Shown here piece by piece: positions 1 through 64,000 of a stretch of DNA of 64,000 nt. The position numbers and the translations under genes were made by a program. Every line of letters begins with the position of its first letter. Within the stretch, counting starts at the first letter, position 1. Location of the stretch: the sequence record MW373745.1. One strand, written 5' to 3'. The notes beneath the pieces are model-generated. The model was not told the origin of the DNA. It worked only from the letters and a program-made list of their open reading frames with translations, and made no database searches.

Positions 1-17
1 TCAAAGATAAATTAGCT

Positions 18-437
18 TTGGATTATCAAAAATGTTTAAAATATTCATTTTTTAAAATGCCTGATATTAATGAATTAGCTGATAATATTAAAGACGTTTT
101 AGACTCCATTAAACCAGAAAATGTTTATGTTCACCATCCAAAAGATTTGCATCAAGATCATAATACTATTACAAAAGCAACCCTAATAGCTGCTAGAATG
201 AATAGAAATGATTATATTAAATCTTTAAGTTATTATTATGTTGAAAATCCATTTGAATTAAAAGCTTGTGAATTTAAAAAAATAGATAAAGATGAAAAAC
301 TTAAGTTTTTATCTAAATATAAAAAGTATATACCAGAAAATCATATCAAAACTATTTTAGCTTTTAATGAGTTCGTAGGGATTTATAGCAATTTAGGTTT
401 TGCGGAGCCGTTTGAAGTTGTTTATAAGCGTTCTTAA
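18..437 (+). CDS. PIG-L/LmbE-family deacetylase, C-terminal part (frame is open upstream to the window edge)
   Basis: VYVHHPKDLHQDH motif, typical of the PIG-L HxDH signature. Confidence 0.7.
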   Translation: MDYQKCLKYSFFKMPDINELADNIKDVLDSIKPENVYVHHPKDLHQDHNTITKATLIAARMNRNDYIKSLSYYYVENPFELKACEFKKIDKDEKLKFLSKYKKYIPENHIKTILAFNEFVGIYSNLGFAEPFEVVYKRS

Positions 438-469
438 TTACATTAAATCTAAGAAAACCAAGGAAAATA

Positions 470-1015
470 ATGAGTGAAATTATAATGATTCACGAAGTAA
501 ATGATAAAGTTCTCAAAGCTGTAGAATCTTTAGACCCAGACAGCATAATCACATTTGATGATGGTTTATATACACAATTTCATTATAGAAGTCATTTTGC
601 GTTATTTAAACGTGTTATATTCTTTGTAAATCCGTCCATAATTTGCGAATCTTCCGAGAAACAATCTAAAGAGTATATACAGTGCTATAACGCCCATAAA
701 AAGGCATTTAAAGGCTGTTTTGAAAATTATATGACATTAGATCAAATTCAGCAAATTTCAAGGGAAAATATGTATAATTTTGAAATAGGTTCACATTCTT
801 ATAATCATAAATATTTTAAAGATTCTAAATCTTTAATAAAAGATATTCAAGATTCTTTAGATTTTTTTGAGAATCATAATATACCTATTAAATCATTTTG
901 TTTTCCGTATAATCAAGATTCGAGAAACCCACATTTTACCCAAGCAGTTAAACTAAAGTTTAAAGATTTGGATATTTTTGGTAATAACAGAGTACCTATC
1001 GAATCTAAGTTCTAA
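470..1015 (+). CDS. Polysaccharide deacetylase (NodB homology)
   Basis: ITFDDG, EIGSHSYNH and FCFPY motifs of CE4 deacetylases. Confidence 0.8.
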   Translation: MSEIIMIHEVNDKVLKAVESLDPDSIITFDDGLYTQFHYRSHFALFKRVIFFVNPSIICESSEKQSKEYIQCYNAHKKAFKGCFENYMTLDQIQQISRENMYNFEIGSHSYNHKYFKDSKSLIKDIQDSLDFFENHNIPIKSFCFPYNQDSRNPHFTQAVKLKFKDLDIFGNNRVPIESKF

Positions 1016-1081
1016 ATATTAAATATTAGACTAAAGTCTTAGATTTTAGACTTTAACAATACAGCAAATTAAGGAGCTTAA

Positions 1082-1717
1082 GTGAAAAATATTAAAGTTA
1101 AATTAATAGCAGATTCTGGTATCAATGTTTTTATTGACGCTGTCAGAACTTGCTGGGATAGTCATAGTAAATGTGATACTAATGGTGATAATGTAGGAGA
1201 AAATGATAAAGCATTAATAGATAGAATAGTACACAAACATAAACACCATTCTACATTAGAACATTTGTTTTATAATTTTGAAATCACAGGAATTTCAAGA
1301 CTTTGTTTGCAAGAGTTGGCAAGACACAGAATGGCTTCATTCAGTGTTAAGAGTACAAGATATACACTAAAAGAACTTAGAGGTGCTGATATTTCTACAT
1401 TAGAAGATGCAAGTAAGTTTATTGTTTTAACTGATAATGAATTAGTAGATGCTGCAAGCCACAAAAACTTAAAAGAACTTCATAACATAGTCAATACAAA
1501 CGGTATTACCCAAGACTACGCCAAGTATTGTTTACCAGAATGTTACAGAACTTCATTAAGATTTTCTTTAAATGCTAGAAGTTTAAGAAATCTATTAGAA
1601 CTAAGATTATCTAAAGGTGCTCATTTCGAGATTCGGTATTTGGCTAAATTGTTGTTTGATGCATTACCAGATCTACACAAAGAATTAATTTTCAATGATT
1701 TAGAATATTCAGAATAA
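1082..1717 (+). CDS. thyX: Flavin-dependent thymidylate synthase
   Basis: RHRMASFSVKSTRY matches the RHRx7SxR ThyX motif; HHSTLEH; NARSLRNLLELR. Confidence 0.95.
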   Translation: MKNIKVKLIADSGINVFIDAVRTCWDSHSKCDTNGDNVGENDKALIDRIVHKHKHHSTLEHLFYNFEITGISRLCLQELARHRMASFSVKSTRYTLKELRGADISTLEDASKFIVLTDNELVDAASHKNLKELHNIVNTNGITQDYAKYCLPECYRTSLRFSLNARSLRNLLELRLSKGAHFEIRYLAKLLFDALPDLHKELIFNDLEYSE

Positions 1718-1732
1718 ACATAAGGAGTTAAA

Positions 1733-1987
1733 ATGTATGTTACAAAAGAAGTAGACGTAGAAGTTGAAGTTGAATTAGATGAATTTAAAGACAATGACGT
1801 CTTAAGATATGCTAGGGATTTAATTGAAGTCGATAAATCTAAAATAGTATTTTTTGAGGGTCTTATAGAACCAGAATTTAATTTTGATTTTTTAAATGAT
1901 TTATATAATATAGAATACAAAAAAAATTATTTTGAATCATTTCCTAAGCATAAAAAATTAATTGATTTCATAAAAGCTAATTATTGA
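1733..1987 (+). CDS. Hypothetical phage protein
   Basis: SD AAGGAG before ATG, same strand as its neighbours. Confidence 0.6.
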   Translation: MYVTKEVDVEVEVELDEFKDNDVLRYARDLIEVDKSKIVFFEGLIEPEFNFDFLNDLYNIEYKKNYFESFPKHKKLIDFIKANY

Positions 1988-2022
1988 TTTTAAAGGCTTA
2001 GAGCTAAGAACCAAGGATTTTA

Positions 2023-3132
2023 ATGAACGTTTTATATAATAATGAATATATTGATTTTACAAAAGAACCTTTATTTTTTGGAACAGGTAAAAACTCACAA
2101 AGATATGATGTTATAAAATATCCTATCTTTGAAACTTTGTTTAAGAAAATGGCTGGTTTTGATTGGCAAGAAGATGAAGTACAGTGCACTAAAGATCAAG
2201 CAGATTTCAATATCTTAAATGAAGCAATGAAACATTCTTATACTAGAGTGTTAAACAAGTTAATTTTCTTAGATTCTATTCAAGGCAGGGGTTTATTACA
2301 AACTATTGGATCTATTGTTACTAACCCAGAACTAGAAGTTTGTATGACAGAATGGCAAAGATTTGAAATTTCAAGACATTCAAGAAGTTACACTCATATT
2401 CTTAGATCTGTTTATGCTAACCCAAGTAAGATATTTGATGAATCTTTTGAAATACCAGAATTATTAGAACTTGCAGATAGTATTTCAAAACCATATGAAG
2501 AAGCTTTTGAAGCTGTAACAAAGTATCATTTAGGATTAATAGATACTGAAGAAGTTAAAGTAAAAGTTCTTAATATGTTAGTCGAAATTAATATATTAGA
2601 AGGTGTTAGATTTTATTCTGGTTTTGCGACAATTTGGAGTATGCATTATAGCCAAGGGTTAATGGAAAGAACTGGCAAGATTTTACAATTAATTTGTAGA
2701 GATGAAAACCTACACTTAGCAATAACTCAAAATCTAATTAAGATATTGTCAAGATCTCCTGAAGAAGGCTTTATAAATGCTTGGAATTCTATTAAAGATA
2801 ATATAACTGATAGATATTTAGAAGCTGCTGATCAAGAGTTTAAGTGGATTGATTATTTGTTTAGTAAAGGTGCTTTCTTAGGTATGACACCAGAATTAGC
2901 CAAGAATTATATTAAATATCTTATTAATAAAAGATTAAAAGCTATTGGATTCAAAGAAGTTTTTGCTGGGTTTAATAAGAACCCTATACCTTGGGTGGAA
3001 ACATATATTAATTATGATAAAAATGAAGTTCTCCCGCAAGAATCTGAAATAACAAATTATAAAATGGATATTTTAGACACTGAAATTAAAGATTCTGCTT
3101 TTGAAAGACTTAAGAAGAAATTAAAAATCTAA
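2023..3132 (+). CDS. nrdB: Ribonucleotide reductase class Ia beta subunit
   Basis: Di-iron ligand motifs (FLDSIQ, EISRHSRSYTHI, LEGVRFYSGF, RDENLH); C-terminal PQESEI. Confidence 0.95.
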   Translation: MNVLYNNEYIDFTKEPLFFGTGKNSQRYDVIKYPIFETLFKKMAGFDWQEDEVQCTKDQADFNILNEAMKHSYTRVLNKLIFLDSIQGRGLLQTIGSIVTNPELEVCMTEWQRFEISRHSRSYTHILRSVYANPSKIFDESFEIPELLELADSISKPYEEAFEAVTKYHLGLIDTEEVKVKVLNMLVEINILEGVRFYSGFATIWSMHYSQGLMERTGKILQLICRDENLHLAITQNLIKILSRSPEEGFINAWNSIKDNITDRYLEAADQEFKWIDYLFSKGAFLGMTPELAKNYIKYLINKRLKAIGFKEVFAGFNKNPIPWVETYINYDKNEVLPQESEITNYKMDILDTEIKDSAFERLKKKLKI

Positions 3133-3313
3133 ATTTAATGCTTTGATGATATTTACTAGATCTGTAGTATTAAACTTAGTTCGTTTGTACTTTAGATCTA
3201 AATTTAACACTAAGTGTAAACTTCTAAGCTTGATAAATGTATAAAATATTTAAAAAAATAATTTTATTTTAAGTTTATTATTATAAAATTATATAAAATT
3301 AAAAGGAGCAAAA

Positions 3314-3721
3314 ATGAAAGATTTAACAACAAAGTTTATTAATATTATGTTGAATAACAGCTACGATGAAGCTCTACACAACAAAATACAAGAAAAATTA
3401 TTTAGTTCCGATTTACAATGTTCAAATTGTGACACAGGTTTTGAATCATTTAGACTTGAACTCAATTGTTCAATTGATGAACTCAAATCAAAATTATTAG
3501 GTTGTGGATATCTTGACGACACTGACGAGGATTTGTGGGACTTTTTTAAGTTAAAAGATTCTGATGGTGATTCACAATGGGATAATTACGTTTACAGTTT
3601 ACCTTCATCTATAAGAGAGTTAAGCAGCACTACATTTAGAATTAAAGACGGAAATACTATTGTTTTCTACGATATGGTTTGGGGTAACGAACAAACTTGC
3701 CATTTGACTTTTAAGAACTAG
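3314..3721 (+). CDS. Hypothetical phage protein
   Basis: SD AAGGAG and upstream TTTAAG...TAAAAT promoter-like sequence. Confidence 0.6.
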   Translation: MKDLTTKFINIMLNNSYDEALHNKIQEKLFSSDLQCSNCDTGFESFRLELNCSIDELKSKLLGCGYLDDTDEDLWDFFKLKDSDGDSQWDNYVYSLPSSIRELSSTTFRIKDGNTIVFYDMVWGNEQTCHLTFKN

Positions 3722-3789
3722 TAAATATTACACTTTAGTGTTAACGAACTTAAACGACACTAAAGTGTAAACTTCTAAGTTTGCTAGTA

Positions 3790-4938
3790 CTATTGAATAT
3801 CAGTATCCTTGAATCTTGATAAAATCAATTTTGTAATATAAAATTGTGAACTTTCTATTTTATCTATAAACCCAGTTAAAATATACTCACCAGAAATTTT
3901 AGTGTCTCCTTCTTGTGTTTCATTAGTATTTTCGTTAGATTTAAATAATACTTTGTATTTTGTGAATATTTCTGGTGCCTTAACAACTCCAGGTACTACT
4001 AATTCTAACTTAGAATAATCTAAAAACGATTTATAAGTATCAGCAAAAATATTATCATCGTACAAATATTCTTGAGCTTGATATTCAAAACCATCGTGAT
4101 CTTGAGATTCTACTGGAACATCGAAATCTAAATCTTCAAGATTAATTTTCATAACTTTCATTGTTTTAGTAGCTTTATCAAATGCGATTATTTGTGATTT
4201 CGGTAATTTCAGAGCTTGGTTTGTGTTTATAATCTTCCTAGATAAAATATCATAAGGGTTGTTAGGATCTTTTTTAAAATCATCATATTGTATATTTTGA
4301 AGTTTTAAATTATTTGGTTTGAGTTCTTTATAAGGTTTCATAATAATTTTTTGTTTATCTTGAAATAATATCAATCCTTGTCTATCACATTCTTCAAATA
4401 TGAAATCCAATACAGATTTTCGTGAAGTTAAAACGAAGTTTTCAATTACGATGTTGCTAGATAATTCCAATTTAACAGAATCTGGATTATATTTTAATTT
4501 TGGTTTAATATAAGTATCATATATATCTTTAAAAATATCTGAAAGTTTTTTATTTTTATATGTTTTAGCTATATATAATTTACTAAACAAATAAGATATT
4601 AAATCTTGACCTTGTATTGTAAAACTGGATTTATCAGTTGTTTGAGTTTTATTATTTTTAACAACTTGAAACTCTCTTCTATAGTAACCTTCACTAGCAT
4701 CTAATATAAAAGGAATAAATCGCATATCGCCGGATTGATCTAAATAGTATTGTAAATCCGTGGTACCATTGACTGTAAAATAAGACAAGATGATAAAACC
4801 ATTGAATGAGATTTCACCAGATTTTGTTTCTCCAGTTTTTAATTCAAGTGATTTACTTGATTTATTATTAAGAATAGATAAAGTAAAATCTTTGACATCA
4901 CAAGCGTGAGAAAATAGACTTTGAGTTCCCGGATTCAT
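3790..4938 (-). CDS. Probable baseplate hub protein (T4 gp27-like fold)
   Basis: Size, KTYKNKKLSDIF and C-terminal ISGEYILTGFIDKI...TKLILSR pattern; sits in a structural operon. Confidence 0.5.
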   Translation of the reverse strand: MNPGTQSLFSHACDVKDFTLSILNNKSSKSLELKTGETKSGEISFNGFIILSYFTVNGTTDLQYYLDQSGDMRFIPFILDASEGYYRREFQVVKNNKTQTTDKSSFTIQGQDLISYLFSKLYIAKTYKNKKLSDIFKDIYDTYIKPKLKYNPDSVKLELSSNIVIENFVLTSRKSVLDFIFEECDRQGLILFQDKQKIIMKPYKELKPNNLKLQNIQYDDFKKDPNNPYDILSRKIINTNQALKLPKSQIIAFDKATKTMKVMKINLEDLDFDVPVESQDHDGFEYQAQEYLYDDNIFADTYKSFLDYSKLELVVPGVVKAPEIFTKYKVLFKSNENTNETQEGDTKISGEYILTGFIDKIESSQFYITKLILSRFKDTDIQ

Positions 4939-5633
4939 TAGAACCTACCAAATACATCATCAGAATTTGTATAAAAATCTTTTGTTTCTTGTTGTTGTTT
5001 ATCTTTAATAGAACTCAATTCATCGAAATATTTTTCAAGCTCGTTATGCATATCTGTATTAGGTGTTTGCTTGTCTAATAATTCGTCAGATCTAATAACA
5101 AAATCACTTTCAAGTTCATCAGATTTTTTAAATACATAAGTTTTACATTTAAATTTATAAACATTTTTATATTGATTATAAAGAAATACGTTATTTAACC
5201 CAAAACAATCTAACGTAATTTCGGTAATTTCAAGAATCTTTCCACTTGGAACGATTATTAAAGATCCTATTAAATCGTGAATTCTGGAATCTGGTAAAGT
5301 TACATCGTATTCATTCTTAGAATTCATTGAAGATTGAACTAAATTAAATGTGGAAATTTTAGAAACATATAAACCTATACTTGTATCTAATGGGACACCA
5401 AATTGTGTTTGCAATCTTTCATATTGGTCAAACTCTTCTGAATTTTCTGGCATACCAAATATTTCAAAACAAGCTCTATTGTCCGCTTTAAAATGACTAA
5501 AATCACCAAATGTTAAATCCCTGTTAATTTTTTTGGTAATGATTAATTTAAGTGGAGCACCATAAAGTCTAATGAGTTCTTCGGTAACAGATCCACTCAG
5601 ATCATATTCATTAGTATGCTGGTTAAAATTCAA
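4938..5633 (-). CDS. Neck/head-completion protein (T4 gp14-like)
   Basis: N-terminal EELIRLYG motif, size about 230 aa, late-promoter-like motif upstream. Confidence 0.6.
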   Translation of the reverse strand: MNFNQHTNEYDLSGSVTEELIRLYGAPLKLIITKKINRDLTFGDFSHFKADNRACFEIFGMPENSEEFDQYERLQTQFGVPLDTSIGLYVSKISTFNLVQSSMNSKNEYDVTLPDSRIHDLIGSLIIVPSGKILEITEITLDCFGLNNVFLYNQYKNVYKFKCKTYVFKKSDELESDFVIRSDELLDKQTPNTDMHNELEKYFDELSSIKDKQQQETKDFYTNSDDVFGRF

Positions 5634-5655
5634 TTTTAAAGCCTCATTTTTGATA

Positions 5656-5683
5656 TATTTATTTTAAGTAATCAAAATAAATA
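5656..5683. promoter_or_regulatory. Back-to-back late-promoter-like AAATAAATA elements (minus 5656-5664, plus 5675-5683)
   Basis: Resembles the T4 late consensus TATAAATA; also at 11100 (exact), 16034 and 22812. Confidence 0.5.
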
Positions 5684-5700
5684 AAATCAAAAGGTTCAAG

Positions 5701-8700
5701 ATGGACAGCACAGATAATTCTAAAGTTACAAGTATTGAAACAAATCAATATATAAAAAATCCAAAATATACTACAAAGGAAGCTATTGATAAATTTGTTC
5801 ACCTATTGATCCTGGGTAGATACACTGAAAAAGATTTATCAGATGCTTTGAACTATTGCTTAATACGTAGTACAGAAAGTTTTGACAGCATAGATTCTAT
5901 AAAAAAAGCTATAGAAGAACTTAAGAAAGATTCAGAAGCTTTTAAAATATTCATAGATAATACAAATAAACTTTTAGATGCTATCCAAGATATTAATAAA
6001 GAACAAACTGCTGAAATTGATAAAATTAATGAATTCTTAAAAACAGCAGTAACTTTAGATACTGAACAGACTATTGTAGGAACTAAAACATTTAATAAGA
6101 TTTATGTTCCAAATCCTACAGAATCTAAACAAGCTGCTAACGCTCAGTATGTTATAGATTATGTTAAAGATCAATTAAGTAAAACTATTGGAGATTTAAA
6201 TAATTTAAAAACTGAATCTAAAGATTTAATTATTAATGCTATTAACGAAGTTCTTGACAATTTAAATGCTTATAAAGAAACTATAAATGAAACTGCTATT
6301 AATCAAATGATTGATACTAAGTTAAATCCATTAATAGAAAGAATCACGACAATTGAATCTACTGCGGATTACACCAAAGAATTAGCAGAAGCTAATAAGC
6401 AAGCTATTGAAGATTTAAATACAAAAGTAGTTGATAATACTAGTGATATAACGGATATCAATAGAAGACTTGAAGAAGCTGTTTTCTATAGTAAAATTGA
6501 TGATACTCGCAAAACTATACAACTTAAAAATTATGATAGCATTTCCGGTGTTAGTACTACTGGTGAAGGTATCAATATTGCTATGGTTTCTAAATGGGAT
6601 AAAGTAGATTTAGGATCTACCCAAATTCCTATTAACTTAAATGGGTCAGAAACCAGACCAACTTATAACGATTCTAAAGAAATAGCTTTAATGGATGATG
6701 TTAAGTTGAAAGCAGATGCTAGCAATGTTTATAATAAATCTGAAATTGATACTAAATTAGATACTAAAGCAGATTCAAATACAGTTTATAATAAAGAAGA
6801 TTCTGACGCTAGATTTGTTAGTTTAACTGAGAATCAAAACATTCAAGGCAATAAAGTTATAGAAGGTATTTGGGAATTTAATGGAATATTGTCTAAACCA
6901 AAACAATTAGCAACTACCGAATATGTGGTAAATTATGCTAAAACATATGCTAACCAAAAAGTCGGAGATTTGGCAAGTCTTAAAACAGAAGCTAAAGATA
7001 CAGCAGTGTCTGCTATCAACGAATTATTTGATAAGATTGAATCTGGTAATACAGATGAGCCAGTTGATACTTATACAAAACAAGAAATAGATGCTAAATT
7101 AGAAACTAAAGCAGATGTTGACAATGTTTATAATAAATCTGAAATTGATTCAAAACTTGATCTTAAAGCAGACGCTGGCAGTGTCTATAACAAATCAGAG
7201 ATTGATCATAAATTTGAAAACATAACTATTGATGATATTAATTATGCGAAGTTAGGTGAGGAAAATACTTTTATTCAAGAACAAAACATAAAACAAGTAA
7301 ATATAAGTGATGAACCTACACTAGATACCCATGTAATTACTTTAAAATATTTTAAAGATAATTCTAGTGGTGGTATTTCTCCAGCTGATTATGTAACCAA
7401 GACTGAATTTACAAGTGGTATTAATAACAAAGCTGATAAAAATCATACACACGTTGTAGCTGATATAACAGATTTAAATTTAGATAGACTTGCTACAAAA
7501 GAAGAAACATATACTAAACAAGAAATAGATAATAAAATAGATGCAATAGTACCACCTGAAATTGACTTAACTCATTATGCAAAGAAAGATGCAGCTAATA
7601 TTTTTACAAAAGCTAATACTTTTACAGAAGCACCTTCGGTAGAAGTAGATGCAACACTAGATAATCACGTTATTAGAAAAAAACAATTTGACAATAGCAT
7701 AAAAGAAATAAATGATAAAGTTAAATCTGTTGTTGGTGATTTAAATTCATTAAATAATGAAGTTTCTAAAGATAATTTAGTTAATGCTATAAATAGTGTG
7801 GATGATAAGTTCAAAACAACGGCTAAAACTAATGAATCAAATACATTTACAGGGGATCAAACTTATTTAGACAATATTTTACTAGAATCTGTTCCTTCTG
7901 AAAGAAATCACGCAGTTAATTTGGGATATATTTTAGACAATCCTGGAGGTATAAAACTCCCTGATCATACAGCACTTACACAGAATTCTGTTACAGAAAT
8001 AACTTTTGGATATGCAAATCCAGTATCATATTCTGCACAAACATTAAAAAATGTATTCTTAAAAGACATTATAGGTAATGATTATAAAGCTATTATGGCA
8101 GATAATAAGTCTTTTACAGTAAGCCCTTCAGAAGAAACAGTTGTAATATTATCTAGAGTAGATTATTTAAACAATATAGATTTTAAGTTTGATATTACTA
8201 AAACTTCAGAGCAACTTAAAGAGTATGAGCTTAAAGAAGGTGAAGTAAGAGTTATATTATCTTATGATACTGTTTCTGTTTATAGTAACGGTTACGGATA
8301 TGGAGCTATGTTTTCTAGAAACGCTAATAAAAAAGACGGAGATTTAATATATGATTATTATTTTGGAAGTCAAAATGATATAACAAATAATAGAAAAGTA
8401 TCTATAAAAATAGATAAACTTGGCATTAATACTCCGGATATTGTAAGTATATCTATGACCACAAATGGTTCAGAAAAACTTACAGTTAAAACTGATGAAC
8501 TAAATCCTATAGAAAACATTTATGATTCTGCAGATATGACTTATATTCATACTCCTGTAAGCAAAACTGTAGGAGATGTTCTGTATAGTAATATATCTCA
8601 AGCAATCAAATCAATACATTTATTAGAAAATAATATATGTTCTTTAAAGCCTGCAGATATGGAATTACAACTTGTAAGACTTAAAGAATTTAAACAAACA

Positions 8701-10971
8701 ATAAATAATATATTGCAATCTATGTTTGATGAGAGCCCTGTAACTCTAAAAAATGGAGATTACATAGATGTTTCATTTAGTGGTAGTGCAAGCTATGGAA
8801 CAGGATATTGTGGGTATGTTAATATAAAAGATACTATAAGAGATATTACATATAAAGCTTATAAAGTATCTTCAAATGCTTTTAATACAACTAGTGGAAC
8901 TAAAGTTATTGCAGTTCTCACTTCTGATAATAGTAAAACAAATGTAACTTATTCTGATAGTGTATCAACATTAGAATCTTATGAAGTAGCAGAAAATGAG
9001 ATATTATTAGAAATATCATTTTCAACTGCTAAGCAATATTCTGCTGAATACGGGTATGGAGCTATGTTAGAATATTGGGGTTCTGTATCTGATTTATGTT
9101 ATGATTATTATATGGGTTCAAACCTAGATATGAACTGTCCATTTAAAATAACACTACTAAAGATAGGAAGCTCTGTTAAAGCAGATACTATACAAATAGG
9201 AGCACCTTCGTATTGGGCTAGTTCGTTAGTAATACACTTAAGAAAAAATACAGGAAAAATTATAGACTTTCTAGTTTCAACTGGTAGAAAAGTAATAGGT
9301 AGAGACGGAACTGAGAGTGGTTCTGTATATGATATAGTAGATAAAGCTTTAAAACCTTTAAAAGTATTAACATCTGATGCTCATCAAGAAATAAATGGTG
9401 TAACTAGATTTAATAACAAAGCTTATTTAAACATAGATAGTAATAAAATTACAGATGATAAGCAGATTATAAATAAAGAATATCTTGATGGAAGTATAAA
9501 GACTACAACTAAAGATATCATAAATGAAACTCCTATAATACCTTTTACAAATATTGAAGGTAAGAATACTAAAAATATAAGACTTAAAATATATGCAAAA
9601 ACTGATAGCTCTAGTTACTCCACTGGAGATACAGTTGTAGTAAGTAATCTTAAAGTTAAGCTTAAAGGAGATACTGAGTTTCTTAAACCTGTTGGAGTTG
9701 AAGTTACTGACAGAAGTAATCAAAAAGTAGGATTAAACTTAACAGGAGATGACACTGTATATAAAGATGATATTGCTATTACAGAAACAAAACCTTCAGG
9801 ATTTAATATCTCAAGTATTGATTTATCTAGTGGTAGTAATGCTGTAGCTACAGTAAAAACAAATGGTGTATACGATTATAGTGGAGTATATGAGATTTGT
9901 AATCCTTTCAGAGAGTATAATAAAAAATATTGCGTATTTTTAAGTTCTGATGGATTAAAAAATCCTTACTATCAAGTAACTTTAGAAAGCTCTAAAGAAG
10001 TAGAAAATATACAATTACAATTATATGGAACAAGTGCTACCAATCCTTTATTATACTCTAAAGAATGTATAATAGAAATATACACTGATGATACACTTAT
10101 AAGGTCGTTTAATATAAAAAATAAAAACGATAATACAAATAAACCTATTAATATTAAACTAGATTTTAAAGATGGAGTTTCTTTAATTCCTATAGAAGAG
10201 GCTGTATATAATTTAAAAAATATTATAGATAATAACTCATCTATTTTATCTGGAAATGGAAAACCTTCATTTTCACTAAACCCTAATAAAATAGGCTCTC
10301 TATACTCTGATACAACAAATAAAGCTGTATATATGTGTATAGACAATACTTTTGGTGCTAATAAATGGGTGAATATAGTAACAGGTGATGAAATTAAACC
10401 AAACCTTAGAAAAATAGAAATCACTTGTAATGTAAACTTAAGAAGTGGATATTATGGCGGTTGTATGAGCGGTGTTAAAATAGGATTTGATAACGGGTAT
10501 GCTTCTACAAAACAAATAGTTAAAGGATTAAATAATGGTCAGATATTATGGTCATTAGACGGTTTAGGTAATCTAGCTAGTTATTCTGAAGTAGGTTCTT
10601 TATCTCCTAGTGGTAATGATATCAAAGGTGATGTTACTACTACTGGAATATATAACGACCCTTCATATCATTGTGTTACTAATATATTCAAAGAGTATCT
10701 TGGAAATGCTGACCAGTGTTCATTATGGTCTGACGCTAGCACTAAACAATTAAAAATAACATTAATATCTGAAAAAGTCCCTAATAAAATTACTTATGTA
10801 GGTAACGGACATTATGGTCAGACTTCTGTATCTGATGTAAAAGCTATATGGTATTATGTAAATGATGACGGTATGAAAGTAGAAGAGTCTGTAGATAATG
10901 AACTTGAAGTTAGTGTTAATAGTTCAGAAACAAACGATAGTTCTTATATATATGCGTTCAATATAAATTAG
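5701..10971 (+). CDS. Large tail fibre/receptor-binding-like structural protein (1756 aa)
   Basis: Repeated YNKSEID.KL..KAD and GDL..L......L..AIN motifs, two internal YGYGAM...YDYY.GS modules, C-terminal domain shared with 48660-49943. Confidence 0.65.
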   Translation: MDSTDNSKVTSIETNQYIKNPKYTTKEAIDKFVHLLILGRYTEKDLSDALNYCLIRSTESFDSIDSIKKAIEELKKDSEAFKIFIDNTNKLLDAIQDINKEQTAEIDKINEFLKTAVTLDTEQTIVGTKTFNKIYVPNPTESKQAANAQYVIDYVKDQLSKTIGDLNNLKTESKDLIINAINEVLDNLNAYKETINETAINQMIDTKLNPLIERITTIESTADYTKELAEANKQAIEDLNTKVVDNTSDITDINRRLEEAVFYSKIDDTRKTIQLKNYDSISGVSTTGEGINIAMVSKWDKVDLGSTQIPINLNGSETRPTYNDSKEIALMDDVKLKADASNVYNKSEIDTKLDTKADSNTVYNKEDSDARFVSLTENQNIQGNKVIEGIWEFNGILSKPKQLATTEYVVNYAKTYANQKVGDLASLKTEAKDTAVSAINELFDKIESGNTDEPVDTYTKQEIDAKLETKADVDNVYNKSEIDSKLDLKADAGSVYNKSEIDHKFENITIDDINYAKLGEENTFIQEQNIKQVNISDEPTLDTHVITLKYFKDNSSGGISPADYVTKTEFTSGINNKADKNHTHVVADITDLNLDRLATKEETYTKQEIDNKIDAIVPPEIDLTHYAKKDAANIFTKANTFTEAPSVEVDATLDNHVIRKKQFDNSIKEINDKVKSVVGDLNSLNNEVSKDNLVNAINSVDDKFKTTAKTNESNTFTGDQTYLDNILLESVPSERNHAVNLGYILDNPGGIKLPDHTALTQNSVTEITFGYANPVSYSAQTLKNVFLKDIIGNDYKAIMADNKSFTVSPSEETVVILSRVDYLNNIDFKFDITKTSEQLKEYELKEGEVRVILSYDTVSVYSNGYGYGAMFSRNANKKDGDLIYDYYFGSQNDITNNRKVSIKIDKLGINTPDIVSISMTTNGSEKLTVKTDELNPIENIYDSADMTYIHTPVSKTVGDVLYSNISQAIKSIHLLENNICSLKPADMELQLVRLKEFKQTINNILQSMFDESPVTLKNGDYIDVSFSGSASYGTGYCGYVNIKDTIRDITYKAYKVSSNAFNTTSGTKVIAVLTSDNSKTNVTYSDSVSTLESYEVAENEILLEISFSTAKQYSAEYGYGAMLEYWGSVSDLCYDYYMGSNLDMNCPFKITLLKIGSSVKADTIQIGAPSYWASSLVIHLRKNTGKIIDFLVSTGRKVIGRDGTESGSVYDIVDKALKPLKVLTSDAHQEINGVTRFNNKAYLNIDSNKITDDKQIINKEYLDGSIKTTTKDIINETPIIPFTNIEGKNTKNIRLKIYAKTDSSSYSTGDTVVVSNLKVKLKGDTEFLKPVGVEVTDRSNQKVGLNLTGDDTVYKDDIAITETKPSGFNISSIDLSSGSNAVATVKTNGVYDYSGVYEICNPFREYNKKYCVFLSSDGLKNPYYQVTLESSKEVENIQLQLYGTSATNPLLYSKECIIEIYTDDTLIRSFNIKNKNDNTNKPINIKLDFKDGVSLIPIEEAVYNLKNIIDNNSSILSGNGKPSFSLNPNKIGSLYSDTTNKAVYMCIDNTFGANKWVNIVTGDEIKPNLRKIEITCNVNLRSGYYGGCMSGVKIGFDNGYASTKQIVKGLNNGQILWSLDGLGNLASYSEVGSLSPSGNDIKGDVTTTGIYNDPSYHCVTNIFKEYLGNADQCSLWSDASTKQLKITLISEKVPNKITYVGNGHYGQTSVSDVKAIWYYVNDDGMKVEESVDNELEVSVNSSETNDSSYIYAFNIN

Positions 10972-11153
10972 ATATGTAAGGCTGTATTAATGATAGTGCC
11001 AACTAAAGACTTTTTAAAAGATATTATTTGGAAACATCATTATTATTTTTTGATTCATTTTATTAAAGAAAACAGAGATATTTATATTGTCTTTATAATT
11101 ATAAATAAAGTTCGATAAATATAATTGTAATTTTATATTTATAGGATTGTACA

Positions 11154-11246
11154 ATGATAGAACCAAAAAGAGAGCCTACACAAGAATTTTTTGTATGTTT
11201 ATTAAAAGAACCTAGATGGGCTAGTATTGAAGCCGAGGATTCTTAA
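11154..11246 (+). CDS. 30-aa ORF MIEPKREPTQEFFVCLLKEPRWASIEAEDS (not in the ORF track)
   Basis: SD AGGA; its stop overlaps the start of the gp15-like gene (TAATG). Confidence 0.45.
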   Translation: MIEPKREPTQEFFVCLLKEPRWASIEAEDS

Positions 11247-12604
11247 TGGCTTTCTTTCATTTTAATACCCTAAGAAAATATACTGGAGCTTTGATACATT
11301 TATTTTCTAATTTAGAAATACAAACTATTCAAAGTAATGGTAAACCATTGTATTCTATAGTTCCTATTCAGTATGCTAACAGGGAAAGATTTGATATTTA
11401 TAGTCAATTATCTTATAATCAAATGTTTAATGGTAATACTCAAGTTTTACCCAGAGGTATACTTTTGTTTACTGGTATGAATGCTAATATCAACAGAGCA
11501 AAAAATAAATTTGCTAAGATATATAGAAAATCACAAATAATTAAAGGTGAAACTAAAAAATTAAATTATCAATTCAATTCAGTTCCTTATGATTTTACTT
11601 ATCAAGTAATTATACAATGTCGTGGAATGAATGAAGCTAGTATGATATTAGAACAAGTCGCTAGTTATTTTAATCCTAGTTATTGTTTAAGAATTAAAGA
11701 AGTAGATTTACCAGATTTTGGAGATACCTCTTGTATATTAGAATTAAACTCGACTAGTGTAGATCAAGAATCTATGGATGAATTAAGTACTAATATTGTA
11801 ACTTGCACTTTTGATTTAACCTTAAGAGGTAATATATACCCAGCAATAAAAGAACAACATTTAATAGAATTAGTTCAATTGTTTATGAGTACTGATTTAC
11901 CAGAATCTACTGAAGCTAATCCAGTAGTCACGAGAGTTTATTCCGAAGGTTCTAAAGAAACAGAATCTGGTATTCAAACTTTTATAAATCAATACAAAGC
12001 GGTTATTAAGGATATAGAATTCAACCAAGATTATTTACTCTGTAAAATAGATTCTGAATGTGAGAAACTTATTAAATTTAAATTTAATTGGTGGGTCAAT
12101 GGCATCAAACAAGACAGCGAAATTGAAAAATTACATTATGCACCACGAGATGGTGATATTGTAAAAGTTCAAGCATTTACTGATATTGTTGAGAGTGATA
12201 TCTTTGAAAAAGAATTCTATTCTGATGAACCAAGATATGATTTAATTATTAATGATTTAATTAGGGATGAAAAATTCTTAGAATGTGATTTTACTGACAG
12301 TAATCCATCAAATATTAAATATACATTTGAATGGTTTATAAACGGTGAAAAATTAGATTTAACACAACGAATTATTAAATATAAATCTAAAGTTAGCTTT
12401 GATTGTGAATGTATTATTAGAAGCTCTGATGGTAGAGAAGCTAAATATTTTAAACATTTTCATAATAATGAAATAATTTTTAAAGATTCTTTTAAAATAA
12501 AAGATTCTATGAAACTCGAGCTCAAAACAGAGTTGAAATCTATAGCCATTGGCTACAACGATTCAATGGGTTTCGATACTAATAATGATTCAAATGATAA
12601 TTAA
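11246..12604 (+). CDS. Tail terminator/sheath stabiliser (T4 gp15-like) with a C-terminal extension
   Basis: LRKYTGALIHLFS...VPIQYA...FNSVPYDF pattern of gp15. Confidence 0.75.
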   Translation: MAFFHFNTLRKYTGALIHLFSNLEIQTIQSNGKPLYSIVPIQYANRERFDIYSQLSYNQMFNGNTQVLPRGILLFTGMNANINRAKNKFAKIYRKSQIIKGETKKLNYQFNSVPYDFTYQVIIQCRGMNEASMILEQVASYFNPSYCLRIKEVDLPDFGDTSCILELNSTSVDQESMDELSTNIVTCTFDLTLRGNIYPAIKEQHLIELVQLFMSTDLPESTEANPVVTRVYSEGSKETESGIQTFINQYKAVIKDIEFNQDYLLCKIDSECEKLIKFKFNWWVNGIKQDSEIEKLHYAPRDGDIVKVQAFTDIVESDIFEKEFYSDEPRYDLIINDLIRDEKFLECDFTDSNPSNIKYTFEWFINGEKLDLTQRIIKYKSKVSFDCECIIRSSDGREAKYFKHFHNNEIIFKDSFKIKDSMKLELKTELKSIAIGYNDSMGFDTNNDSNDN

Positions 12605-12612
12605 GGTTTAGA

Positions 12613-13365
12613 ATGGGTACTTTTTCATTTTCATTATCGGATATAAAGAAACAATTAGGTCCTGGTTTAGGAGTTAGATCAAATGCTTACTTACTAGAAG
12701 TTGCTGTAGTAGGTGCTGTTTCTAAAAAATTAGCAGTTCTTTGCCAAAGCACAGCATTACCTGAAAGAAATATTGGAACCACTGACATATTCTACAAAGG
12801 TAGAAAATATAAAATGCGTGGTGAAACAGACTTAAGTGGTACTTACACTATTAATATAACTGATGATTCTGAAATGAAACTTAGAAGAATGTTCGATAGC
12901 TGGATGAGAGAAGTAGATAATACCACACCTAAAGGGACTAATGCTTTAGCAGGCTTATTTGGTGGTGCTATGGGTGACTTAATGGAGGTAGCTAATGGAA
13001 CTTTGAAAGCGGTTAATGAAATTAAATCTGCTTGGGAGTTTGATGGTGGTGTTTCTTGGCTTAAAAATATGATTATGGGCAAGCCACTACCAGCAAATTA
13101 TCAAACAACCGTAAACATTTGGCAATTAACCAAAGTCAAAGAAAAACTATATGGGTATGCTTTGACTAATGCTTTTCCTATTGAAGTAGGTGCAGTAGAA
13201 GTTTCTGATGAAAATGAAAATCAGTTATCTATGTTTAGTGTAACTTTTGCATATTCAGATTTTGAACCTATTGAAGATAAAGGTGTAATTGGACAAATAG
13301 TTGATACTGTAATAGGCCAAGAAGGTCAAGAAATTGTACAAGGTGTTGAAAATCTATTGGATTAA
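12613..13365 (+). CDS. Tail tube protein (T4 gp19-like)
   Basis: LCQSTALP...YKGRK...GE...WM and FPIEVGAVE...FSVTFAY motifs. Confidence 0.8.
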   Translation: MGTFSFSLSDIKKQLGPGLGVRSNAYLLEVAVVGAVSKKLAVLCQSTALPERNIGTTDIFYKGRKYKMRGETDLSGTYTINITDDSEMKLRRMFDSWMREVDNTTPKGTNALAGLFGGAMGDLMEVANGTLKAVNEIKSAWEFDGGVSWLKNMIMGKPLPANYQTTVNIWQLTKVKEKLYGYALTNAFPIEVGAVEVSDENENQLSMFSVTFAYSDFEPIEDKGVIGQIVDTVIGQEGQEIVQGVENLLD

Positions 13366-13572
13366 ATATTCTTTAGATTTAAAAATTTTTAAGTTTTAAT
13401 ATTATATAATATGTGAAAAATTTAAATTTAAAAGATTTAACACTGTAGTGTAAATTATTAAAAATAACACTGTAGTGTTAATTATTGAATATACTAAAAC
13501 TGCTAAAATCACTAAAAATTTAAGAATATTTTAAGGATTAATACATTATAATAACATTGTAAAGGAGATCAA

Positions 13573-14079
13573 ATGGATATTTCAATTAAAGAAATACAAC
13601 CAAGTCCTGAACAATTGAAGCAATACAAAGCTCAAAGAATAACACAAAGAAAACGCATCGTAAAAGGTGGGTTTGAGCACGTTCTCGTAACTTCGGATTC
13701 TGACTTAGATGGTATTCATATAGGCGCTTTATTGATGGGGTTTATAGAAAGATTTAGGCCGGAATACAAAGGTAGATTTGGTCGGTTTAACACGCCTGTT
13801 AAAATGGTTTTAAAAGGCGAAACTCCTATTAAATGGACTTATGACATCACAGAAGAGTTACCGGTTAAATCCGGTGAAAATGCGAAGTATTTCAAAGGTT
13901 TAGGATCTTGGCAAAAAGAATTATTAGATTTTGTTATTAAGAAGGATGGATTAGAAAATATGATCGATGTCTATGATTTCGATAATATTAATATAATTAA
14001 TGACTTCTTAGGCTCTGAAGAGAGTGATAAAAGAAAGAATTATATTAGAAATCATTCTTTTAGTATAGCAAGTCTGTAA
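13573..14079 (+). CDS. Type II topoisomerase small subunit (TOPRIM, T4 gp60-like)
   Basis: SDSDLDGIHIGALL (DxDxDG) and KYFKGLGS motifs. Confidence 0.8.
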   Translation: MDISIKEIQPSPEQLKQYKAQRITQRKRIVKGGFEHVLVTSDSDLDGIHIGALLMGFIERFRPEYKGRFGRFNTPVKMVLKGETPIKWTYDITEELPVKSGENAKYFKGLGSWQKELLDFVIKKDGLENMIDVYDFDNINIINDFLGSEESDKRKNYIRNHSFSIASL

Positions 14080-14252
14080 TTATTTGATTGTTTTACATTT
14101 TGGTGATTTAATTTGATTCTAAGTTTTAAACTTTAGTTTATAATTTAAAGTTTATAATATAATAGAATCAATATTAAATTAAGTTTTTTAATTTTTTATA
14201 ATTGGTTTTAATATAATAGATTAAAACTGATTAATTTTTTTAAAGGATATTT

Positions 14253-15182
14253 ATGGACATTAATTTTGATTGGAATTCAATGAATGCGGGAGCTAACCCA
14301 TTCGAATCTAAAAGTTATGAAAGTGATACTCGTTTTTATACCCTAGCAAAAGATGAAAATGGTAATGGTGCAGCTTTAATTAGATTCTTACCTAGTGAAG
14401 TTCACGAAAATGGCTCAATGAGTACCATTATGAAAGTATTCAAATACAATGTTAGATCTAAAACTTCTAAAAGATTTATAGCTGAGTGGAGTCCAAGTAC
14501 AATTGGTTTACCTGACCCAATTCAAGAAAAGTGGGCGTCTCTTTGGAATGCTGGCAAACAAGATGAAGCAAGAAGATATGCAAGGTCTACAAGATACATT
14601 GCTAATATTAAAGTTATTAAAGATCCAAAAAACCCAGCAAATGAAGGTAAAATTTTCTTACTTGATATGTCACAAACACTTGGTGAGAAAATTAAATCTA
14701 TTTTAACACCAAATGAACAAGAATTAGCACTAGGTGCTGTTGCTAAAAATCTTTTTGATCCTATAAAAGGATTTAACTTTAAATTGATTGCAACTAAAGG
14801 TGCCAATGGGTTTATAGAATATTCAAAAAGTGATGCTGAAGCAAATCCAAGTGCAATTTATAATAGTGTAGAAGAAGCAGTAGCAGATATTAAAAATAAT
14901 GCTTATAAATTGTCAGATTGGCAAAAACCAGAAAGCTACAAATCTTACGAAGCATTAAAAGAATTGCTAGATGGTTTGGATACACCAGTAGAATCTAACA
15001 ATTTAGATTCAATGGTTCAAGCAGCGCCAGTAACAAGTTTTGCTGAACCGGAAGCACCAACAGTACGCATTAAAACAGCACCAGTACGCATTAAAACAGC
15101 ACCAGATGCACCAGAAGCTAAAGCGCCAAGTGCTAACCAAGCAGATAATCTTGATGATTTGATGGCTGACTTATTAAAGTAA
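14253..15182 (+). CDS. Single-stranded DNA-binding protein (T4 gp32-like)
   Basis: DENGNGAALIRFLP, ANIKVIKDP.NP.NEGK.F and an acidic tail DDLMADLLK. Confidence 0.9.
   Translation: MDINFDWNSMNAGANPFESKSYESDTRFYTLAKDENGNGAALIRFLPSEVHENGSMSTIMKVFKYNVRSKTSKRFIAEWSPSTIGLPDPIQEKWASLWNAGKQDEARRYARSTRYIANIKVIKDPKNPANEGKIFLLDMSQTLGEKIKSILTPNEQELALGAVAKNLFDPIKGFNFKLIATKGANGFIEYSKSDAEANPSAIYNSVEEAVADIKNNAYKLSDWQKPESYKSYEALKELLDGLDTPVESNNLDSMVQAAPVTSFAEPEAPTVRIKTAPVRIKTAPDAPEAKAPSANQADNLDDLMADLLK
15061..15102 (+). repeat. Perfect 21-bp tandem duplication in the gp32-like gene (VRIKTAP x2)
   Basis: cagtacgcattaaaacagcac occurs twice in tandem. Confidence 0.95.
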
Positions 15183-15222
15183 CTTATAGAAGCTCTGATG
15201 GGCTTCTTCTCAAGGAAGAATT

Positions 15223-15495
15223 ATGATCGATATCGAAAACTTTAAACCACTTCAAGATTTTGTTCTAATAAAAACAGAACCTGTTAAATTTGAAACTGAA
15301 TCTGGCATCATTACAAAAATACAAAAATCAAATCTTTATGACCGACCAACCAAAGGTGTTGTAATTAAACAAGGGCCTAAATGTCAATATGATTTGGTTA
15401 ATAAAACAGTTCAATGGGATATCACAAAAGGTCAAGATATTGAAGAAAATTATATTCTTTTGACTGAGGATTCAATACTAGGAATTATAGAGTAA
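15223..15495 (+). CDS. GroES/Cpn10-like co-chaperonin
   Basis: FKPLQDFVLIK...ETESGII...KGVVIKQGP...EDSILGII. Confidence 0.85.
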   Translation: MIDIENFKPLQDFVLIKTEPVKFETESGIITKIQKSNLYDRPTKGVVIKQGPKCQYDLVNKTVQWDITKGQDIEENYILLTEDSILGIIE

Positions 15496-15945
15496 ATGAG
15501 AGCTCAGCTTTTTGAATTGCACCAAGAACTCAATATCAAGGATAATATAATCTTGTTACATTGTGATATGTTTCCTTATGCAGGAAAGAACATCATAAAT
15601 TTACGTATACAAGAACAAACTATGATTAATGTAGCAGCTGGTATTGCATATACTGGCAAACCAGTTATAATCTATGGAGTTCTTGGATTTGTTTTTCTTA
15701 AAGCTCTGGAGCAAATTAAGTTTAGTATATTAGATTTTAGTGCGAAATATGCTCCAATAATTATGTATAATGCTGGATATACTGGGTGTTATGAAATGTA
15801 TGGCAAAGGCCACATTTTCAAAGAAGAATTAGATCTTTGTAAAGTTTATAATATTGAATATTTCAAACCTAATAAAGAAAATTTTAAAGGTTTGATAAAA
15901 GATTGTTTAAAAACAAATGGTTTCAAATATATTTTGATATATTAA
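15496..15945 (+). CDS. Transketolase pyrimidine-binding-domain protein
   Basis: INLRIQEQTMINVAAGIAYTGK...FLKALEQIK. Confidence 0.75.
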   Translation: MRAQLFELHQELNIKDNIILLHCDMFPYAGKNIINLRIQEQTMINVAAGIAYTGKPVIIYGVLGFVFLKALEQIKFSILDFSAKYAPIIMYNAGYTGCYEMYGKGHIFKEELDLCKVYNIEYFKPNKENFKGLIKDCLKTNGFKYILIY

Positions 15946-16063
15946 ATCATTAAGCTTTTAAGCTTTAGCTTATAGTTATTAAACATTTTAAGCTTTAGCT
16001 TTATTTTTTAAAACTTTTATAGCTTTAAATTAAAAATAAATAATTTAAAACTCAGGAATTTTA

Positions 16064-17668
16064 ATGAAAGAATTAGTAGCATCGTGGCTAGCACGCAGAT
16101 TTACAGATAATGACTTTAGAAGTGTTCTCAAAAATGTCGTTCTAAAAGATGGTATAGGTAAAGGCACCAAACGCCCAGATAATGCTACCAATTTTGTGAA
16201 TACAAAAACTGGTGAATTAATAGAACCTACTAAAATTCGTGAATTTATCAAAGCTATGAATGTGGAGGTTCAAACTCGCAATAATTTCTATAAAGGTAAT
16301 ACCGATTATCAAAATGTTTCACAAGTTCCACAAAATGGTGTTTTGCAGGGTTCTGTAGTTTTAAGCACACCTTATACTGCTATGCAGGTTGTTTTAGAAT
16401 CATTTGTAGGTGATGGAATTATAAATTTTGGAACCGCAGTCCAAGCAGATTTTAATCAAGTTAAATTAAATCAAAAATCTTTATTTTTAGCACACGGTAA
16501 TTATTTTGCAAGATTAGAATTTACAGCAAGTGCGATTGCTAATATTTCTGGTGGTGTAAGATTAACTTATAATCAGTCTCAACTTTGGTATGATCAAGGT
16601 AGATCAGAAGTTAATATTAATTATGATGCTTTAACAAAAATATTAGCTCTTGAAGATTTTACTGACGTAGAAATTGGTATAGCAGATTTTAGTTCTAAGA
16701 AAATTAAATGGTTTAATAACGTTAAACTTAAAGCAAGTACATTAAAATTCACAGTTTCTCAAAATACAGAAAACGCTAATAAAACAGTTCAAAAACGTAT
16801 AGTTTCTGGGTATTTAGATTTTACAATTGATCAAACTATTGAAGATACAATATCTGAGAAATTAAAAGGTGCTTTGATCACAGCTGCTAGATTCAATAAA
16901 TTCAAACAATTATTAAATAAAGCTGAAGTTGCTTGTTTATGTGATTGTAATTATTGTACTTGTGATTGTAATTATTGTACTTGTGATTGTAATTATTGTA
17001 CTTGTAATTGCAATTATTGTACTTGTGATTGTAATTATTGTACTTGTGATTGTAATTATTGTACTTGTAATAATAATAAAGAATACACTGATAGGGTTAA
17101 TTATTGGCATGGTGTTGTTTGTACTTGTAATGCGAATATTACTTGCCAAACTCAAGGTCCTGGATATACACCAGTTTATGAAAACAAATATATGACTGAG
17201 TGTTCTTGCCAAGGGGATAGAAGTGTTCCGCAATACAACCAATACGGTCAAATATATGGTTATGCGTGTAGATGTAATGCTAACTGGATTAATTCTGTTA
17301 GACAACACGCTACCGTAACTCAAGTATGTTCTTGTAACGTTGATAAACAATGGACTAAAAATATTACAGGTAAACCAATTTGGGATAAAAAATCTACAGG
17401 TCAAATCGATAATATTGTCAACAACAATACTTCAAATTCACAAACAAGTACTACTGTAAGAGTTTGTGTTTGTGATACAAACGTCACAATAGCTGCACAA
17501 TGTGCTACAAATAGAACAATGGCTTATGTTGATGGGTCAACTGGAAGTCAAGGCGGTTACAGATGTGTTTGCGATATCAACACAAATAGACAAATTGCTT
17601 GTTCTGCTAATAGAGAATATAAATATGTCACTGACTATACTCAATTTCAAAACAAACAATACAATTAA
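16064..17668 (+). CDS. Cys-rich repeat protein, putative radical-SAM-modified virion protein
   Basis: About 290 Cys-free N-terminal residues, then 35 Cys: (CDCNYCT)x6 and six further CxC[DNQ]x[ND] units. Confidence 0.75.
   Translation: MKELVASWLARRFTDNDFRSVLKNVVLKDGIGKGTKRPDNATNFVNTKTGELIEPTKIREFIKAMNVEVQTRNNFYKGNTDYQNVSQVPQNGVLQGSVVLSTPYTAMQVVLESFVGDGIINFGTAVQADFNQVKLNQKSLFLAHGNYFARLEFTASAIANISGGVRLTYNQSQLWYDQGRSEVNINYDALTKILALEDFTDVEIGIADFSSKKIKWFNNVKLKASTLKFTVSQNTENANKTVQKRIVSGYLDFTIDQTIEDTISEKLKGALITAARFNKFKQLLNKAEVACLCDCNYCTCDCNYCTCDCNYCTCNCNYCTCDCNYCTCDCNYCTCNNNKEYTDRVNYWHGVVCTCNANITCQTQGPGYTPVYENKYMTECSCQGDRSVPQYNQYGQIYGYACRCNANWINSVRQHATVTQVCSCNVDKQWTKNITGKPIWDKKSTGQIDNIVNNNTSNSQTSTTVRVCVCDTNVTIAAQCATNRTMAYVDGSTGSQGGYRCVCDINTNRQIACSANREYKYVTDYTQFQNKQYN
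16940..17065 (+). repeat. Six 21-bp tandem coding repeats tgtgattgtaattattgtact
   Basis: Units start at 16940, 16961, 16982, 17003 (variant), 17024 and 17045. Confidence 0.95.
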
Positions 17669-17926
17669 AACTCAATTAACATATAATCAGCTTGAAGTTC
17701 TTAAAAAGAGCTTCAATGCTTTTTAAAAATTTAAGATCAGAGATTTAAAACTAAAGTTTAAATTTTAAAATATTAAAGCATTTTTATATAAAATTATACA
17801 AATAGATATAATTTTATATCAAATATTATATATTCTGGACTTAAAAGTATATTAAACTAAATAAATATAGAAATTATTTTAGAATTTTCAAAAATTGAAA
17901 GTTTTGAAATTTAAATATAATAAAAC

Positions 17927-17961
17927 GAGAAATAAAGAAACTACCAATTTCTTTATTTCTC
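17927..17961. promoter_or_regulatory. Perfect 14-bp inverted repeat upstream of the TnpB-like gene (possible IS left-end hairpin or 5'UTR structure)
   Basis: gagaaataaagaaa-ctaccaa-tttctttatttctc. Confidence 0.6.
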
Positions 17962-17983
17962 TAATTTTAAACATAGGATTGAT

Positions 17984-19402
17984 ATGTCTAAAACTAAAAG
18001 TATTTATAATGAAGAGATACAAAATATTATAACAATCAAGCTAGACTATAAGTCTTCTGATACAGAAAGAATACTTGATTGTATCAAAAACTACAACTCT
18101 CTTTTTAGATCAACATATTCATTTTATCAGCAAGTTCCTGACTTAAAACAAGCAGAAACAACAAGACTTCAATCTAGATTGAATAATATTTTTCTTGATA
18201 AGTGGTTTTTTAACTCAGCTGTTTTTGATGTTAAAAGTTTTAAGAACAAGAAAAAGAAAGATGAAAAAGTTATATTTGGTGGTAAAAAGAATTTCTTTGA
18301 TAGATTAAAAGGAAAAATTTCAAGAGAAGAATACCAACTAAAAAGACTGCTTCCTCTATATAGTGTAGGTGAAGCATCTAAGAATGGAAATAGAAAATCC
18401 CAAATAGAAGATGAAAATACAATAATTTTTAAAGTCTCAAGAAAAGAACATATCACTCTAAAATTAAATGGAACTTCTAAGAGATATAGAGATTATTTGA
18501 ATCAGCTGATTACTTTACAAATAAACAAATCTATACCGATAACCTACAAGCTAGATACCAAATATGTTTATATCAGCTTCGACTTGAATAAACTCAAACA
18601 CAATTTAAAAGTACAAGATAAGATTAAAGACAGAGTATTTGGTATTGATCTAAATCCCAACTACATTGGATATTCAGTAGTAGATTGGAAAAACGATGGA
18701 TCTTATAAAATCATAAAAACGGGTTCTATTTCTTTAAAAGCTCTAAATGATTATGATGATTCTTTAAAAGGACAAGGGTATTCTGGACAAAGTAAAGAAA
18801 GAAAATACATTTCAAATAAAAGAAATCACGAAATCATACAAATAGTCCATCAGCTATCTAAGTTAGCAAATCATTTTGGGTGTGAGATTTTTAGCTTAGA
18901 ATACCTTAATACGAAGCAAGGAGATAAAGAAAAAGGAACTAAGTTCAACAAACTCTGTAATAATCAGTGGTGTAGAAGTCTTTTAGTTTCACAAATAAAG
19001 AAAATGAATTGTCTATACAAGATTAGAACTCTAGAGGTTCAACCTCAATATAGTTCATTTATTGGAAATCTTGTATATAGAGTTCATCAGCTTCCTGATT
19101 ATGTTCTAGCAAGTATAGAAATAGGAAGAAGGGGATATGAATTCTACCATCAATATATCTTAAAAGATAAAAAGATGGAGAAGAATATCATCTTTGGAAA
19201 CTATGAAAAAGATAAAAATCTTTATTATCTATCATTGGAAGAAATCGGTATTAAAGAGTCTTTTAATAGTTTTATGGAGATGTATTCTTTTGTAAAAAAT
19301 TCTAAATTGAGATATAGAGTTTCTCTAGATGATATAGATTCATCTAGAGTTTTCAGGAAACTTTTTATAAAATCTTATACGGAATTTTATAATTTTTTAT
19401 AA
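17984..19402 (+). CDS. tnpB: TnpB-like RuvC nuclease (IS200/IS605/IS607 accessory family), with no adjacent transposase
   Basis: RuvC-I FGIDLNP (D222), RuvC-II SLEYL (E306), EVQPQYSSFIG then PDYVLASIEIGRRG (D372). Confidence 0.75.
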   Translation: MSKTKSIYNEEIQNIITIKLDYKSSDTERILDCIKNYNSLFRSTYSFYQQVPDLKQAETTRLQSRLNNIFLDKWFFNSAVFDVKSFKNKKKKDEKVIFGGKKNFFDRLKGKISREEYQLKRLLPLYSVGEASKNGNRKSQIEDENTIIFKVSRKEHITLKLNGTSKRYRDYLNQLITLQINKSIPITYKLDTKYVYISFDLNKLKHNLKVQDKIKDRVFGIDLNPNYIGYSVVDWKNDGSYKIIKTGSISLKALNDYDDSLKGQGYSGQSKERKYISNKRNHEIIQIVHQLSKLANHFGCEIFSLEYLNTKQGDKEKGTKFNKLCNNQWCRSLLVSQIKKMNCLYKIRTLEVQPQYSSFIGNLVYRVHQLPDYVLASIEIGRRGYEFYHQYILKDKKMEKNIIFGNYEKDKNLYYLSLEEIGIKESFNSFMEMYSFVKNSKLRYRVSLDDIDSSRVFRKLFIKSYTEFYNFL

Positions 19403-19481
19403 GTTTTATATGAAGTTTATATCTTTTTAAGTCAAAATATATTATAATTATTTTATCAAAGCTGTATATAAAGGAGATATA

Positions 19482-20561
19482 ATGAATTATTTAGAACTTA
19501 AAAATATGGCGGAGAATTTAAAAGATTCTAATTATAGGTCAACAAAATTAAACGATTTTAAATTCTATACTTATATATTGTCAGATTATAAAAACTTCAA
19601 AGAAAATAATACTTTTTTCATAAGAGGTTTAATGATAGATTCTAAATCTATATTAAACAAAGATACTTTAGCACCTGGTATATCGATACCAATACCAAAA
19701 TTCTTTAATATTAATGAAAATGAAGATTGGATATTACCAGATTCTACAAATCTTGAAGATTTCACTATAGTGACAAAATACGATGGTTCTTTAATGATAC
19801 CTTATGAATATGATGGTATAAAATTTAGAACTAAAATGTCTATTGACAACGATCAAACTAAATTAGCTAATAAGTATATCAAAAATAATCCAGATATATT
19901 AGATCTAATAAAAAATAATCCAGGTACCCAGTACTTTTTCGAGTTGATATCACCTTTAAATAGAATAGTGGTAGACTATAATAAAACTGAATTAAAATTA
20001 ATAGCTGAATTAAATCTTAGAACATTAGAATTTAAAATTCACGAAACTAACGAGTTTAATTTTAAAGATTTAAATATTAGGACTCTAAAAGATCTTAAAG
20101 ATTATATAAACACCATATCTAATTACGAAGGTGTTATATTGCAGCATAAAGTAACTAAAAAAGTCTACAAGTTAAAAACACAAGAATATTTAGACTTACA
20201 TAATACTGTAACTAATTTAGATTTAAAAGTGATATACAAAATGATATTAGAAGAAACTATAGATGATGTGTTACCAAAATTATCGCCAGAAGCTGTGGCT
20301 TATGTTGATTCTGTATCTAATTCAGTAAAAGTTAAGTTAAATGAAATATTAGATTCTATAGATTCTAATTATATTAAAGCTAAAGATCTTGAAGCTCCAG
20401 CTTTATATATAAAAGATTTGAATATAGATCCTATAGCCAAAGATTGTTTATTTAAATTATGTAGAAATAAACTTAATTTAGACAACGTCTTAGATCAAGT
20501 TAAAAAATCTATGTTAAAATATAACAAATTGCGAGATATTAAGGTTTTTTTAAAGCTATAA
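19482..20561 (+). CDS. RNA ligase 1 (T4 RnlA-like)
   Basis: Motif I KYDGSL, FFELISPLNRIVVDY, EGVIL, YKLK. Confidence 0.85.
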   Translation: MNYLELKNMAENLKDSNYRSTKLNDFKFYTYILSDYKNFKENNTFFIRGLMIDSKSILNKDTLAPGISIPIPKFFNINENEDWILPDSTNLEDFTIVTKYDGSLMIPYEYDGIKFRTKMSIDNDQTKLANKYIKNNPDILDLIKNNPGTQYFFELISPLNRIVVDYNKTELKLIAELNLRTLEFKIHETNEFNFKDLNIRTLKDLKDYINTISNYEGVILQHKVTKKVYKLKTQEYLDLHNTVTNLDLKVIYKMILEETIDDVLPKLSPEAVAYVDSVSNSVKVKLNEILDSIDSNYIKAKDLEAPALYIKDLNIDPIAKDCLFKLCRNKLNLDNVLDQVKKSMLKYNKLRDIKVFLKL

Positions 20562-20615
20562 ATTATATAATATTAAAATCAAGTCTTAAATCAATCTTTA
20601 AAAGGTTTTTCTTAA

Positions 20616-20705
20616 ATGAATTCATTTATATATTATATTGCAGTTTACGGCGGGATAAGTGCGATTTTGAGTGTTTTTGCAGTATATATTTCTCATAAGT
20701 TTTAA
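20616..20705 (+). CDS. 29-aa hydrophobic peptide MNSFIYYIAVYGGISAILSVFAVYISHKF (not in the ORF track)
   Basis: Fills the intergenic gap, AAGG upstream, one TM-length hydrophobic stretch. Confidence 0.45.
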   Translation: MNSFIYYIAVYGGISAILSVFAVYISHKF

Positions 20706-20714
20706 AGGTATAAA

Positions 20715-21128
20715 ATGAACACAATTAAACTAACTTGGAATGATGTTCACCAAGCTTTGCATAATCTTACAAATGAAGTAGATCTTAAAAATTTTGATTG
20801 TATAATAACTCCCAATAGAGGCGGATTAATAATAACTAGTATGTTGCAATACACCCAGGGTGTTAAATTACCTGTTTATGTAATTAATAATTCTGATGTA
20901 ATCAATATTCAAAATTATAAAAAAGTTTTATTTTTAGATGATATTAACGATACAAGTAAAACAATATTTAAAATCCAAAAAGTTTTCAATGGTCTCATAA
21001 CATTTAAAACATTATTTGAAAGATATAATAGTCCATTTAAAACTGAGACTATCAATATCATCTTGAATGATGTTTGGTTAATTTTTCCTTGGGATATTAA
21101 CCCAGAAGTTTTAAATCTAAGAAAGTGA
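20715..21128 (+). CDS. Type I phosphoribosyltransferase (purine PRTase-like)
   Basis: PRPP-binding loop VLFLDDINDTSKT; NRGG; WLIFPWD. Confidence 0.8.
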   Translation: MNTIKLTWNDVHQALHNLTNEVDLKNFDCIITPNRGGLIITSMLQYTQGVKLPVYVINNSDVINIQNYKKVLFLDDINDTSKTIFKIQKVFNGLITFKTLFERYNSPFKTETINIILNDVWLIFPWDINPEVLNLRK

Positions 21129-21137
21129 GTAATTAAT

Positions 21138-21479
21138 ATGCTAGTACCAAAAATAATCAGAAATTCAAAAGTTTATAGATTTATAAAAAATATCATTAAA
21201 TTCAGAAATGAATTAATAATTTGGAGACCTTATGAGCCAATATTTGATTTAAAATTGATTTATAAAATGCTTAAAATCAAAAGAGAATATTGGCTTGATG
21301 ATTGTGGTGGGGCAGCTTATGAAGGTATGGAAAAAGAATTAGATACTTTAAATAGACTCTTAAATGAGTTAGACTTAGTATTTAAATATTCATATGATGG
21401 TGATGGCCAAACTGCTATGATCCATTTTGACATTTTTATGGAAATATATAAGAAAAATGCTTTTAAATTTTGGTGTTGA
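21138..21479 (+). CDS. Hypothetical phage protein
   Basis: ORF in operon context. Confidence 0.55.
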   Translation: MLVPKIIRNSKVYRFIKNIIKFRNELIIWRPYEPIFDLKLIYKMLKIKREYWLDDCGGAAYEGMEKELDTLNRLLNELDLVFKYSYDGDGQTAMIHFDIFMEIYKKNAFKFWC

Positions 21480-21568
21480 TATGACAATGCGTGTTAGAAT
21501 CTAAAAATACTAAAATATTTAAATTGCATTTAATCATAAATACTATATAATATATCTAAAGGAGAATT

Positions 21569-22738
21569 ATGGAATATTTACCAAAATCTCAAGGACCTAA
21601 AAAACTTTATAATTTTGATATTAATATGACTCAAGCGTGTACACTAAGATGTACATACTGTATTCAAGATTTTAATAAACAAAAATTTGAAAAATTATCA
21701 CCAGAACTTACTAAAAAAATGATAGAAAAGTTTGATTTTCTATTGAATTCAGTAGAATTCAATAAACATTATGATGGTATTAGAATTTCATTCTGGGGTG
21801 GGGAACCCACAACTAACCTAGAAGGTGTTAAAGAGTTTGTAGAATACTATAGACACAACCCAAAAGTTTGTTTCTTTATGTATTCAAATGGTTATAAATA
21901 CAACCACGTTTTTGATTACTTAGAAACATTTAAGTATATGCCAAATGTCGGGTCAGAACCAAAATTCTTGACTCAAATATCTTATGATGGAATGGCAAGT
22001 CACGATTCAGATAGACTTAATTTACAAGGTAAGGGCTCAGCACAACAAGTTAAAGAAACTGTTTTTGAACTAGCAAAAAGAAATATACCTTTTATTGTAC
22101 ATCCTACGATTGCAGCTAAGAATTTCGATAAGATTGCTATTAATTATTTCGAATTTAAAAGAATGTCCGATGTCTTAGGTATTGAACTTAATTATAACCC
22201 TACGATAGACTATATGTCTAAATATGATTTTACAAAAGAACAATTAGAAGCATTGACAAATACTTTAAAAGAAGAATTCTTAAAAATACGTGATGCTGAA
22301 GTTGAGTTCTTTAAAAGAAAAGGATATTTTAATTTTGGTTGGATGAATCCAAATAGAAGTATTTGTACAGCAGGTGATGGCTATTCTGGTATTGAATTGG
22401 ATGGTAAAATGTATGCTTGTCACGGTGTTTTTAGTGAAGAATATAAACCAAATAATGTTTTAAATGATATTAATTTTGAGAATGTAAAATTTACTGAAAC
22501 ATTGATTAAGAGCTCACAAGATCATAGAAAAATATTAAATGAAAATATGCCCAAAGCTTGCCAAGAATGTTTTACACATTATTGTTTAAAATGTAATTCT
22601 ACAAAATTTGGTATTTCTAATAAAGAAACCTACGCAGAAAGATGGACTGATTATAGTTGCCAACCTGGTTTATGTTATATGTTTAAATTCATAGGTAAAT
22701 ATAGAATAGCTTTGATGAAATATATTCAAGCTTCTTAG
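21569..22738 (+). CDS. Radical SAM enzyme with a SPASM-type auxiliary cluster domain
   Basis: CTLRCTYC (CxxxCxxC), FWGGEP, C-terminal CTAG...DGKMYACH...CQECFTHYCLKC...C. Confidence 0.9.
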   Translation: MEYLPKSQGPKKLYNFDINMTQACTLRCTYCIQDFNKQKFEKLSPELTKKMIEKFDFLLNSVEFNKHYDGIRISFWGGEPTTNLEGVKEFVEYYRHNPKVCFFMYSNGYKYNHVFDYLETFKYMPNVGSEPKFLTQISYDGMASHDSDRLNLQGKGSAQQVKETVFELAKRNIPFIVHPTIAAKNFDKIAINYFEFKRMSDVLGIELNYNPTIDYMSKYDFTKEQLEALTNTLKEEFLKIRDAEVEFFKRKGYFNFGWMNPNRSICTAGDGYSGIELDGKMYACHGVFSEEYKPNNVLNDINFENVKFTETLIKSSQDHRKILNENMPKACQECFTHYCLKCNSTKFGISNKETYAERWTDYSCQPGLCYMFKFIGKYRIALMKYIQAS

Positions 22739-22748
22739 AATTCTAAAA

Positions 22749-22791
22749 TAGTTCTAAATTGACACTATAGTGTTCTATTTTAGAACTATAC
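22749..22791. terminator. Imperfect palindrome after the radical SAM gene
   Basis: atagttctaaa...acactatagtgt...tttagaactat. Confidence 0.5.
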
Positions 22792-22840
22792 TGACATATA
22801 CCAGAATCCAAAAATAAATATACAAAAAGTAGGATTTATT

Positions 22841-25800
22841 TTGAGTATAATAAAATCAACTGCTAGGGGTATTAGAGGTACTTATAGAGCAGGCAAAAAT
22901 GCAGTTAATAGTGTTAATTCTGCTTATAATAGTGCTGTTAGTGGTATAAACAAAGTAAATTCTGCTTTAGATCCTATGAATACAGTTAGAAGTGCTACTC
23001 AAAGACTCAATAACTGGATGGATTCGGATTCTAAAGTATCTAAGACAACTCAAAAAAATAATGATTCAATTGTTAGTGAATTAAACAACGTAGCCAATGA
23101 AGTTGTTAGTGCAGCCAAAGCTTTAGATCCTATGAATGCTAGAAAATTAACAGAAATTTCAGAATCTCTTAAAAATATTTCAAAACAAATCTCGGATATT
23201 AAAAAAGGATTAATAGATAATCAAGATACAGAAATAAGACACCAAGGTTTTGATAAAAACGTTCAAAATGTTTCAGAATCTAAAGTAAATGTACCTCAGA
23301 ATAAAAGTTTTTTTGATAAACTTTTAGGTTGGTTAGGAGGTTTATTAGGTATATCGGCAGGTGCTTTATTACCATTATTGGGATCATTAGGAAGTTTTTT
23401 AACAAAGCCTTTAGATTTCATTTTAGATCTATTAAAAGGTGGTATTAATAAATTATGGACTTTATTTGAGCCATTATTAGGCCCTATTATAGACCCTTTA
23501 AAAAATGGATTTGAATTCTTAAAAAATAAATGGAACTCATTAGTAGATTTTATTAATAAAAAAATTAATATTGGTGATAAATGGAAAATCTCAGATAATG
23601 ATAATCCAAAAAATCCAAAATCACCAAAAGTAAGTTCATCTAATCCAGCTAAAGAACAATCTTGGATGTCTAAGAAATGGGATTCTTTTAAAGGTGCTAT
23701 GCAAAATGGATATGATTGGGCTTCACAAAAAGTAGATGATTTAAAATCATATGCTAGTAAGAAATATCAAGATATTAAAAATTCTAAAGTAGGTAAAATT
23801 ATATCTGCAGGATATGATAAATTAAAAGCAGCACAAAAATATATTGTAGAAAAAGCTATTGAAGGATTTGATGCTGTTAAAAATATGGTAAGCTCTGCTT
23901 GGGATTCAGCAGTTAAAGCAGCACAAAAAGGCTTTAATATGCTTAAAAAGTTTGCTTTAGCTCCTATGGAGAAATTTGTTAGTTCAGTAGGTAAGAAACT
24001 ATTTGGAAGTTCTAAGTTATTTTCAGTTCTACCTAGTATACTTGGAAATCTTGAAAAAATAGGAGCAAGATTAGCTGCTAGTGGTGCTAAAATAGCTTCA
24101 AAAGCTTTACCAGGTGTTGGGTTTGCTGTAGGTATATACCAAGCTTGGGATTTCTTTACTCGTGGTAGATGGGTATTGGGTTCAATAGCAGCACTTAGTG
24201 CTTGTATTTCATTATTACCAGGTATTGGTGGGATCATATCTATGTGTTTAGACTTAGGTTTATTTGCTACTGATATTATAACAAGTCCAGATGATGTAGA
24301 TAATCTTAATAAAGAACAAAATGATTTAGTAAATACAGCAAATAAAATGGTTCAAAATAATGATACTGGAGGTATTTTAGAACCAAGTCAAGTAGAAAAA
24401 GATAAAGCACAATCTGGAGTTCAAGATTCAAGTTCTAATTCAAGTTCAAGTAATAAAGGATTAAATGCTAAAGTACTTGATGGTAAATCTGCTAACGATT
24501 TTGCTGCTTCGTATACACCACATAAAGTGGATTCTAACGGAACCGTTATAGCTGCTAAAACAGGTTCTATATATAAAGGTTTGACCTGGGTAGAATCTGA
24601 AAAATATGATGCTGAAAAGCAAGCTTATTTTAAGAAACGTGAAGAAAAAGAAGCACAATTAGATGCGCTTTTTGAACAAGGTCAAAAAGCTATGAATTCT
24701 GGAGATACTGAAACCTTTAATAAATTAGTTACACAAAGAAATAAATTATCTGATGAATTATCTAAAATGAGCTTAGATTCTATCGATTCTAAATATCAAG
24801 CTATTGGACAAGCAAGAATTAAAAAATTGCAAAGCCAAGGAGCTAATGCAGATTTATCGGTATTTAGAACTAATGGAGATTCAAGTACTAGTTCAGGGGG
24901 AACTGATACAAAACCAGATTCTACAAATGCTAGTGCTAGTGTAGCTTCGCAAGCTTCTGGTTCAATCTCTCCGGCGCAAGTTCAAGGAGCTCAATCCACA
25001 GAAGCCCAAGGCTCGAGTTCAGGAGGATCTCCAGGAGCAAGAGCTGCAGCAGAATTCAGTAAAAAATATAACTTAGGAACTAGAGCAACAGGCGCTTGCG
25101 CCAAGTATGTTAGATCTTATTTGATGGCAGCAGGATATCCATTATCTGGTTGGCCAGTAGCAGCTGCAGATTATATAAATTTCTTACCTAAATATGGTTT
25201 TACACCAGTTCAAGGTAGAGCTTCACAAATAAGCCCAGAAGTAGGTGACATTTCAATAACCCAGAGATTTGGAAATCACAAATATGGGCATATTGCTATT
25301 TGGAATGGTTCTAATTGGGTTTCAGATTTTAAACAAAACTCAGTTTCAATTTATAGAGACGTAAATGCTTTCGGTGGGCCGGATGCTAATATAACTATTC
25401 TAAGAGATACTTCAGGTCAAAATCCATCTCAAGAACTTGTAAATCAACAATTATCCAATATGAATAGTTCTTTTAAAGTTGCATTAGGGGGTGGAGGTGC
25501 TAAAGGTGCTGTTTATAGTTTGGATTCTGGAGTTTCAAATGTTGTTACAAATACAGCAGGCGCTGCAGCTAGTGTTATAAGTTCTGGTGTAAGTAGTATC
25601 CAATCTTTTGCTAATGCTAATTCTATTACAACCAGAAAATCTTTAACTCAAATGTATACAGAATCTGGATTAAGTACTAGTTTTGGGTCAAGTTCAGCCC
25701 CACAAGCTGCTAGCCCAGCTGCAAATTCAACACCAAAAGAAACAAAAGCAGATATTAAGCCAGCTTCAAAACCAGTAGCGTCAGTCCCACAAGCTGCTAG

Positions 25801-26404
25801 CCCAGCTGCAAATTCAACACCAAAAGAAACAAAAGCAGATATTAAGCCAGCTTCAAAACCAGTAGCGTCAGCTCCAAAAGCAGTTCCTAAAGCTGCTAGC
25901 TATGGTACACCACACAGAGGTCAATATGATGCAGAAACAATGGAAGACTTCAACAACTTAGGAGATAACTTTAGTAAATCCAAATCACCAATTTCTTTAC
26001 CTGGAGATTCGAAATCTAACGTTCAAACTAACAATGCTGGCTCAGTAGTACCAGTAACTCCTGTAGTTAATATAAAGAATAATTCATCTCCAAGTGATTA
26101 TTCTTGGGCTTCTAAAAACAGTTTTAAAATTGCTAGAATGTTTGGGTTAGATGGCATCAGCGATTACGAAATACTTAATGAAGGTTCAGAATCTGACTTT
26201 TTACAATCTTATGGTATGTCTAAAAGACAAGCAATTCAATCAGCAGGGTTAAACAATACAGTACAAACCAAAGTTGCTAGTAATGTTAAAACAAAAGATG
26301 TGATACCAGCTGTCAATAAAACCCAAATAAATAATACCAATATACAGACTAAAACAAAAGAAACTTCTAATAAAGATTTGACTGATTCTTTTGTTTTGAG
26401 CTAA
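22841..26404 (+). CDS. Tape-measure/baseplate-hub-like protein with a CHAP/NlpC-type peptidoglycan hydrolase domain
   Basis: Long helical Ala/Ser-rich protein; GACAKYVR...GD...YGHIAIWNG..WVSDF (Cys/His dyad); lies upstream of the gp48/gp53-like genes. Confidence 0.65.
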   Translation: MSIIKSTARGIRGTYRAGKNAVNSVNSAYNSAVSGINKVNSALDPMNTVRSATQRLNNWMDSDSKVSKTTQKNNDSIVSELNNVANEVVSAAKALDPMNARKLTEISESLKNISKQISDIKKGLIDNQDTEIRHQGFDKNVQNVSESKVNVPQNKSFFDKLLGWLGGLLGISAGALLPLLGSLGSFLTKPLDFILDLLKGGINKLWTLFEPLLGPIIDPLKNGFEFLKNKWNSLVDFINKKINIGDKWKISDNDNPKNPKSPKVSSSNPAKEQSWMSKKWDSFKGAMQNGYDWASQKVDDLKSYASKKYQDIKNSKVGKIISAGYDKLKAAQKYIVEKAIEGFDAVKNMVSSAWDSAVKAAQKGFNMLKKFALAPMEKFVSSVGKKLFGSSKLFSVLPSILGNLEKIGARLAASGAKIASKALPGVGFAVGIYQAWDFFTRGRWVLGSIAALSACISLLPGIGGIISMCLDLGLFATDIITSPDDVDNLNKEQNDLVNTANKMVQNNDTGGILEPSQVEKDKAQSGVQDSSSNSSSSNKGLNAKVLDGKSANDFAASYTPHKVDSNGTVIAAKTGSIYKGLTWVESEKYDAEKQAYFKKREEKEAQLDALFEQGQKAMNSGDTETFNKLVTQRNKLSDELSKMSLDSIDSKYQAIGQARIKKLQSQGANADLSVFRTNGDSSTSSGGTDTKPDSTNASASVASQASGSISPAQVQGAQSTEAQGSSSGGSPGARAAAEFSKKYNLGTRATGACAKYVRSYLMAAGYPLSGWPVAAADYINFLPKYGFTPVQGRASQISPEVGDISITQRFGNHKYGHIAIWNGSNWVSDFKQNSVSIYRDVNAFGGPDANITILRDTSGQNPSQELVNQQLSNMNSSFKVALGGGGAKGAVYSLDSGVSNVVTNTAGAAASVISSGVSSIQSFANANSITTRKSLTQMYTESGLSTSFGSSSAPQAASPAANSTPKETKADIKPASKPVASVPQAASPAANSTPKETKADIKPASKPVASAPKAVPKAASYGTPHRGQYDAETMEDFNNLGDNFSKSKSPISLPGDSKSNVQTNNAGSVVPVTPVVNIKNNSSPSDYSWASKNSFKIARMFGLDGISDYEILNEGSESDFLQSYGMSKRQAIQSAGLNNTVQTKVASNVKTKDVIPAVNKTQINNTNIQTKTKETSNKDLTDSFVLS
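25699..25871 (+). repeat. 87-bp tandem duplication (PQAASPAANSTPKETKADIKPASKPVAS x2)
   Basis: Units start at 25699 and 25786. Confidence 0.95.
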
Positions 26405-26431
26405 GGTTCATTAAATGCAAAGGATTAAATT

Positions 26432-27364
26432 TTGGGATTATTTGGTTCTGTCAGTAGTGTTATTTCAGGTGTTGATTTACCAAAAGCTACGAAAACTTTC
26501 TCGGCCAACAATGGTGCTGAAATTCTAAAATTTACCAAATCTTTAGAATCTGATAATTTTAAACACAAACAAATAATATTGACTGTTTATGACCCAAATG
26601 ATTTCTATAAAAAAGTCAAAGATGCTATTGGTCAAAAAATGTCAAGCCTGATGACAGCAGGAACTTCAGCATTTTCTGGTGATGGGTATGATTCTTCAGA
26701 TGCTAGCCAAACTCTAAAAGATGCTGGTCAAGACATTGTAGATATGTCAGCAGTCAATATATTATATACAATACATTTACCATTAATGAATGCGTTCCAA
26801 GAACAAAACTCTCATAATTATTCTGAAGATACTGGTATTTTAGGTTCTATGTCAAATGCTGCTAATGAATTATCAAGTACAGCTAGTTCTGGTATAATTG
26901 AAGCTTATGGTAGATTTGGAGATTTTGGTGGAAATACAGATAATATGGCATTTGCTCCGCAACTACCACAAGTAGATCCATTAAAATGGCAAAACTTTAA
27001 AGGTTCTAACTTAAGAACATTTCAATTTACTTTTAAAATATCTCCCAGAAACATAGATGAAGCTTCTAATATGATGCGAATATTTTGGTTATTAAAAAGA
27101 AGTTCATACCCTAAAAAAGAAGCTGGTGGTGTCTTATTGATACCGCCTGCAAGAATAGGTGTCCAATTTTCAAACCCACTGCTACATAAGTTGATAGCTC
27201 CTGGTATTTGTGTAATAGATGGTGTTTCTATGGTTTATGAAAACGGTGATGATATTGCTGTGACATTAGATGGAGTTCCAAAGAAAATAGAGTTTACATT
27301 ATCATTAAAAGAATTCCGTCAAAAATACCAGGATGATTGGAATTTTGAAAATGCTAGTCTATAG
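26432..27364 (+). CDS. Baseplate tail-tube cap (T4 gp48-like)
   Basis: LRTFQFTFKISPRN..EA...PP...CVI...P....LSLKE. Confidence 0.7.
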   Translation: MGLFGSVSSVISGVDLPKATKTFSANNGAEILKFTKSLESDNFKHKQIILTVYDPNDFYKKVKDAIGQKMSSLMTAGTSAFSGDGYDSSDASQTLKDAGQDIVDMSAVNILYTIHLPLMNAFQEQNSHNYSEDTGILGSMSNAANELSSTASSGIIEAYGRFGDFGGNTDNMAFAPQLPQVDPLKWQNFKGSNLRTFQFTFKISPRNIDEASNMMRIFWLLKRSSYPKKEAGGVLLIPPARIGVQFSNPLLHKLIAPGICVIDGVSMVYENGDDIAVTLDGVPKKIEFTLSLKEFRQKYQDDWNFENASL

Positions 27365-27372
27365 GAGTTAGA

Positions 27373-27864
27373 ATGTATATTAGTAAGCAACTTACAAATT
27401 ATTTAGATAATTATTCGTTCAGTGAAGCTAATAAAACTGAAGCAGAAGTTTGTAATGTTAGAGATTACAGGTCTATGGATTATAGCACTATAACAAAATA
27501 TATTAATGATTCTAATACTATTAATGTTAAAATAAATGCAAATGATTTCATTGAAAGTGTTTCTAATAGATTGTATAATGATCCTAATTTATGGGATTTA
27601 TTAATGCTTATTAATAATAAAGATGCCTTGAGTGATATGCCTTATGATAATGATAGAATAGCAGATATGGCTGACGAATTGATAGCCAATTATTTTAATA
27701 ATCCTGAGAAACCATACCAAGGTAATGTTACTGAACAATTAATAACCGAATACAGGGAATATTTGATAGATTTATTGACACAAAAGAATTATCAAAATAT
27801 GATTATAAAAGCTTTAGACCCTGCTTATTTGGGTGACTTCTTAAGACTTTTTAAGTACAAATAA
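27373..27864 (+). CDS. Baseplate wedge protein (T4 gp53-like)
   Basis: ESVSNRLYNDPNLWDLLMLIN LysM-like motif. Confidence 0.7.
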   Translation: MYISKQLTNYLDNYSFSEANKTEAEVCNVRDYRSMDYSTITKYINDSNTINVKINANDFIESVSNRLYNDPNLWDLLMLINNKDALSDMPYDNDRIADMADELIANYFNNPEKPYQGNVTEQLITEYREYLIDLLTQKNYQNMIIKALDPAYLGDFLRLFKYK

Positions 27865-27870
27865 TTTAAT

Positions 27871-28119
27871 AAGCCAAGCATTTTTTATACTTTTTAATAT
27901 TAGTTTAAGCTTTGCTTTAAGTTTTAAGCATATGCTGGGATATAATACTATAGTATATACTACTAAAAACCTTAGCATTTTTTATACTTTTTAATATTGC
28001 TTTAAGTTTTAAGCATATACTAGGATATAATACTATAGTATATACTATTAAAAAGCCAAGCATTTTTTATACTTTTTAATATTGCTTTAAGTTTTAGACT
28101 TATACTATAGTATATACCT
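27871..28119. repeat. Intergenic tandem repeats (units of 97 and 85 bp plus a partial third) running into the gap
   Basis: agcattttttatactttttaatatt at 27877, 27974 and 28059; each unit has the palindrome atactatagtat. Confidence 0.9.
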
Positions 28120-28219
28120 NNNNNNNNNNNNNNNNNNNNNNNNNNNNNNNNNNNNNNNNNNNNNNNNNNNNNNNNNNNNNNNNNNNNNNNNNNNNNNNNN
28201 NNNNNNNNNNNNNNNNNNN
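28120..28219. other. Scaffold gap of exactly 100 N
   Basis: Run of N; unrelated phage types on either side. Confidence 0.98.
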
Positions 28220-28234
28220 CAAAACGAAGTTATT

Positions 28235-28666
28235 TTGTATATTGATGAAAATTCGATAAAAGAAAAGCCAAAGGCAAATAAAACAGAACAAATACAAACG
28301 CAAGATGATTTTAAGCCTTTAAATTTAGAAACCATAGAGCAAGAACTCACACAAAAAACTATCAAAGATTTAGAAAATTTAGGCATTTATAATCCTTTAG
28401 AAAATGATATTATTAAAACTTATGTTAAAAATCTCATTTTTTTAGAATGCACAAGCAAGGAAATGGAGAAAAAAGGTTTTACAACAAGCACAGATAAAGG
28501 AACGCCTATTGTAACGCCTGAACTTATAGCTTTTAATTCTTTGACTAAAAATATTATAGGCTTAGCAAAAGTTTTAGGCATAGGCTCTCCAAATCGTGCA
28601 AGGCTAAATTTAAAAGATAAAAAAGAAAAATCAGCTTTTGATGTGCTTTTAGAAGATGAAAGTTAA
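28235..28666 (+). CDS. terS: Terminase small subunit (P27 family), 5' end probably lost in the gap
   Basis: KGF...PEL...LAKVLGIGSPNRARL pattern; directly upstream of terL. Confidence 0.8.
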   Translation: MYIDENSIKEKPKANKTEQIQTQDDFKPLNLETIEQELTQKTIKDLENLGIYNPLENDIIKTYVKNLIFLECTSKEMEKKGFTTSTDKGTPIVTPELIAFNSLTKNIIGLAKVLGIGSPNRARLNLKDKKEKSAFDVLLEDES

Positions 28667-28669
28667 ATT

Positions 28670-30295
28670 ATGGATAAATTAAGAGCAAGAGAAGATATAT
28701 TAAATTACGCTTTAGCTTATATTAAACAAAAAAACAAAGAATTTGAAAACTCGCCCTTTTATATTGATGAGAAAATAGCTAAAAAAGCGGTTTTATTTAT
28801 TTCTCTTTTAAAGCACACCGATGGCGAATTAGCCGGTAAGCCCTTTCAGCTTTTAAATTTTCAAATCGAGTTTATCATCGATATCATCGCCACTTATTCT
28901 AAGGAAAAAAACGCCAGAAGATACTCTTACGCTTTGCTTTTTATCCCAAGAAAAAATGGTAAAACAGAGTTAATCGGAGCTATTTTGCTTTATTTTTTAT
29001 TTATTGATAAAGAAAAGGGTAAAAAAATATATTGTGCCGCAAATGAAACCGAACAAGCAAAATTAGTTTTTAATGCTGCTTCATCTATGGTAAGCCAAGA
29101 AGAAGAATTAAATAAAATGTGCTATCAATATAAAACCTATAGAGAAATCCGTAAGAAAAACGCTAAATTTGAAGATTTTATAAAGGTTCTAACAGCTACA
29201 AGTGAGACAAAAGACGGCTTAAGACCTTATGTTTTTATTTACGATGAGCTTCACGCTGCCAAAAATGGGGATTTATATAAGGTTTTAGAAGAAGGAACGG
29301 CAAGTCGTGTAAATTCTTTATGTATAGTCATTTCAACAGCAGGATATAATCATTTTGGAGAGATGAAAAAGCAATATGATTATTGCAAACAAGTTAAAAA
29401 TGGCATTATAAACGACCCATCAACTTATGCAAAGATTTATGAGCCTGATGCTGATGATGATTGGAACGATGAAAAAACTTGGATCAAAGTTAATCCTGCT
29501 TTGGGTTATGGCGTAAAGCTTGAAAAATTAAGAGAATATTATCAAAAAGCTTTAGCAAACGCAAATGATGAGGTGAGTTTTAAAACAAAACATTTAAATA
29601 TATGGACTTCAAATGCTACTTCTTTTATAAAAGATGATGATTTTTTAAAATGCAGTTTTAAAGAACTTGATTTAAAAGGCGATGTTTATGTTGGACTTGA
29701 TCTATCTGCTACCACTGATTTAACTGCTTTAGCTTTAATTTGCGAAGTGGATAAAATCTTACATGTGGATTTTAAATTTTATGCACCAGAACTTAGTGCA
29801 AGAGAGAGAAGTAAAAGAGATAAAGTGCCTTATTTAGAATGGGCAAAACTTGGCTTTTTAACTCTAACGCCAGGTAATAGTGTTGATTATGACTATTTAA
29901 TTAACGATATCTTAGCTCTAAATAAAAAATTAAATATCAAAATGATAGGTTATGATCCATGGAATAGTTTAGAAGTAGCCAAAAAGTTAAGCGATGAAAA
30001 TATAGAGTGCGTTCAGATTAGACAAGGTTTTGCAAGTATTAGCGAACCTTTAAAAGAATACCAAATCAGAGTTTTAAAACAAACTTTAAATCACAATAAC
30101 AATCCTATTTTTAGATGGTGTAATTCAAATTTAGTTATTGATCAAGATGCAAGAGAAAACATAAAGCCTGATAAGAAAAAATCAAGTGAAAGGATAGATG
30201 CAATTTCGGCTTTAGTCACTGCAATCGCCACTAAAAACAGCATAGAAAAACCAAAAATCAATGTTTATGAAAAAAGAGGTATAAGGTTTTTATAG
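28670..30295 (+). CDS. terL: Terminase large subunit
   Basis: Walker A IPRKNGKT, YDELH, ISTAG, GLDLS, ERIDAISAL. Confidence 0.95.
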   Translation: MDKLRAREDILNYALAYIKQKNKEFENSPFYIDEKIAKKAVLFISLLKHTDGELAGKPFQLLNFQIEFIIDIIATYSKEKNARRYSYALLFIPRKNGKTELIGAILLYFLFIDKEKGKKIYCAANETEQAKLVFNAASSMVSQEEELNKMCYQYKTYREIRKKNAKFEDFIKVLTATSETKDGLRPYVFIYDELHAAKNGDLYKVLEEGTASRVNSLCIVISTAGYNHFGEMKKQYDYCKQVKNGIINDPSTYAKIYEPDADDDWNDEKTWIKVNPALGYGVKLEKLREYYQKALANANDEVSFKTKHLNIWTSNATSFIKDDDFLKCSFKELDLKGDVYVGLDLSATTDLTALALICEVDKILHVDFKFYAPELSARERSKRDKVPYLEWAKLGFLTLTPGNSVDYDYLINDILALNKKLNIKMIGYDPWNSLEVAKKLSDENIECVQIRQGFASISEPLKEYQIRVLKQTLNHNNNPIFRWCNSNLVIDQDARENIKPDKKKSSERIDAISALVTAIATKNSIEKPKINVYEKRGIRFL

Positions 30296-30349
30296 CTTAA
30301 TAAATTTAGAAGTAAAAATGAGTAAAATTATATTTTTCAAGGAGTTTTT

Positions 30350-30784
30350 TTGATAAATTGTAATGATAAATTTGATAAATGGAATAATGAAAAGAAAAAA
30401 CTACAAATAAAAGAAAATAAAATAATAAGCATAGGTAAGATTTATTGGGTTAGCATAGGACAAAATATAGGCAGTGAAGTTTATGGAAAACATAATGACT
30501 TCAAAAGACCGGTTTTAGTTTTAAACAAAATATACATTGAGGATTATGTTAATCTTTTTGTTGGCGTTCCATTAACAAGCAAAATAGAAAATAAAACAGG
30601 TTTTCTTTATCATCACTTCACAGATAGTAAAAACAGAAAGCAAGTAGCTCTATTATCACAAGTAAGAACCTTTGATACTAAAAGAATAATAAGTTATTAT
30701 AATGGAAAAATCAAAAAAGAAGATTTAGAAACAATTAGAGAAAAAATAACAAAGAAAATAATATCCCCGCACATGGCGGGGTAA
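30350..30784 (+). CDS. Orphan PemK/MazF-family endoribonuclease toxin (moron)
   Basis: IYWVSIGQNIGSEVYGK...KRPVLVL...GVPLTSK...ALLSQVRTFDTKRI. Confidence 0.8.
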   Translation: MINCNDKFDKWNNEKKKLQIKENKIISIGKIYWVSIGQNIGSEVYGKHNDFKRPVLVLNKIYIEDYVNLFVGVPLTSKIENKTGFLYHHFTDSKNRKQVALLSQVRTFDTKRIISYYNGKIKKEDLETIREKITKKIISPHMAG

Positions 30785-30875
30785 CTCGTAAATGAGCCAA
30801 CTCTCCTTATCAGAAGAAGTCTAAAACCTACTTTTAAAGTTTTACAATTCTTATGATCACTGAGAAATTATATCA
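30755..30875 (-). ncRNA. Putative antisense RNA overlapping the 3' end of the PemK-like gene
   Basis: Minus-strand extended -10 TGATATAAT at 30867-30875; GC hairpin ccccgc/gcgggg at 30765-30781 followed on the minus strand by a T-rich tract. Confidence 0.45.
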
Positions 30876-30888
30876 TTTTTTTTATAAA

Positions 30889-30921
30889 ACGCACTTTAAC
30901 GCCTCAAACTTTTTTTAAAAT
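30889..30921 (+). promoter_or_regulatory. Conserved late-promoter motif, copy 1 (upstream of portal)
   Basis: ACGCACTTTAACGCCTCAAA, with TAAAAT starting 27 bp after the motif start. Confidence 0.7.
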
Positions 30922-30943
30922 AAGTAAAAAATAAAGGTTTTGC

Positions 30944-32116
30944 ATGTTCAATAAAATAAGATCATTATTTACAAAAAAAGCACGAAATAATGAATTTGTT
31001 AATAGCTTAGAAATTTTATTAGAAGATAAAATAAAAGCTGAGGAACTTTCAGCAGTAATTGCCGCAATCTCAAATATTAGCGAGACCATAGCATCTTTGC
31101 CATTAAATTTATATCAAAGAACAACTGATGGATCAAAACTAGCCTCTAATCACCCCTTATATGAACTCATCAAAATCGCACCAAATGAAACAATGACACC
31201 TTTTACACTCTTTGAGGCTTTTATGGTACAAATGTTAATTTATGGCAATGGTTTTTTATATCCTGTTAAAAAAAGAAACGGGGTGATTAATTCTATAGAA
31301 CTCATAGAAAATAAAGACATTAATATCTTTAAAATGAATGGAAAGTATTTTTATCAAGCTTACTCAAAAAATGGCAGTATTGTTTTAAATTATGATGAGG
31401 TTTTAAATGTGCCTTATCATACTAAAGATGGAGTAAAAGGTATCGCACCGCTTAGAAAAAGCAAAAATACCACAGAACTTGCAACAGCTATAGAACAGCA
31501 CGGACTTAGCTTTTTTAAAAATGGAAGTTTTACAAGTGGCGTTATATCTGTACCAAATGAATTAAGCGAAGAGGCATATTCGAGATTAAAACAATCCTTT
31601 AAAGAAAATTATAGCCAAAAAAAAGCTTATAATATTTCTATTTTAGAGGGTGGAGCAAGTTATGCACAAACTACAAGTGCGAATAAAAATAGCCAGTTTT
31701 TAGAAAGCAAACAATTTCAAGTGATAGAAATCGCAAGACTTTTTAATATCCCACCGCACAAACTTGGAGATTTAAGTCGTGCGACTTTTTCAAATATCGA
31801 ACAACAAGAGACAAATTATATGGTGCAAACCATAACACCTCTAACAACTAAAATCGAACAAGCCCTAAATCGCTTTTTATTAAACCAAAATGAAAGAAAA
31901 GAATTTTATTTTAAATTCAATATCAACGCTATTTTAAGAGCTGATAGTTCTTCAAGGTGGGAAAGCTATGTAAAAGCTTTAAGTAATGGCGTGATGAGTA
32001 TAAACGAAGTAAGAGCCTTGGAAGAAATGAACCCAATTGATAATGGAAACGATCATTTAATACCGCTTAATCTCGCCAAAATAGATGAAAAAGACACACA
32101 AAAAGGCAATCAATGA
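30944..32116 (+). CDS. Portal protein, HK97 family
   Basis: SETIASLPL, GNGF, EIARLFNIPPHKLG, SNIEQQ, GVMSINEVRALE. Confidence 0.95.
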   Translation: MFNKIRSLFTKKARNNEFVNSLEILLEDKIKAEELSAVIAAISNISETIASLPLNLYQRTTDGSKLASNHPLYELIKIAPNETMTPFTLFEAFMVQMLIYGNGFLYPVKKRNGVINSIELIENKDINIFKMNGKYFYQAYSKNGSIVLNYDEVLNVPYHTKDGVKGIAPLRKSKNTTELATAIEQHGLSFFKNGSFTSGVISVPNELSEEAYSRLKQSFKENYSQKKAYNISILEGGASYAQTTSANKNSQFLESKQFQVIEIARLFNIPPHKLGDLSRATFSNIEQQETNYMVQTITPLTTKIEQALNRFLLNQNERKEFYFKFNINAILRADSSSRWESYVKALSNGVMSINEVRALEEMNPIDNGNDHLIPLNLAKIDEKDTQKGNQ

Positions 32117-32655
32117 TAGAAGTAAAAGGCTTGAACGAATTAATGAAAGATTTGCAAAGCATAAGTAAAAAAGCTTTGCCAAATGCGGCTAAAAAAGGAG
32201 CTTTAGAAGTAGCAAAAGAAATCACAAATGATTATAAAAAGAATATTCCTAAACAAAGTGGACTTTTAAAGCAAAGTGTTAAGGCAGTTTCTAGTTATAC
32301 TTTAGAAAAAGGTGTTTATCGTGCTGCTTCGGTTGTTTTTAGAATGAAAAAAGTAGGTATAAAAAGATTTGAAAAATTAAAAAATGCTAAAAAATGGACA
32401 CAAGCAAAGAAAAATGAGAGAAAACAAAGAATGGATTATTTTGCGAGTGCGTATTATGCTCATTTTATAGAGTATGGATTTTTTCATAAAGGCGGAGTGA
32501 AAAAAAGTGCAAAAGGAAAACCAAATATAAGCGGAAAAAACACTTTTGTAAAAGGCACTTATACCATGCAAAAAGCAAAAGAGAAAATAGACCCAAAAAT
32601 GCAAAGCTTGGTTACAACAAAACTAAATGCTGAGTTAGACAAATTAGGATTTTAA
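32113..32655 (+). CDS. HK97 gp10-like tail completion protein
   Basis: IEVKGLNEL...SGLLKQS...YYAHFIEYG. Confidence 0.8.
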   Translation: MIEVKGLNELMKDLQSISKKALPNAAKKGALEVAKEITNDYKKNIPKQSGLLKQSVKAVSSYTLEKGVYRAASVVFRMKKVGIKRFEKLKNAKKWTQAKKNERKQRMDYFASAYYAHFIEYGFFHKGGVKKSAKGKPNISGKNTFVKGTYTMQKAKEKIDPKMQSLVTTKLNAELDKLGF

Positions 32656-33006
32656 ATGAAGGAATTTTTAAGCGATTTTTTAATGGGACTAAGCAAGGAA
32701 TTAAATATAGAAATTTACCCACTTTCAAGGCAAAAAACAAAGCTAGAAAAAGCATTTTTAATTTATGAAATCACAAGCGAAGAATTAAATTTAAGTATAG
32801 ATGATAAAATCTTAAGCAAAGAATTAGAAATTAATTTGAGCCTTTATACTCCAAAATACAAAGATTTAAGAGAGTTAAAAAGCAAAATTGAAAGTTTTAT
32901 TTTAAAATTTTATAAAAAACCTATTGAAATTTTAATACATGGAGAAGATAAAGATGAAGAGAGTGGATTTTTTACGAGTGAGATTTTTATCACTTATCGT
33001 TTATAA
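32656..33006 (+). CDS. Probable tail terminator
   Basis: Size and position between the gp10-like gene and the major tail protein. Confidence 0.55.
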   Translation: MKEFLSDFLMGLSKELNIEIYPLSRQKTKLEKAFLIYEITSEELNLSIDDKILSKELEINLSLYTPKYKDLRELKSKIESFILKFYKKPIEILIHGEDKDEESGFFTSEIFITYRL

Positions 33007-33059
33007 ATTTCTTTTCTATGTCCTACTTCAAGACAAAGAATAGTTAATTTTTCATCAAC
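32994..33059 (-). pseudogene. 3' remnant of a RelE/StbE-family toxin (VDEKLTILCLEVGHRKEIYKR*)
   Basis: The VGHRKEIY C-terminal signature; an in-frame stop shortly upstream and no start codon. Confidence 0.6.
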
Positions 33060-33114
33060 AAAAAATTAGAAAATAAAATACAAAAATATAGTTTTATGAA
33101 AAATATCTCTTAAT

Positions 33115-33147
33115 ACGCATTTTAACGCCTTAAACTTTTTATAAAAT
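33115..33147 (+). promoter_or_regulatory. Conserved late-promoter motif, copy 2 (upstream of major tail gene)
   Basis: ACGCATTTTAACGCCTTAAA, TAAAAT at +27. Confidence 0.7.
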
Positions 33148-33177
33148 CTCCTTACATTACTTATATAAGGAGAAAAG

Positions 33178-34158
33178 ATGTCAAAAGACAAAATAATTAC
33201 AGATGCCCCTGATGTGCAAGGGCTTAGAGTTTTAGTTTTATCTCGTGCTATGGAAAGTTTAGGAAAAGAAGCTATTCAAGCAGGATTTTTAACAAGTATT
33301 TCAGGTCTTAAAGGTGGAACTAGAGAAAGTCAAAAACTAAGCCCAATCAACGATAGAGATTATGAAGAAATCAACGCAGTGGGCAAAAAAACTTCAGCTA
33401 CTGTAAATATGAATTTACTTTATAAATTTGTTAAAGATGGTAATTTAGAAAGCTATGAGGGGGTAAATTATTTAGAAAAAGCTTTTGAAGAAAATGAAGA
33501 AGTTTTTATCATCGTAGAGATTAATGATGAGAGAAAAACCATGCTTAAAATCAAAATGAAATTAACAGGCTTTGAGCTTCAAAGCGAAGCAAATAATAAA
33601 TTCAGTGCAAATATCACAGCAGAAAAAATAGGCGAAGCTAAAGACATCACACCTTTTAGATTTGAAGAAAGTCAAAATATAGAACACAGTACAAAAGCTT
33701 TAAATGTGGGCGATGTGATGAGTGATAAAAAAGGTAAAATTATTTATTTTTACCCAAAAGAAAGCACACTTGAAAAACCAGAATTAAACGATGAAAGAAT
33801 GGTTTATGTTTTTGATGAGGTGCGAGGTGTTGTACCAAATCCTAGTACACAAACTTTTAACGAAAACAATGAATTTATAACCACAAAAGAAGCTGATAAA
33901 GTTTGGGAAAAAGAAAATGATGAAAATATTATTCATGAAAGCAAAACCGAACCAGAACAAGGGCAGACTTATGAGGAATTAAAAGGAAAAACATTATATT
34001 TTTATCCAAACGCCTTAACACTTCTTTATCCTGCAAATGAAGATATTCGCAAAAAATACACCATAGATCAAAGCTCAGGCATAGCAAGTGAAGCCACAAT
34101 GCAAACTTTTTTAAATGGAAAATTTAGCGATGCTTTAAGAAAAGGAGGTAAAAAATGA
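33178..34158 (+). CDS. Major tail protein with a duplicated C-terminal module
   Basis: Position before the chaperone and tape measure genes; two ...KGK.[IL]YFYP...TL..P......Y..D...G......QTF....F repeats. Confidence 0.7.
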   Translation: MSKDKIITDAPDVQGLRVLVLSRAMESLGKEAIQAGFLTSISGLKGGTRESQKLSPINDRDYEEINAVGKKTSATVNMNLLYKFVKDGNLESYEGVNYLEKAFEENEEVFIIVEINDERKTMLKIKMKLTGFELQSEANNKFSANITAEKIGEAKDITPFRFEESQNIEHSTKALNVGDVMSDKKGKIIYFYPKESTLEKPELNDERMVYVFDEVRGVVPNPSTQTFNENNEFITTKEADKVWEKENDENIIHESKTEPEQGQTYEELKGKTLYFYPNALTLLYPANEDIRKKYTIDQSSGIASEATMQTFLNGKFSDALRKGGKK

Positions 34159-34511
34159 AATTCAATGACTTTTTAAAACAACATTCTTTAAGAGAAAAAG
34201 AAATTTTAATCGAAGGTATTGATGAAAAATTCACAATTCGCCAACTTTCTATGCTCGAACAATTAGAGATTATGGAAAAAAATGGCATAGAAATACAAGA
34301 AAATAAAGATGATAAAATCAGCATCGATTTTATTAAGAAGAATTCAAATTTTAGAAAAGAAATCATCTTAAAGTGTTTAGTAGCTCCAAAAATCGATGAA
34401 AAAACCTTTGATAATCTCAATCAAGAGGGTTTAAACATTATCGCAAAAGTCGCAGACGAAATTTTAAAATTTACAAATGAAGTCCCAAAGCAAGAGAGCA
34501 AGGGCGATTAA
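34155..34511 (+). CDS. Tail assembly chaperone (gpG-like)
   Basis: Position; ends with the slippery heptamer C CCA AAG at 34484-34490. Confidence 0.75.
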   Translation: MKFNDFLKQHSLREKEILIEGIDEKFTIRQLSMLEQLEIMEKNGIEIQENKDDKISIDFIKKNSNFRKEIILKCLVAPKIDEKTFDNLNQEGLNIIAKVADEILKFTNEVPKQESKGD

Positions 34512-34807
34512 TTTATCGCCTTGCCCTTGCATTAGGAAAAACCATAGGCGAGTTAGAACAAAGTATAACACAAAGTGAGTTTAACGAGTGGATGTATTTC
34601 TTAAGCACCGAGCCTTTAGCAAGTGATAGAAACGAAATGCAAATGAGTATTTTACTTAATATGTTAGCTTCTTTTATGGGTGTAAAATCGACTAATGAAG
34701 ACTTTTTATTATGCTCTCATTTAAAACATACTAAGCAAAATACTAACGAAAATCAAAAAATCGATATTAAAAAATTACAAGATGACTTTTTAAGTCTTTT
34801 AGGATAG
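34484..34807 (+). CDS. gpT-like -1 frame extension of the tail chaperone (gpGT)
   Basis: The -1 frame reads ...GRLIYRLALALGKTIGELEQSITQSEFNEWMYFLSTEP, continuous with ORF 34592-34807. Confidence 0.75.
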   Translation, partial: PKAREQGRLIYRLALALGKTIGELEQSITQSEFNEWMYFLSTEPLASDRNEMQMSILLNMLASFMGVKSTNEDFLLCSHLKHTKQNTNENQKIDIKKLQDDFLSLLG

Positions 34808-35137
34808 ATGATGATTTATTTCTATATTGAATTCTTTTTCGTTTGGATAATTTTGCAAAATTTGCTTAAATTCTTTCGTATAATCATCGCCAAAAGCATT
34901 ATTTTTGATAGCAAATTCCAAAGCAAAAGCACTCATAAGCACACTTTTACCTTGCTTTGTTTTTATGAAATTTTCATGAGCTTCTTTAAAGGCGATAAGC
35001 TCTTTTTCGCAACTTTTATAATCATTAAGAAATTTTTCATTTTTAAATATTTTTTGGCTTTTGCTCCACATCAGAAAAAAGACAAAACAAATAAAAACAA
35101 AAGCAAAAAAATTAAGCTCTATATATGGAAAAAACAT
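34799..35137 (-). CDS. Membrane-anchored hypothetical protein (moron)
   Basis: N-terminal TM segment; opposite strand to the tail operon. Confidence 0.55.
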   Translation of the reverse strand: MFFPYIELNFFAFVFICFVFFLMWSKSQKIFKNEKFLNDYKSCEKELIAFKEAHENFIKTKQGKSVLMSAFALEFAIKNNAFGDDYTKEFKQILQNYPNEKEFNIEINHHLS

Positions 35138-35196
35138 AATTTAAAAACTCCATTTTTTATCTTAAATTCTACTCAAAAAAACTAAAAGGAACATAA

Positions 35197-38100
35197 ATGG
35201 CTAAAAATGTTAAAATCGGCGTTAGCGTAGATACAAATAGCGGTGTAGCGAGTATTGGAGGTTTAAATAAAAGTTTTAATCAATTAGGAAATGCTACACA
35301 AACAACAAATAAATACATAAAAGATATAGAAAAAAGCTTTTTAGGACTTTCAAAAAGCGTAATTGACATGAACGCCCATTTAACACAAGCTTATCAGGGT
35401 TATAAAACTTTAGCACTTGATATAAAAAATTTTGGTAGCTCTTTTATAGAAGCAAGTAAAAGTTTTGAGACTGCAAAAACTCAACTTGCTTTTATAACAG
35501 CCACCACGCATTCAAATATTGATACCACAGGAAAAGCCATATCACAACTTGAAAAATGGAAAGCCGCTACAAAAAGCAGTGAAAAAACCTTTAAAGATTT
35601 TAATGATTTGCATACTAAAACAGGCTATTCTTTGCAGGATTTATCAAGTATGTTTCAATCTTTTGCCTCCACAGCTTTAAATAATATGAGCTTTGATGAA
35701 GCTAAAAAAGCTTTTGAAAGTATTATGATAGCAACCTCAAATACTTCCATGAGTGCTAATCAACTTTCAATTACTATGGATAGTTTAGGAGCTGGGGCAT
35801 TTAGCGCAAGTGGAGATTTAAGAAGATTTGCTGAAAGTTTAGGTATTACAAATGATGCTATGAGCGAAGCAAAGAAAAATGGTAAGCTTTTTGATTTATT
35901 TATAGAAAAAACCAAAGAGTTAACAAAATATACAGACTACACAACGCAAACCTATGAAAAGCAAATGCAAAAATTTGAAGCTAATATGCAAATGTTACAA
36001 GCTGAAATTTCAAAACCTATTTTTGATACTCTTAAAAGCTCGCTTATAGATATAAACACTTATATTAAAGATAATGAAAAAGAAATTAAAGCGGGCATTA
36101 AAGCTATTACCGAATTTGCTACTTCTTTTAAAGATTTGGCTATTGGTGCAGGACTTGCTTATGTAGCTTTTAAAAGTTTTAATTCTTTTAAGAATTCATC
36201 TTTTTTTACAAGTCTTAGTAATGGTATTAAGAATGTTAAAAAAGATTATGATGATTTAATAATAAAACAAAAAGAAATGAAAGAACTTGTTATAAATCAA
36301 AGGAATTTAAAATTTCAAGCACAAAGCTTTAAAGATGCTATCAAAGATTTAGAAAGATTGCAAAGCCTTATGCCACAAAAAGCAAAAGAGGTTAGCAATT
36401 TAGCTCCTTTTTATTCTACAAGCCAAAAAACAATGATAAGTGCTGAAAAAATGCTACTCCAACAAGAAGCCCTTAAAAATATAAGAAATTTAGAAGAAGA
36501 GATTAAGAAAAATGAAACTTTAATTAATGAAAGTATCTTAAAAAGAAATCCTTTGTTAAGCACCATAAAAGGCACTATGAGTAATTTAGCAAATTCTGCT
36601 TTAAATTTTACAAAGGCTTTAGCTCCAACTGCTGGGCTTATAGCTTTGATGACTTTTATAGAAAAGCTTTATACGAATTGGGATAATTTTGACAAAGCTT
36701 TAGAAAAAACATCAAAAAGAAAGCTAGAAAACAAAAGTTCAAAAGAATTAGATGAGTATGTTAAAAATCTTAAAAGTCAAATGGATGCCTTAGAAGCAAA
36801 TGGAAGTGTTTTGGGAGCTCAAATCACATCAAAATTAGATTTTTGGTATATAAAAGAAGGTGTAGAAAGTGTTTTAAAAGGCACTGATTATATGTTTGAA
36901 AGTGTTACCGGAAAACAGCTAAAAATGAATAAAGAAGCTAGAAAAGCTTACGAACAAATACAGGCAAATTTAAAACTAGCCGAAGAAGCCGCCAAAAAAG
37001 CAAAGGAGCAAGAATTTAAACTAGAAGCTATTGATAATCTCCCTGCTAGTGTTAGCAAAGCCATGGAAAGTTTGAAAGCTTTAAGGATACCGCAAAGCAC
37101 AGAAGAACAAGCCGAAAATTTAAGAAAACAATATGAGCTTATCAGCGAAACCATACAACAAATCACGAATAATGCAAATTGGAATAAAGACTTAGCAAAA
37201 TTAGAGCAATATAACGCTTTAGTAGCTCAAAGAACGCATTATGAAGAATATATAAATAAACAAGAAGAGCAAAGATTAAAAAAAGAAAAAGAAATCGCCA
37301 ATCAAAAACTGGCAGAACGCATCAAAGAACAAAATGAAGCCTTAAAAGAAATTTCACAAATAGGCATGAGTGAATACGATAAAAAATTAAGCCAAATTAA
37401 TGAAAAATTAAAAGTATGGAAAAAGTTAGGCATTGATAAAAACAAATTAAAACAAGCAGAAGAAAGCCTTAAAATTAATCTTGATCTAGAAAGTGCAAAT
37501 AAAGACTTTGAAGATACTAAAAATTTAATGATTGAATTTTATGAAAGTATAGAAAATAAGCAGGAAGCTTGGGCATTAAAAGAAATTGAGCTAAGAGACA
37601 AATACAGCAAATTATTAAGTGAAAATCTCATCAAAGAAGAAGATTTTAAAAAGATGATAAAAGCCAATAAAGACGCTTATTTTCAAATGGGCAAAGACAG
37701 TAAAAAAGCCATGAGCGAAGTAGAAAAAAACTATAATCAAATGATAGCAAATATGCAAAAAACGATAGAAAGTAGCTTTTTTGATGTTATAAATGGGAAA
37801 ATAAAAACCTTAAAAGATTTGTTTAAAGATTTAGGAAAAACCATTTTACAAGATTTTTTAAGTCCTTATATTTCATCACTTAGTGGCTTTTTATCTAAGG
37901 CAGGAGCTGGAGTATTGAGCGGTTTAATGCCTAATTTTGCTTTTGGTAATGTGAATTCACACTCGCAAACAAATGCTTTTAGCTCAGTTGTTGAATTTGC
38001 TAAAAATCAAGGTTTAAATTTAAATAGTGATGGCAAATATCAAGGTGTGGTTAATGGTGTTGAGGTAGTCATGGATAAAACAGGCACCATAGAAAAAGGA

Positions 38101-40896
38101 AATAATGCTTTTAATAATGTGAGTAATATTATAGAGGGTGCAAGTAAATTAGATGGCATTATGAGTGGCGAATGGATAGATAAAGCGGGCGCCACTTATG
38201 ATAAAGTTATGAATTGGTTTGGCAGTAGTCAAAATGCAGGAAGTGAAATAAGTTTTAGTGATGCTTTAAATGCGGATGGTTTTAGTGATTTTTTAAGTTC
38301 AAGTTCTGATATTAGCACTACTATTGAAAATTCAAGCACAAATATTATAGATAGTATAGGCAATGGCTTTAATTCTTTATTTGATAATTTACAAGGTTAT
38401 ATCAATTCAATAGGCACTTTTGGCAGTAATCTTTTAGCTAATGGTTCAGCTTATTTGGCAAATTTTTTAGGACTTGGTGCAAGCTTTACAAACGGTGCTT
38501 CTTTGGCGGGTATGGGATTAAGTGGTGCAAGTAATGCTTTATCTCTTGGTTTTGGTGGGGGCTTGGGCTATATAGGTGGCACTTTAGCTAATGCAGCAAT
38601 GGGCGGACTTCTAGGTTATGGCATAGGAAGCTTAGGTGATTGGCTTTTTAAGGCTGATACTCACGCAGGAACAGGTGGTGCGATAGGTGGTGCATTAGGT
38701 AGTATTATAATGCCTGGCATTGGAACTATAGTAGGTGGGCTTTTAGGATCAGTCATTGGCGGTATTTTTGGAAAAACCAAAGTAACAGGAAGCGGCTTAC
38801 AACTTTGGGAAAATATAAATTTTAGTGATTTTTTTACAAATTCTAATTTGCAAGGTTATGTAGACTATCAAAAGAAAGGATGGTTTAGTAAAAAAAGCTG
38901 GACAGAGTATAATAATTTAAGTGATAAAAAAATCAAAGAAATCAATCGTGTTTTAGAAAACCAATACGCAACACTTGTAAAATTAAATGCCAATTTAGAT
39001 AAGTTTGAATTAGTAGCTGGAAAATACGCTAATAATTCTTTATTTGATACGGCTTTGCCTACTGCACTTTTAAAAAGCTTTTTAAATATCGATGATAAAA
39101 GCGAAATCGATGCACAAATTGTAGCAATACAAGAAAAGGCAAAAGCAAATAATATAAGCTATGCCCAGCAACTTTCTAATCAATTTGGTACTTTTATGCA
39201 AATGCAAACTAGCATTTTAAATCAAATTTATAAAAATGATCCAACAAAACAAGCAAAAATAGCTTATGATGATACCATGTATGCTTTAAAAACTGCGATG
39301 AGAAATTCCACAGGTGGATTTAGTCTTTTTGGATTAAGTGAAGAAAGCTTTAAAGATTTAGGACAACTTAGTGCCGAAGCACTTAATAAAGCTTTCAATG
39401 AGAGCTTAAGGCAAGATTTTAGCCCTGAGAATTTAGAAATTTGGCAACAATTAACACAAGCTTATACGCAAGCACAAGAACAAGTTAAAAATCTTTTAAA
39501 TTCTATCATACAAAAAACACAAGAACTTATGCAAATCAATCAAAGCTTTTTAAGTGCTAATGGTATTTCAAGTAGTATTTTTGAAGTTAATCATCTAATG
39601 AATTCTTACGCAACCTTAATGAGCGGTTTAAAAGATGATTTAAATGATAGCGAAAAAGAAATGCTAAAGGATATTTTTAGTGCTAATGATAAGCTTTTAA
39701 GTTTAGGTTATGAGGGTTTAAATGAATTTTTAAGCACGGGTAATACTGAACTTAGAAAACAGCTTGTAGATATCATTACACAATTTAAACAAATAAGCGA
39801 CAAACAAGGCGGTTTAATCTTTTCAAGCGAACATTTAAACAAACTCGCTGAGGTAGAAAAGCTTATTAATGCGTATGAGAACAAAGATGAAAGCAAAGAA
39901 GCAGATCAAGTAAGGTTAAATGAAAATAATAAACTTTTAAGTAAATTAAATAGCGAACTTGGTATTTTAAGTTCTTTGGGTTCTTTTAGCACTAATTTAA
40001 TCAATCAAAGCATAGCTACAAGCGAGAGCGTGGCGCTAAACTACGATAAAATTTTAAAACAAGCTAAAAATGATTTTAAAAATGGCAATCTTACAAGTTC
40101 AAGCTTTAGTGCCTTGCAAAACGCTGCAACGCAAAAAGCAAACGAGATCAAAAATCAAGCTTCAAGCTTTGCAGAGTATCAACTACAAATGCTTAAAATG
40201 GCAAATGAAATGAAAGATTTAGGTGGTGAGGCAGATTTAAATTCAATACAAGATAAAATAGAAGCCATTACAGAAGAAAATAAAAAATTACAAGAAAAGT
40301 TAGATCAAACTTTAAAAGACACTTCTAATATGACTTTAGAAGAGTTAAAAGAGTATAAAAAAACTCTTATTGCACAAAGTGAAGCAGAAATTGCAAAAAT
40401 GATCGAGTATTTAGGCGAAGAAAGCCCTATGGCTAAATATTTACAAGAAACGATTAAATCTATAAAAGATGGCGCCTCTCTTACAGAAACAACGCTTAAA
40501 AATTTAGAATATGCACTTTTGCAATATCAAAATAATCAGGTAAATATAGATAAAGATTTAAATAATGAGATTAAAAATCCTTACAAAAAAATGAAAGCTT
40601 TTGCAGATGGCGGGATAGTTACACGCCCTACAAATGCTTTAATTGGAGAGAATGGTTATCCTGAGGCTGTAATTCCTTTAAAAAATGGCAAAGGTTTAAA
40701 AATCGATGCAAGTGGAGTTTTTGAAAAAATAGGCATCGCTTTTGAAAAAGCTATTAATAAAGGTTTTAATTCTTTTGAAGAAAAACTAGACTTAATCGCT
40801 TCAAAAATTGACAATGTAGATAAAAGTGTAAAAAGAGCAAATATGGATTTAAGTATTTTAACTAAACAAACTAGAGAAATTGCAGAAAATATTTAA
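35197..40896 (+). CDS. Tape measure protein (1899 aa)
   Basis: Length, helical composition, Gly-rich GxxLG segment, C-terminal FADGGIVT.PT.ALIGE.G.PEAVIPL. Confidence 0.9.
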   Translation: MAKNVKIGVSVDTNSGVASIGGLNKSFNQLGNATQTTNKYIKDIEKSFLGLSKSVIDMNAHLTQAYQGYKTLALDIKNFGSSFIEASKSFETAKTQLAFITATTHSNIDTTGKAISQLEKWKAATKSSEKTFKDFNDLHTKTGYSLQDLSSMFQSFASTALNNMSFDEAKKAFESIMIATSNTSMSANQLSITMDSLGAGAFSASGDLRRFAESLGITNDAMSEAKKNGKLFDLFIEKTKELTKYTDYTTQTYEKQMQKFEANMQMLQAEISKPIFDTLKSSLIDINTYIKDNEKEIKAGIKAITEFATSFKDLAIGAGLAYVAFKSFNSFKNSSFFTSLSNGIKNVKKDYDDLIIKQKEMKELVINQRNLKFQAQSFKDAIKDLERLQSLMPQKAKEVSNLAPFYSTSQKTMISAEKMLLQQEALKNIRNLEEEIKKNETLINESILKRNPLLSTIKGTMSNLANSALNFTKALAPTAGLIALMTFIEKLYTNWDNFDKALEKTSKRKLENKSSKELDEYVKNLKSQMDALEANGSVLGAQITSKLDFWYIKEGVESVLKGTDYMFESVTGKQLKMNKEARKAYEQIQANLKLAEEAAKKAKEQEFKLEAIDNLPASVSKAMESLKALRIPQSTEEQAENLRKQYELISETIQQITNNANWNKDLAKLEQYNALVAQRTHYEEYINKQEEQRLKKEKEIANQKLAERIKEQNEALKEISQIGMSEYDKKLSQINEKLKVWKKLGIDKNKLKQAEESLKINLDLESANKDFEDTKNLMIEFYESIENKQEAWALKEIELRDKYSKLLSENLIKEEDFKKMIKANKDAYFQMGKDSKKAMSEVEKNYNQMIANMQKTIESSFFDVINGKIKTLKDLFKDLGKTILQDFLSPYISSLSGFLSKAGAGVLSGLMPNFAFGNVNSHSQTNAFSSVVEFAKNQGLNLNSDGKYQGVVNGVEVVMDKTGTIEKGNNAFNNVSNIIEGASKLDGIMSGEWIDKAGATYDKVMNWFGSSQNAGSEISFSDALNADGFSDFLSSSSDISTTIENSSTNIIDSIGNGFNSLFDNLQGYINSIGTFGSNLLANGSAYLANFLGLGASFTNGASLAGMGLSGASNALSLGFGGGLGYIGGTLANAAMGGLLGYGIGSLGDWLFKADTHAGTGGAIGGALGSIIMPGIGTIVGGLLGSVIGGIFGKTKVTGSGLQLWENINFSDFFTNSNLQGYVDYQKKGWFSKKSWTEYNNLSDKKIKEINRVLENQYATLVKLNANLDKFELVAGKYANNSLFDTALPTALLKSFLNIDDKSEIDAQIVAIQEKAKANNISYAQQLSNQFGTFMQMQTSILNQIYKNDPTKQAKIAYDDTMYALKTAMRNSTGGFSLFGLSEESFKDLGQLSAEALNKAFNESLRQDFSPENLEIWQQLTQAYTQAQEQVKNLLNSIIQKTQELMQINQSFLSANGISSSIFEVNHLMNSYATLMSGLKDDLNDSEKEMLKDIFSANDKLLSLGYEGLNEFLSTGNTELRKQLVDIITQFKQISDKQGGLIFSSEHLNKLAEVEKLINAYENKDESKEADQVRLNENNKLLSKLNSELGILSSLGSFSTNLINQSIATSESVALNYDKILKQAKNDFKNGNLTSSSFSALQNAATQKANEIKNQASSFAEYQLQMLKMANEMKDLGGEADLNSIQDKIEAITEENKKLQEKLDQTLKDTSNMTLEELKEYKKTLIAQSEAEIAKMIEYLGEESPMAKYLQETIKSIKDGASLTETTLKNLEYALLQYQNNQVNIDKDLNNEIKNPYKKMKAFADGGIVTRPTNALIGENGYPEAVIPLKNGKGLKIDASGVFEKIGIAFEKAINKGFNSFEEKLDLIASKIDNVDKSVKRANMDLSILTKQTREIAENI

Positions 40897-40908
40897 TAAG
40901 GAAAGAAG

Positions 40909-41778
40909 ATGACTATAATTAAACCTTTAGAATTTGAAGTTTTACAAAATTTAGCTAAAAAAGATGAAACGCCTTTATGGGATAAGGAAGTAAGTTATAA
41001 AAATAATGAAAAAGTGCAATTTAAAGGTTTTGTTTGGGTAAGTGCAAGTGATGAAGATACGCATGAAGAACCTGATGTGTATTTTGATAAATGGGTTAAA
41101 TTTGCACCCATCAATGAAAATGCTTTTTTTGATGATGAATTAAATACTCAAACAAAATGCGATAAAGCTTGGAGTGTAAAATTGAAAGTAGATGGGGTAT
41201 TTGATACTTTAGCATTTTTAAATTTAGATGTTTCAAAAATAAAGATAGAAACATTAGATGGCAAAATCATTTATGAAAAATCAATGTATTATAAAAAATC
41301 TCGCACTTGGTGGGAATATTTTTTTAGCAAATTTAAAGTCAATAAAGAAGATTTTGTGTTTTTACCTTATCCTATTAACTCAGAAATTTTAATAAGTTTT
41401 GAGCCTGCTAAAATAGGGTGTAATGTAGGACATATTTTAATAGGAAAAAAAGAATTTGCAGGTGTTACAATCTATCCTGCAAATAGCACTTATATAAATT
41501 ACTCAAAAACTTCAACAAATGAATGGGGAGTAACAAATGTAGTAACTGGTAAGAAAGCAAAATACTTAGAATTTATAGTTGCTGTAGAAAAAAAAGACTT
41601 TGATTATTATGATGATTTAATAGCAGGACTTTATAATACTAAAGCCTTATTTATAGGAGATGAAAGCGAATTGGGCTTTAAAAAATTAACTACTTTTGGA
41701 ATTTTAAAAGATTATTCTGCACCTTTAGAGGATCAAGATTATATGCAATATAAACTAAATATTCAAGGTTTGATTTAA
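40909..41778 (+). CDS. Minor tail protein (distal-tail-like)
   Basis: Directly after the tape measure gene. Confidence 0.5.
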   Translation: MTIIKPLEFEVLQNLAKKDETPLWDKEVSYKNNEKVQFKGFVWVSASDEDTHEEPDVYFDKWVKFAPINENAFFDDELNTQTKCDKAWSVKLKVDGVFDTLAFLNLDVSKIKIETLDGKIIYEKSMYYKKSRTWWEYFFSKFKVNKEDFVFLPYPINSEILISFEPAKIGCNVGHILIGKKEFAGVTIYPANSTYINYSKTSTNEWGVTNVVTGKKAKYLEFIVAVEKKDFDYYDDLIAGLYNTKALFIGDESELGFKKLTTFGILKDYSAPLEDQDYMQYKLNIQGLI

Positions 41779-41800
41779 AAAATAAAAAATATCTTCTAAC

Positions 41801-41833
41801 ACGCACTTTAACGCCTTAAAAATTTTCTAAAAT
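41801..41833 (+). promoter_or_regulatory. Conserved late-promoter motif, copy 3 (upstream of prohead protease)
   Basis: ACGCACTTTAACGCCTTAAA, TAAAAT at +27. Confidence 0.7.
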
Positions 41834-41863
41834 CCTTATAAAACTTCAAAAAAGGATTTTAAA

Positions 41864-42421
41864 ATGAGTTTTAAAAACATAAGAGCAGATACCGCAAGAC
41901 TTAGAAGCGTTAGCGAAGAAAATATGTCTTTAAGCTTTGTCATGGTTTCAAATTCTAATGCTTGTTTGCGTTTTGATTGGGAGCTTGGGGACTATATAGA
42001 AGAGCTTGATGTAAAAGGTGCGAGATTTGAAAATCTTAAAACTCTTTTTAAAGATCATAAACCAAGCGTAGATAATGCTATCGCAAGAATTGAAAATATA
42101 AGAATTGAAAATAATGAGTTAGTTTGTGATTGTATCTTTGCCAAAGACGAAAAAAGCTTAGATATCTTTAAAAAATATCAAGATGGAATTTTAAGCGATG
42201 TGTCAATTGGTTATAGAGTTTTAAAGCAAGTTGTAGATAAAAAAAGTTCGCCTAAAAGGGTTCTAGTTACAGAGTTTGAAATTTTTGAACTCAGCGCTGT
42301 TTGGAAAGGTGCGGATAAAAACGCTAAAAAACGCTTTGAAGAAGATGAAGAAAAAAAGAAAATCAAAGCCTTAAGTGAAGCTAGAGAGCGAGAACTTAAA
42401 CTTTTAGAAATATCAATTTAA
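41864..42421 (+). CDS. Prohead protease (HK97 family)
   Basis: LFKDH, LSDVSIGY, IFELSAVWKGAD..A. Confidence 0.85.
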   Translation: MSFKNIRADTARLRSVSEENMSLSFVMVSNSNACLRFDWELGDYIEELDVKGARFENLKTLFKDHKPSVDNAIARIENIRIENNELVCDCIFAKDEKSLDIFKKYQDGILSDVSIGYRVLKQVVDKKSSPKRVLVTEFEIFELSAVWKGADKNAKKRFEEDEEKKKIKALSEARERELKLLEISI

Positions 42422-42437
42422 ACAAGGAGAAAAAACA

Positions 42438-43604
42438 ATGCAAAAATTAAGACAAGAAATAGGAAATTTACACGAACAAATGGTGGCTTTATCAAATAAG
42501 GCTAAAAACGAGCAAAGAAGCTTTAGTGCTGAAGAAAACACAAAATACGAAGCTTTAATGCAAGATTTTGAAAGTAAAAGAAAAGAACTCTCAAGAGCTG
42601 AAGCAGAGCTAGAAAGAGAAAAATATTTAAATGAGGTTGTAAGCCCTGTTTTAGGACAAAATCCTAAAGGAGAGGATGAAGATTTAAATGAAGAAAATCA
42701 TATGCGTTCTTTTGTGAATTATTTAAGAAATGGAAGTATTGACAATATTTTAAAAAGAAATGTTTTAAATGAAAGCACAGCAGAGCAAGGTGGGATTTTA
42801 GTCCCTACAACTTTGCAAAGTAAAATAAGAGAAAAATTAAATGATCTTAGTGTTATTAGAAAGATTGCTACAGTGCAAAAAAGCTCTAGCAATCAAATTA
42901 TACCTGTTTTTGATGAGATGGGGGAATTTTCTTGGCTTGGCGAACAGGAAAGCTTTACTGAAGTTAGTGCTAAATTTAGTTCTTTAAGTATAGGCGCACA
43001 TAAGCTTGGCGGTATTATTAAAATCAGCGAAGAACTCTTGAGTGACAACATTGCAAATCTTGAAAGTTTTATAGTGCGAAAAGCCGCTGAAAAGATTTCA
43101 AAAACAGAAGAATTAAGTTTTATTAATGGAGATGGAAATAAAAAACCAACAGGACTTAAAAATGCTAAAAAAGCGTTTACACTTGCTTCAAATCAAGGTA
43201 TTACAAGCAATGATATCATAGATGCTTTTTTCAGTTTAGACAGTGCTTATCGTAAAAATGCCACTTGGCTTGTAGGAGATGAGTTTATGAAAGCTATTTA
43301 TAAACTTACAGATAATGATAATCGCCCATTGTGGCTACCTGCTTTAAGTGCTAATGGCTATGACACAATTTTAGGTAAAAAGGTAGTTTATTGTTCTGGT
43401 GTTGATGGTTTTGGTGCAAGCAAAGTCCCTGCATTTTTTGGAGATTTTAGTTTTTATGAAATTTGGGATAGATCAAGTATGAGTTTTACAAGACTTAATG
43501 AGCTTTACTCTCAAAATGATTTAATAGGTATTAAAGTGCGTTTAAGACTTGATGCAAAGCTTATGGATAATTCGGCAGTTTGTAAAATTGTATGCCCTGC
43601 TTAA
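42438..43604 (+). CDS. Major capsid protein (HK97 fold, with delta domain)
   Basis: GGILVP, KISEELLSD, FINGDG..KPTGL, GDFS.Y. Confidence 0.95.
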   Translation: MQKLRQEIGNLHEQMVALSNKAKNEQRSFSAEENTKYEALMQDFESKRKELSRAEAELEREKYLNEVVSPVLGQNPKGEDEDLNEENHMRSFVNYLRNGSIDNILKRNVLNESTAEQGGILVPTTLQSKIREKLNDLSVIRKIATVQKSSSNQIIPVFDEMGEFSWLGEQESFTEVSAKFSSLSIGAHKLGGIIKISEELLSDNIANLESFIVRKAAEKISKTEELSFINGDGNKKPTGLKNAKKAFTLASNQGITSNDIIDAFFSLDSAYRKNATWLVGDEFMKAIYKLTDNDNRPLWLPALSANGYDTILGKKVVYCSGVDGFGASKVPAFFGDFSFYEIWDRSSMSFTRLNELYSQNDLIGIKVRLRLDAKLMDNSAVCKIVCPA

Positions 43605-43614
43605 AGGATGGAAG

Positions 43615-43866
43615 ATGAAAAAAGTAGTTTTCAAGTGTTGTTTAAGCGGTAATATTTTTTATAAAAAAGGTGATGAGGTTTTACTTGAAGATAGTGAAGC
43701 CTTAAGGCTCTTAGAAAAAGGCATTGTGGAAATCGTGGAACAAGAAGAACAAAAACAAAATACTGATGAAAAATCAAATACAGATAAAAAGCCACAAGAA
43801 GATCAAGAAATGCAAGAAAAACCACAAAAACAAAACGAAAAAGAAGATAAAAAAGGTAAAAAATGA
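43615..43866 (+). CDS. Small hypothetical head-region protein
   Basis: ATG at 43615 after AAGGA; charged tail. Confidence 0.55.
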   Translation: MKKVVFKCCLSGNIFYKKGDEVLLEDSEALRLLEKGIVEIVEQEEQKQNTDEKSNTDKKPQEDQEMQEKPQKQNEKEDKKGKK

Positions 43867-44300
43867 GATTAAAGGCATTAAAAGATAGCAAAAAAGAACT
43901 CATAGACATTCAAGAATTAAGAGACTTTTTAAGAATTGATAGCGATGTTTTTGATGCAAATTTAAAACAATTTTTAAAAGCTGGAATGAATGAATTTGAA
44001 ACAAGAACCAATCGCATTTTAGCTTTAAATGATTATGAAGTTGAATTTTTTAATGAAAGGGTGATTTTAGCTCCTTTTAATGCTTTAAAAAATGCAAATT
44101 TTAAAGCCGAGTTTAAAACAAATGGTGGTGTGCTTTATGCAATAGGTTGTGGGAATATGATTGTAAATTTAGGTTTTGAAGAATTGCCACAAGACATAAA
44201 ATTGTGGCTTAAAAATTATGTTTTAATGGCTTTTGATGGTGTGAGTATGCCTAAAATTTCAAGTGCTTTAATCACTCGCTACAAAATAGCTTATTTTTAA
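43863..44300 (+). CDS. Head-tail connector (gp6-like)
   Basis: ELRDFLRIDSD...FETRTNR...LPQDIK. Confidence 0.75.
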   Translation: MRLKALKDSKKELIDIQELRDFLRIDSDVFDANLKQFLKAGMNEFETRTNRILALNDYEVEFFNERVILAPFNALKNANFKAEFKTNGGVLYAIGCGNMIVNLGFEELPQDIKLWLKNYVLMAFDGVSMPKISSALITRYKIAYF

Positions 44301-44306
44301 AAGGCA

Positions 44307-44630
44307 ATGGCAATGAAAGCAAATGGATTTAAGCATAGAGTTAAAATTTACAAAAAAGAACAAAGCAAAAATGAGTTTTTAGAAAGCGATTTTACGCAAG
44401 ATTTACTTTTTAAAGAAGTTTATGCAAGTTGTAAAAATCTAAGTGCGGATGTTAAAGAGTTAAATAGTGGCTTATCTTTAGTCGCTACGCATGAATTTGA
44501 GCTTAGATTTTTAGAGCTTGATTTTTCTTATTTTCTAGTTTTTAGAGATGAAAAATATGAGATTGTAAGCTTGGAAGATGAAAGCCAAAACAAGAAATTT
44601 TTAAAAATAAAAGCAAGGAAATTTCAATGA
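44307..44630 (+). CDS. Head-tail adaptor/stopper
   Basis: FKHRVKI...VYA...THEFELR...YEI. Confidence 0.75.
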   Translation: MAMKANGFKHRVKIYKKEQSKNEFLESDFTQDLLFKEVYASCKNLSADVKELNSGLSLVATHEFELRFLELDFSYFLVFRDEKYEIVSLEDESQNKKFLKIKARKFQ

Positions 44631-45259
44631 ATAAAATATCTTTCATTAATACTTTACCTAAAGCACCTGATATGGCTAATCCTGTTGATTTTGACAAGGA
44701 TGCTAATAACTTTGTTAATGCGCTTGTTCCTTTTTCAAAAGAACTTAATGATTTTATTAAAGATATAAATATATTAAGTGCTTCCTTGATAGAGCTAAAC
44801 TCTAATATGATCTCTTATACTAATTTGGCTTTAGAGCAAATTGACAGTAAAACAAATATAAATATCTTAAAAATAGAAAATTTTTGCAAAGATTTTCAAA
44901 ATGTTTTAGAGCAAAAAGCTAAAGAAAGATTAAAAGAATTTACCGATGAATGCCTAACCATAGTTGAAAACAAAGGCTATGAGATGATAGAAAGATTAAA
45001 TGACAATGGCGTTGGAGCTGATTATATCGCTATTTCTCAATCTCTAACTCATAGCTTAAGCTTAGAACGCTTTATTATGGAAAGAGGTTTTATTAAACTA
45101 AGAAAAGAAGAAGCCCTAAATTTAGATGATGTGAATTTGAGTTTAGAAGAACAAAGAAGAGATATAAACCTTGCCCAAAAAGCTTTAGAAAATATCACAA
45201 ACATACTCTCTTCACAAAACGAAATTAATTTAACTTTAAAAGGAGAAAACAATGCTTGA
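44627..45259 (+). CDS. Hypothetical tail-associated protein
   Basis: Operon context. Confidence 0.5.
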   Translation: MNKISFINTLPKAPDMANPVDFDKDANNFVNALVPFSKELNDFIKDINILSASLIELNSNMISYTNLALEQIDSKTNINILKIENFCKDFQNVLEQKAKERLKEFTDECLTIVENKGYEMIERLNDNGVGADYIAISQSLTHSLSLERFIMERGFIKLRKEEALNLDDVNLSLEEQRRDINLAQKALENITNILSSQNEINLTLKGENNA

Positions 45260-46817
45260 TAACTCAAAAATAAGAAGCACAGAGCTTTATGCTACGCTAA
45301 GTCAAGCTACTAAGGATGTTACAGCCATAAGAGAGTGGCTTTATGCTTCAAAAGATAGGATTGATGAGCACATTTTAGAAAATTTAAATGCTTTTGATGA
45401 AAAAGTAAAAGAAGCTTTACAAAACTATGAAAACTTAAGCGATGAAAAACTTAATATGCTAAAAGAACTTTATAAAAAAGTGGTTTATCCTTTTGATTAT
45501 GTAAGTGATGAAGAACCTACAATGCCCAATGTGAATGAAACTTGGTTTAAAACTGATGAGGCTAAAATCTTTAAATTTATTAAAAATCCACAAATCACTT
45601 TCTTACAAAAAGAAAGACCTAAAGAAAGAAAAATTAATGATATTTGGTTTAAGCCTATGGATGATGTTAATTTACAAGTAGGCGAATTTTATCTTTGTGA
45701 AAAAGTGTTGAAGAATGAAGCTTGGATAAACCCATCCTTGCCTGAGAATTTAGAACCTGCATTTAATCAAGAAGAAGCTCCACAAAATGCAACGCTTGGC
45801 GATATTTGGAAAAAAGGGGATGAATATCTTGTTTATATTAAAACCACAAGTGGCAATTCTTGGACTAGCCCTGAAAACCCAAGCGAATATACACCTACTT
45901 ATGAAAGCGAAGAAGAACCAAGTGAGGCAAAACTTGGCGAAATTTGGAAAAAAGGAAATGAGTATTTAATCTATGCAAGAGTGACTAACGATACAGCTTG
46001 GATTTTAAAGTCTGATCTAGGGCTTGATGCTTTTATTTGGTTTAATGAAGAAAAAGAAAATATAAACTTTATACTTTCACTTATAGGGGATTTGAAAAAA
46101 GAAGATGAAAAAGAAGAAACAAGCAAAAATGAAATAAAGGATCTGGAACAAAATTTAAGCAATAAACAGGAAGAATTAGAAAATATTAAAAAGCAAATCG
46201 AAGAAGCATTAGCAAAAGACCCACCACAAAATGTAGATAACCTCAATGAGAAAAAGACGCAATTAGAGCAAGAAATCACAAAGATGCAAGAAGATTTAAA
46301 TCATAAACAAAATGAATTAGAACAAATACAAAAAGATAAAAGTTTGGTTAGTCAAAAAATGCTTAGTGATGCCCTTAAAGAAAAAGTAGGATTAAAAGGT
46401 GATGAGACTTTAAATGGAAATAAGACTTTAAATGGAGATAATATATTTAATGGCACAAATACTTTTAATCAGGCATTAACTTCTCGGGCCGATCCAACAA
46501 ATGATAATCACTTAACTAGAAAATGGTATGTAGATTATGGTGGTGGAATTAAAAATCTTGGCACAACTGGCAGTATAAATCTAGATTTAAGACAAGCTCA
46601 ACATTTTATTTTAACAGCAAATGCAGGAACAAGCATAGGAATAGCTAATTTTGGAGGAGTAGGAAAAAGCGGAACAATAACCATAAATAATTGTCAAAAT
46701 GTAGTAGCTTTTAATGCCCCTTTTAAATTTAGAATAGCTCAAAGTGGATTTAGTGGCACTGAAACTTTTGCTTATTTTTGCATAGCTTCGAATAATGTAA
46801 GATTAGTAAGGACTTAA
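45252..46817 (+). CDS. Tail fibre-like protein
   Basis: Four EP....[GN][DE].W.K repeats, a coiled coil, PTNDNHLTRKWYVD motif. Confidence 0.65.
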   Translation: MLDNSKIRSTELYATLSQATKDVTAIREWLYASKDRIDEHILENLNAFDEKVKEALQNYENLSDEKLNMLKELYKKVVYPFDYVSDEEPTMPNVNETWFKTDEAKIFKFIKNPQITFLQKERPKERKINDIWFKPMDDVNLQVGEFYLCEKVLKNEAWINPSLPENLEPAFNQEEAPQNATLGDIWKKGDEYLVYIKTTSGNSWTSPENPSEYTPTYESEEEPSEAKLGEIWKKGNEYLIYARVTNDTAWILKSDLGLDAFIWFNEEKENINFILSLIGDLKKEDEKEETSKNEIKDLEQNLSNKQEELENIKKQIEEALAKDPPQNVDNLNEKKTQLEQEITKMQEDLNHKQNELEQIQKDKSLVSQKMLSDALKEKVGLKGDETLNGNKTLNGDNIFNGTNTFNQALTSRADPTNDNHLTRKWYVDYGGGIKNLGTTGSINLDLRQAQHFILTANAGTSIGIANFGGVGKSGTITINNCQNVVAFNAPFKFRIAQSGFSGTETFAYFCIASNNVRLVRT

Positions 46818-46818
46818 A

Positions 46819-47268
46819 ATGAACTGCCTCCTTCTTTCTAATAATGGCATAGCACTAAATTTACCTCCATCTTTAGGAGGCTCGGTTGCAAATTATAATT
46901 ATATGTTAAAGCTAGACATGATTTATAAACAAGCAGTGGTATTGCCATCAAATATTAATAATAAAGAAGTGGTTATGTTAGGCGAAGTTTGGACGACTGG
47001 AAATATGTCTAATAAAACTTCTGCAAATACTTTGCATATCACATGGAACAATTTTAACTCTAGTGTAGAATTGCATGCTTTAAGTAAATATTACACTGCC
47101 AATGCAAAAATCAAAGTAGAGAAAAAATTCAATTTTGGAAATATAAACAACTTGCAAATAATGCTAAGTTCTTGGCAAAGCGGTAGTGCAAATGCAAGTG
47201 CTGGTTGGAACTTAAATGATGGGGATAGATTAAACCCAAGAGCAAATTTAACATTATACTGGAATTAA
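46819..47268 (+). CDS. Hypothetical tail fibre-associated protein
   Basis: Operon context. Confidence 0.5.
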   Translation: MNCLLLSNNGIALNLPPSLGGSVANYNYMLKLDMIYKQAVVLPSNINNKEVVMLGEVWTTGNMSNKTSANTLHITWNNFNSSVELHALSKYYTANAKIKVEKKFNFGNINNLQIMLSSWQSGSANASAGWNLNDGDRLNPRANLTLYWN

Positions 47269-47280
47269 GAAAGGGTAAAT

Positions 47281-47916
47281 ATGTTTTATGATTTAAAAAA
47301 TAAAAGTTTAAAATATGATGATATTTTTTTAAAAGATGTAAAAATACAAAACGAAGAAGGTGAAATTGATGCACAAGATACTTATTTTTTAAGTGCTTGC
47401 GATGATAAGCTTTTAAAAGAGCTTGGTTTTGCTAAAGTTAAAGAAGAAGAAATTCCAAGTTTTAATGAAAAAATTGAAGAACTTCGCCAAATTCAAACTT
47501 ATGATGAAGAAAATAATCTTTATATTATTTCTTATGAGATTAAAGAAAAAGCATTAGAAGAGTTAAAAGAATTAAAATTAGAAGAACTAAAAGCTATAAA
47601 AGAAGAAAAGCTTTTGTTTATGCCTTTTAAAAATACTATATTTCAAATTGACACGGAAGCAAAAATTAATATTAGCGGAAAAGTTAGCGAGATAATGTTA
47701 GCAAATCTCAATAATACTCCTTTGGAAAATATTGCTTGGATTGATAAAGATAATAAAATCATTACATTTAACAAAGAAGAATTTTTAGAATTTGGGGTTG
47801 GTATCGCTAAATATACTGAAAGTATTATTTTTAAAAATGATGAACTAAGAAATAAAGTGAAAAATGCCACATCTTTAGAAGAATTAAATTTAATTGCATG
47901 GGAGAGTGAAAAATGA
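47281..47916 (+). CDS. Tail fibre assembly-type protein (DUF4376-like)
   Basis: FQID.E...I.W...DN.......EF...C-terminal ATSLEELN.I.W. Confidence 0.65.
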   Translation: MFYDLKNKSLKYDDIFLKDVKIQNEEGEIDAQDTYFLSACDDKLLKELGFAKVKEEEIPSFNEKIEELRQIQTYDEENNLYIISYEIKEKALEELKELKLEELKAIKEEKLLFMPFKNTIFQIDTEAKINISGKVSEIMLANLNNTPLENIAWIDKDNKIITFNKEEFLEFGVGIAKYTESIIFKNDELRNKVKNATSLEELNLIAWESEK

Positions 47917-48296
47917 GTACTGAAAATATAATAAAAGAAGGTGCTATACTCGGTTCTTTAAGTGGATCTGCATTATTAGGATTGATGGTTTTTGTCTTAG
48001 CTGGGATTGCATGGCATTTATATAAAACTTTACATAAAGAAGCTGGGGAAAGAACAAAAGAACTTATAAGTGAAACCAAAAATACTAATGTTCTTATTAG
48101 AGAACAAATTGCAGTATCCAGAGCAAGTAGCGATAGTTTGGTTAAATTTATAGAAACACATTGCTCAAAAACCAATGACAAGCTAGAAGCTATAGAAACA
48201 GATCTTATGAGAATGGATGAAAGGCTTGTTAAGCTTACTCAAATAAGAAATGATGAATTAAGAAGTATTTTTAAAAAAAAGGAAAACAATGACTAA
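47913..48296 (+). CDS. Holin-like membrane protein
   Basis: One N-terminal TM segment plus a coiled coil, in the lysis region. Confidence 0.45.
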   Translation: MSTENIIKEGAILGSLSGSALLGLMVFVLAGIAWHLYKTLHKEAGERTKELISETKNTNVLIREQIAVSRASSDSLVKFIETHCSKTNDKLEAIETDLMRMDERLVKLTQIRNDELRSIFKKKENND

Positions 48297-48663
48297 AACA
48301 GAATTAAAAAGGGTTTGTGTAAAGCCATACGATAAGGACAGGTTTGAAGTGATACAAGATTATGAGTTTATTTTGCCAAATTACAAAGGCATTGTACCAC
48401 AAGGTTTTAAAACTGATGGAGCGAGTATTCCACGCCTTTTTTGGTCTTTGTTTCCACCTTTTAAAAGTGAGTATTTTAGTGCTTGTGTAGTGCATGATTT
48501 TTTATGTGAAAAAGCAAAATCAAGAAAAGATTACAAACTTGCTGATCTTGTTTTAAAAGAAGCAATGCAAGCTTTAGAAATAAATAAATTTAAGATTTTT
48601 GTTTTTTATTGCTCTTGTAATTTATTTCATCAGATCAAATGTTTAATAAAGGGGATAAGATGA
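48289..48663 (+). CDS. DUF1353-family protein
   Basis: VPQGFKTDGASIPR..W...ACVVHDFL. Confidence 0.8.
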   Translation: MTKTELKRVCVKPYDKDRFEVIQDYEFILPNYKGIVPQGFKTDGASIPRLFWSLFPPFKSEYFSACVVHDFLCEKAKSRKDYKLADLVLKEAMQALEINKFKIFVFYCSCNLFHQIKCLIKGIR

Positions 48664-49943
48664 GCGTGGATTTAAGAGAAATTGCCATAAAAACAGAAGA
48701 AATCAATAAAGATTTTAGTGAAGCTTTAGAAATTTTAAAAGAACTTTTTAAAAATGGAGTAAAACCAAGCGATGAAAGTATTAAAAATGCTATAAATGAA
48801 GTTTTAACAAGTTTTAACTTTATAAAACAAAGTGAATTAAAAGAAAAACTAGAAGCCTTGCTAGAAGAGCTTGGCATCAATGCAAATATCAATGAAGAGA
48901 GTTTAAAAGAAGTTGTATTAAAAGTTGTTTTAGAAAATCAAGAAAGTTTAAAAGGTGATAAAGGAGATCCTTTTACTTATGAAGATTTTACAGAAGAACA
49001 GCTTAAAAATTTAAAAGGGCAAGATGGAGCTAAAGGAGCTGATGGTAAAAGTGCTTATGAACTTTGGCTTGAAAATGAAGAAAACACGGGAAAAAGTCAA
49101 GATGAATTTTTAGAAAGTTTAAAGGCTCAAACACCAACAAAAGAAGAAATTAAACCTATTATAGAAGAGATGCTCGAAGATATGAAATTAAATTTAGGCA
49201 TTAATGGAATAAAAGTATCTAATTCTATTCCCACTCCAAAAACAAAAGCTAATGTTAATGATTTAATTATAACTTATAATGAAAATGTAAAACAACTTTG
49301 GCTTTGTGTGGCAAGTGATGATAAATACACAAGTTGGATTAATTTGCTTGGAAATGAAAATATTACAGCACAAGAGTTGATTATTATTAGTTTTGATACA
49401 AATTTAAATAGTGGTCAATATGGCGGATGTTTAAGTGATTTGCGTTTTGGTTTTGAAAATTCTTTAGCAAGCACTACGCAAATTATAAAAGGACTTAATG
49501 AAGGCAGTTTTTTAATCACTAAAGATGGAATGGGTTTAAAATCTAAAAATTATACTGAAGTTAGCGTTCTTTCAAAACCAAGTAAAAATCAAATAGAAGG
49601 AAATATCAAAACGAGCGGAATTTATAATGATCCTGCTTGGCATAATATTACCAATGCTTTAAAAAAATATGATGGCAATGCAAATGAATGCTGTCTTTGG
49701 GCTTCTAATATAAAAAATAGTGTAAGTATAGAGCTTTTTACAAATGAAATTCCTATGAGTCTTTTTTATAGGCAAGCTGGATATTATGGAAATGTCAATC
49801 TTTCAAATATAAAAATGCAAAAAGCCCTTAGAGTTCAAAATGAAATTATAGTCGAGAGAAGCTTTATAGGAATAAAAAAAGAAATTGATAAAACTACCTA
49901 TGGTGATAATGCTTTTTTATTTGAATTTGAAGAAGAAAAATGA
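48660..49943 (+). CDS. Collagen-like repeat tail/receptor-binding protein
   Basis: KGDKGDPFTYEDFT..Q...LKGQDGAKGADGKSAYE; C-terminal domain homologous to 10320-10971. Confidence 0.65.
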   Translation: MSVDLREIAIKTEEINKDFSEALEILKELFKNGVKPSDESIKNAINEVLTSFNFIKQSELKEKLEALLEELGINANINEESLKEVVLKVVLENQESLKGDKGDPFTYEDFTEEQLKNLKGQDGAKGADGKSAYELWLENEENTGKSQDEFLESLKAQTPTKEEIKPIIEEMLEDMKLNLGINGIKVSNSIPTPKTKANVNDLIITYNENVKQLWLCVASDDKYTSWINLLGNENITAQELIIISFDTNLNSGQYGGCLSDLRFGFENSLASTTQIIKGLNEGSFLITKDGMGLKSKNYTEVSVLSKPSKNQIEGNIKTSGIYNDPAWHNITNALKKYDGNANECCLWASNIKNSVSIELFTNEIPMSLFYRQAGYYGNVNLSNIKMQKALRVQNEIIVERSFIGIKKEIDKTTYGDNAFLFEFEEEK

Positions 49944-49991
49944 GTTTAAATCTAAAAATAAAATACAAAAAATAAAAAGAAAGGAATTATA

Positions 49992-50453
49992 ATGAAAATA
50001 ACAATTAATAGAAGATACACAGGAAAAACTTGCGTTATTGGTAAATTTAAGGTTTTAGATGATGATGATAAAATTCTTTTTGAATGTTTTTCTTTGGAAG
50101 AAGACAAAGAAGGTTTAGAAAGTGGCAAAGATTTAAGAATACCTGAAGGAAATTATAATTTAAAAAGACATAGTCCTTCACGATTTGAAAATACTTTAAG
50201 AAGTATTACAAAAAAAGATGATGATACAATGATAAATGTTTATAATGATGATGTGCCATCAAGTCGTGCAATTTTAATACACTGGGGAAACACTGATAAA
50301 GACACACAAGGTTGTATCTTGCTTGGGCTTACCAAGGATAATAATAATGAAAGTGTCGGTCAAAGCAGGCAGGCTTGCAAAGAATTTTACGACTTAATGC
50401 ATGGTAAAAATCTTGAAGACATTAAATTAGAAATAACAAATGAATTAGCATGA
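49992..50453 (+). CDS. DUF5675-family protein, candidate endolysin
   Basis: IPEGNY...RAILIHWGN..KDTQGCILLG; lies between holin-like and spanin-like genes. Confidence 0.7.
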   Translation: MKITINRRYTGKTCVIGKFKVLDDDDKILFECFSLEEDKEGLESGKDLRIPEGNYNLKRHSPSRFENTLRSITKKDDDTMINVYNDDVPSSRAILIHWGNTDKDTQGCILLGLTKDNNNESVGQSRQACKEFYDLMHGKNLEDIKLEITNELA

Positions 50454-50488
50454 AAGGAGATAAAAGTTTAAGTAGGTTAAAGTTTACA

Positions 50489-50504
50489 CCCCGCTTTTGC
50501 GGGG
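50489..50504 (-). terminator. GC hairpin terminator of the small toxin-like ORF
   Basis: ccccgc-tttt-gcgggg. Confidence 0.65.
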
Positions 50505-50509
50505 CAAGG

Positions 50510-50575
50510 CTAATAAGCCTTGACTATAATTACACAAAGTAGTATAATTATAATTATAAACTTCTGGTATGACAT
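50510..50575 (-). CDS. 21-aa Ibs-like hydrophobic peptide MSYQKFIIIIILLCVIIVKAY, putative type I toxin (not in the ORF track)
   Basis: SD AAGGTGG paired with upstream CCACC; minus-strand TATAAT at 50645-50650; downstream terminator. Confidence 0.65.
   Translation of the reverse strand: MSYQKFIIIIILLCVIIVKAY
50520..50548 (+). promoter_or_regulatory. Antisense sigma70 promoter inside the toxin-like ORF
   Basis: TTGACT-17 bp-TATAAT. Confidence 0.7.
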
Positions 50576-50681
50576 TTATATCACCACCTTTCGCGGGTGG
50601 AATTTAGCCATAGGGGGTCAGACCTACGGCTAACCCTTAGGGGTATTATATAAAAACCTTACTTAAACTTCTAAAACAAAT

Positions 50682-51101
50682 ATGATAAATCTTTTATTTG
50701 GAAATGCAAAGCTTTATATAGCCTTAGCTTTAATGGCAATCTTAACAGGGTATTTTTATCTAAGACTTGATAGCACTCAAGCAAAATTAGAAAAAAGTCA
50801 AAGTGATTTAGCTTTGGCTTTAAAAATAAATGAAAATAATCAAGAAAAATTAAAAGAATTAAATCAAATTCATAAAACAGAATTAAAGGCTTTAAATGAA
50901 GCAAACAATCAAAAAAATCAAGTACAAGAAAGGGTGCAATATGTTAAAGAATACATTTATAAAAGCAATGAAAATAATATTACCAAGCTTTTTAACGATG
51001 TCGTTGATAGGTTGTGGGATGCAAACTCAACAAGTAGTAACCAAAATAGAAATTCAAAAAGTAAAAATTCCGCAAGAACTACTAACATTAAGTCCTCTTG
51101 A
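50682..51101 (+). CDS. Inner-membrane spanin (Rz-like)
   Basis: N-terminal TM segment and coiled coil, downstream of the lysin candidate. Confidence 0.6.
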   Translation: MINLLFGNAKLYIALALMAILTGYFYLRLDSTQAKLEKSQSDLALALKINENNQEKLKELNQIHKTELKALNEANNQKNQVQERVQYVKEYIYKSNENNITKLFNDVVDRLWDANSTSSNQNRNSKSKNSARTTNIKSS

Positions 51102-51216
51102 AAAGCCAATAGCAAAAAATGAACTAGATATTTTAAATGCTTATTCTATGCTTTTTTACAAATACAAACAGTGTGAGATACAGATTAGAAAGATTAAGGA
51201 GTTAAATGAGGAATGA
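50968..51216 (+). CDS. Outer-membrane spanin lipoprotein (Rz1-like), overlapping Rz in another frame
   Basis: MKIILPSFLTMSLIGC lipobox, Pro-rich body. Confidence 0.6.
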   Translation: MKIILPSFLTMSLIGCGMQTQQVVTKIEIQKVKIPQELLTLSPLEKPIAKNELDILNAYSMLFYKYKQCEIQIRKIKELNEE

Positions 51217-51229
51217 TCCTCATTTACAT

Positions 51230-51511
51230 CTATTCTAGAACTTCTGCTTTGTATTTTTCATACTCGGCTTCACTGATACACCTTTTTTCTTTCAATCCTC
51301 TTAAAAATTCTAAATCTCTCATTTTAGATATTTTTTGTTCTCGTCTATAAGGTTTTTTAACCGCTAAATACAAAATACATCCAAAAATGCCAAAGAAAAA
51401 CCCAACTATACCCCACCATAAGCTGCTCATATTTCTTTGTTTAGCATCATAAGAAAGTTCAAAAGCACATACAACAGCAAAGATAAAATACACAAGTCCT
51501 GCAATTTCCAT
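51230..51511 (-). CDS. Two-TM membrane protein with a SHOCT-like tail (moron)
   Basis: Two hydrophobic segments; C-terminal L..LKE...ISEAEYEKYKAEVL. Confidence 0.6.
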   Translation of the reverse strand: MEIAGLVYFIFAVVCAFELSYDAKQRNMSSLWWGIVGFFFGIFGCILYLAVKKPYRREQKISKMRDLEFLRGLKEKRCISEAEYEKYKAEVLE

Positions 51512-51527
51512 TTTTACTCCTTTTTAA

Positions 51528-52190
51528 TTAAAAATTGTCACATTTTACTTTATATATTCTTAAATTCTCATTTTCTACATCGTGATTAGGCACTTGGTAA
51601 CATTCTTTAAAATTATCACCTTTTAAAATCTTAGTGTAAGAGCTTGGAATAGCAATATTGTTTTTTATTCTTTGTGGATTATTGTCATAATTAACCAAAT
51701 TTAAAACTTCTAAACTTCCAAGCTTTAAAGCTACTTGTCTTTCTCTTTTTTCAATTTTATTCCAAACTCTTTGATTGATTTGTGGATTTTGTGGAGTAAT
51801 GTTGCTCATTAAAAAAGTGCTTCTTTGAGCTTGAGTTGTTTTTCTCATTGAAGCATTAGAAAGAGTGTGTCCCCTGTCGTAACCGCTGTTTTTATAATCA
51901 CTCCATGTGGTGCGGTATTTTTTAGGAATATTTGTATCATCTTCAAAGCGTGGGCGTTTTTTGATTTGTTCGCCTTTTAAATTATCCGCTTCTAATCTAT
52001 AAGCTACGGCTTTAGTGCCTTTTAAAGAATAATCATAACAATTAATATAATAAAATTTATCCAAAACTTGTGAGCAGTTTTGTTTAGTAAAATACTTGGC
52101 AAAATCTTCGCTTGGTTTGTATTGTGTATAATCAGCAAAAGCTAGAGTGGATAATAAAGATAAGATTATAAGTTTTTTCATTTGTTTCAT
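51528..52190 (-). CDS. Secreted DNA/RNA non-specific endonuclease (His-Me finger)
   Basis: Signal peptide; YDRGH motif; FLMSNITPQ...NQRVW. Confidence 0.9.
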   Translation of the reverse strand: MKQMKKLIILSLLSTLAFADYTQYKPSEDFAKYFTKQNCSQVLDKFYYINCYDYSLKGTKAVAYRLEADNLKGEQIKKRPRFEDDTNIPKKYRTTWSDYKNSGYDRGHTLSNASMRKTTQAQRSTFLMSNITPQNPQINQRVWNKIEKRERQVALKLGSLEVLNLVNYDNNPQRIKNNIAIPSSYTKILKGDNFKECYQVPNHDVENENLRIYKVKCDNF

Positions 52191-52849
52191 ACCCTTTCAA
52201 TTTGATTTAAAAATATCTTTGCATTACAAGAGCAAACCACTACACCTATAAATACATAATTTTTTAAAGCACTTTTTTTTATTTTTTTATCTCCAAAATT
52301 AAAATTATCACTGCTAATAACTATATCATCATCGAAAGCATTTTTTAAAATACGTTTGCAAAAAAGCTCGTTATCATTATCGCGAAAAATTACTACATCA
52401 GCATTTCTTATCTTTTCTAGTGAATTTTTAGTAGTATCTATGATGATAAAAGAGCCATTTTGTATAAAAGGTTCCATGCTTTCACCATAAATTTTAATCA
52501 TATCATATTGTGTTTTATAAGGCACTCCTAAAACATCAGTTAGAAAAGCTTTATCTATGTTTATAAGCTGAAAATTTTCATTTTCATTTGCATTGCCAAA
52601 ACCTGCACTTGCACAAATGTCTGGAAAATAACGAATGGTTATAGTATCTTTGTGGTGATGAATAGAGACTGAATTATTAGCCTTTTTTAACTCATAGTAT
52701 TTTTTCAATGCTTGAGCTGAAAGTTGTTTATTGTTCCGCCAATTATTTGCATTATTTTTTTTATATCCTAATCTCTCTGCTACTTCTTCTAAACTTTTTA
52801 CATTAAAAAAAGTTTTTAATTCTTCTACTAATTCATAATAATTTTCCAT
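52187..52849 (-). CDS. CI-like repressor (HTH plus S24 peptidase)
   Basis: N-terminal HTH, CASAGFG cleavage region, GESMEP, FCKRI. Confidence 0.9.
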   Translation of the reverse strand: MENYYELVEELKTFFNVKSLEEVAERLGYKKNNANNWRNNKQLSAQALKKYYELKKANNSVSIHHHKDTITIRYFPDICASAGFGNANENENFQLINIDKAFLTDVLGVPYKTQYDMIKIYGESMEPFIQNGSFIIIDTTKNSLEKIRNADVVIFRDNDNELFCKRILKNAFDDDIVISSDNFNFGDKKIKKSALKNYVFIGVVVCSCNAKIFLNQIERV

Positions 52850-52867
52850 AAATATAACCTTGAAAAT

Positions 52868-52967
52868 ATATTGACATATATTTAAAATTAATATATAATT
52901 CTATACATAATTAATTTTTAAAAACAAAATAATTATTTAACTAAGCAATAAGTATGCCAAGTTTTAA
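52868..52967 (+). promoter_or_regulatory. PR-like promoter/operator block, copy 1
   Basis: TTGACA (52871)-17-TATAAT (52894); about 100 bp nearly identical to 53816-53916. Confidence 0.8.
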
Positions 52968-53003
52968 ATTAAAATTGTATTATGTTATTTTAAGGATTTG
53001 AAA

Positions 53004-53063
53004 ATGGAGTATTGGCTCATATTTGTATTTTTCTTTTTCGGGTATTATATTTTGTTTGATTAA
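53004..53063 (+). CDS. 19-aa hydrophobic peptide MEYWLIFVFFFFGYYILFD (not in the ORF track)
   Basis: SD AAGGA, downstream of promoter copy 1, ends in the 53060-53080 hairpin. Confidence 0.4.
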   Translation: MEYWLIFVFFFFGYYILFD

Positions 53064-53080
53064 GGCGTATTACGCCTTAA
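53060..53080. terminator. 9-bp hairpin between convergent ORFs
   Basis: ttaaggcgt-att-acgccttaa. Confidence 0.6.
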
Positions 53081-53083
53081 AAA

Positions 53084-53737
53084 TTATTTTTTTTCTTGCT
53101 CGGGTTTATCTCCTCTAGTTTTTGGGATTATGGGTGTAGTAGTTCCAGTTTGTGGAGTTGGTTTTATTACTTTTTCTTTATTGTCCGACATAATTATTTC
53201 TCCTTTTACGATTTGTGCACCACTTGTTATTATAGCAAAAAAAGATATACTAGCTCCAATAACAAGAAAAACATAAATTTTACCAATATCTTTACTCATA
53301 TTATTAATAATTTTGTTATTTTTATCGAAAGCATCTAATATAGAAGATATCATGGCATTAATTCCATTTGTATGTTCTAAATTATCTGAATTTAATTTAG
53401 ACATCTCACCGTATTGATCTTGTGGAAAAGCTATTGTATTATTTATTTTTAAGGCAAGCAAGGAAAAGAAAGCGCAATATCCTAGAAATATAATTGAAAC
53501 ACTAAAAAGAATAATAGTAAATAGATCTGTATGGGTTGTTTTTATATAGTTATTAAGTATAGTGATGTCACCTGCTATTATAAAAGTGCAAAGCCACATG
53601 TATAATTTTATAGTTTGAAATTGTCCAGGGATTATACTTGTCAATTGAATATCTAAATCTTTTCTTTTACTTTCAAGTTGTAGCTTTAAATTCTTTTCAT
53701 AGTTCTCAAATGAAATATTTTCTTTATTTTCTGACAT
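53084..53737 (-). CDS. Multi-TM membrane protein (moron in the immunity region)
   Basis: Three hydrophobic segments; lies between the duplicated promoter blocks. Confidence 0.65.
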   Translation of the reverse strand: MSENKENISFENYEKNLKLQLESKRKDLDIQLTSIIPGQFQTIKLYMWLCTFIIAGDITILNNYIKTTHTDLFTIILFSVSIIFLGYCAFFSLLALKINNTIAFPQDQYGEMSKLNSDNLEHTNGINAMISSILDAFDKNNKIINNMSKDIGKIYVFLVIGASISFFAIITSGAQIVKGEIIMSDNKEKVIKPTPQTGTTTPIIPKTRGDKPEQEKK

Positions 53738-53815
53738 TTTAATTCCTTGCATAGTATTTTTATAATTATATTAAAAACTTAATATATTTATAATTAATAT
53801 AAAAATTAAAAATAT

Positions 53816-53916
53816 ATATTGACATATATTTAAAATTAATATATAATTCTACACATAATTAATTTTACAAAATAAAATAATTATTTAACCAAAGCATAAA
53901 GTATGCCAAGTTTTAA
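53816..53916 (+). promoter_or_regulatory. PR-like promoter/operator block, copy 2
   Basis: TTGACA (53819)-17-TATAAT (53842). Confidence 0.8.
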
Positions 53917-53941
53917 CTTATAAAGTTTTTAGGGGTAAAAA

Positions 53942-54145
53942 ATGATAGAAGCAAGATCAATTTTAGATGTTTTAAGTTTTAGAAAAACTGAAGAAAAGGA
54001 AGAGCTTAGAAAGTGTTTTAATTTTAGTGATGAGGTTTTTGAAAAAGGACTTAATTTTTTACATACAAATGATGAGATAAGCATAGAAGCTGTGAGTGAT
54101 GGACTTTTTGAAAAAACGATTATCAGCATAAAGGTTTCAAAATGA
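53942..54145 (+). CDS. Hypothetical early protein
   Basis: First ORF after promoter copy 2. Confidence 0.55.
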   Translation: MIEARSILDVLSFRKTEEKEELRKCFNFSDEVFEKGLNFLHTNDEISIEAVSDGLFEKTIISIKVSK

Positions 54146-54426
54146 AACAAGCGATAAAGCAAAAATTAGGTGTTAGTAGCATAACAGAAGCAGGGTTAAA
54201 ACTAAATTTAGCTCACAATGTCTTAAATAGTTGGCTTTCAAATAATCTTACAAATGCAAAGGTTGAAATAGCCCTTTTAAAACTGGGTTTAAGAGAGGAT
54301 GAAAGACTAATAAAACGCATAGAAAAGCTAAAAAGCGAGTATAAAAAGAACGAAATCCGTAAGCAAGCCTATGAAAAATATATGAGAGAAATTAAAGTTT
54401 TATTAGAAGAGATAGAGGCGGCTTAA
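54142..54426 (+). CDS. Cro-like/HTH early protein
   Basis: SITEAGLKLNLAHNVLNSWL HTH-like segment. Confidence 0.5.
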   Translation: MKQAIKQKLGVSSITEAGLKLNLAHNVLNSWLSNNLTNAKVEIALLKLGLREDERLIKRIEKLKSEYKKNEIRKQAYEKYMREIKVLLEEIEAA

Positions 54427-54856
54427 AAGCCTCATTAAGCACATTTATCTAAGCACTTTAAAATCGCATTTTTTAAAGTGATAGCAAAAAGTGTGCTTAA
54501 AGGGTTTTTGCAAAAGTTGCGTTAAGTGGATAAACGCCTACAATTGCGAACTTTAAAGGTTTGATATTTTTTAGATTGCTTCACTAGCCTTTTATGGCTA
54601 GTGTGTTCTTATATTCATTGCACTCACAGGCGACGGTGTGGAAAGTGGGCTTTTTTAAAGCTTTGTTAATTTACCAAAATACCAAAAGTCTTTTAGACTT
54701 TGAATGCAGGTCCTATGTTTTGGTTAGTGTTTAAATGAGGACTAATGAGAATTCTTTTAAAGTCCTCAAATTTATTTATTTCTTCTTAAATTAAGCCATC
54801 TTTTAAGATGGCTCTTAAGTCTTCATTTAAACACTAAAAAATTTTAAGGAGAATAA

Positions 54857-55588
54857 ATGAATTTAGAACTTTTTAAAAAAGATGAAAATAAAGAAATAAG
54901 CTTAACTTCTTTGGAAATAGCAGAGCTTACAGGCAAGGAGCATTTTCATGTTATAAGAGATATAGAAACTTACTTAGAAAAAGTGGTTGAAGGGGGTATA
55001 TCCAAATTTGGAGACACCTACCAAAACACACAAAATAAGCAATCTTACAAGTATTATCGCTTACCAAAAAGAGAAGTATTGATTTTAGTGAGTGGGTATA
55101 GCGTAGAACTAAGAGCAAAGATAATCGATAGATTAGAATACTTAGAAAATGAGCTTAAAAAACAAAGTTATAAACCGCTTTCATTAAAAGAAAGTTTGCA
55201 AATGCAATTAGAGCTTTTAGAAAAAAATGAAAAACTTCAAGTAGAAAATCAAAGCCTAAAAAACGAAGCCGAACAAAATGCACCTTTAATTCATTTTGCA
55301 AATCGCATTCAAAACACAAATGATGCTATTTTGATAAGAGATTACGCAAAAATCTTACACGAAAAAAATAATCTTGAAATTGGCGAGAAAAGACTTTTTA
55401 AGATCTTGCGTGAAAAAGGATTTTTAATGAGTGATAATAAACCTTATCAAAAATACATCGAACAAGGACTTTTTAAGGTAAGTGAAACGACTGTTAGCAC
55501 CATTAATGGCGATAGACTTGTAAGCACGACAAAAATAACAGGTAAAGGGCAAATAGCCATTTTAAAAGCGATTTTGAAAGCAAGTTGA
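54857..55588 (+). CDS. Antirepressor (Rha-type N-terminus plus KilAC/ANT C-terminus)
   Basis: LTSLEIAELTGKEHFHVIRDI; IRDYAKIL...GEKRLF..LR...PYQ.Y...G.F...TKITGKGQ. Confidence 0.85.
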   Translation: MNLELFKKDENKEISLTSLEIAELTGKEHFHVIRDIETYLEKVVEGGISKFGDTYQNTQNKQSYKYYRLPKREVLILVSGYSVELRAKIIDRLEYLENELKKQSYKPLSLKESLQMQLELLEKNEKLQVENQSLKNEAEQNAPLIHFANRIQNTNDAILIRDYAKILHEKNNLEIGEKRLFKILREKGFLMSDNKPYQKYIEQGLFKVSETTVSTINGDRLVSTTKITGKGQIAILKAILKAS

Positions 55589-55640
55589 TATAGATTTAAG
55601 CGAATATGGAGACAATGAAACTTTTAAAGATGAAATTCAA

Positions 55641-55928
55641 ATGCCAAGCGATAGAGTTGAAATAGAACTATTTACAGGATTTTACGATAAAAAAGGAAAT
55701 AAGATTTATGAAGGAGATATTTTATATTCTTTTGAAGGTTGTTCTGAAGATGAAGCTTTTAAATATAAAGTTGTTTTTAAAGAAGGAGCTTTCTATTTAG
55801 TTGAATGTGGTGATGATGGTGAAGAATGGGATGAAGATTTACTAAGTGAATTTTGTTTAGAAGAACTAGAAATTGTGGGCAATATCCACGAAAATGCGGA
55901 ATTATTAAATGAAAATAAACCATCTTGA
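55641..55928 (+). CDS. YopX-family protein, C-terminal half
   Basis: TGFYDKKGNKIYEGDIL...EIVGNIHEN.ELL. Confidence 0.75.
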   Translation: MPSDRVEIELFTGFYDKKGNKIYEGDILYSFEGCSEDEAFKYKVVFKEGAFYLVECGDDGEEWDEDLLSEFCLEELEIVGNIHENAELLNENKPS

Positions 55929-55962
55929 TTTATTTAGTGGCATAGGTGGTTTTGCTTTTTGA
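55909..55962 (+). pseudogene. 5' remnant of a C5-cytosine methyltransferase (MKINHLDLFSGIGGFAF*)
   Basis: Motif I DLFSGIGG followed almost at once by TGA. Confidence 0.7.
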
Positions 55963-55984
55963 ACTAATAAAATAAGGTTTAAAT

Positions 55985-56248
55985 ATGGATAAGAATTTAA
56001 AAAAAATTACAGAATTAAAAATAAAATGTAAAAATTGCGATACAAAAATCATTACAAAAATAGGTAATGTTATTAAAACTTGTCCGCAATGTGGAATAAA
56101 GTTTATAGATGAAAATTTAGGATATAATCTCTTTGAAATTTTAACTGAATTGTTCAAAAGTGTTAGCAAAAATAAAAATGCAGAATTTTATTTTGTTTGT
56201 AAAAAGGAATGTGATGGAACAAGAAATCGCCAAGATAAAAAAGTTTAA
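55985..56248 (+). CDS. Zinc-ribbon protein, paralogue 1
   Basis: CKNC...CPQC. Confidence 0.7.
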   Translation: MDKNLKKITELKIKCKNCDTKIITKIGNVIKTCPQCGIKFIDENLGYNLFEILTELFKSVSKNKNAEFYFVCKKECDGTRNRQDKKV

Positions 56249-56444
56249 ACTAGAGTGCAAAAATTGTGAAACGCAAATCATTATAGATACTCACAATAGT
56301 ATTAAAAATTGTCCTGTGTGTGGATTGAAATTTTATGACAATTTAGAAAGTCCTTTTGAAAATTTACACGAACAAATTCTTTTAATCAATAAAAATAAGA
56401 ATGTAAAAGTTTATTTTGTTTGTGAGGAAAAAGAAAAGAGGTAA
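56214..56444 (+). CDS. Zinc-ribbon protein, paralogue 2
   Basis: CKNC...CPVC; aligns end to end with paralogue 1. Confidence 0.7.
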   Translation: MEQEIAKIKKFKLECKNCETQIIIDTHNSIKNCPVCGLKFYDNLESPFENLHEQILLINKNKNVKVYFVCEEKEKR

Positions 56445-56581
56445 TATAATGCAAAGCAATAAGACTTTAGGCGAAAAGCTAAAAGATAGCATAGATTTAG
56501 CTGATAAAGAAGCTATAAAGCAAAGCGTAGGTTTTGTTTTTTCTTTGGCTAATAAGATTTTTTAATTTAAAAGGAGAATTA

Positions 56582-57349
56582 ATGACAGAAGAGAAAGAAA
56601 ATATTGTTAATTTTAAAATAAAAATTATCCATGAAGAAAACATAGAACTTGGGATAATGGCTAATTCTTTGTTAAGTTTTCAAAAATTAATGGATAGTTT
56701 TATATCAAAAGAGCACGGTATAACACAAAGTAAAATTTTTTTAGAAAAAGTTGAAACTGGTAGTGATATATATTCTTTGGTTTTTGAAATAGCAGGAGAA
56801 GTTTTGCCTATTATTGCACCTATTCAAGCATTAAATGAATTTATAGAACTTATCATATCTTTTAAAAATATCAAATCAAAAAGTATAGAAGAAATAGAAG
56901 AAAATCCGCATTTTACTAAGTATAATGCCAATAATTTAAAAAATATATTTGCACCCGTTACTATAAATCAAAATACTTTTTTTATCAATCATAAAGGTGA
57001 AGAACTTTTGAGAATAAATAGTGATGAAGCTGAGCTTATTTATGAAAATGCTAATTACATTTGCGAAAAAAAGGAAATTGAATATCAAAAGATACATGAA
57101 AATGCTTTGATAACGATGTATAAAACTACAAATAAAATAGACAATAAAACAAAACATAAGGCAAAGTGCGATGCTTTAAGTCCTTATGCGGTTGATGTTA
57201 GTTTTAGTGATGAGAAAATAGCCGAAGAAGTTTTGAAAAATCCTTATGGATTTAATTTTTTAGTAGATTTAGAGTATTATAAAAACGATAAAAATAAAAT
57301 CATTTTATATAGAATTTTTAACATAAAAGATAAAATATCTTTAGAATAA
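56582..57349 (+). CDS. Hypothetical protein (accessory)
   Basis: SD AAGGAG before ATG at 56582. Confidence 0.6.
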   Translation: MTEEKENIVNFKIKIIHEENIELGIMANSLLSFQKLMDSFISKEHGITQSKIFLEKVETGSDIYSLVFEIAGEVLPIIAPIQALNEFIELIISFKNIKSKSIEEIEENPHFTKYNANNLKNIFAPVTINQNTFFINHKGEELLRINSDEAELIYENANYICEKKEIEYQKIHENALITMYKTTNKIDNKTKHKAKCDALSPYAVDVSFSDEKIAEEVLKNPYGFNFLVDLEYYKNDKNKIILYRIFNIKDKISLE

Positions 57350-57362
57350 AAGAAAGGGAAAA

Positions 57363-57599
57363 ATGACAAGTGAAGAATTAAAACAATTTTGTAAAGAGCA
57401 AGGCTTAACTTATAAAGAGTTAGCCGAGTTAATAGGTTTTGGTGAAGGTGCAGTAAAAAATGCCATTTCTACTGAAAAAATAAGTTTTCAAATGGCACAC
57501 GCTATTAATATGCTTAAAAAAATTTTTGAACTAGAAGCAAAATTAGAAAAAGCAGAAGCTATCAAAAAAGACTTTAAAGCGTGGATTAACGAAAATTAA
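57363..57599 (+). CDS. Xre-like HTH regulator
   Basis: LTYKELAELIGFGEGAVKN. Confidence 0.75.
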   Translation: MTSEELKQFCKEQGLTYKELAELIGFGEGAVKNAISTEKISFQMAHAINMLKKIFELEAKLEKAEAIKKDFKAWINEN

Positions 57600-57605
57600 T
57601 CCACA

Positions 57606-57720
57606 AAGTAAATTTAAATTACTTCTTTATCTACAAAAAATAAAAATAAATTATTATAACCTTGACAATTAGTAATTATTATGTTATAATTGTGTTATCA
57701 AAAGTAAAGATAAATTACTT
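57606..57720 (+). promoter_or_regulatory. Consensus sigma70 promoter flanked by two AAGTAA-N7-TTACTT operators
   Basis: TTGACA (57662)-17-TATAAT (57685); palindromes at 57606-57624 and 57702-57720. Confidence 0.75.
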
Positions 57721-57745
57721 TTGAAATAAAAGAAAGGAGTAAAAG

Positions 57746-57826
57746 ATGAACGCTAGTGATGTGCTCGAGTTAATCACTGCTTTAATCTGCTTGATAACAG
57801 CCATTATCAACGCAAGAAAGCATTAA
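57746..57826 (+). CDS. 26-aa hydrophobic peptide MNASDVLELITALICLITAIINARKH, putative type I toxin (not in the ORF track)
   Basis: SD AAAGGAG; GAAA-tetraloop hairpin at 57831-57846; convergent TGATATAAT at 57866-57874. Confidence 0.65.
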   Translation: MNASDVLELITALICLITAIINARKH

Positions 57827-57889
57827 GGCAAAGGGCGAAAGCCCTTATCATCTTTTACCTTTTCTATTATATCAAAAAAGGAGTTAAAA

Positions 57890-57994
57890 ATGATTTTAGA
57901 AATTATAGTTTTAGTATTAGCGACTTTATTATGTGTTTTATCGGCAAAAGTTTATAGGCTTGAAAAAGAACTTAAGGAGCTTAAAAATGAGTAA
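57890..57994 (+). CDS. 34-aa TM peptide MILEIIVLVLATLLCVLSAKVYRLEKELKELKNE
   Basis: SD AAGGAG; overlaps the next ORF's start. Confidence 0.55.
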   Translation: MILEIIVLVLATLLCVLSAKVYRLEKELKELKNE

Positions 57995-58307
57995 CAAACC
58001 ATACCTAGAAAACGAAATAAAAGCTTTAAAATATCAGCTTTTAATCGAAAAACAAAAGCACAAAAAGACTAAAGAAAAGGTTTTTAAGCTTAAAAATATA
58101 CAAGGGGAAAAATACGAGAAACTAAAAGCAGAATTTGCCAAAAATCAGCTTTTTGTTTTTAGAGATGATGAGCTTTTTCTTTGGGTGGAAAGTTTAATGC
58201 GAGAACTTAAAACTAAAATTTTATGCACTAATGATGAGCTAAGTAAAAAAGCTTGTGATATATTAGTATTTAAATTAGAAAAACGAAGAAAAAATTTCAA
58301 CTATTAA
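57987..58307 (+). CDS. Hypothetical coiled-coil protein
   Basis: ATG at 57987 after AAGGAG. Confidence 0.55.
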   Translation: MSNKPYLENEIKALKYQLLIEKQKHKKTKEKVFKLKNIQGEKYEKLKAEFAKNQLFVFRDDELFLWVESLMRELKTKILCTNDELSKKACDILVFKLEKRRKNFNY

Positions 58308-58385
58308 ATAAATCACCAGTTTAACAGTGTTTAGGACATTTTAATAAACCCTAAACACTCATTTAATGTCTAAAAAAGGAAAAAA

Positions 58386-58700
58386 ATGAGTTTTAAACCC
58401 ATACAAAAAGATAATGATGCATTTAAAAAAGCACAAAGAGCAAAGGTAATAGAAAGTTTAGCAATGCGTGGCTATGCACTTGTAAAGATAAGTAGCAATG
58501 GCTTTTTAATGAAAAAAGGTTTTGAAAAGGATATTTTATGCAAACAAATCATAGCACAGGATACGACAGCTTCCGTTTCGTTATCAACAAAAAAACCTTT
58601 TACAAATACCTTAAAAGATGGGGGCTTTTTGAAAAAATGCGAAGCACAACAAGAAATAAAAGCATTGATGAATTTGCAAAAGACAAATTCAAAGGCATAA
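58386..58700 (+). CDS. Hypothetical protein overlapping the Rep-like gene
   Basis: SD AAGGA; 163-bp overlap with the next ORF. Confidence 0.45.
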   Translation: MSFKPIQKDNDAFKKAQRAKVIESLAMRGYALVKISSNGFLMKKGFEKDILCKQIIAQDTTASVSLSTKKPFTNTLKDGGFLKKCEAQQEIKALMNLQKTNSKA

Positions 58701-59398
58701 AAACCAATGATAAATTTTATCCTTTTAAAATGCGTTATATCAATATAAAACCTAGAAATAAAAGCCTTTCAAATACTATCATTATATTAGATAATTCTAA
58801 GGCTTGCTTTGAGCTTTCTAAAAAGAATAAAAAAGCAAAAGATTACTACATAGAGGTGCAATTTAATGGGCTTTATCAGCCTAGTAAACAAATAGAAGCT
58901 GAAGTGTGGAAAATTTTAAGCAAAATGATAAAAAGGTTTAAAGCTTATAGTGTGGATATTGCTTGTGATTTTGATGATGATCTAGCAGTATCTAAACCAA
59001 GAGAATTTAAACACCAAGAAAGGTTTAGCAAACTTAAAATCTTTGGCGATTTTCATACTTATAAAACAAGTATGTATATCAACAATCCTCAAAGTAAATA
59101 CTATAAATTAGAACGCATTTTACTTTATGATAAATACGAAAAACAAAAGCACTATCACAAAGAAAACATTAAAAGGGAATTTGTGCGATGGAAAAGATTA
59201 GAGCTTACATTGAAGATAAAGGATAAGTTCTTAGATAGAATAGAAAATGATATCAATGATGCATTGGATCTTATGCAAGATTATTTAAGAATGATAGGAA
59301 TTTGGCATTTTAATATGAGAGTGATACTTGAGCAAACAAAGTATTTAAACAATCCACGTTGGGCTAAGACATTTAAGCCTTACGCTTTGGCAAGTTAG
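58538..59398 (+). CDS. Putative Rep_trans-like replication initiator
   Basis: SVDIACD, LLYDKYEKQ and WKRLELTL resemble the Rep_trans motifs. Confidence 0.55.
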   Translation: MQTNHSTGYDSFRFVINKKTFYKYLKRWGLFEKMRSTTRNKSIDEFAKDKFKGIKTNDKFYPFKMRYINIKPRNKSLSNTIIILDNSKACFELSKKNKKAKDYYIEVQFNGLYQPSKQIEAEVWKILSKMIKRFKAYSVDIACDFDDDLAVSKPREFKHQERFSKLKIFGDFHTYKTSMYINNPQSKYYKLERILLYDKYEKQKHYHKENIKREFVRWKRLELTLKIKDKFLDRIENDINDALDLMQDYLRMIGIWHFNMRVILEQTKYLNNPRWAKTFKPYALAS

Positions 59399-59406
59399 GA
59401 GAGAAT

Positions 59407-59631
59407 ATGAAAGTAAATTTTATTTTTAAAGGGACAATAAAATGTTCAAAATGCAACTTAGAATTTGTGCCAAATTCTAAATTTTTTAAAGGTCTTGATG
59501 AAATTATAGGCGATGTAAAAAGCGTGAGTTTAGATGGCTTTTGCCCTGAATGTGATAATAAATTAAAAGCTACTTTTGAAGTAGAAAAGATCACAAGGGA
59601 GCTTAGCAAAACTTATACAATGAGGTGTTAA
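59407..59631 (+). CDS. Zinc-ribbon protein
   Basis: CSKC...CPEC. Confidence 0.65.
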   Translation: MKVNFIFKGTIKCSKCNLEFVPNSKFFKGLDEIIGDVKSVSLDGFCPECDNKLKATFEVEKITRELSKTYTMRC

Positions 59632-60003
59632 ATGAATATTACAAGAGAATTAGAAGCTTATGATTTAGCAAAACTTGTTTTAAATAATGATCTTAAATAC
59701 TTTTTTAAAGATGCAAAGATTGTAGGGGAAAATAAAGAAAGAAGACTTTGTTTTTATTTTTCAGATTCTTTTGTTTTAGCTTTATTTGAAAAAGAAAAAG
59801 AAAACATTTTACAAAGACTAAGAGAAGAATACAAAAAGAAATTAGAGTTTTACAAACGAATTGATTTGGTGTTTTATTCTATTGCAGCAAAAGGAATAAA
59901 TGAGCTAAAAGCAAGAAGTAAAGAAGAACAAGAAGTTTTAGAACGCGGACTTTTAAAACTTGAAAATATAATTAAAAGGATAAAAAATGAAAAAAAATAC
60001 TAA
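59632..60003 (+). CDS. Hypothetical protein
   Basis: Operon context. Confidence 0.55.
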   Translation: MNITRELEAYDLAKLVLNNDLKYFFKDAKIVGENKERRLCFYFSDSFVLALFEKEKENILQRLREEYKKKLEFYKRIDLVFYSIAAKGINELKARSKEEQEVLERGLLKLENIIKRIKNEKKY

Positions 60004-60253
60004 TCAGCAATTAGAGCAGTTAAAGGAATTAAATCAAGGTGAGTTAAACCAAGAGATAGAAGTTTTAACCAAAAGAGCTTTAGCAATTCATAGATCTATA
60101 CAAAGAGTTAAAGATGAAAGAAGCATATTAAATCAGAATATCAAAGACTATCAGAGCGAATTTAATGAAATAATGGAAAAAATAGCCTTTTTAAAAGAGC
60201 CTAATTTATTTAATCAAAAAGGAAGTGATGATGTTTCACCCACAGCTTTATAA
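59987..60253 (+). CDS. Hypothetical coiled-coil protein
   Basis: Operon context. Confidence 0.5.
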   Translation: MKKNTNQQLEQLKELNQGELNQEIEVLTKRALAIHRSIQRVKDERSILNQNIKDYQSEFNEIMEKIAFLKEPNLFNQKGSDDVSPTAL

Positions 60254-60986
60254 CGACCACTTTCAAAATTTTAAAAGATATAATATACCAAAAGCACAGC
60301 TTGTAATAGCTGATATTCCTTATAATTTAGGCAACAATGCTTATGCTTCATCTCCTGAATGGTATATAAATGGGGATAATAAAAATGGAGAAAGCAAAAA
60401 AGCAAACAAGGCGTTTTTTGATACAGATAATGATTTTAGAGTTAGCGAATTTATGCACTTTTGCTCAAAAATGCTTATAAAAGAACCTAAAGAATGCGGT
60501 AAAAGTCCTTGCATGATTGTTTTTTGCTCTTTTGAACAACAAACAATGTTAATTGAAGTAGCTAAAAAATATGGCTTTAATCATTATATAAATTTGGTTT
60601 TTAGAAAACAAAGCTCATCTCAAGTTTTAAAAGCAAATATGAAAATAGTTGGAAATTGTGAATATGCTTTAATCTTATATCGTGAAAAACTTCCAAAATT
60701 TAACAATGATGGAAAGATGATTTATAACTGCATGGATTGGCAAAAAGATGAAGGTATTCCTAAAGTACATCCCACACAAAAGCCTGTTAAATTACTAGAA
60801 AGATTAATCACTATTTTTACAGATGCAGGTGATGTTGTTATAGATCCATGTGCTGGAAGTGGTAGCACTCTTTTAGCAGCTACAAATTTAAACCGCAAAG
60901 CTTATGGCTTTGAGATTAAAAAAGACTTTTTTAAAAGTGCTAATGAAATTATGTTTAAACACATAGAAAGAAGCTTATTTGCTTAA
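60225..60986 (+). CDS. Orphan N6-A/N4-C DNA methyltransferase (beta class)
   Basis: ADIPY (motif IV) before HPTQKP and DPCAGSGSTL (motif I). Confidence 0.9.
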   Translation: MMMFHPQLYNDHFQNFKRYNIPKAQLVIADIPYNLGNNAYASSPEWYINGDNKNGESKKANKAFFDTDNDFRVSEFMHFCSKMLIKEPKECGKSPCMIVFCSFEQQTMLIEVAKKYGFNHYINLVFRKQSSSQVLKANMKIVGNCEYALILYREKLPKFNNDGKMIYNCMDWQKDEGIPKVHPTQKPVKLLERLITIFTDAGDVVIDPCAGSGSTLLAATNLNRKAYGFEIKKDFFKSANEIMFKHIERSLFA

Positions 60987-61003
60987 GTTAGAAAGGATAA
61001 AAA

Positions 61004-61357
61004 ATGAAAGAATTCAAAGAATACATAAAAGCTAAAATAGCATTAGAAAAAGAGCTAGAAAATACGCAAGAAATGTTAAAGCAAACGATAAAAGAAATGT
61101 TGCTTTTAAGAAACGACAATGCTTTTAATCAAAATGCAAACGATGAGATGTTAAAAGCTATTAATAAAAATTGGAAAATAACAGCTTCGCTTGAGAGTTT
61201 AAGTGATACATTAGAAATTAAAGTGCTAGAACAAAGCACGAGCTATAATCGCTTTTGTTTTGGTGATGTTTTGATTTTAATCAGCAATTTTTTAAGCTAT
61301 GAAGAGCAAAAAGCAATTATTGCAAAATTAGGCTTTGATTTAGAGAAAGGAGTATGA
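61004..61357 (+). CDS. Hypothetical protein
   Basis: SD AAGGA. Confidence 0.55.
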   Translation: MKEFKEYIKAKIALEKELENTQEMLKQTIKEMLLLRNDNAFNQNANDEMLKAINKNWKITASLESLSDTLEIKVLEQSTSYNRFCFGDVLILISNFLSYEEQKAIIAKLGFDLEKGV

Positions 61358-61358
61358 A

Positions 61359-61565
61359 ATGGCAAAATTTGGTAAGATAGAAAAATTATTATCAACAAAA
61401 GAAGTAGCGGAGTATCTGGGATTTACTCCGCTAAAAATTCGCAAAATGAGAATGCGAGTAAATCAAAATAAATTTAATTTTCCTAAAGGGATTAAAATAG
61501 GTTCTACTTTTAAATATGAAAAAGCCGAAATTGATAAATGGTTGCAAACTTGCAAGGTGATTTAA
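61359..61565 (+). CDS. Excisionase/AlpA-like HTH protein
   Basis: LLSTKEVAEYLG...FP..IKIG....Y...EIDKWL; convergent with int. Confidence 0.75.
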   Translation: MAKFGKIEKLLSTKEVAEYLGFTPLKIRKMRMRVNQNKFNFPKGIKIGSTFKYEKAEIDKWLQTCKVI

Positions 61566-62737
61566 AAATCCCCTGCAAGTTTTTCGATATAATCTCCCCA
61601 CCACTGCATTAACTTTCTTTTTAATTCTATATTTTCACTACGATTATAAGCTTTTAAAATGGCGTTTTTTTGCTCGTGTGCTAAACACTGCTCGGCTATA
61701 TCCATACTCACACCATGATCTAATTGATGTTCGTTGGCTAAACTTCTAAACATAGCACGAAAGCCATGTGCACTTTGAATACCTTTATATCCTAGTCGTT
61801 TATTGATATTACAGGTGATATTCTCGCTATTACACCCATTTTTTGAACTTCCAGCAAATATATAATCATTGACTTTCATTTTCTTTTGTTCTTTTAAAAT
61901 TTTAAGCGCTTGAGAATTTAAAGTGATAATATGTTCTTTTCTCATTTTCATTTTTTCAGCTTTAATAGTCCATATAGCATTTTTTAAATCAATTTCATCC
62001 CAAGTTGCTTTTATAACATTACCGGGGCGTTGTGCAGTCAAAAGATTAAAAAGCATTAGATTTTTATGTGTTTTTTTAAGATCTGAATTTTTTAAGGCTA
62101 ATATATATTCTTTAATTTTATCGTTTTCTAGTAGAGTTGGCTGATGAATTACTTTTGAAGCTTTTTTAAAAACTATGGAATTATCAATACTTGTCACAGG
62201 GTTATTTTCTACGATTTCAAGTTGCAAAGCATATTTAAAGATTTTGTTAATCCAGCCTTTAGCTTTTATAAGTGTAGGGATTTGATGCTCTATGGTTTTA
62301 AGTGTTTCGATGACATGTGAACGCTTGATGCTTTCTATATCTACATCTTTGAAATTCTTAAAAACGCCATTTTTGTATTTTAATCCTCTTTGTATTTCTT
62401 TTAGACTTAATCCATCAGCCTTACATTTTTCTAAAACTTCATCATATATATCGCCAAATTTAAGTCTTTTAGCGTTTTTTATGTTTTGTCCTTTTGCTTT
62501 TAGCTTAAAAGCATTTAAAGCGATTTCTCTAAGCTCTGCTAAGGAAAGTAACGGATACTCTCCTATTTTTATATAAGTATCATTTGCTTGTCTTATTTTA
62601 AATAATTTTTTACCACTAGGATAAATAAAAACATATAAGCCTTTTAAACTCGGATCAGCAAATTTTATAAATTTTTTATCACTTTCGCATTTAATGCTTT
62701 TTAAAAAACTATCGGTAAGTTTGTTAATTTTTGCCAT
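61562..62737 (-). CDS. int: Tyrosine integrase (P4-like, with arm-binding domain)
   Basis: QRPGN (R), KMK, SAHGFR (HxxR), LAH, AYNR. Confidence 0.95.
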   Translation of the reverse strand: MAKINKLTDSFLKSIKCESDKKFIKFADPSLKGLYVFIYPSGKKLFKIRQANDTYIKIGEYPLLSLAELREIALNAFKLKAKGQNIKNAKRLKFGDIYDEVLEKCKADGLSLKEIQRGLKYKNGVFKNFKDVDIESIKRSHVIETLKTIEHQIPTLIKAKGWINKIFKYALQLEIVENNPVTSIDNSIVFKKASKVIHQPTLLENDKIKEYILALKNSDLKKTHKNLMLFNLLTAQRPGNVIKATWDEIDLKNAIWTIKAEKMKMRKEHIITLNSQALKILKEQKKMKVNDYIFAGSSKNGCNSENITCNINKRLGYKGIQSAHGFRAMFRSLANEHQLDHGVSMDIAEQCLAHEQKNAILKAYNRSENIELKRKLMQWWGDYIEKLAGDF

Positions 62738-62778
62738 TAATTTTTCTCTCTTTTTTAGTGTCTATTTTGGTGTAAAAA

Positions 62779-63035
62779 GTAGCCCATTTTGTAACCCATT
62801 TTTGGAAAAGTGACCCACTTTTTTAAGAACATTATAGCACATTTTGGAATATAAAAGAACGATATAGAACAAGCTTTAAAACATTTTATTATAGGCATTT
62901 GATTAATATATTAAAGCAAAATAGGGATTTGATAAAAAAGAGTAATGGTGGATTTAGCAGAATATTAAAAAAAGTATCTAAATACCTATAAAATAGATAT
63001 TTTATATTTTATAGTAACCCATTAAATAACCCAGT
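62779..63035. other. attP-like region: tRNA-3'-end core with flanking arm-type repeats
   Basis: Core tggtggatttagcag at 62946-62960 (minus strand CTGCTAAATCCACCA); (g/a)t(a/g)(a/g)ccca repeats at 62779, 62791, 62810, 63014 and 63026. Confidence 0.65.
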
Positions 63036-63057
63036 TTTCTAATATGATTTTTTAATA

Positions 63058-63142
63058 TTAAAATCCGATTAAAATGCCTATAAACATATTTCTTAAAATC
63101 CGATTAAAAATGATATGTGCTTTTATTAAAATCCGATTAAAA
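63058..63142 (+). repeat. Three identical 17-bp direct repeats ttaaaatccgattaaaa
   Basis: At 63058, 63093 and 63126. Confidence 0.9.
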
Positions 63143-63365
63143 ACAATACGATAATCTTTGCCAGTGCTTTTTAATATAATAGTGTTTGTATAAAAATATA
63201 AAAAATGGTTTTTGTTTTTTTGCTTTCTTAGTAAAGAGCAATAAGTATTCCATAATTGCTAATTTAATCTTTGATTAATAGTTTTATTATTTTTTATATA
63301 TTATAATTTTTAAATAAAAATATCATTCCTTAAAGCTTCGTTTGTTAATTACTTAAAGACTTCTT

Positions 63366-63656
63366 ATGTTTAATAAAAAAGATATTATTGTTAATGCAGT
63401 TCCCGTTAAGCTTTTTGCAAGTAATTTAGGTTTGTATGATAATTTTTATAGAAATGTAAATGAGCTTAAAAGTGGTTTTAAAATCAAACAAGTAGGAAAT
63501 AATTTTTTTGTTTTGCTTCCTGATTGGTTTATAAAATTGCTAGAGATAGGATATGATTGTTATGTGATTAAGCCTTATGATGATTTTAAATATGAATTTA
63601 AAGTTGAACTTTCTAAAAAAACTGAAATAGGATTTTACAAAAATGACAATTTATAA
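63366..63656 (+). CDS. Hypothetical protein
   Basis: ORF coupled to the HNH gene. Confidence 0.55.
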   Translation: MFNKKDIIVNAVPVKLFASNLGLYDNFYRNVNELKSGFKIKQVGNNFFVLLPDWFIKLLEIGYDCYVIKPYDDFKYEFKVELSKKTEIGFYKNDNL

Positions 63657-63993
63657 ACTTTGCAAGTGTGGTAAGAAAATACAAACTCATTTAAGAACTT
63701 GTGAAGAATGTGATAAAACTTTTAAGAAAATAGCAAACAAAAGATATGATTGTTTTAAAAGAGACAAAGCAAGTTCAGATTTTTATAACAGCACAGCTTG
63801 GAGAAAATTAAGAAATGCTTTTATAAATAAAAATCCATTTTGTGCGAAGTGTGGAAAGTTTGCAAAAATTATAGATCATATTGTGCCAATTAAACAAGGT
63901 GGCGAGAAACTGAGTGAAGAAAATTTGCAAAGTTTATGCATAGTTTGTCATAATGAAAAGACTAAAAATGAGCTTAAGGGATGGGGTATGTAA
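63643..63993 (+). CDS. HNH endonuclease (cos-packaging associated, HK97 gp74-like)
   Basis: PFCAKCG...IDHIVPIKQGG...NLQSLCIVCHNEKT. Confidence 0.9.
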   Translation: MTIYKLCKCGKKIQTHLRTCEECDKTFKKIANKRYDCFKRDKASSDFYNSTAWRKLRNAFINKNPFCAKCGKFAKIIDHIVPIKQGGEKLSEENLQSLCIVCHNEKTKNELKGWGM

Positions 63994-64000
63994 TCTCTAT

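What the first reader, a model, noticed from the sequence alone, without database searches (positions are those of the whole stretch)
10320..10971. C-terminal domain shared between the lytic myovirus fibre and a temperate siphovirus protein (49290-49943)
Seen, colinear over about 210 aa at the C-termini of both proteins: NLRSGYYGGCMSGVKIGFDNGYASTKQIVKGLNNG vs NLNSGQYGGCLSDLRFGFENSLASTTQIIKGLNEG; TTGIYNDPSYHCVTN vs TSGIYNDPAWHNITN; GNADQCSLW vs GNANECCLW. The N-terminal parts are unrelated. Inference: a receptor-binding module exchanged between unrelated Campylobacter phage lineages, implying a shared surface receptor and prophages acting as a host-range reservoir.
Basis: partly seen in the sequence, partly recalled or inferred. 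Interest (0 to 1): 0.7.

Follow-up and report, generated by a model that had tools for sequence, protein, structure and literature searches.

The report
FlaGrab glycan-binding head, also in prophages
The shared C-terminal domain is real, but it is the already studied sugar-binding head of the Campylobacter phage protein FlaGrab (Gp047); its likeness to prophage proteins was recorded in 2011, and the two copies here are old relatives on two separate contigs, not a recent swap.

Summary
Observation confirmed. ORF A (5701-10971, 1756 aa) and ORF B (48639-49943, 434 aa) share a colinear C-terminal domain (40% identity over 176 aa, E 8e-41; about 250 aa by profile).

The window is the end of GenBank MW373745.1, "Campylobacter phage CJLB-13". 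A run of 100 N at 28120-28219 joins a Firehammervirus contig to a CJIE4 prophage contig, so the two genes belong to two genomes.

A is the orthologue of NCTC12673 Gp047/FlaGrab. The C-terminal quarter of Gp047 was shown experimentally to bind acetamidino-pseudaminic acid on flagellin. That GenBank record already notes C-terminal similarity to the prophage protein CJE0595.

The head is 82-98% identical across both lytic genera, whatever their receptor. It is only 26-41% identical to any prophage copy, so nothing indicates a recent lytic-temperate exchange or a shared receptor.

New here:
- A three-tier mosaic of A.
- Evidence that the 3' part of flagrab moved between the two lytic genera.
- A conserved DUF1353 gene directly upstream of every prophage copy checked (8 of 8).
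- A confident all-beta model with no relative in the PDB.

Verdict: mostly already known; modest interest.

The parts
5701..10971 (+). ORF A, 1756 aa, intact: the Firehammervirus orthologue of NCTC12673 Gp047/FlaGrab (annotated 'tail fiber protein' in relatives)
   Evidence: 71% identity over 1330 aa to Gp047, 80% or more from A 669 onward. phrog_16233 'tail fiber protein'. 100% match to MW373745.1. Single reading frame; two A-runs of 7 or more.
5701..7062 (+). N-terminal module of A (aa 1-454), specific to Firehammervirus
   Evidence: tblastn finds it in 15 records, all Firehammervirus-type, and in no Fletchervirus or prophage. 89% identical to the CPt10 N-terminus.
7063..7704 (+). Fibre-shaft-like repeat region of A (aa 455-668)
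   Evidence: Pfam PTR 'phage tail repeat like' at aa 572-609, below the curated cut-off. Weak match of aa 455-515 to the T5 L-shaped tail fibre 8hqz, E 4e-4. Internal repeats 333-376 and 464-509.
7963..9228 (+). Two paralogous globular domains inside A (aa 755-919 and 1010-1176)
   Evidence: 27% identity over 173 aa, E 6.5e-14, between segments of A.
9988..10968 (+). Equivalent in A (aa about 1430-1756) of CC-Gp047, the experimentally defined binding quarter of Gp047 (residues 1040-1365)
   Evidence: Residue offset taken from the alignment. Construct boundaries from PMC3715477.
10189..10968 (+). Shared head domain, copy in A (aa 1497-1756; BLASTP core 1541-1714 = nt 10321-10842)
   Evidence: 82-96% identical in all Eucampyvirinae.
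28120..28219 (.). Run of 100 N: scaffold gap between the Firehammervirus contig (left) and the CJIE4 prophage contig (right)
   Evidence: The left flank matches Firehammervirus repeat regions. The right flank is 99.9-100% identical to CJIE4-3/-4.
47281..47916 (+). CJIE4 gene with a C-terminal DUF4376 domain (Tfa-like fibre-assembly chaperone domain)
   Evidence: Pfam PF14301, E 2e-13. 41% identical to cje0230.
48289..48663 (+). DUF1353 gene directly upstream of B and overlapping its start
   Evidence: Pfam PF07087, E 5e-19; phrog_1158 'tail assembly chaperone'. 86% aa and 84% nt identity to CJIE1 cje0229. Present directly upstream of the head-bearing gene in 8 of 8 chromosomal loci.
48639..49943 (+). 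ORF B, 434 aa: CJIE4 protein of the CJE1447/CJE0595 type. Alpha-helical N-terminus, short collagen-like G-X-Y stretches (aa about 104-139), then the head domain
   Evidence: phrog_5132, plus collagen-like matches to tail-fibre PHROGs at aa 103-172. Translation. 99.8% identical in CJIE4-1 to -5. Annotated 'hypothetical protein'.
49176..49940 (+). Shared head domain, copy in B (aa 180-434; BLASTP core 218-392 = nt 49290-49814)
   Evidence: AlphaFold2 model: pLDDT 87.7, pTM 0.80, all-beta.
49992..50453 (+). DUF5675 gene downstream of B, followed by an Rz-like spanin gene (50682-51101). B is thus the last gene of the tail module before these two genes.
   Evidence: Pfam PF18925, E 1e-29. phrog_214/2466 spanin.

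Best explanation
The two regions are diverged homologues of one domain: the C-terminal beta-rich head of the FlaGrab (Gp047) family.

ORF A is the FlaGrab orthologue of the Firehammervirus in this record. It is a three-tier mosaic:
- an N-terminal 454 aa found only in Firehammerviruses;
- about 1090 aa shared at high identity with Fletchervirus Gp047;
- a last stretch of about 250 aa that is also present in prophages.

ORF B is the CJE1447/CJE0595-type protein of the CJIE4 prophage. There the same head sits on a short helical and collagen-like stalk. The gene lies at the end of the tail module, directly after a conserved DUF1353 gene.

Mechanism:
- Shown for the NCTC12673 orthologue, whose last 260 aa are 83% identical to A's: the C-terminal quarter containing this head binds acetamidino-modified pseudaminic acid on flagellin and agglutinates cells.
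- Inferred for A: the same ligand.
- Inferred for B and the other prophage copies: the head is the distal binding knob of an accessory tail fibre. It recognises a Campylobacter surface glycan that need not be the same one.

The lytic and temperate copies descend from an old common module and were not recently exchanged. The two genes are in one window only because two contigs (a lytic phage, and the prophage of what is most likely the propagation host) were scaffolded into one record.
For: Identity of A:
- 71% identity over 1330 aa to Gp047.
- The GenBank note on gene 48 of NCTC12673 records 'similarity at C-terminus to CJE0595'.

Function of the head region, from papers:
- Binding maps to residues 1040-1365. 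Both halves, cut at 1204, are inactive (PMC3715477). By the alignment that cut falls inside the shared domain.
- The ligand is Pse5Ac7Am on flagellin, and the homologues tested bind the same sugar (PMC4690887; PMC7099621).

Homology of the A and B heads:
- E 8e-41.
- The profile search of 1.84 billion representatives finds full-length domain matches only in proteins of Campylobacter, its phages and unnamed metagenome or Logan contigs.
- The GTDB scan hits Campylobacter only.
- Foldseek against BFVD returns only Campylobacter-phage FlaGrab homologues, E 1e-17 to 1e-24.

Old divergence: the lytic clade is 82-98% identical internally and 26-41% identical to prophage copies.

Fibre context of B:
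- DUF4376 and DUF1353 genes upstream; DUF5675 and a spanin gene downstream.
- Collagen-like stretches.
- DUF1353 directly upstream in 8 of 8 prophage loci.
- A CJE1447-like protein was detected by iTRAQ in lysogens (PMC3995785).

Two contigs: the 100-N gap and the flank identities.
Against: - No ligand has been determined for A itself or for any prophage copy.
- The binding construct CC-Gp047 carries about 70 residues upstream of the shared domain, so 'binding head = shared domain' is an inference.
- Gp047 was reported absent from NCTC12673 virions. The lytic protein may therefore not be a fibre at all, which weakens the analogy used for B.
- The fold could not be classed as a lectin. The PDB search gave nothing meaningful (best E 0.01, TM 0.16) and the F5/8-type-C matches in BFVD are faint (E 0.02-0.09).
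- No virion data exist for CJIE4-type phages in the searchable literature.
Confidence: 0.8

Rival explanations
1. One reading: a receptor-binding module recently exchanged between lytic and temperate phages, so that both use the same receptor and prophages act as a reservoir of host-range determinants for lytic phages.
For: The domain really is shared across unrelated lineages. The lytic version binds the cell surface (PMC3715477). A lytic-prophage RBP hybrid is documented for another protein, F341 RBP and the CJIE1 H-fibre (PMC10877375).
Against: The highest lytic-prophage identity is 41%, and the lytic copies are monophyletic. The head is 82-98% conserved in phages that use capsule or flagella, so it does not track host range. 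Gp047 binds 95% of C. jejuni and 90% of C. coli strains, far more than NCTC12673 infects, and was not found in virions. The H-fibre is unrelated to B.
Confidence: 0.12
2. The prophage proteins (B, CJE0595, CJE0228) are not virion fibres. They would be soluble FlaGrab-like lectins released at lysis or expressed from the lysogen, acting on the flagella of neighbouring cells (motility or growth modulation).
For: This is the model the FlaGrab authors favour for the lytic protein (PMC4690887). A CJE1447-like protein was detected in uninduced lysogens (PMC3995785). In CJIE1 the gene pair cje0229-cje0228 sits after the known fibre and chaperone pair (cje0231, cje0230), i.e. in addition to an established RBP.
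Against: B has a collagen-like, coiled stalk. Its position inside the tail module is fixed, with a DUF1353 partner that PHROGs labels as a tail assembly chaperone. The same paper also detected capsid protein, so general derepression explains the expression.
Confidence: 0.2
3. The shared domain is a structural or assembly element (a trimerisation knob or an intramolecular chaperone) and not the binding site. Binding would reside in the residues upstream within CC-Gp047.
For: CC-Gp047 includes about 70 residues upstream of the shared domain. Both half-constructs lost activity, which could reflect misfolding alone.
Against: The 3C half (1040-1204) contains all the upstream residues and still does not bind. 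The invariant columns are rich in Tyr, Trp, His, Asn, Asp and Lys. The domain is the only part conserved across all lineages.
Confidence: 0.06
4. Both genes belong to one natural genome: a Firehammervirus that has captured a CJIE4 element.
For: Both lie in a single GenBank record of 210,101 bp.
Against: The junction is 100 N. The CJIE4 part runs to the very end of the record and includes integrase and flank. The sister phages CJLB-12 and CJLB-14 are 158-160 kb. Removing about 36 kb leaves a normal Firehammervirus size.
Confidence: 0.02

Closest known systems
Gp047 / FlaGrab (formerly Gp48) of Campylobacter phage NCTC12673 (AEA86394.1)
   Same: A is its orthologue: 71% identity over 1330 aa and 83% in the last 260 aa. 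It has the same C-terminal quarter, which binds Pse5Ac7Am-flagellin, and it contains A-runs of 7 or more like the reported phase-variable tracts (PMC3715477, PMC8540345).
   Different: A is 391 aa longer and carries a Firehammervirus-only N-terminal 454 aa that Gp047 lacks. In this genome it sits next to the gp15-like and tail-tube genes, whereas Gp047 sits between RNaseH and replication genes. B shares only the head, at about 33% identity.
CJE0595 (CJIE2), CJE1447 (CJIE4) and CJE0228 (CJIE1) prophage proteins of C. jejuni RM1221
   Same: B is the CJE1447-type protein, 99.8% identical to the CJIE4-1 to -5 copies. The family shares the head domain and the upstream DUF1353 gene.
   Different: All are annotated as hypothetical and none has a studied function. 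CJE0228 is 41-43% identical to B and has a different N-terminus. PMC3995785 lists CJE1447 as a homologue of CJE0595 but does not link it to CJE0228 or to Gp047.
[quoted passage not shown]
   Different: A different, unrelated protein: cje0231 against B gives E 0.17. In CJIE1 the head-bearing gene of this finding (cje0228) lies two genes downstream of the H-fibre.
Lectin-like beta-sandwich heads of phage fibres (F5/8 type C / galactose-binding-like, ConA-like)
   Same: An all-beta C-terminal domain at the end of a fibrous protein that binds a sugar in the lytic lineage. One distant hit (P0037) places the same short repeat found at the N-terminal end of the shared region ahead of a ConA-like Laminin_G_3 domain.
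   Different: No Pfam family, no PDB sequence hit and no meaningful Foldseek hit in the PDB. The BFVD F5/8-type-C matches are only E 0.02-0.09 with TM about 0.3.

Membership tests
FlaGrab / Gp047 family (Eucampyvirinae) | Full-length orthology to NCTC12673 Gp047 | tested here: met
   A: 71% identity over 1330 aa, E 0. B: not met; only the last 250 aa or so are homologous, at about 33%.
FlaGrab / Gp047 family (Eucampyvirinae) | Intact C-terminal quarter equivalent to CC-Gp047 (residues 1040-1365) | tested here: met
   A residues about 1430-1756 are colinear and without stops. The last 260 aa are 83% identical to Gp047.
FlaGrab / Gp047 family (Eucampyvirinae) | Binds acetamidino-pseudaminic acid on flagellin | not testable with these tools
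   Shown for Gp047 and for the homologues tested (PMC4690887, PMC7099621). Inferred for A; unknown for B.
FlaGrab / Gp047 family (Eucampyvirinae) | Not a component of the virion | not testable with these tools
   Reported for NCTC12673 only (PMC4690887). No data for Firehammerviruses were found.
FlaGrab / Gp047 family (Eucampyvirinae) | Phase variation through homopolymer tracts | tested here: inconclusive
   Gene A has two A-runs of 7 or more and is in one frame. In three of the six lytic records inspected (F379, CP21, F341) the gene lies in two reading frames, one frameshift each. Variation within a population cannot be seen in one assembly.
Phage tail fibre / receptor-binding protein (for B) | Gene in the tail module beside fibre-assembly genes | tested here: met
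   DUF4376 and DUF1353 genes upstream; DUF5675 and a spanin gene downstream. In CJIE1 the gene lies between the fibre-chaperone gene and the next tail gene.
Phage tail fibre / receptor-binding protein (for B) | Fibrous shaft followed by a distal globular head | tested here: met
   Collagen-like G-X-Y stretches, with PHROG tail-fibre matches at aa 103-172. All-beta head model, pLDDT 87.7.
Phage tail fibre / receptor-binding protein (for B) | Present in particles; trimeric | not testable with these tools
   No virion data were found. Only a monomer could be modelled.
Phage tail fibre / receptor-binding protein (for A and B) | Head varies with host range among close relatives | tested here: not met
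   82-98% identical across both lytic genera irrespective of receptor type. 99.8% identical among CJIE4-1 to -5. Diversity exists only between prophage families (35-83%).
CJIE1 H-fibre / F341 hybrid RBP family | Sequence similarity to tail fibre protein H (cje0231) | tested here: not met
   BLASTP of cje0231 against B: best E 0.17.
Lectin-like jelly-roll folds (F5/8 type C, ConA-like) | Significant fold or profile match | tested here: inconclusive
   Pfam: none. PDB by Foldseek: best E 0.01, TM 0.16. BFVD F5/8-type-C proteins: E 0.02-0.09, probability 0.7-0.8, TM about 0.3.

The most novel reading that the evidence does not exclude
In Firehammerviruses the FlaGrab homologue may be a true tail fibre that grips glycosylated flagella. 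Most known flagellotropic Campylobacter phages belong to this genus, and their receptor-binding protein is still unidentified. The Firehammervirus protein carries a genus-specific 454-aa N-terminal module and fibre-shaft repeats, and it lies beside tail genes. The Fletchervirus protein, reported absent from virions, would then be an N-terminally different acquisition of the same 3' part. The prophage DUF1353-plus-head cassettes would be the compact fibre version of the same lectin. The head would thus be a lectin for flagellar glycans shared by all Campylobacter phage lineages.
Probability: 0.3. Interest if true: 0.6.

Novelty: already known. Interest (0 to 1): 0.3.

Why it matters
[quoted passage not shown] The FlaGrab papers that could be read never mention the prophage relatives. 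The prophage papers do not link CJE1447 or CJE0228 to Gp047.

Tying the two literatures together gives a family of diverged natural heads. Comparing them could show which residues make the sugar pocket.

The mosaic structure of the Firehammervirus protein also offers a concrete candidate for the unidentified flagellum-binding protein of that genus.

The finding also flags a public record (MW373745.1) that mixes a lytic phage with a host prophage. This matters to anyone using that record for taxonomy or for safety screening of therapeutic phages.

Tried and rejected
- Pfam on both proteins and on five family members, down to E 10: no family for the head.
- PDB by sequence profile: no hit at E up to 10.
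- Foldseek against the PDB: no meaningful hit.
- AlphaFold2 on A residues 669-1756 with a 4-row alignment, meant to see the whole domain train: failed (pLDDT 34) and not used.
- Identity of B with the published CJIE1 H-fibre: rejected.
- One natural genome carrying both genes: rejected because of the 100-N gap.
- A third copy of the domain in the window: none found.
- Self-BLAST of A as one sequence returned only the identity hit. Segment-wise comparison was needed.
- Kropinski et al. 2011, where the prophage similarity was probably first described, is not held in the library. The only direct evidence is the GenBank note.
- A DNA search of the 58.5-kb metagenomic contig L003 against known phages: no match.
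- Virion proteomes of CJIE4-like or CJIE1-like phages: none found.
- Solved structures for DUF1353 and DUF5675: none.
Both were retried only after the stated wait.
Full report
**What the window is.** Megablast shows that window 1-25000 is 100% identical to GenBank MW373745.1, "Campylobacter phage CJLB-13". This is an unannotated record of 210,101 bp, and window base 1 is record base 146,102. The left part is a Firehammervirus of the CP220/CPt10/CP21/F379 type.

Window 28220 to about 62320 is 99.9-100% identical to the prophages CJIE4-3 and CJIE4-4. The window ends exactly at the end of the record. Between the two parts lies a run of 100 N at 28120-28219.

The sister phages CJLB-12 and CJLB-14 are 158-160 kb. 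The record is therefore a scaffold of two replicons: a lytic phage, and a host prophage that was either induced or carried over as host DNA. The two genes of the finding are not in one genome.

**The observation.**
- ORF A is 5701-10971 (1756 aa) and ORF B is 48639-49943 (434 aa).
- BLASTP gives A 1541-1714 against B 218-392 with 40% identity, 63% positives and E 8e-41.
- A three-sequence profile covers A 1497-1756 and B about 180-434.
- The rest of the two proteins is unrelated.
- No third full copy exists in the window.

**What A is.** The orthologue in NCTC12673 is gene 48 (AEA86394.1, 1365 aa, "putative tail fibre"). Its GenBank note reads [quoted passage not shown]. A aligns to it at 71% identity over 1330 aa, and at 80% or more from A 669 onward. 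This protein is Gp047, later renamed FlaGrab.

From the papers:
- Binding maps to the C-terminal quarter, residues 1040-1365. The halves 1040-1204 and 1204-1365 are both inactive.
- The fragment agglutinates 95% of C. jejuni and 90% of C. coli strains, but not C. lari, C. fetus, C. upsaliensis, C. concisus or Helicobacter (PMC3715477).
- The ligand is acetamidino-modified pseudaminic acid on flagellin.
- Homologues occur in all sequenced Campylobacter lytic phages, and those tested bind the same sugar.
- The protein was not found in the NCTC12673 virion proteome, and anti-Gp047 antibody does not label particles.
- It inhibits growth (PMC4690887; PMC7099621).
- The gene is phase-variable through two poly-A tracts (PMC8540345).

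By the alignment, the binding quarter corresponds to A residues about 1430-1756. The inactivating cut falls inside the shared domain.

**Anatomy of A.** A is a three-tier mosaic.
- Residues 1-454 occur only in the 15 Firehammervirus-type records and in no Fletchervirus.
- Residues 455-668 carry fibre-shaft-like repeats: a sub-threshold Pfam PTR match and a weak match to the T5 L-shaped fibre.
- Residues 669-1756 are shared with Fletchervirus Gp047.

Within the shared part there are two paralogous domains, 755-919 and 1010-1176 (E 6.5e-14). There is also a weak partial relative of the head at 1368-1431, and then the head itself.

Orthologue length varies: 939 aa in CPt10, 1365 aa in NCTC12673 and 1756 aa here.

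**What B is.** B is annotated "hypothetical protein" in CJIE4. It corresponds to CJE1447 of RM1221, which is listed as a homologue of CJE0595 in CJIE2. A CJE1447-like protein was detected by iTRAQ in lysogens (PMC3995785).

B has a helical N-terminus and short collagen-like G-X-Y stretches that match tail-fibre PHROGs, followed by the head. The neighbouring genes, in order, are:
- a DUF4376 (Tfa-like) gene;
- a 127-aa ORF;
- a DUF1353 gene (phrog_1158, "tail assembly chaperone");
- B;
- a DUF5675 gene;
- an Rz-like spanin gene.

The CJIE4 genes scanned encode neck, tail terminator-like, chaperone and tape-measure proteins, and none matched a tail sheath. "Siphovirus" is therefore reasonable.

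In the Mu-like prophage CJIE1 the same head is in cje0228. That gene lies two genes downstream of the published H-fibre cje0231. The H-fibre itself is unrelated to B (E 0.17). The published prophage-to-lytic RBP story, F341 and the H-fibre (PMC10877375, PMC7882524), therefore concerns another protein.

**Distribution and fold.**
- A profile search of 1.84 billion representative proteins gives 23 hits at E up to 0.001.
- Among the hits whose source was looked up, full-length domain matches come only from Campylobacter species (jejuni, lari, volucris, subantarcticus), their phages, and unnamed metagenome or Logan contigs. A C. aviculae copy came from the first protein search.
- The looked-up hits from other bacteria match only the first 60 or so profile positions, a short repeat present in many copies in fibre-like proteins.
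- The GTDB scan found eight loci, all in Campylobacter.
- There is no Pfam family and no PDB sequence relative.
- An AlphaFold2 model of B residues 180-434 is confident (pLDDT 87.7, pTM 0.80) and all-beta.
- Foldseek finds nothing meaningful in the PDB.
- Among viral models it finds only the Campylobacter-phage FlaGrab homologues, E 1e-17 to 1e-24. Matches to F5/8-type-C domains are faint.
- The lectin-like character thus rests on the published binding data and not on a fold match.

**Was the module exchanged?** Over 261 aligned columns the six lytic heads are 82-98% identical to one another. They are 26-41% identical to every prophage or metagenomic copy. In a neighbour-joining tree they form a single tight clade. 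Nothing indicates a recent lytic-temperate transfer.

Two other exchanges are visible.

1. Between the two lytic genera.
   - The 3' 3.3 kb of flagrab (window 7701-11002) is 84% identical at the nucleotide level to NCTC12673 and F341.
   - It is the main stretch of the 28-kb Firehammervirus part that matches those Fletchervirus loci; the only others are two short stretches of about 300 bp and 100 bp.
   - By contrast, the SSB proteins are 38% identical.
   - The Firehammervirus tail-tube protein finds no Fletchervirus hit at all.
   - CPt10 has a Firehammervirus-type N-terminus (89% to A), but its C-terminal 489 aa are 96% identical to Gp047.

2. Between prophage types.
   - The DUF1353 gene is 84% (nt) and 86% (aa) identical between CJIE4 and CJIE1, while the genes on both sides are 41% identical.
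   - A DUF1353 gene lies directly upstream of the head-bearing gene in 8 of 8 chromosomal loci. Its identity to the window's DUF1353 protein ranges from 60% to 87%.
   - That range is higher than the head's identity in the same loci, 35% to 83%.
   - No DUF1353 gene was found in the fetched stretch of the metagenomic contig L003, and none was seen in the annotated genes flanking flagrab in the lytic loci.

**Verdict on the interpretation.** The head is a surface-binding module, and it is shared across unrelated phage lineages. However, the lytic carrier is the well-known FlaGrab. Its head does not vary with host range, and in the one phage examined it is not a virion protein. The divergence is old, and a shared receptor is not implied. 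The similarity to a prophage protein was already recorded in 2011.

The word "prophage" does not occur in the three FlaGrab papers that could be read. The prophage papers do not connect CJE1447 or CJE0228 with Gp047. The link is therefore known but unexploited.

**Most likely mechanism.**
- Shown for Gp047: the C-terminal quarter binds Pse5Ac7Am on flagellin.
- Inferred for A: the same ligand, given 83% identity.
- Inferred for B and its relatives: the head is the distal knob of an accessory fibre that needs or partners with the DUF1353 protein. The ligand is an unknown Campylobacter surface glycan.
- Open question: whether the Firehammervirus protein, with its extra N-terminal module and its place beside tail genes, is the missing flagellum-binding fibre of that genus. 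PMC10877375 states that no receptors or RBPs are known for these phages.

**Broken genes (counts only).** In three of the six lytic records inspected (F379, CP21, F341) the flagrab orthologue lies in two reading frames, one frameshift each. In CJLB-13, CPt10 and NCTC12673 it is in one frame.

**Scores.** Novelty is "already known", and interest is 0.3.

Noticed in passing
window 28120-28219 (and the whole record MW373745.1): A run of 100 N joins a Firehammervirus contig to a complete CJIE4-type prophage with its integrase-side flank. The prophage part runs to the last base of the record. The 'CJLB-13 genome' of 210 kb is thus a scaffold of two replicons.
   Followed up: yes
window 7701-11002, compared with L007/L008 (NCTC12673, F341) and L004 (CPt10): The 3' 3.3 kb of flagrab is an island of 84% nucleotide identity between Firehammervirus and Fletchervirus. 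SSB is 38% identical at the protein level, and the tail-tube protein finds no Fletchervirus match. The CPt10 C-terminal 489 aa are 96% identical to Gp047. This looks like gene-fragment transfer between the two lytic genera.
   Followed up: yes
window 11129-11230: A 102-bp stretch just downstream of A, ahead of the gp15-like gene, is 88-89% identical to the stretch that spans the start of gp047 in NCTC12673 and F341. The same sequence therefore lies after the gene in one genus and at its 5' end in the other. Its meaning is unexplained (a recombination footprint or a shared expression signal).
   Followed up: partly
window 48289-48663; L002 1905-2258; L009-L015: The DUF1353 gene is far better conserved (84% nt between CJIE4 and the Mu-like CJIE1) than the genes on either side of it (41% aa). 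It precedes the head-bearing gene in 8 of 8 prophage loci. It may be an obligate partner or a recombination anchor for a fibre cassette.
   Followed up: partly
L003 10001-13888 (Logan ERR4224383 contig, 58.5 kb): A 1295-aa protein carries a partial copy of the head in its middle (residues 727-897). It sits on a phage-like contig (PhoH, PD-(D/E)XK, actin-like ALP and holin genes; GC 26-31%) that has no DNA match to any of 50,697 phage records. This may be an undescribed phage of a low-GC host, possibly a Campylobacter relative.
   Followed up: partly
window 5701-10971 against orthologues: The length of the FlaGrab orthologue varies widely (939, 1365 and 1756 aa). The differences come from the Firehammervirus-only N-terminal module, which Gp047 lacks, and from middle domains that CPt10 lacks. 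A contains two paralogous domains (aa 755-919 and 1010-1176).
   Followed up: partly
window 27860-28119: AT-rich repeat units lie at the end of the Firehammervirus contig, matching the annotated 'repeat regions' of CP220, CPt10 and F379. The contig probably broke here because of them.
   Followed up: no
window 24001-26000 (inside ORF 22841-26404): GC rises to 36%, against 25-30% elsewhere. The ORF is annotated as a membrane protein or endolysin in relatives.
   Followed up: no
window 62320-64000: About 1.7 kb beyond the end of the CJIE4-3/-4 records is still matched by phage record PC10 (MZ047271.2). It could be host flank or a longer prophage end. No tRNA gene was found in the window.
   Followed up: no

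What the first reader, a model, noticed from the sequence alone, without database searches (positions are those of the whole stretch)
16064..17668. 534-aa protein with a Cys-free body and a 35-cysteine repeat tail
Seen: no Cys in about the first 290 residues, then CLC-(CDCNYCT)x6-C encoded by 21-bp tandem units, then six spaced units CTCNAN, CSCQGD, CRCNAN, CSCNVD, CVCDTN and CVCDIN. The heptads fit the same CxC[DNQ]x[ND] pattern. This resembles a ribosomal-peptide core fused to a large carrier domain rather than a normal folded enzyme. Inference: the tail is crosslinked (thioethers or disulfides) or metal-loaded to form a rigid fibre tip, and heptad number can vary by slippage.
Basis: partly seen in the sequence, partly recalled or inferred. 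Interest (0 to 1): 0.8.

Follow-up and report, generated by a model that had tools for sequence, protein, structure and literature searches.

The report
Radical-SAM-linked cysteine-repeat phage virion protein
A Campylobacter-phage particle protein carries a strictly conserved cysteine heptad repeat that, in dozens of divergent phage lineages, is encoded beside peptide-crosslinking radical-SAM enzymes, which points to an undescribed, enzyme-matured fibre module.

Summary
ORF 16064..17668 (534 aa) has 35 Cys, all after residue 290. They lie in six 21-bp-encoded heptads C-x-C-[DN]-C-N-Y and six spaced CxC units. The window is a Campylobacter group II phage (Firehammervirus).

The heptad is a mobile module, not drift. 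It stays 82-100% identical in relatives that are about 20% identical elsewhere, and both synonymous codons are used. It is almost confined to phage DNA. In 43 of 56 relatives it forms the C-terminal tip, often directly before a self-cleaving S74 tail-fibre chaperone.

The IBB_35 orthologue was detected in purified virions (2.6% coverage).

The key new result is a gene-neighbourhood link. The window's radical-SAM/SPASM gene (21569..22738) has orthologues directly next to heptad genes in many divergent phage contigs, usually with two more radical-SAM genes. All three families score best against thioether-forming peptide maturases, but far below family cut-offs.

Best reading (0.55): a virion protein whose Cys module is covalently matured, probably cross-linked, by phage radical-SAM enzymes. 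The chemistry is inferred, not shown.

Heptad number varies among close relatives (2, 4 or 6).

The "Cys-free body" is not significant (P=0.056).

The "neuraminate lyase" annotation is unsupported.

The parts
16054..16057 (+). AGGA ribosome-binding site, 6 nt before the ATG
   Evidence: read from the sequence
16064..17668 (+). CDS of the 534-aa Cys-repeat protein (PHROG 26958; orthologue of CP220 APL47_gp140, called CPT_0180 in the CP220 paper; IBB_35 gene 3-9; CP21_105; F379_160)
16064..16870 (+). N-terminal domain, aa 1-269: helices plus a beta sandwich, with no known fold or family
   Evidence: AlphaFold pLDDT about 70-85 for aa 40-290. No Foldseek match below E = 0.05. A profile of the domain finds only 10 clusters among 1.84 billion representatives, and all carry Cys heptads.
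16871..16933 (+). pre-array helix, aa 270-290. Positions I272, A274, F277, N278, F280, L284 and N285 match positions enriched before heptad arrays in otherwise unrelated proteins.
   Evidence: A274, N278 and N285 are invariant in A1. Column shares over 131 distinct pre-array segments. Predicted helix 274-289.
16934..17068 (+). heptad array, aa 291-335: six units C-x-C-[DN]-C-N-Y plus C-T-C, encoded by 21-bp tandem repeats
   Evidence: It is 82-100% identical across relatives that are about 20% identical elsewhere.
17069..17665 (+). C-terminal tail, aa 336-534, with six spaced CxC[DNQ]x[ND] units (nt 17120-17137, 17201-17218, 17267-17284, 17327-17344, 17465-17482, 17564-17581). C353/C355, C422/C424, C468/C470 and C513 are conserved in at least 90% of relatives.
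   Evidence: pLDDT below 30.
17692..17716 (+). terminator-like hairpin followed by a T-run, 24 nt after the stop codon
   Evidence: consensus scan only
21569..22738 (+). radical-SAM/SPASM gene ('famA', 389 aa), the proposed maturase partner. It has CxxxCxxC at aa 24-31, GGEP, and seven C-terminal Cys in SPASM-like spacing. There is no room for an N-terminal leader-recognition domain.
   Evidence: Orthologues lie directly next to heptad genes in L003 (55.6% id, 42-nt gap) and L012 (52% id, 18-nt gap), and close by in L013 and L015. It occurs in the same 15 phage records as the target.

Best explanation
The gene encodes a virion-associated protein of Campylobacter group II phages with four parts: a lineage-specific N-terminal domain, a conserved helix, an array of C-x-C-[DN]-C-N-Y heptads, and a tail of spaced CxC units. 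The Cys module is proposed to be the substrate of phage-encoded radical-SAM/SPASM enzymes. These are famA at 21569..22738, plus famB and famC elsewhere in the genome. They would modify the module after translation, most probably by intra- or inter-chain thioether cross-links from Cys sulfur to carbons of the neighbouring Asp/Asn/Thr/Tyr. The result would be a rigid, covalently stitched fibre segment. The enzymes lack a leader-recognition domain, so they would act on the full-size protein, and the conserved pre-array helix may serve as docking and/or trimerisation element. Shown: the anatomy, purifying selection on the heptad, the gene-neighbourhood link to three radical-SAM families, the near-restriction to phage DNA, S74-chaperone or C-terminal placement in relatives, and one MS detection in virions. 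Inferred: that the enzymes act on this protein, the type of chemistry, trimeric fibre architecture, and the position in the particle.
For: (1) Heptad conservation. In 71 units from 10 genes, C1, C3, C5 and N6 are invariant and each is written with both synonymous codons, Y7 is 97%, and position 4 is only D or N. The array is 82-100% identical where the N-domain and tail are about 20%.
(2) Forward test. 47 IMG/VR stretches hold two consecutive heptads. In most that extend far enough, famA, famB and famC hits lie on the same strand just upstream of the heptad gene or genes, up to four tandem paralogues.
(3) Reverse test. Of 73 famA-positive loci, 45 have an ORF with at least 3 CxC[NDQ]x[NDY] motifs on the same strand within 5 kb, and 14 of these abut famA directly. 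Only 52 of 4642 ORFs match the motif. Many of the rest have a 10-14-Cys ORF with variant hexads right after famA. The link holds in 18 of 32 famA clusters at 60% identity, or 26 of 32 with the looser criterion.
(4) The partner stays when the N-domain changes: L012/P0016, L013/P0021, L015/P0049 and the Clostridium rectalis locus.
(5) Among 50,697 phage records, the target and famA match only the same 15 Firehammervirus records. famB and famC match those 15 strongly (45-48% identity) and otherwise only a few unnamed faecal phage records at 22-26% identity.
(6) All three families score best against PapB-type ranthipeptide maturases. Other thioether and peptide maturases (QhpD, SCIFF, CcpM, CefB) and anaerobic sulfatase maturase follow.
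(7) Structural role. IBB_35 gene 3-9 is on the virion MS list. Of 56 heptad ORFs, 43 have the array at the C-terminus or directly before an S74-like chaperone.
(8) AlphaFold cannot fold the Cys parts (pLDDT below 30) although it folds the flanking domains. This fits a structure that needs modification, metal or oligomerisation.
Against: No chemical evidence exists for any modification. All radical-SAM family scores lie far below curated cut-offs: 77.6 bits against 340 for PapB, and the SPASM Pfam hit is 17.1 bits against 21.5. In this phage the cassette is dispersed: famA is 3.9 kb downstream and famB and famC are tens of kb away. These phages carry about 11 radical-SAM genes (PMC2853527), so proximity alone is weaker here than in the relatives. 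In the more distant full-length clade (L004-L009) the adjacent gene is a different small radical-SAM gene or a protein without the motif, and famA was not seen on those short contigs. Virion detection rests on 2.6% coverage in one study. No fold match supports a fibre for the N-domain.
Confidence: 0.55

Rival explanations
1. Metal- or iron-sulfur-binding module. The CxCxC heptads of one or three chains would hold metal ions or clusters along the fibre axis, as His-x-His motifs hold iron in the T4 long-tail-fibre tip, or as thiolate clusters do in metallothionein. There would be no covalent modification. The radical-SAM neighbours would reflect shared iron-sulfur handling or an unrelated pathway.
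For: CxC-dense sequence with 14% Cys and strictly conserved spacing. AlphaFold gives no structure without ligands. Neighbours are iron-sulfur enzymes.
Against: No metallothionein or metal-binding family hit. A metal site would not by itself explain why N6, Y7 and D/N4 are as invariant as the Cys. It would also not explain why three distinct peptide-maturase-like enzymes, rather than cluster-assembly genes, accompany the module.
Confidence: 0.2
2. Plain disulfide-rich structural repeat that oxidises after lysis. The radical-SAM genes nearby would serve other tasks, for example the DNA base modification for which these phages are known.
For: Cys-rich extracellular fibres are often disulfide bonded. 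Firehammervirus genomes carry about 11 radical-SAM genes of varied function. A queuosine-related phosphoribosyltransferase gene lies between the target and famA.
Against: The same three radical-SAM families follow the heptad module through lineages whose other genes differ. These families resemble peptide maturases, not QueE-type enzymes.
Confidence: 0.1
3. True RiPP or cofactor precursor. The Cys-rich part would be cut out and released as a small modified peptide or redox cofactor that acts on the host or on competitors, and the large N-domain would be only a carrier.
For: Cys-rich core plus radical-SAM/SPASM genes is the classic RiPP layout. The Clostridium rectalis locus pairs a 148-aa Cys-repeat ORF with a 434-aa radical-SAM ORF directly upstream. 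Self-cleaving S74 or Hint domains follow the array in some relatives.
Against: No protease, transporter or leader-recognition domain was found near the target. The S74 domain is a tail-fibre folding chaperone whose cleavage leaves the array on the fibre. The protein was found in virions. The precursor is 534 aa with a conserved folded N-domain.
Confidence: 0.1
4. N-acetylneuraminate pyruvate lyase, as annotated in the CP21 and vB_CjeM_WX1 records.
For: Only the product names in two GenBank records.
Against: No Pfam, NCBIfam or PDB-sequence match to any lyase or aldolase family. Foldseek found no match below E = 0.05. Other records call it hypothetical.
Confidence: 0.01

Closest known systems
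Ranthipeptide/sactipeptide RiPP systems (PapA-PapB freyrasin, SCIFF-ScfB, CcpM Cys-rich peptides)
   Same: A Cys-repeat substrate is encoded beside radical-SAM/SPASM enzymes. PapB is the best-scoring NCBIfam model for famA, famB and famC. Asp/Asn acceptors sit close to Cys in the repeat.
   Different: Scores are far below family cut-offs. The enzymes have no leader-recognition domain. The substrate is a 170-830-aa phage protein with folded domains, not a short leader-core peptide. There are up to three maturase families per locus, no protease or exporter, and the module is almost restricted to phage DNA.
QhpC-QhpD (gamma subunit of quinohemoprotein amine dehydrogenase, cross-linked by a radical-SAM/SPASM enzyme)
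   Same: It is a precedent, from established knowledge, for radical-SAM-installed Cys-to-Asp/Glu thioethers that stay in a functional protein subunit rather than a released peptide. QhpD is among the top NCBIfam hits.
   Different: It is a bacterial periplasmic enzyme subunit with few cross-links. It has no repeat array and no link to virions.
Anaerobic sulfatase-maturating enzymes (anSME)
   Same: The architecture matches: radical-SAM core plus SPASM, no leader-binding domain, acting on whole proteins at a Cys. The profile aligns over its full length, 8-344 of 363.
   Different: The score is 60 bits against a cut-off of 349. No sulfatase or its target motif is present.
Endosialidase-type tail fibres and spikes with a C-terminal Peptidase_S74 intramolecular chaperone
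   Same: Many heptad proteins carry this chaperone directly after the array: P0049 has heptads at 205-233 and S74 at 234-274, and S234, D235, R237, L238 and K239 are nearly invariant. This ties the module to trimeric fibres.
   Different: The target itself has no S74 domain. Cys heptads are not a described stalk motif of these fibres.
T4 gp37 / gp12 fibre tips with His-x-His metal sites
   Same: A short repeated liganding motif along a phage fibre. This is an analogy for the metal-binding rival, from established knowledge.
   Different: The ligands are His, not Cys. There is no sequence or fold match and no accessory radical-SAM enzymes.
HK97-type capsid isopeptide cross-links
   Same: Covalent cross-linking that hardens a virion protein.
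   Different: The cross-links are autocatalytic Lys-Asn bonds in capsids. No Cys or enzymes are involved.

Membership tests
RiPP precursor with radical-SAM/SPASM maturase (ranthipeptide/sactipeptide type) | Cys-containing core region encoded near a radical-SAM/SPASM enzyme | tested here: met
   famA lies 3.9 kb downstream in the window and directly adjacent in L003 and L012. The link was found in both search directions in IMG/VR.
RiPP precursor with radical-SAM/SPASM maturase (ranthipeptide/sactipeptide type) | Leader peptide recognised by an RRE (PqqD-like) domain of the maturase | tested here: not met
   The CxxxCxxC motif of famA starts at residue 24. Profiles of RRE-bearing maturases align only from about position 100 onward. 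No separate RRE gene was found.
RiPP precursor with radical-SAM/SPASM maturase (ranthipeptide/sactipeptide type) | Proteolytic release and export of a small mature peptide | tested here: not met
   There is no protease or transporter gene beside the target. The IBB_35 gene appears on the virion protein list, but the table gives only the predicted mass of 60,318 Da, so the size of the detected species is not known.
RiPP precursor with radical-SAM/SPASM maturase (ranthipeptide/sactipeptide type) | Thioether (S-C) cross-links demonstrated chemically | not testable with these tools
   Needs mass spectrometry of the protein.
PapB family (NF047865) / anSME (TIGR03942) / SCIFF maturase (TIGR03974) | Score above the curated cut-off of the model | tested here: not met
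   famA scores 77.6 against 340, 60.3 against 349 and 47.2 against 425. famB and famC are also below cut-off.
SPASM-domain radical-SAM enzymes | CxxxCxxC plus a C-terminal seven-Cys motif for auxiliary clusters | tested here: inconclusive
   The motif spacing is present and invariant in 5 divergent famA members. The Pfam SPASM hit is below cut-off, at 17.1 against 21.5 bits.
Tail fibre/spike with Peptidase_S74 intramolecular chaperone | C-terminal PF13884 domain | tested here: not met
   No Pfam hit in the target. The domain is present in heptad-bearing relatives only.
Virion structural protein | Detected in purified particles | tested here: inconclusive
   IBB_35 gene 3-9 (1605 bp, 60,318 Da; my calculation gives 60,317) is listed in the ESI-MS/MS virion table with 2.6% coverage (PMC3322345 supplement). 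It is not among the gel bands identified for CP220.
N-acetylneuraminate lyase (DHDPS/NAL family) | Profile or fold match to the TIM-barrel aldolase family | tested here: not met
Metallothionein-like metal-binding proteins | Family profile match, or metal content | tested here: not met
   No profile match. Metal content is not testable here.

The most novel reading that the evidence does not exclude
The C-x-C-[DN]-C-N-Y array with its preceding helix is a phage-specific structural module. A dedicated set of up to three radical-SAM/SPASM enzymes would stitch it covalently, possibly one enzyme per Cys of the heptad. That would be the first enzyme-installed, RiPP-type cross-linking of virion fibre proteins, and it would be spread across many T4-like and other phages in the environment and the gut.
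Probability: 0.4. Interest if true: 0.9.

Novelty: new variant of a known kind. Interest (0 to 1): 0.8.

Why it matters
If the inference holds, phages use RiPP-type radical chemistry to build their own particles, not to make antibiotics or cofactors. That would add a new class of post-translational hardening of virion fibres. It would explain some of the unusually many radical-SAM genes in Campylobacter group II phages, noted but unexplained since 2010. It would define three new maturase families with a simple, highly repetitive natural substrate. It would also give an unannotated module (no Pfam, NCBIfam or functional PHROG entry) a testable role. For Campylobacter phages used in biocontrol research, it flags a faster-evolving particle protein (90.6-100% identity among isolates, against 97.7-100% for famA) whose repeat number varies between isolates.

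Tried and rejected
- Sequence searches of the target against Pfam, NCBIfam and PDB: nothing.
- PHROGs: only an unnamed family.
- AlphaFold on a 23-sequence alignment: N-domain of moderate confidence, Cys tail below pLDDT 30.
- Foldseek against PDB and BFVD: no hit below E = 0.05. The weak top hits are tail-tube/Hcp-like proteins of contractile systems (TM about 0.3) and I do not rely on them.
- AlphaFold of an S74-bearing heptad protein: only the chaperone folds.
- Literature: no paper in the held library contains the heptad strings or links phage radical-SAM genes to fibre proteins. The CP220 paper mentions the 21-bp repeat only as a DNA repeat ('RRx').
- I considered that the radical SAM next to the distant clade (L004/L005, 271-275 aa) might be the same enzyme. 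It is not.
- I considered that two- versus three-enzyme loci might match two- versus three-Cys repeats. The truncated loci do not allow a clean test.
- 'Neuraminate lyase' was rejected.
- Non-coding or artefact was rejected: the ORF is conserved, selection acts at the protein level, and there is an MS detection.
Full report
WHAT IS THERE. The ORF 16064..17668 (+) encodes 534 residues. It has an AGGA ribosome-binding site 6 nt upstream and a terminator-like hairpin at 17692-17716. It holds 35 Cys, the first at residue 291. Tandem Repeats Finder reports a 21-bp repeat at 16940-17068 with 6.1 copies and 96% matches. It encodes six heptads C-[LT]-C-[DN]-C-N-Y. Six spaced CxC[DNQ]x[ND] units follow at residues 353, 380, 402, 422, 468 and 501. 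Cys is 0.99% of the window's other long ORFs. So 35 Cys in 244 residues has P = 2.6e-29, while no Cys in 290 residues has P = 0.056 and is unremarkable.

WHERE IT COMES FROM. The protein matches 15 records, all Campylobacter group II phages (Firehammervirus: CJLB-12/13/14, F379, CP21, CP220, CPt10, CP20, IBB_35, CC_R7, WX1), at 90.6-100% identity, and no other record among 50,697 phage records. Upstream neighbours are tail sheath-stabiliser and tail-tube genes, a topoisomerase fragment, gp32 and a GroES-like gene. Downstream lie RNA ligase, a phosphoribosyltransferase, a radical-SAM gene, a large membrane or tape-measure-like protein and baseplate genes. Two records name the protein 'N-acetylneuraminate pyruvate lyase'. 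No profile, sequence or fold search supports that name.

PRIOR MENTIONS. The CP220 paper noted the 21-bp repeat only as a DNA repeat inside a CDS (PMC2853527). In the IBB_35 paper, gene 3-9 (1605 bp, 60,318 Da) is listed among 38 virion proteins found by ESI-MS/MS, with 2.6% coverage (PMC3322345 supplement). My calculated mass for the orthologue is 60,317 Da. This is real but thin evidence that the protein is in the particle.

THE FAMILY. Full-length relatives exist in metagenomes down to 21-27% identity (alignment A1). Region by region, the heptad array stays 82-100% identical when the N-domain and tail have fallen to about 20%. The 21 residues before the array stay at 33-62%. In 71 heptad units from 10 genes, C1, C3, C5 and N6 never change, although both synonymous codons are used for each. 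Y7 is 97%, position 4 is only D or N, and position 2 is mostly T written with four codons. That is purifying selection on the peptide, not only recent slippage.

COPY NUMBER. Copy number does vary in whole units among close relatives. It is 6 in the window, CP220, F379 and IBB_35, 4 in WX1 and P0004, and 2 in P0002. Four of the six units in the window are identical at the DNA level.

THE N-DOMAIN. A profile of the N-domain alone finds only 10 clusters among 1.84 billion representative proteins. Every one of them carries Cys heptads.

THE HEPTAD IS A MOBILE MODULE. The same array occurs in proteins with other architectures. A helix precedes it, with recurrent I(-19), A(-17), hydrophobic(-14), N(-13), hydrophobic(-11), hydrophobic(-7) and N(-6). 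In the target these are I272, A274, F277, N278, F280, L284 and N285. In P0049-type proteins the array (205-233) runs straight into a Peptidase_S74 intramolecular chaperone (234-274). That domain scores above the Pfam cut-off, and S234, D235, R237, L238 and K239 are nearly invariant. AlphaFold folds that chaperone at pLDDT 80-93. In P0039 a Hint domain follows the array.

PLACEMENT AND DISTRIBUTION OF THE ARRAY. Of 56 distinct heptad ORFs, 22 end within 12 residues of the array and 21 continue at once into an S74-like start. Only 5, the Campylobacter type and its nearest relatives, have 100 or more further residues. S74 chaperones are, from established knowledge, the self-cleaving trimerisation aids of tail fibres and spikes, so in most relatives the array would be the mature C-terminal tip of a fibre. 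No Pfam or NCBIfam model covers the repeat. Two consecutive heptads occur in 47 IMG/VR stretches. They occur in only 4 stretches among 185,579 bacterial and archaeal species genomes. Three of those are on MAG contigs: L146 is the T4-like contig of L006, L144 encodes a full-length relative and L143 carries famA- and famC-type ORFs. The fourth is in Clostridium rectalis.

THE RADICAL-SAM LINK (main new result). The window gene 21569..22738 ('famA', 389 aa) has a CxxxCxxC motif at residues 24-31 and a GGEP motif. It also has seven C-terminal Cys in SPASM-like spacing that are invariant across five divergent members.
- Its orthologue (55.6% identity) lies 42 nt upstream of P0011, a 40%-identical relative of the target, in L003.
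- A 52%-identical orthologue lies 18 nt upstream of P0016, which shares with the target only a short N-terminal stretch and the heptads.
- Members at 29-30% identity lie close to P0021 and P0049.
- Two further radical-SAM families travel with them: famB, a second SPASM type, and famC, which has two CxxxCxxC motifs.

FORWARD AND REVERSE TESTS. Forward: in the 47 heptad-bearing IMG/VR stretches, famA, famB and famC hits lie on the same strand just upstream of the heptad gene or genes wherever the stored stretch reaches far enough. The usual order is famA-famB-x-famC-x-heptad gene(s), with up to four tandem paralogues. Reverse: of 73 loci found through famA, 45 have an ORF with at least 3 CxC[NDQ]x[NDY] motifs on the same strand within 5 kb, and 14 of these abut famA directly. 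Only 52 of 4642 ORFs match the motif at all. Many of the remaining loci have a 10-14-Cys ORF with variant hexads immediately after famA, some with an S74 end. Some of those hexads resemble the target's spaced units. The link is seen in 18 of 32 famA clusters at 60% identity, or 26 of 32 with the looser criterion. Even the Clostridium rectalis locus has a radical-SAM ORF directly upstream of its Cys-repeat ORF.

IN FIREHAMMERVIRUS. All three families are present but dispersed. Only famA is in the window. In CP220, famC lies near 84 kb and famB near 16 kb. The target and famA match only the same 15 of 50,697 phage records. famB and famC match those 15 strongly and otherwise only a few unnamed faecal phage records at 22-26% identity.

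WHAT THE ENZYMES RESEMBLE. For famA, famB and famC the best NCBIfam model is the PapB ranthipeptide maturase. Other peptide maturases (nif11-type, QhpD, CcpM, CefB, SCIFF) and anaerobic sulfatase maturase follow. All are far below curated cut-offs. The families are therefore new members of the peptide/protein-modifying SPASM group, not members of a named family. famA has no room for an N-terminal leader-recognition domain. This matches enzymes that act on whole proteins, such as the sulfatase maturases.

STRUCTURE. AlphaFold with 23 sequences gives a moderately confident N-domain (aa 40-290, helices plus beta sandwich) and no structure for aa 293-534. Foldseek finds nothing below E = 0.05. The weak top hits are tube/Hcp-like proteins of contractile systems and carry little weight.

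MECHANISM PROPOSED. The protein is a particle component. Its helix-plus-Cys module is matured by the phage's radical-SAM/SPASM enzymes, most likely by thioether links from Cys to nearby Asp/Asn/Thr/Tyr carbons. That would give a rigid, covalently stitched segment. The C-terminal 199 residues with spaced CxC units extend the same chemistry or serve host contact. The anatomy, the selection, the gene linkage, the phage restriction and the fibre context of relatives are shown. The enzyme-substrate relation, the chemistry, the oligomeric state and the location in the particle are inferred. I put this at 0.55. Rivals are metal or cluster binding without covalent change (0.2), plain disulfides with coincidental neighbours (0.1), and a released RiPP or cofactor (0.1).

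NOVELTY. Cys-rich substrates with radical-SAM/SPASM maturases are a known kind. A phage-restricted module in full-size fibre-type proteins is not described in the libraries or papers I could search. Nor are its three accompanying leader-domain-less maturase families or its S74-chaperone coupling. Hence 'new variant of a known kind'.

DISCLOSURE. While reasoning I recalled from memory three short generic motif definitions: the radical-SAM CxxxCxxC, the spacing of the SPASM seven-Cys motif, and the Ser...Lys dyad at the start of S74 chaperones. For searching loci I built three local profile HMMs of the radical-SAM families from sequences as they stand.

Noticed in passing
window 17984..19402 (+): A 472-aa TnpB-related ORF (weak TIGR01766 hit) is inserted between the target and the RNA ligase gene. 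It is absent at this spot in CP220, WX1 and IBB_35, and it is annotated as two 'putative endonuclease' ORFs in F379. A 35-nt palindrome lies at 17927-17961 just upstream.
   Followed up: partly
window 15949..16027: A tandem repeat of about 30 bp lies in the intergenic region before the target. The IBB_35 record labels the same place a 'polydeoxyadenosyl region'.
   Followed up: no
window 5701..10971 (+): This 1756-aa ORF corresponds to IBB_35 gene 3-16, a 170.8-kDa protein found in virions with 9.9% MS coverage. Its C-terminus resembles a C. jejuni RM1221 protein according to the IBB_35 paper's table. It is a candidate large fibre or host-contact protein.
   Followed up: no
window 3790..4938 (-): This 382-aa ORF has homologues at 24-26% identity a few genes upstream of the Cys-repeat gene in the distant contigs L004, L005 and L006. 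It has no family assignment.
   Followed up: partly
window 63643..63993 (+): This is the second most Cys-dense ORF of the window (9 Cys in 116 aa). By eye it looks like an HNH-type homing endonuclease with zinc-finger Cys pairs, and it is unrelated to the heptad module.
   Followed up: partly
window 24001..26000: G+C rises to 0.364, against about 0.28 elsewhere, inside the 1187-aa ORF 22841..26404. That ORF is annotated as membrane protein or endolysin in relatives.
   Followed up: no
L015 9223-9990 and 10001-10918; L031/L103 (four genes in a row): In environmental phage contigs the heptad genes occur as tandem paralogues. They sit inside islands with up to nine radical-SAM genes plus glycosyltransferase, UDP-glucose dehydrogenase and tryptophan-halogenase-like genes.
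   Followed up: partly
window 13573..14079 (+): A stand-alone 168-aa piece of a type II topoisomerase large subunit, matching only the C-terminal part of the PHROG profile. This suggests a split gene, as reported for these phages.
   Followed up: no
L003 (21.5 kb around P0011): The closest non-Campylobacter-phage relative carries six radical-SAM genes, GTP cyclohydrolase I and a PAAR gene within 21 kb. The Firehammervirus-like gene content therefore extends to uncultured phages.
   Followed up: no

Follow-up and report, generated by a model that had tools for sequence, protein, structure and literature searches.

A probable type I toxin-antitoxin-like module in the lysis region of Campylobacter jejuni prophages and its relatives on conjugative plasmids

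The window analysed here (64,000 nucleotides of sequence record MW373745.1) contains, in the lysis region of a C. jejuni prophage, a short unannotated cassette which is probably a type I toxin-antitoxin-like module coding for a small, putatively toxic hydrophobic peptide. This reading is well supported by the anatomy of the cassette, by the conservation of its ORF and of three covarying helices among its relatives, and by the transcription of a plasmid homologue, in which both start sites were mapped and the antisense RNA is in excess. An earlier note on this DNA had read the locus as a complete type I toxin-antitoxin-like unit, with a small ORF and an opposing RNA, and this part of its reading is supported. 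The same note had likened the module to Ibs/Sib; judged from sequence, its layout appears to resemble AapA/IsoA and hok/Sok instead.

Cassette anatomy and prophage setting

Six features had been recognised previously between 50485 and 50655: a minus-strand -10 box, two hairpins, a small ORF, a GC-rich hairpin and an opposing plus-strand promoter. All of them were found in place (Table 1). The full unit was somewhat longer, extending from ~50459 (3' tail) to ~50673 (upstream inverted-repeat arm). The 5' end of the peptide mRNA, at ~50637-50639, was placed by homology with start site 26600(-) of plasmid pTet, while its 3' end is a prediction. The plus-strand promoter inside the ORF was the top match in the scanned region, and the antisense RNA predicted to arise from it is complementary to the 5' UTR with its SD and to the ORF from the start codon through nt 20. 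The hairpin at 50489-50504 had been described as a GC terminator. The hairpin exists and covaries in the family, but no T-run follows it and the intrinsic-terminator scan did not call it. The best local inverted match between the two terminal arms (50655-50673 and 50461-50478) scored 26 against a shuffle 95th percentile of 21. Such terminal inverted-repeat arms, of 11-19 bp and above the shuffle 95th percentile, were found in ~39% of distinct copies, the window copy included, and were absent from the Helicobacter subfamilies.

Table 1. Features of the cassette and neighbouring genes in the window
Feature	Position	Strand	Remarks
Tail-fibre gene	48639-49943		neighbour
DUF5675 gene	49992-50453		neighbour, immediately before the cassette
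Predicted peptide mRNA (64-nt 5' UTR, ORF and 3' UTR)	50459-50639	-	matched by covariance model R1
3' tail that can base-pair with the H1 5' arm (core ACCTAC, 50472-50477)	50461-50478	-	also the downstream inverted-repeat arm
GC-rich 3' hairpin, terminator-like, without U-tract	50489-50504	-
Small hairpin over the last codons and stop codon	50506-50521	-	in the MFE structure
21-codon ORF MSYQKFIIIIILLCVIIVKAY plus stop codon; putative membrane toxin	50510-50575	-
Promoter TTGACT-17-TATAAT of the antisense (putative antitoxin) RNA, within the ORF	50520-50548	+	11/12 matches
Predicted antisense RNA, ~80-95 nt	50556-50650	+	start 8 nt past the -10 box, as in pTet; 3' end predicted
SD hairpin, GGTGG (50584-50588) paired with CCACC	~50584-50600	-	in MFE and centroid structures
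Leader hairpin H1, 11 bp	50604-50633	-	in MFE and centroid structures
-10 box TATAAT of the peptide (putative toxin) mRNA promoter	50645-50650	-	column nearly invariant in 60 aligned copies
Upstream arm of the imperfect terminal inverted repeat	50655-50673	-	occupies the -35 region of the peptide-mRNA promoter
Rz-like spanin gene	50682-51101		neighbour, after the cassette
Rz1/LysC-like gene	50896-51216		overlaps the Rz-like spanin gene
Genes for a small membrane protein, a DNA/RNA non-specific endonuclease and an S24 CI-like repressor		other strand	neighbours

Taken one by one, the listed features are mostly at the level expected by chance in AT-rich DNA, and the evidence comes from the relatives of the cassette. 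Promoter-like sites around it occurred at the chance rate (6 found against 6.6 expected), and ORFs of at least 20 aa were common (83 in 7 kb). The cassette rises above this background owing to the fold of the mRNA, the single match of a covariance model, the conserved and covarying family, and the start sites mapped in a homologue.

The region surrounding the cassette was 100% identical to the C. jejuni prophages CJIE4-2, CJIE4-3, CJIE4-4 and CJLB-13, and the cassette alone was recovered at 100% identity in five phage records (CJIE4-2 to CJIE4-5 and CJLB-13). No feature is annotated in these records between the two flanking genes (DUF5675 and Rz-like), and exact look-up of 10 family peptides in a collection of 15 billion proteins found none of them, in agreement with the earlier statement that the locus is unannotated. 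As the cassette is situated between the DUF5675 gene and the Rz/Rz1-like spanin pair, its description as lying inside the lysis cassette is a fair one. A related prophage, L006, possesses a copy from another subfamily between the endolysin gene and the same spanin pair. In CJIE4-1 and three similar phages, just 61 bp separate the DUF5675 and spanin genes. Since these phages retain the ends of the cassette, they represent an internal deletion of ~167 bp and not an empty site, and the removal of most of the cassette by this deletion indicates that it can be lost. A CJIE4-1-like phage without the copy in the lysis region carries a diverged copy elsewhere (L085, 684-872), in the slot used by the commonest subfamily among the viral contigs. 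Further prophage copies sit in the structural-gene region. In a Helicobacter pullorum prophage, a stretch of 71% identity lies between the Rz-like and Rz1-like genes. It has a small ORF homologous to that of the window and, on the other strand, an identical TTGACT-17-TATAAT, and it falls within a mis-called CDS.

Conservation of the ORF and of RNA structure in the family

A sensitive BLAST search with 201 bp against plasmids located matches at 425 places; these belong to 301 records, of which 297 are from Campylobacter and 260 are conjugative. Up to six copies were found per plasmid, and many plasmids possess several divergent copies. Hardly any annotated feature lies underneath these matches. 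On the plasmids, the copies occupy gaps between the genes of type IV secretion operons, and a single gap may hold two to three divergent copies. The copy of the pTet type was present at >=99% identity in 152 plasmids. The closest plasmid copies are ~82% identical to the window copy, and the pTet copy and the window copy represent different subfamilies. For a wider survey, a 30-nt IUPAC pattern derived from ten copies found by BLAST was used. It matched once in the window and never in shuffles, and it identified 47 stretches in viral contigs and 31 in genomes, the latter from C. jejuni, C. coli, newer Campylobacter species and enterohepatic Helicobacter species. A further match in a Deianiraeaceae MAG (L072) was discarded as a chance match. 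Long ORFs flanking the copies were found on the strand opposite to the peptide gene in 139 of 153 cases, and in 58 of 72 after crude de-duplication. When positions 48000-53000 of the window were searched with Rfam (4227 families), only chance-level matches were obtained.

The coding capacity of the cassette is conserved across the family. Of 52 distinct copies, 48 carry an in-frame ATG, TTG or GTG 3-8 nt downstream of the SD, while the other two frames gave 0 and 4. Among the copies with an in-frame start, all but one have an ORF of 19-23 codons. The stop position is conserved, and the length differences between subfamilies are whole codons. The 37 distinct peptides all have a polar residue close to the N-terminus and an invariant lysine three residues from the end, and the 4th to 15th residues from the C-terminus are hydrophobic in 89-100% of them. 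The leucine codons vary only synonymously; one leucine is encoded by three synonymous codons, including a two-position change. Since the antisense promoter coincides with the invariant core of the ORF, and its bases had been fixed by the search pattern, the conservation of the peptide may partly be conservation of the promoter. For the same reason, the conserved start, stop and reading frame provide the stronger coding argument. Degenerate copies are few (3 of 52 distinct copies): one is without a stop codon, and two are without a start codon together with a deletion in the leader.

The family peptides showed no relation to catalogued proteins in the searches performed. Pfam and NCBIfam gave no relevant family for four of them at E values up to 10, the one Pfam match being a weak one to SNARE (E 0.31, far under the cutoff). 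In a search of solved structures with the peptide no chain was matched, and the structure of AapA1 was not among the matches. A role as holin was also considered and was rejected, on the grounds that the gene runs antisense to the late operon, is missing in sister phages and is mostly plasmid-borne.

The 181-nt minus-strand RNA showed a minimum free energy (MFE) of -68.1 kcal/mol, with a z score of -7.98 against shuffles. The predicted antisense RNA forms four stem-loops (-31.4 kcal/mol, z -3.09). Because the helices were misaligned by MAFFT, RNAalifold recovered almost no structure, and covariance models built from six well-aligned copies were used in place of the plain alignment. Model R1, which comprises the leader hairpin, the stop-codon hairpin and the 3' hairpin, matched the window exactly once (188.8 bits, E 1.5e-33). 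The same model recognised 86 copies among the loci collected for analysis, and the window copy scored near the best of these. In the R1 alignment 92.7% of cells were paired, against 72.7% in shuffles, and double changes were observed in 19 of 22 pairs. The covariation score was 0.445, and at most 0.116 when the partners were slid. The leader hairpin H1 displayed compensatory changes in all of its 11 pairs (61 distinct sequences), with 90-97% of cells paired, and the GC-rich 3' hairpin in 6/6 pairs, with 93% paired. The stop-codon hairpin was paired in 92% of cells and showed little covariation (2/5 pairs).

The 3' arm of the leader hairpin recurs in the 3' tail of most subfamilies, which enables the tail to pair with the 5' arm. 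Among representatives of 22 subfamilies, each leader was found to pair better with its own tail than in permuted combinations, as judged by duplex energy, with only 1 of 20000 permutations being as good. Model R2, in which a long-distance 5'-3' helix replaces the leader hairpin, showed compensatory changes in 7/7 pairs of this helix and 98.2% pairing. Both the R1 and R2 alignments were fitted to the structure under test, which biases them toward that structure; the controls with slid partners argue that the covariation signal is real despite this. One segment of the leader thus has, in these alignments, two conserved and mutually exclusive partners, as in the hok and aapA1 mRNAs. The long-distance helix is short in the window copy, at -12.4 kcal/mol and rank 16 of 22.

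Occlusion of the SD was also a property of the family. The probability of the SD being unpaired was 0.15, compared with 0.25 in shuffled contexts, and it was lower in 19 of 22 subfamilies (p ~1e-4). For the window copy the values were 0.07 and 0.13, a difference which is not significant singly. The register of the SD pairing was found to differ among subfamilies.

Transcription of the pTet homologue and comparison with known systems

Primary 5' ends on plasmid pTet of C. jejuni 81-176 have been determined by dRNA-seq (Dugar et al. 2013, PMC3656092). According to Table S5 of that study, a start site at 26519(+) with a height of 85985 lies directly after an identical TTGACT-17-TATAAT, and another at 26600(-) with a height of 483 lies 6 nt downstream of the homologous -10 box. 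The antisense signal of the pTet homologue is therefore ~180-fold above that of the peptide mRNA, and the two RNAs overlap by 82 nt. The plus-strand RNA was named CJpt2 and was published as an 82-nt sRNA candidate, without an ORF or a toxin-antitoxin reading (PMC3656092). Its start site was also classed as internal to cmgB5, and the RNA was not seen on Northern blot (PMC3656092). The CJpt2 probe is an exact match to the peptide-sense strand of the family members L066 and L078, and covers the opposing promoter, i.e. it lies at or past the far 3' end of the RNA. The negative Northern result is weakened by this position of the probe. By its sequence and its start site after the same promoter, CJpt2 is identified as the antisense RNA of a family member.

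By homology with these mapped sites, the antisense RNA of the window would start at ~50556 and the peptide mRNA at ~50637-50639, giving an overlap of ~84 nt. The earlier note had expected a plus-strand RNA starting near 50555, which agrees with this placement. Among the entries listed in the portion of PMC3656092 that was available, no sRNA candidate was present next to CJIE4 genes of strain RM1221. The probe of another candidate, CJnc90, resembles the leader of the family, and gave no match to the viral contigs.

Among known systems, AapA/IsoA of H. pylori, a member of the same phylum Campylobacterota, shows many likenesses. The antisense RNA of that system is situated wholly within the mRNA, over the 5' UTR and the start of the ORF (PMC5416894). 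The predicted overlap in the cassette is of the same kind, its ~84 nt being composed of the 64-nt UTR and 20 nt of the ORF (82 nt in pTet). A strongly folded mRNA, a 5'-3' interaction and an occluded SD are also common to both, with the pairing of the window copy being weak, and both are found near mobile elements. In AapA/IsoA the mRNA is activated by trimming of its 3' end, and the duplex is degraded by RNase III. AapA peptides are longer, ~30 aa (22-30 in one review) against 21 aa here, and the likeness seen here is one of layout. Structural homologues of aapA/IsoA are reported from the chromosome and from a plasmid of C. jejuni (Arnion et al. 2017, PMC5416894), and the cassette family may overlap with these loci. 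The earlier note had known of no such module in Campylobacter prophages. This needs qualification for plasmids, given that the antisense RNA of the pTet homologue is already known as CJpt2 and that an aapA/IsoA-like C. jejuni plasmid locus is reported (PMC5416894).

The comparison with Ibs/Sib held in part. A very short and very hydrophobic peptide with an aromatic last residue (21 aa against ~18-19) is opposed in both cases by an abundant cis-antisense RNA, the abundance being known here from the pTet homologue. Sib, however, spans the entire ibs ORF, whereas the antisense RNA of the cassette starts 20 nt into the ORF and runs away from the rest of it. Ibs/Sib also belongs to another phylum, and the cassette differs from it by long structured 5' and 3' UTRs with 5'-3' pairing. 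Membership of the Ibs/Sib family was rejected on the basis of this partial coverage and of the absence of a match in Pfam and NCBIfam (E up to 10).

Resemblance to hok/Sok was observed in the plasmid-borne location and in an mRNA whose 5' and 3' ends fold back on each other, which would keep it inactive, one leader element having alternative partners. The logic of hok/Sok is that of post-segregational killing, and Hok is a protein of ~50 aa with an overlapping leader ORF as the target of Sok. The antisense RNA of the cassette differs in lying over the translation start of the peptide itself. A toxin of the Hok/Gef type was excluded, since there was no Hok/Gef match in Pfam and the ORF has just 21 codons. 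The pair cjrA/cjpT of plasmid pVir (Shen et al. 2016) is cited in PMC7826846 and is the only experimentally validated type I pair reported in Campylobacter. It is likewise plasmid-borne. Among the pVir start sites listed in the dRNA-seq table, none has the promoter of the cassette family.

Proposed mechanism, alternative readings and meaning

As a type I toxin-antitoxin-like module, the cassette might work in the following manner. A weak promoter (-10 box at 50645-50650) would give rise to a tightly folded minus-strand mRNA of ~180 nt coding for the hydrophobic peptide of 21 residues. Its SD would be sequestered in a hairpin, and the 5' arm of H1 could alternatively pair with the 3' tail. By analogy with the hok and aapA1 mRNAs, this 5'-3' pairing would keep the full-length mRNA untranslated until it is trimmed. 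The near-consensus promoter within the ORF (50520-50548) would produce an abundant plus-strand RNA from ~50556, fully complementary to the first ~84 nt of the mRNA, i.e. the 5' UTR, the SD, the start codon and six to seven codons. Once paired, the mRNA would no longer be translated, and the duplex would become a target for degradation. Loss of the element, or an end to antisense RNA synthesis, would allow production of the peptide and hence damage to the inner membrane, which would select for keeping the prophage or plasmid. Here we infer the toxicity of the peptide, the processing of the mRNA and of the duplex, the relative stabilities of the two RNAs and the stabilising role. The family is situated on conjugative plasmids and prophages, where type I modules are expected.

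Other explanations of the same DNA were also weighed. The cassette might be a portable strong promoter or RNA element, whose plus-strand RNA reads into downstream genes (the spanins, or type IV secretion genes on plasmids), the ORF being a by-product of an AT-rich promoter. This would suit the orientation of the plus-strand RNA, co-directional with the flanking genes in most contexts (58/72 ORFs after de-duplication), the additional classification of the pTet start site as internal to cmgB5 (PMC3656092), the lack of a clear terminator between 50556 and the spanin start at 50682, the coincidence of the most conserved part of the ORF with the promoter itself, and the inverted-repeat ends seen in ~39% of distinct copies. 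We nevertheless regard it as improbable. An in-frame start codon at a fixed distance from an SD in 48 of 52 copies, against 0 and 4 in the control frames, a conserved stop, length changes by whole codons, and an opposing promoter with a start site mapped in pTet all argue against it. The covarying helices of the peptide-sense strand, including the 5'-3' pairing, make sense only for a minus-strand RNA. The roles of promoter element and of toxin-antitoxin module are mutually compatible.

The peptide could also be a non-toxic small membrane protein linked to phage lysis, in timing or as an accessory, and merely regulated by the antisense RNA. A copy adjoining or lying within the spanin genes in three prophage backgrounds (the window, L006 and H. 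pullorum) points in this direction. It appears the least probable of the alternatives, as most copies are on conjugative plasmids in type IV secretion operons, other prophage copies are in the structural-gene region, the peptide gene is antisense to the late operon, and CJIE4-1-type phages are without the lysis-cassette copy. The deletion of most of the cassette in these sister prophages, the degenerate copies elsewhere (3/52 distinct) and a 5'-3' pairing among the weakest of the family (rank 16 of 22) would fit a further explanation, that the window copy is an inactive relic of a formerly functional module. There is little likelihood of this either, about as little as for the promoter element: the window copy retains both promoters, the SD, the start, the ORF, the stop and each of the three hairpins intact, five phage records share it at 100% identity, and its R1 score is near that of the best family members.

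If the type I toxin-antitoxin reading is true, it bears on a genus, Campylobacter, which has been regarded as poor in such systems, with only one validated pair reported, on pVir. A single unannotated family would then be spread over hundreds of conjugative plasmids, many of them with several copies of it, and over prophages of a major food-borne pathogen. It would include the pTet type; pTet of 81-176 carries the tetracycline-resistance gene tetO (PMC3656092). The family could plausibly help plasmids and prophages to persist, and the orphan sRNA candidate CJpt2 would gain a function. A more ambitious view, which we hold only tentatively and consider rather doubtful, is that of a distinct unnamed family of miniature type I modules specific to Campylobacterota and often bounded by inverted repeats. 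Such a family would spread between conjugative plasmids and prophages, settling antisense to operons and in arrays of diverged copies, and would provide strong internal promoters for downstream genes, so that each cassette is addiction module and transcriptional insert at once. The type I reading would further provide the second epsilonproteobacterial case of mRNA control by a 5'-3' conformational switch, and the natural sequence variation of the family is large enough for this switch to be studied purely by comparison.

Ends of the cassette and a promoter-like site within it

An imperfect inverted repeat marks the two ends of the cassette (table below). Comparable arms were found in ~39% of distinct family members, exclusively in the Campylobacter subfamilies. 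This hints that the family cassette is a mobile or recombination-prone unit. The two arms could also pair with each other on a plus-strand read-through transcript. Inside the ORF, the promoter scan also detected a promoter-like site on the minus strand, which probably arises incidentally from the near-palindromic AT run that surrounds the -10 box of the antisense RNA promoter.

Features of the cassette and its neighbourhood (window positions)
Feature	Position	Strand	Remark
DUF5675 gene	49992-50453		
Imperfect inverted repeat	50461-50478 and 50655-50673		~18 bp; bounds cassette
ATGTCA-17-TATAAT	50547-50575	-	10/12 matches; inside ORF
DNA/RNA non-specific endonuclease gene and S24 CI-like repressor gene	51528-52190, 52187-52849	-	directly adjoining

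Copies on plasmids and phages

On the conjugative plasmids L004 (2958-3648) and L005 (2957-3452), two or three divergent copies (~75% identical) are arranged head to tail in a single intergenic gap that has a Bro-N gene on one side and a type IV secretion gene on the other. Additional family copies are situated at other sites of the same plasmid. CJIE4-1-type phages showed a single internal deletion of ~167 bp in the cassette (1654-1716 in L002, CJIE4-1 itself). One phage of this type, CC12667_12684_ph15, possesses a diverged family member elsewhere in its genome (L085 684-872), adjoining a 403-aa gene. The family search pattern also matched a Deianiraeaceae MAG (L072 1518-1547); this site was rejected as a family member and is regarded as a chance match, because start codon, family context and model match are all absent.

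Overlap with annotated genes, and a possibly related sRNA

In a Helicobacter pullorum prophage (L003 2877-3371), the cassette is wholly crossed by one annotated 164-aa CDS, the C-terminal portion of which is lipoprotein-like (Rz1-like). The annotated start of this CDS is likely mis-called, and the true start of the Rz1-like part is probably an internal TTG. In Campylobacter fetus plasmids (L084 1476-1652), a large gene for a hypothetical protein has its annotated start within the stretch shared with a family member, which likewise suggests a mis-called start.

CJnc90 is a Northern-positive sRNA of C. jejuni RM1221 (1071193-1071289; Dugar et al., Table S11; PMC3656092). Its probe is similar to the family leader (hairpin 3' arm plus linker), and CJnc90 may be the antisense RNA of a different family copy that lies at the edge of an integrated element.

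Neighbours in the prophage

The DUF5675 gene occupies the slot of the endolysin phrog_894 in a related prophage (L006 235-621), and the spanin pair is common to both prophages. Because of this shared slot, the DUF5675 product may be the lysin of the window phage. The adjoining endonuclease and repressor genes are located downstream of the lysis genes, on the opposite strand to them.
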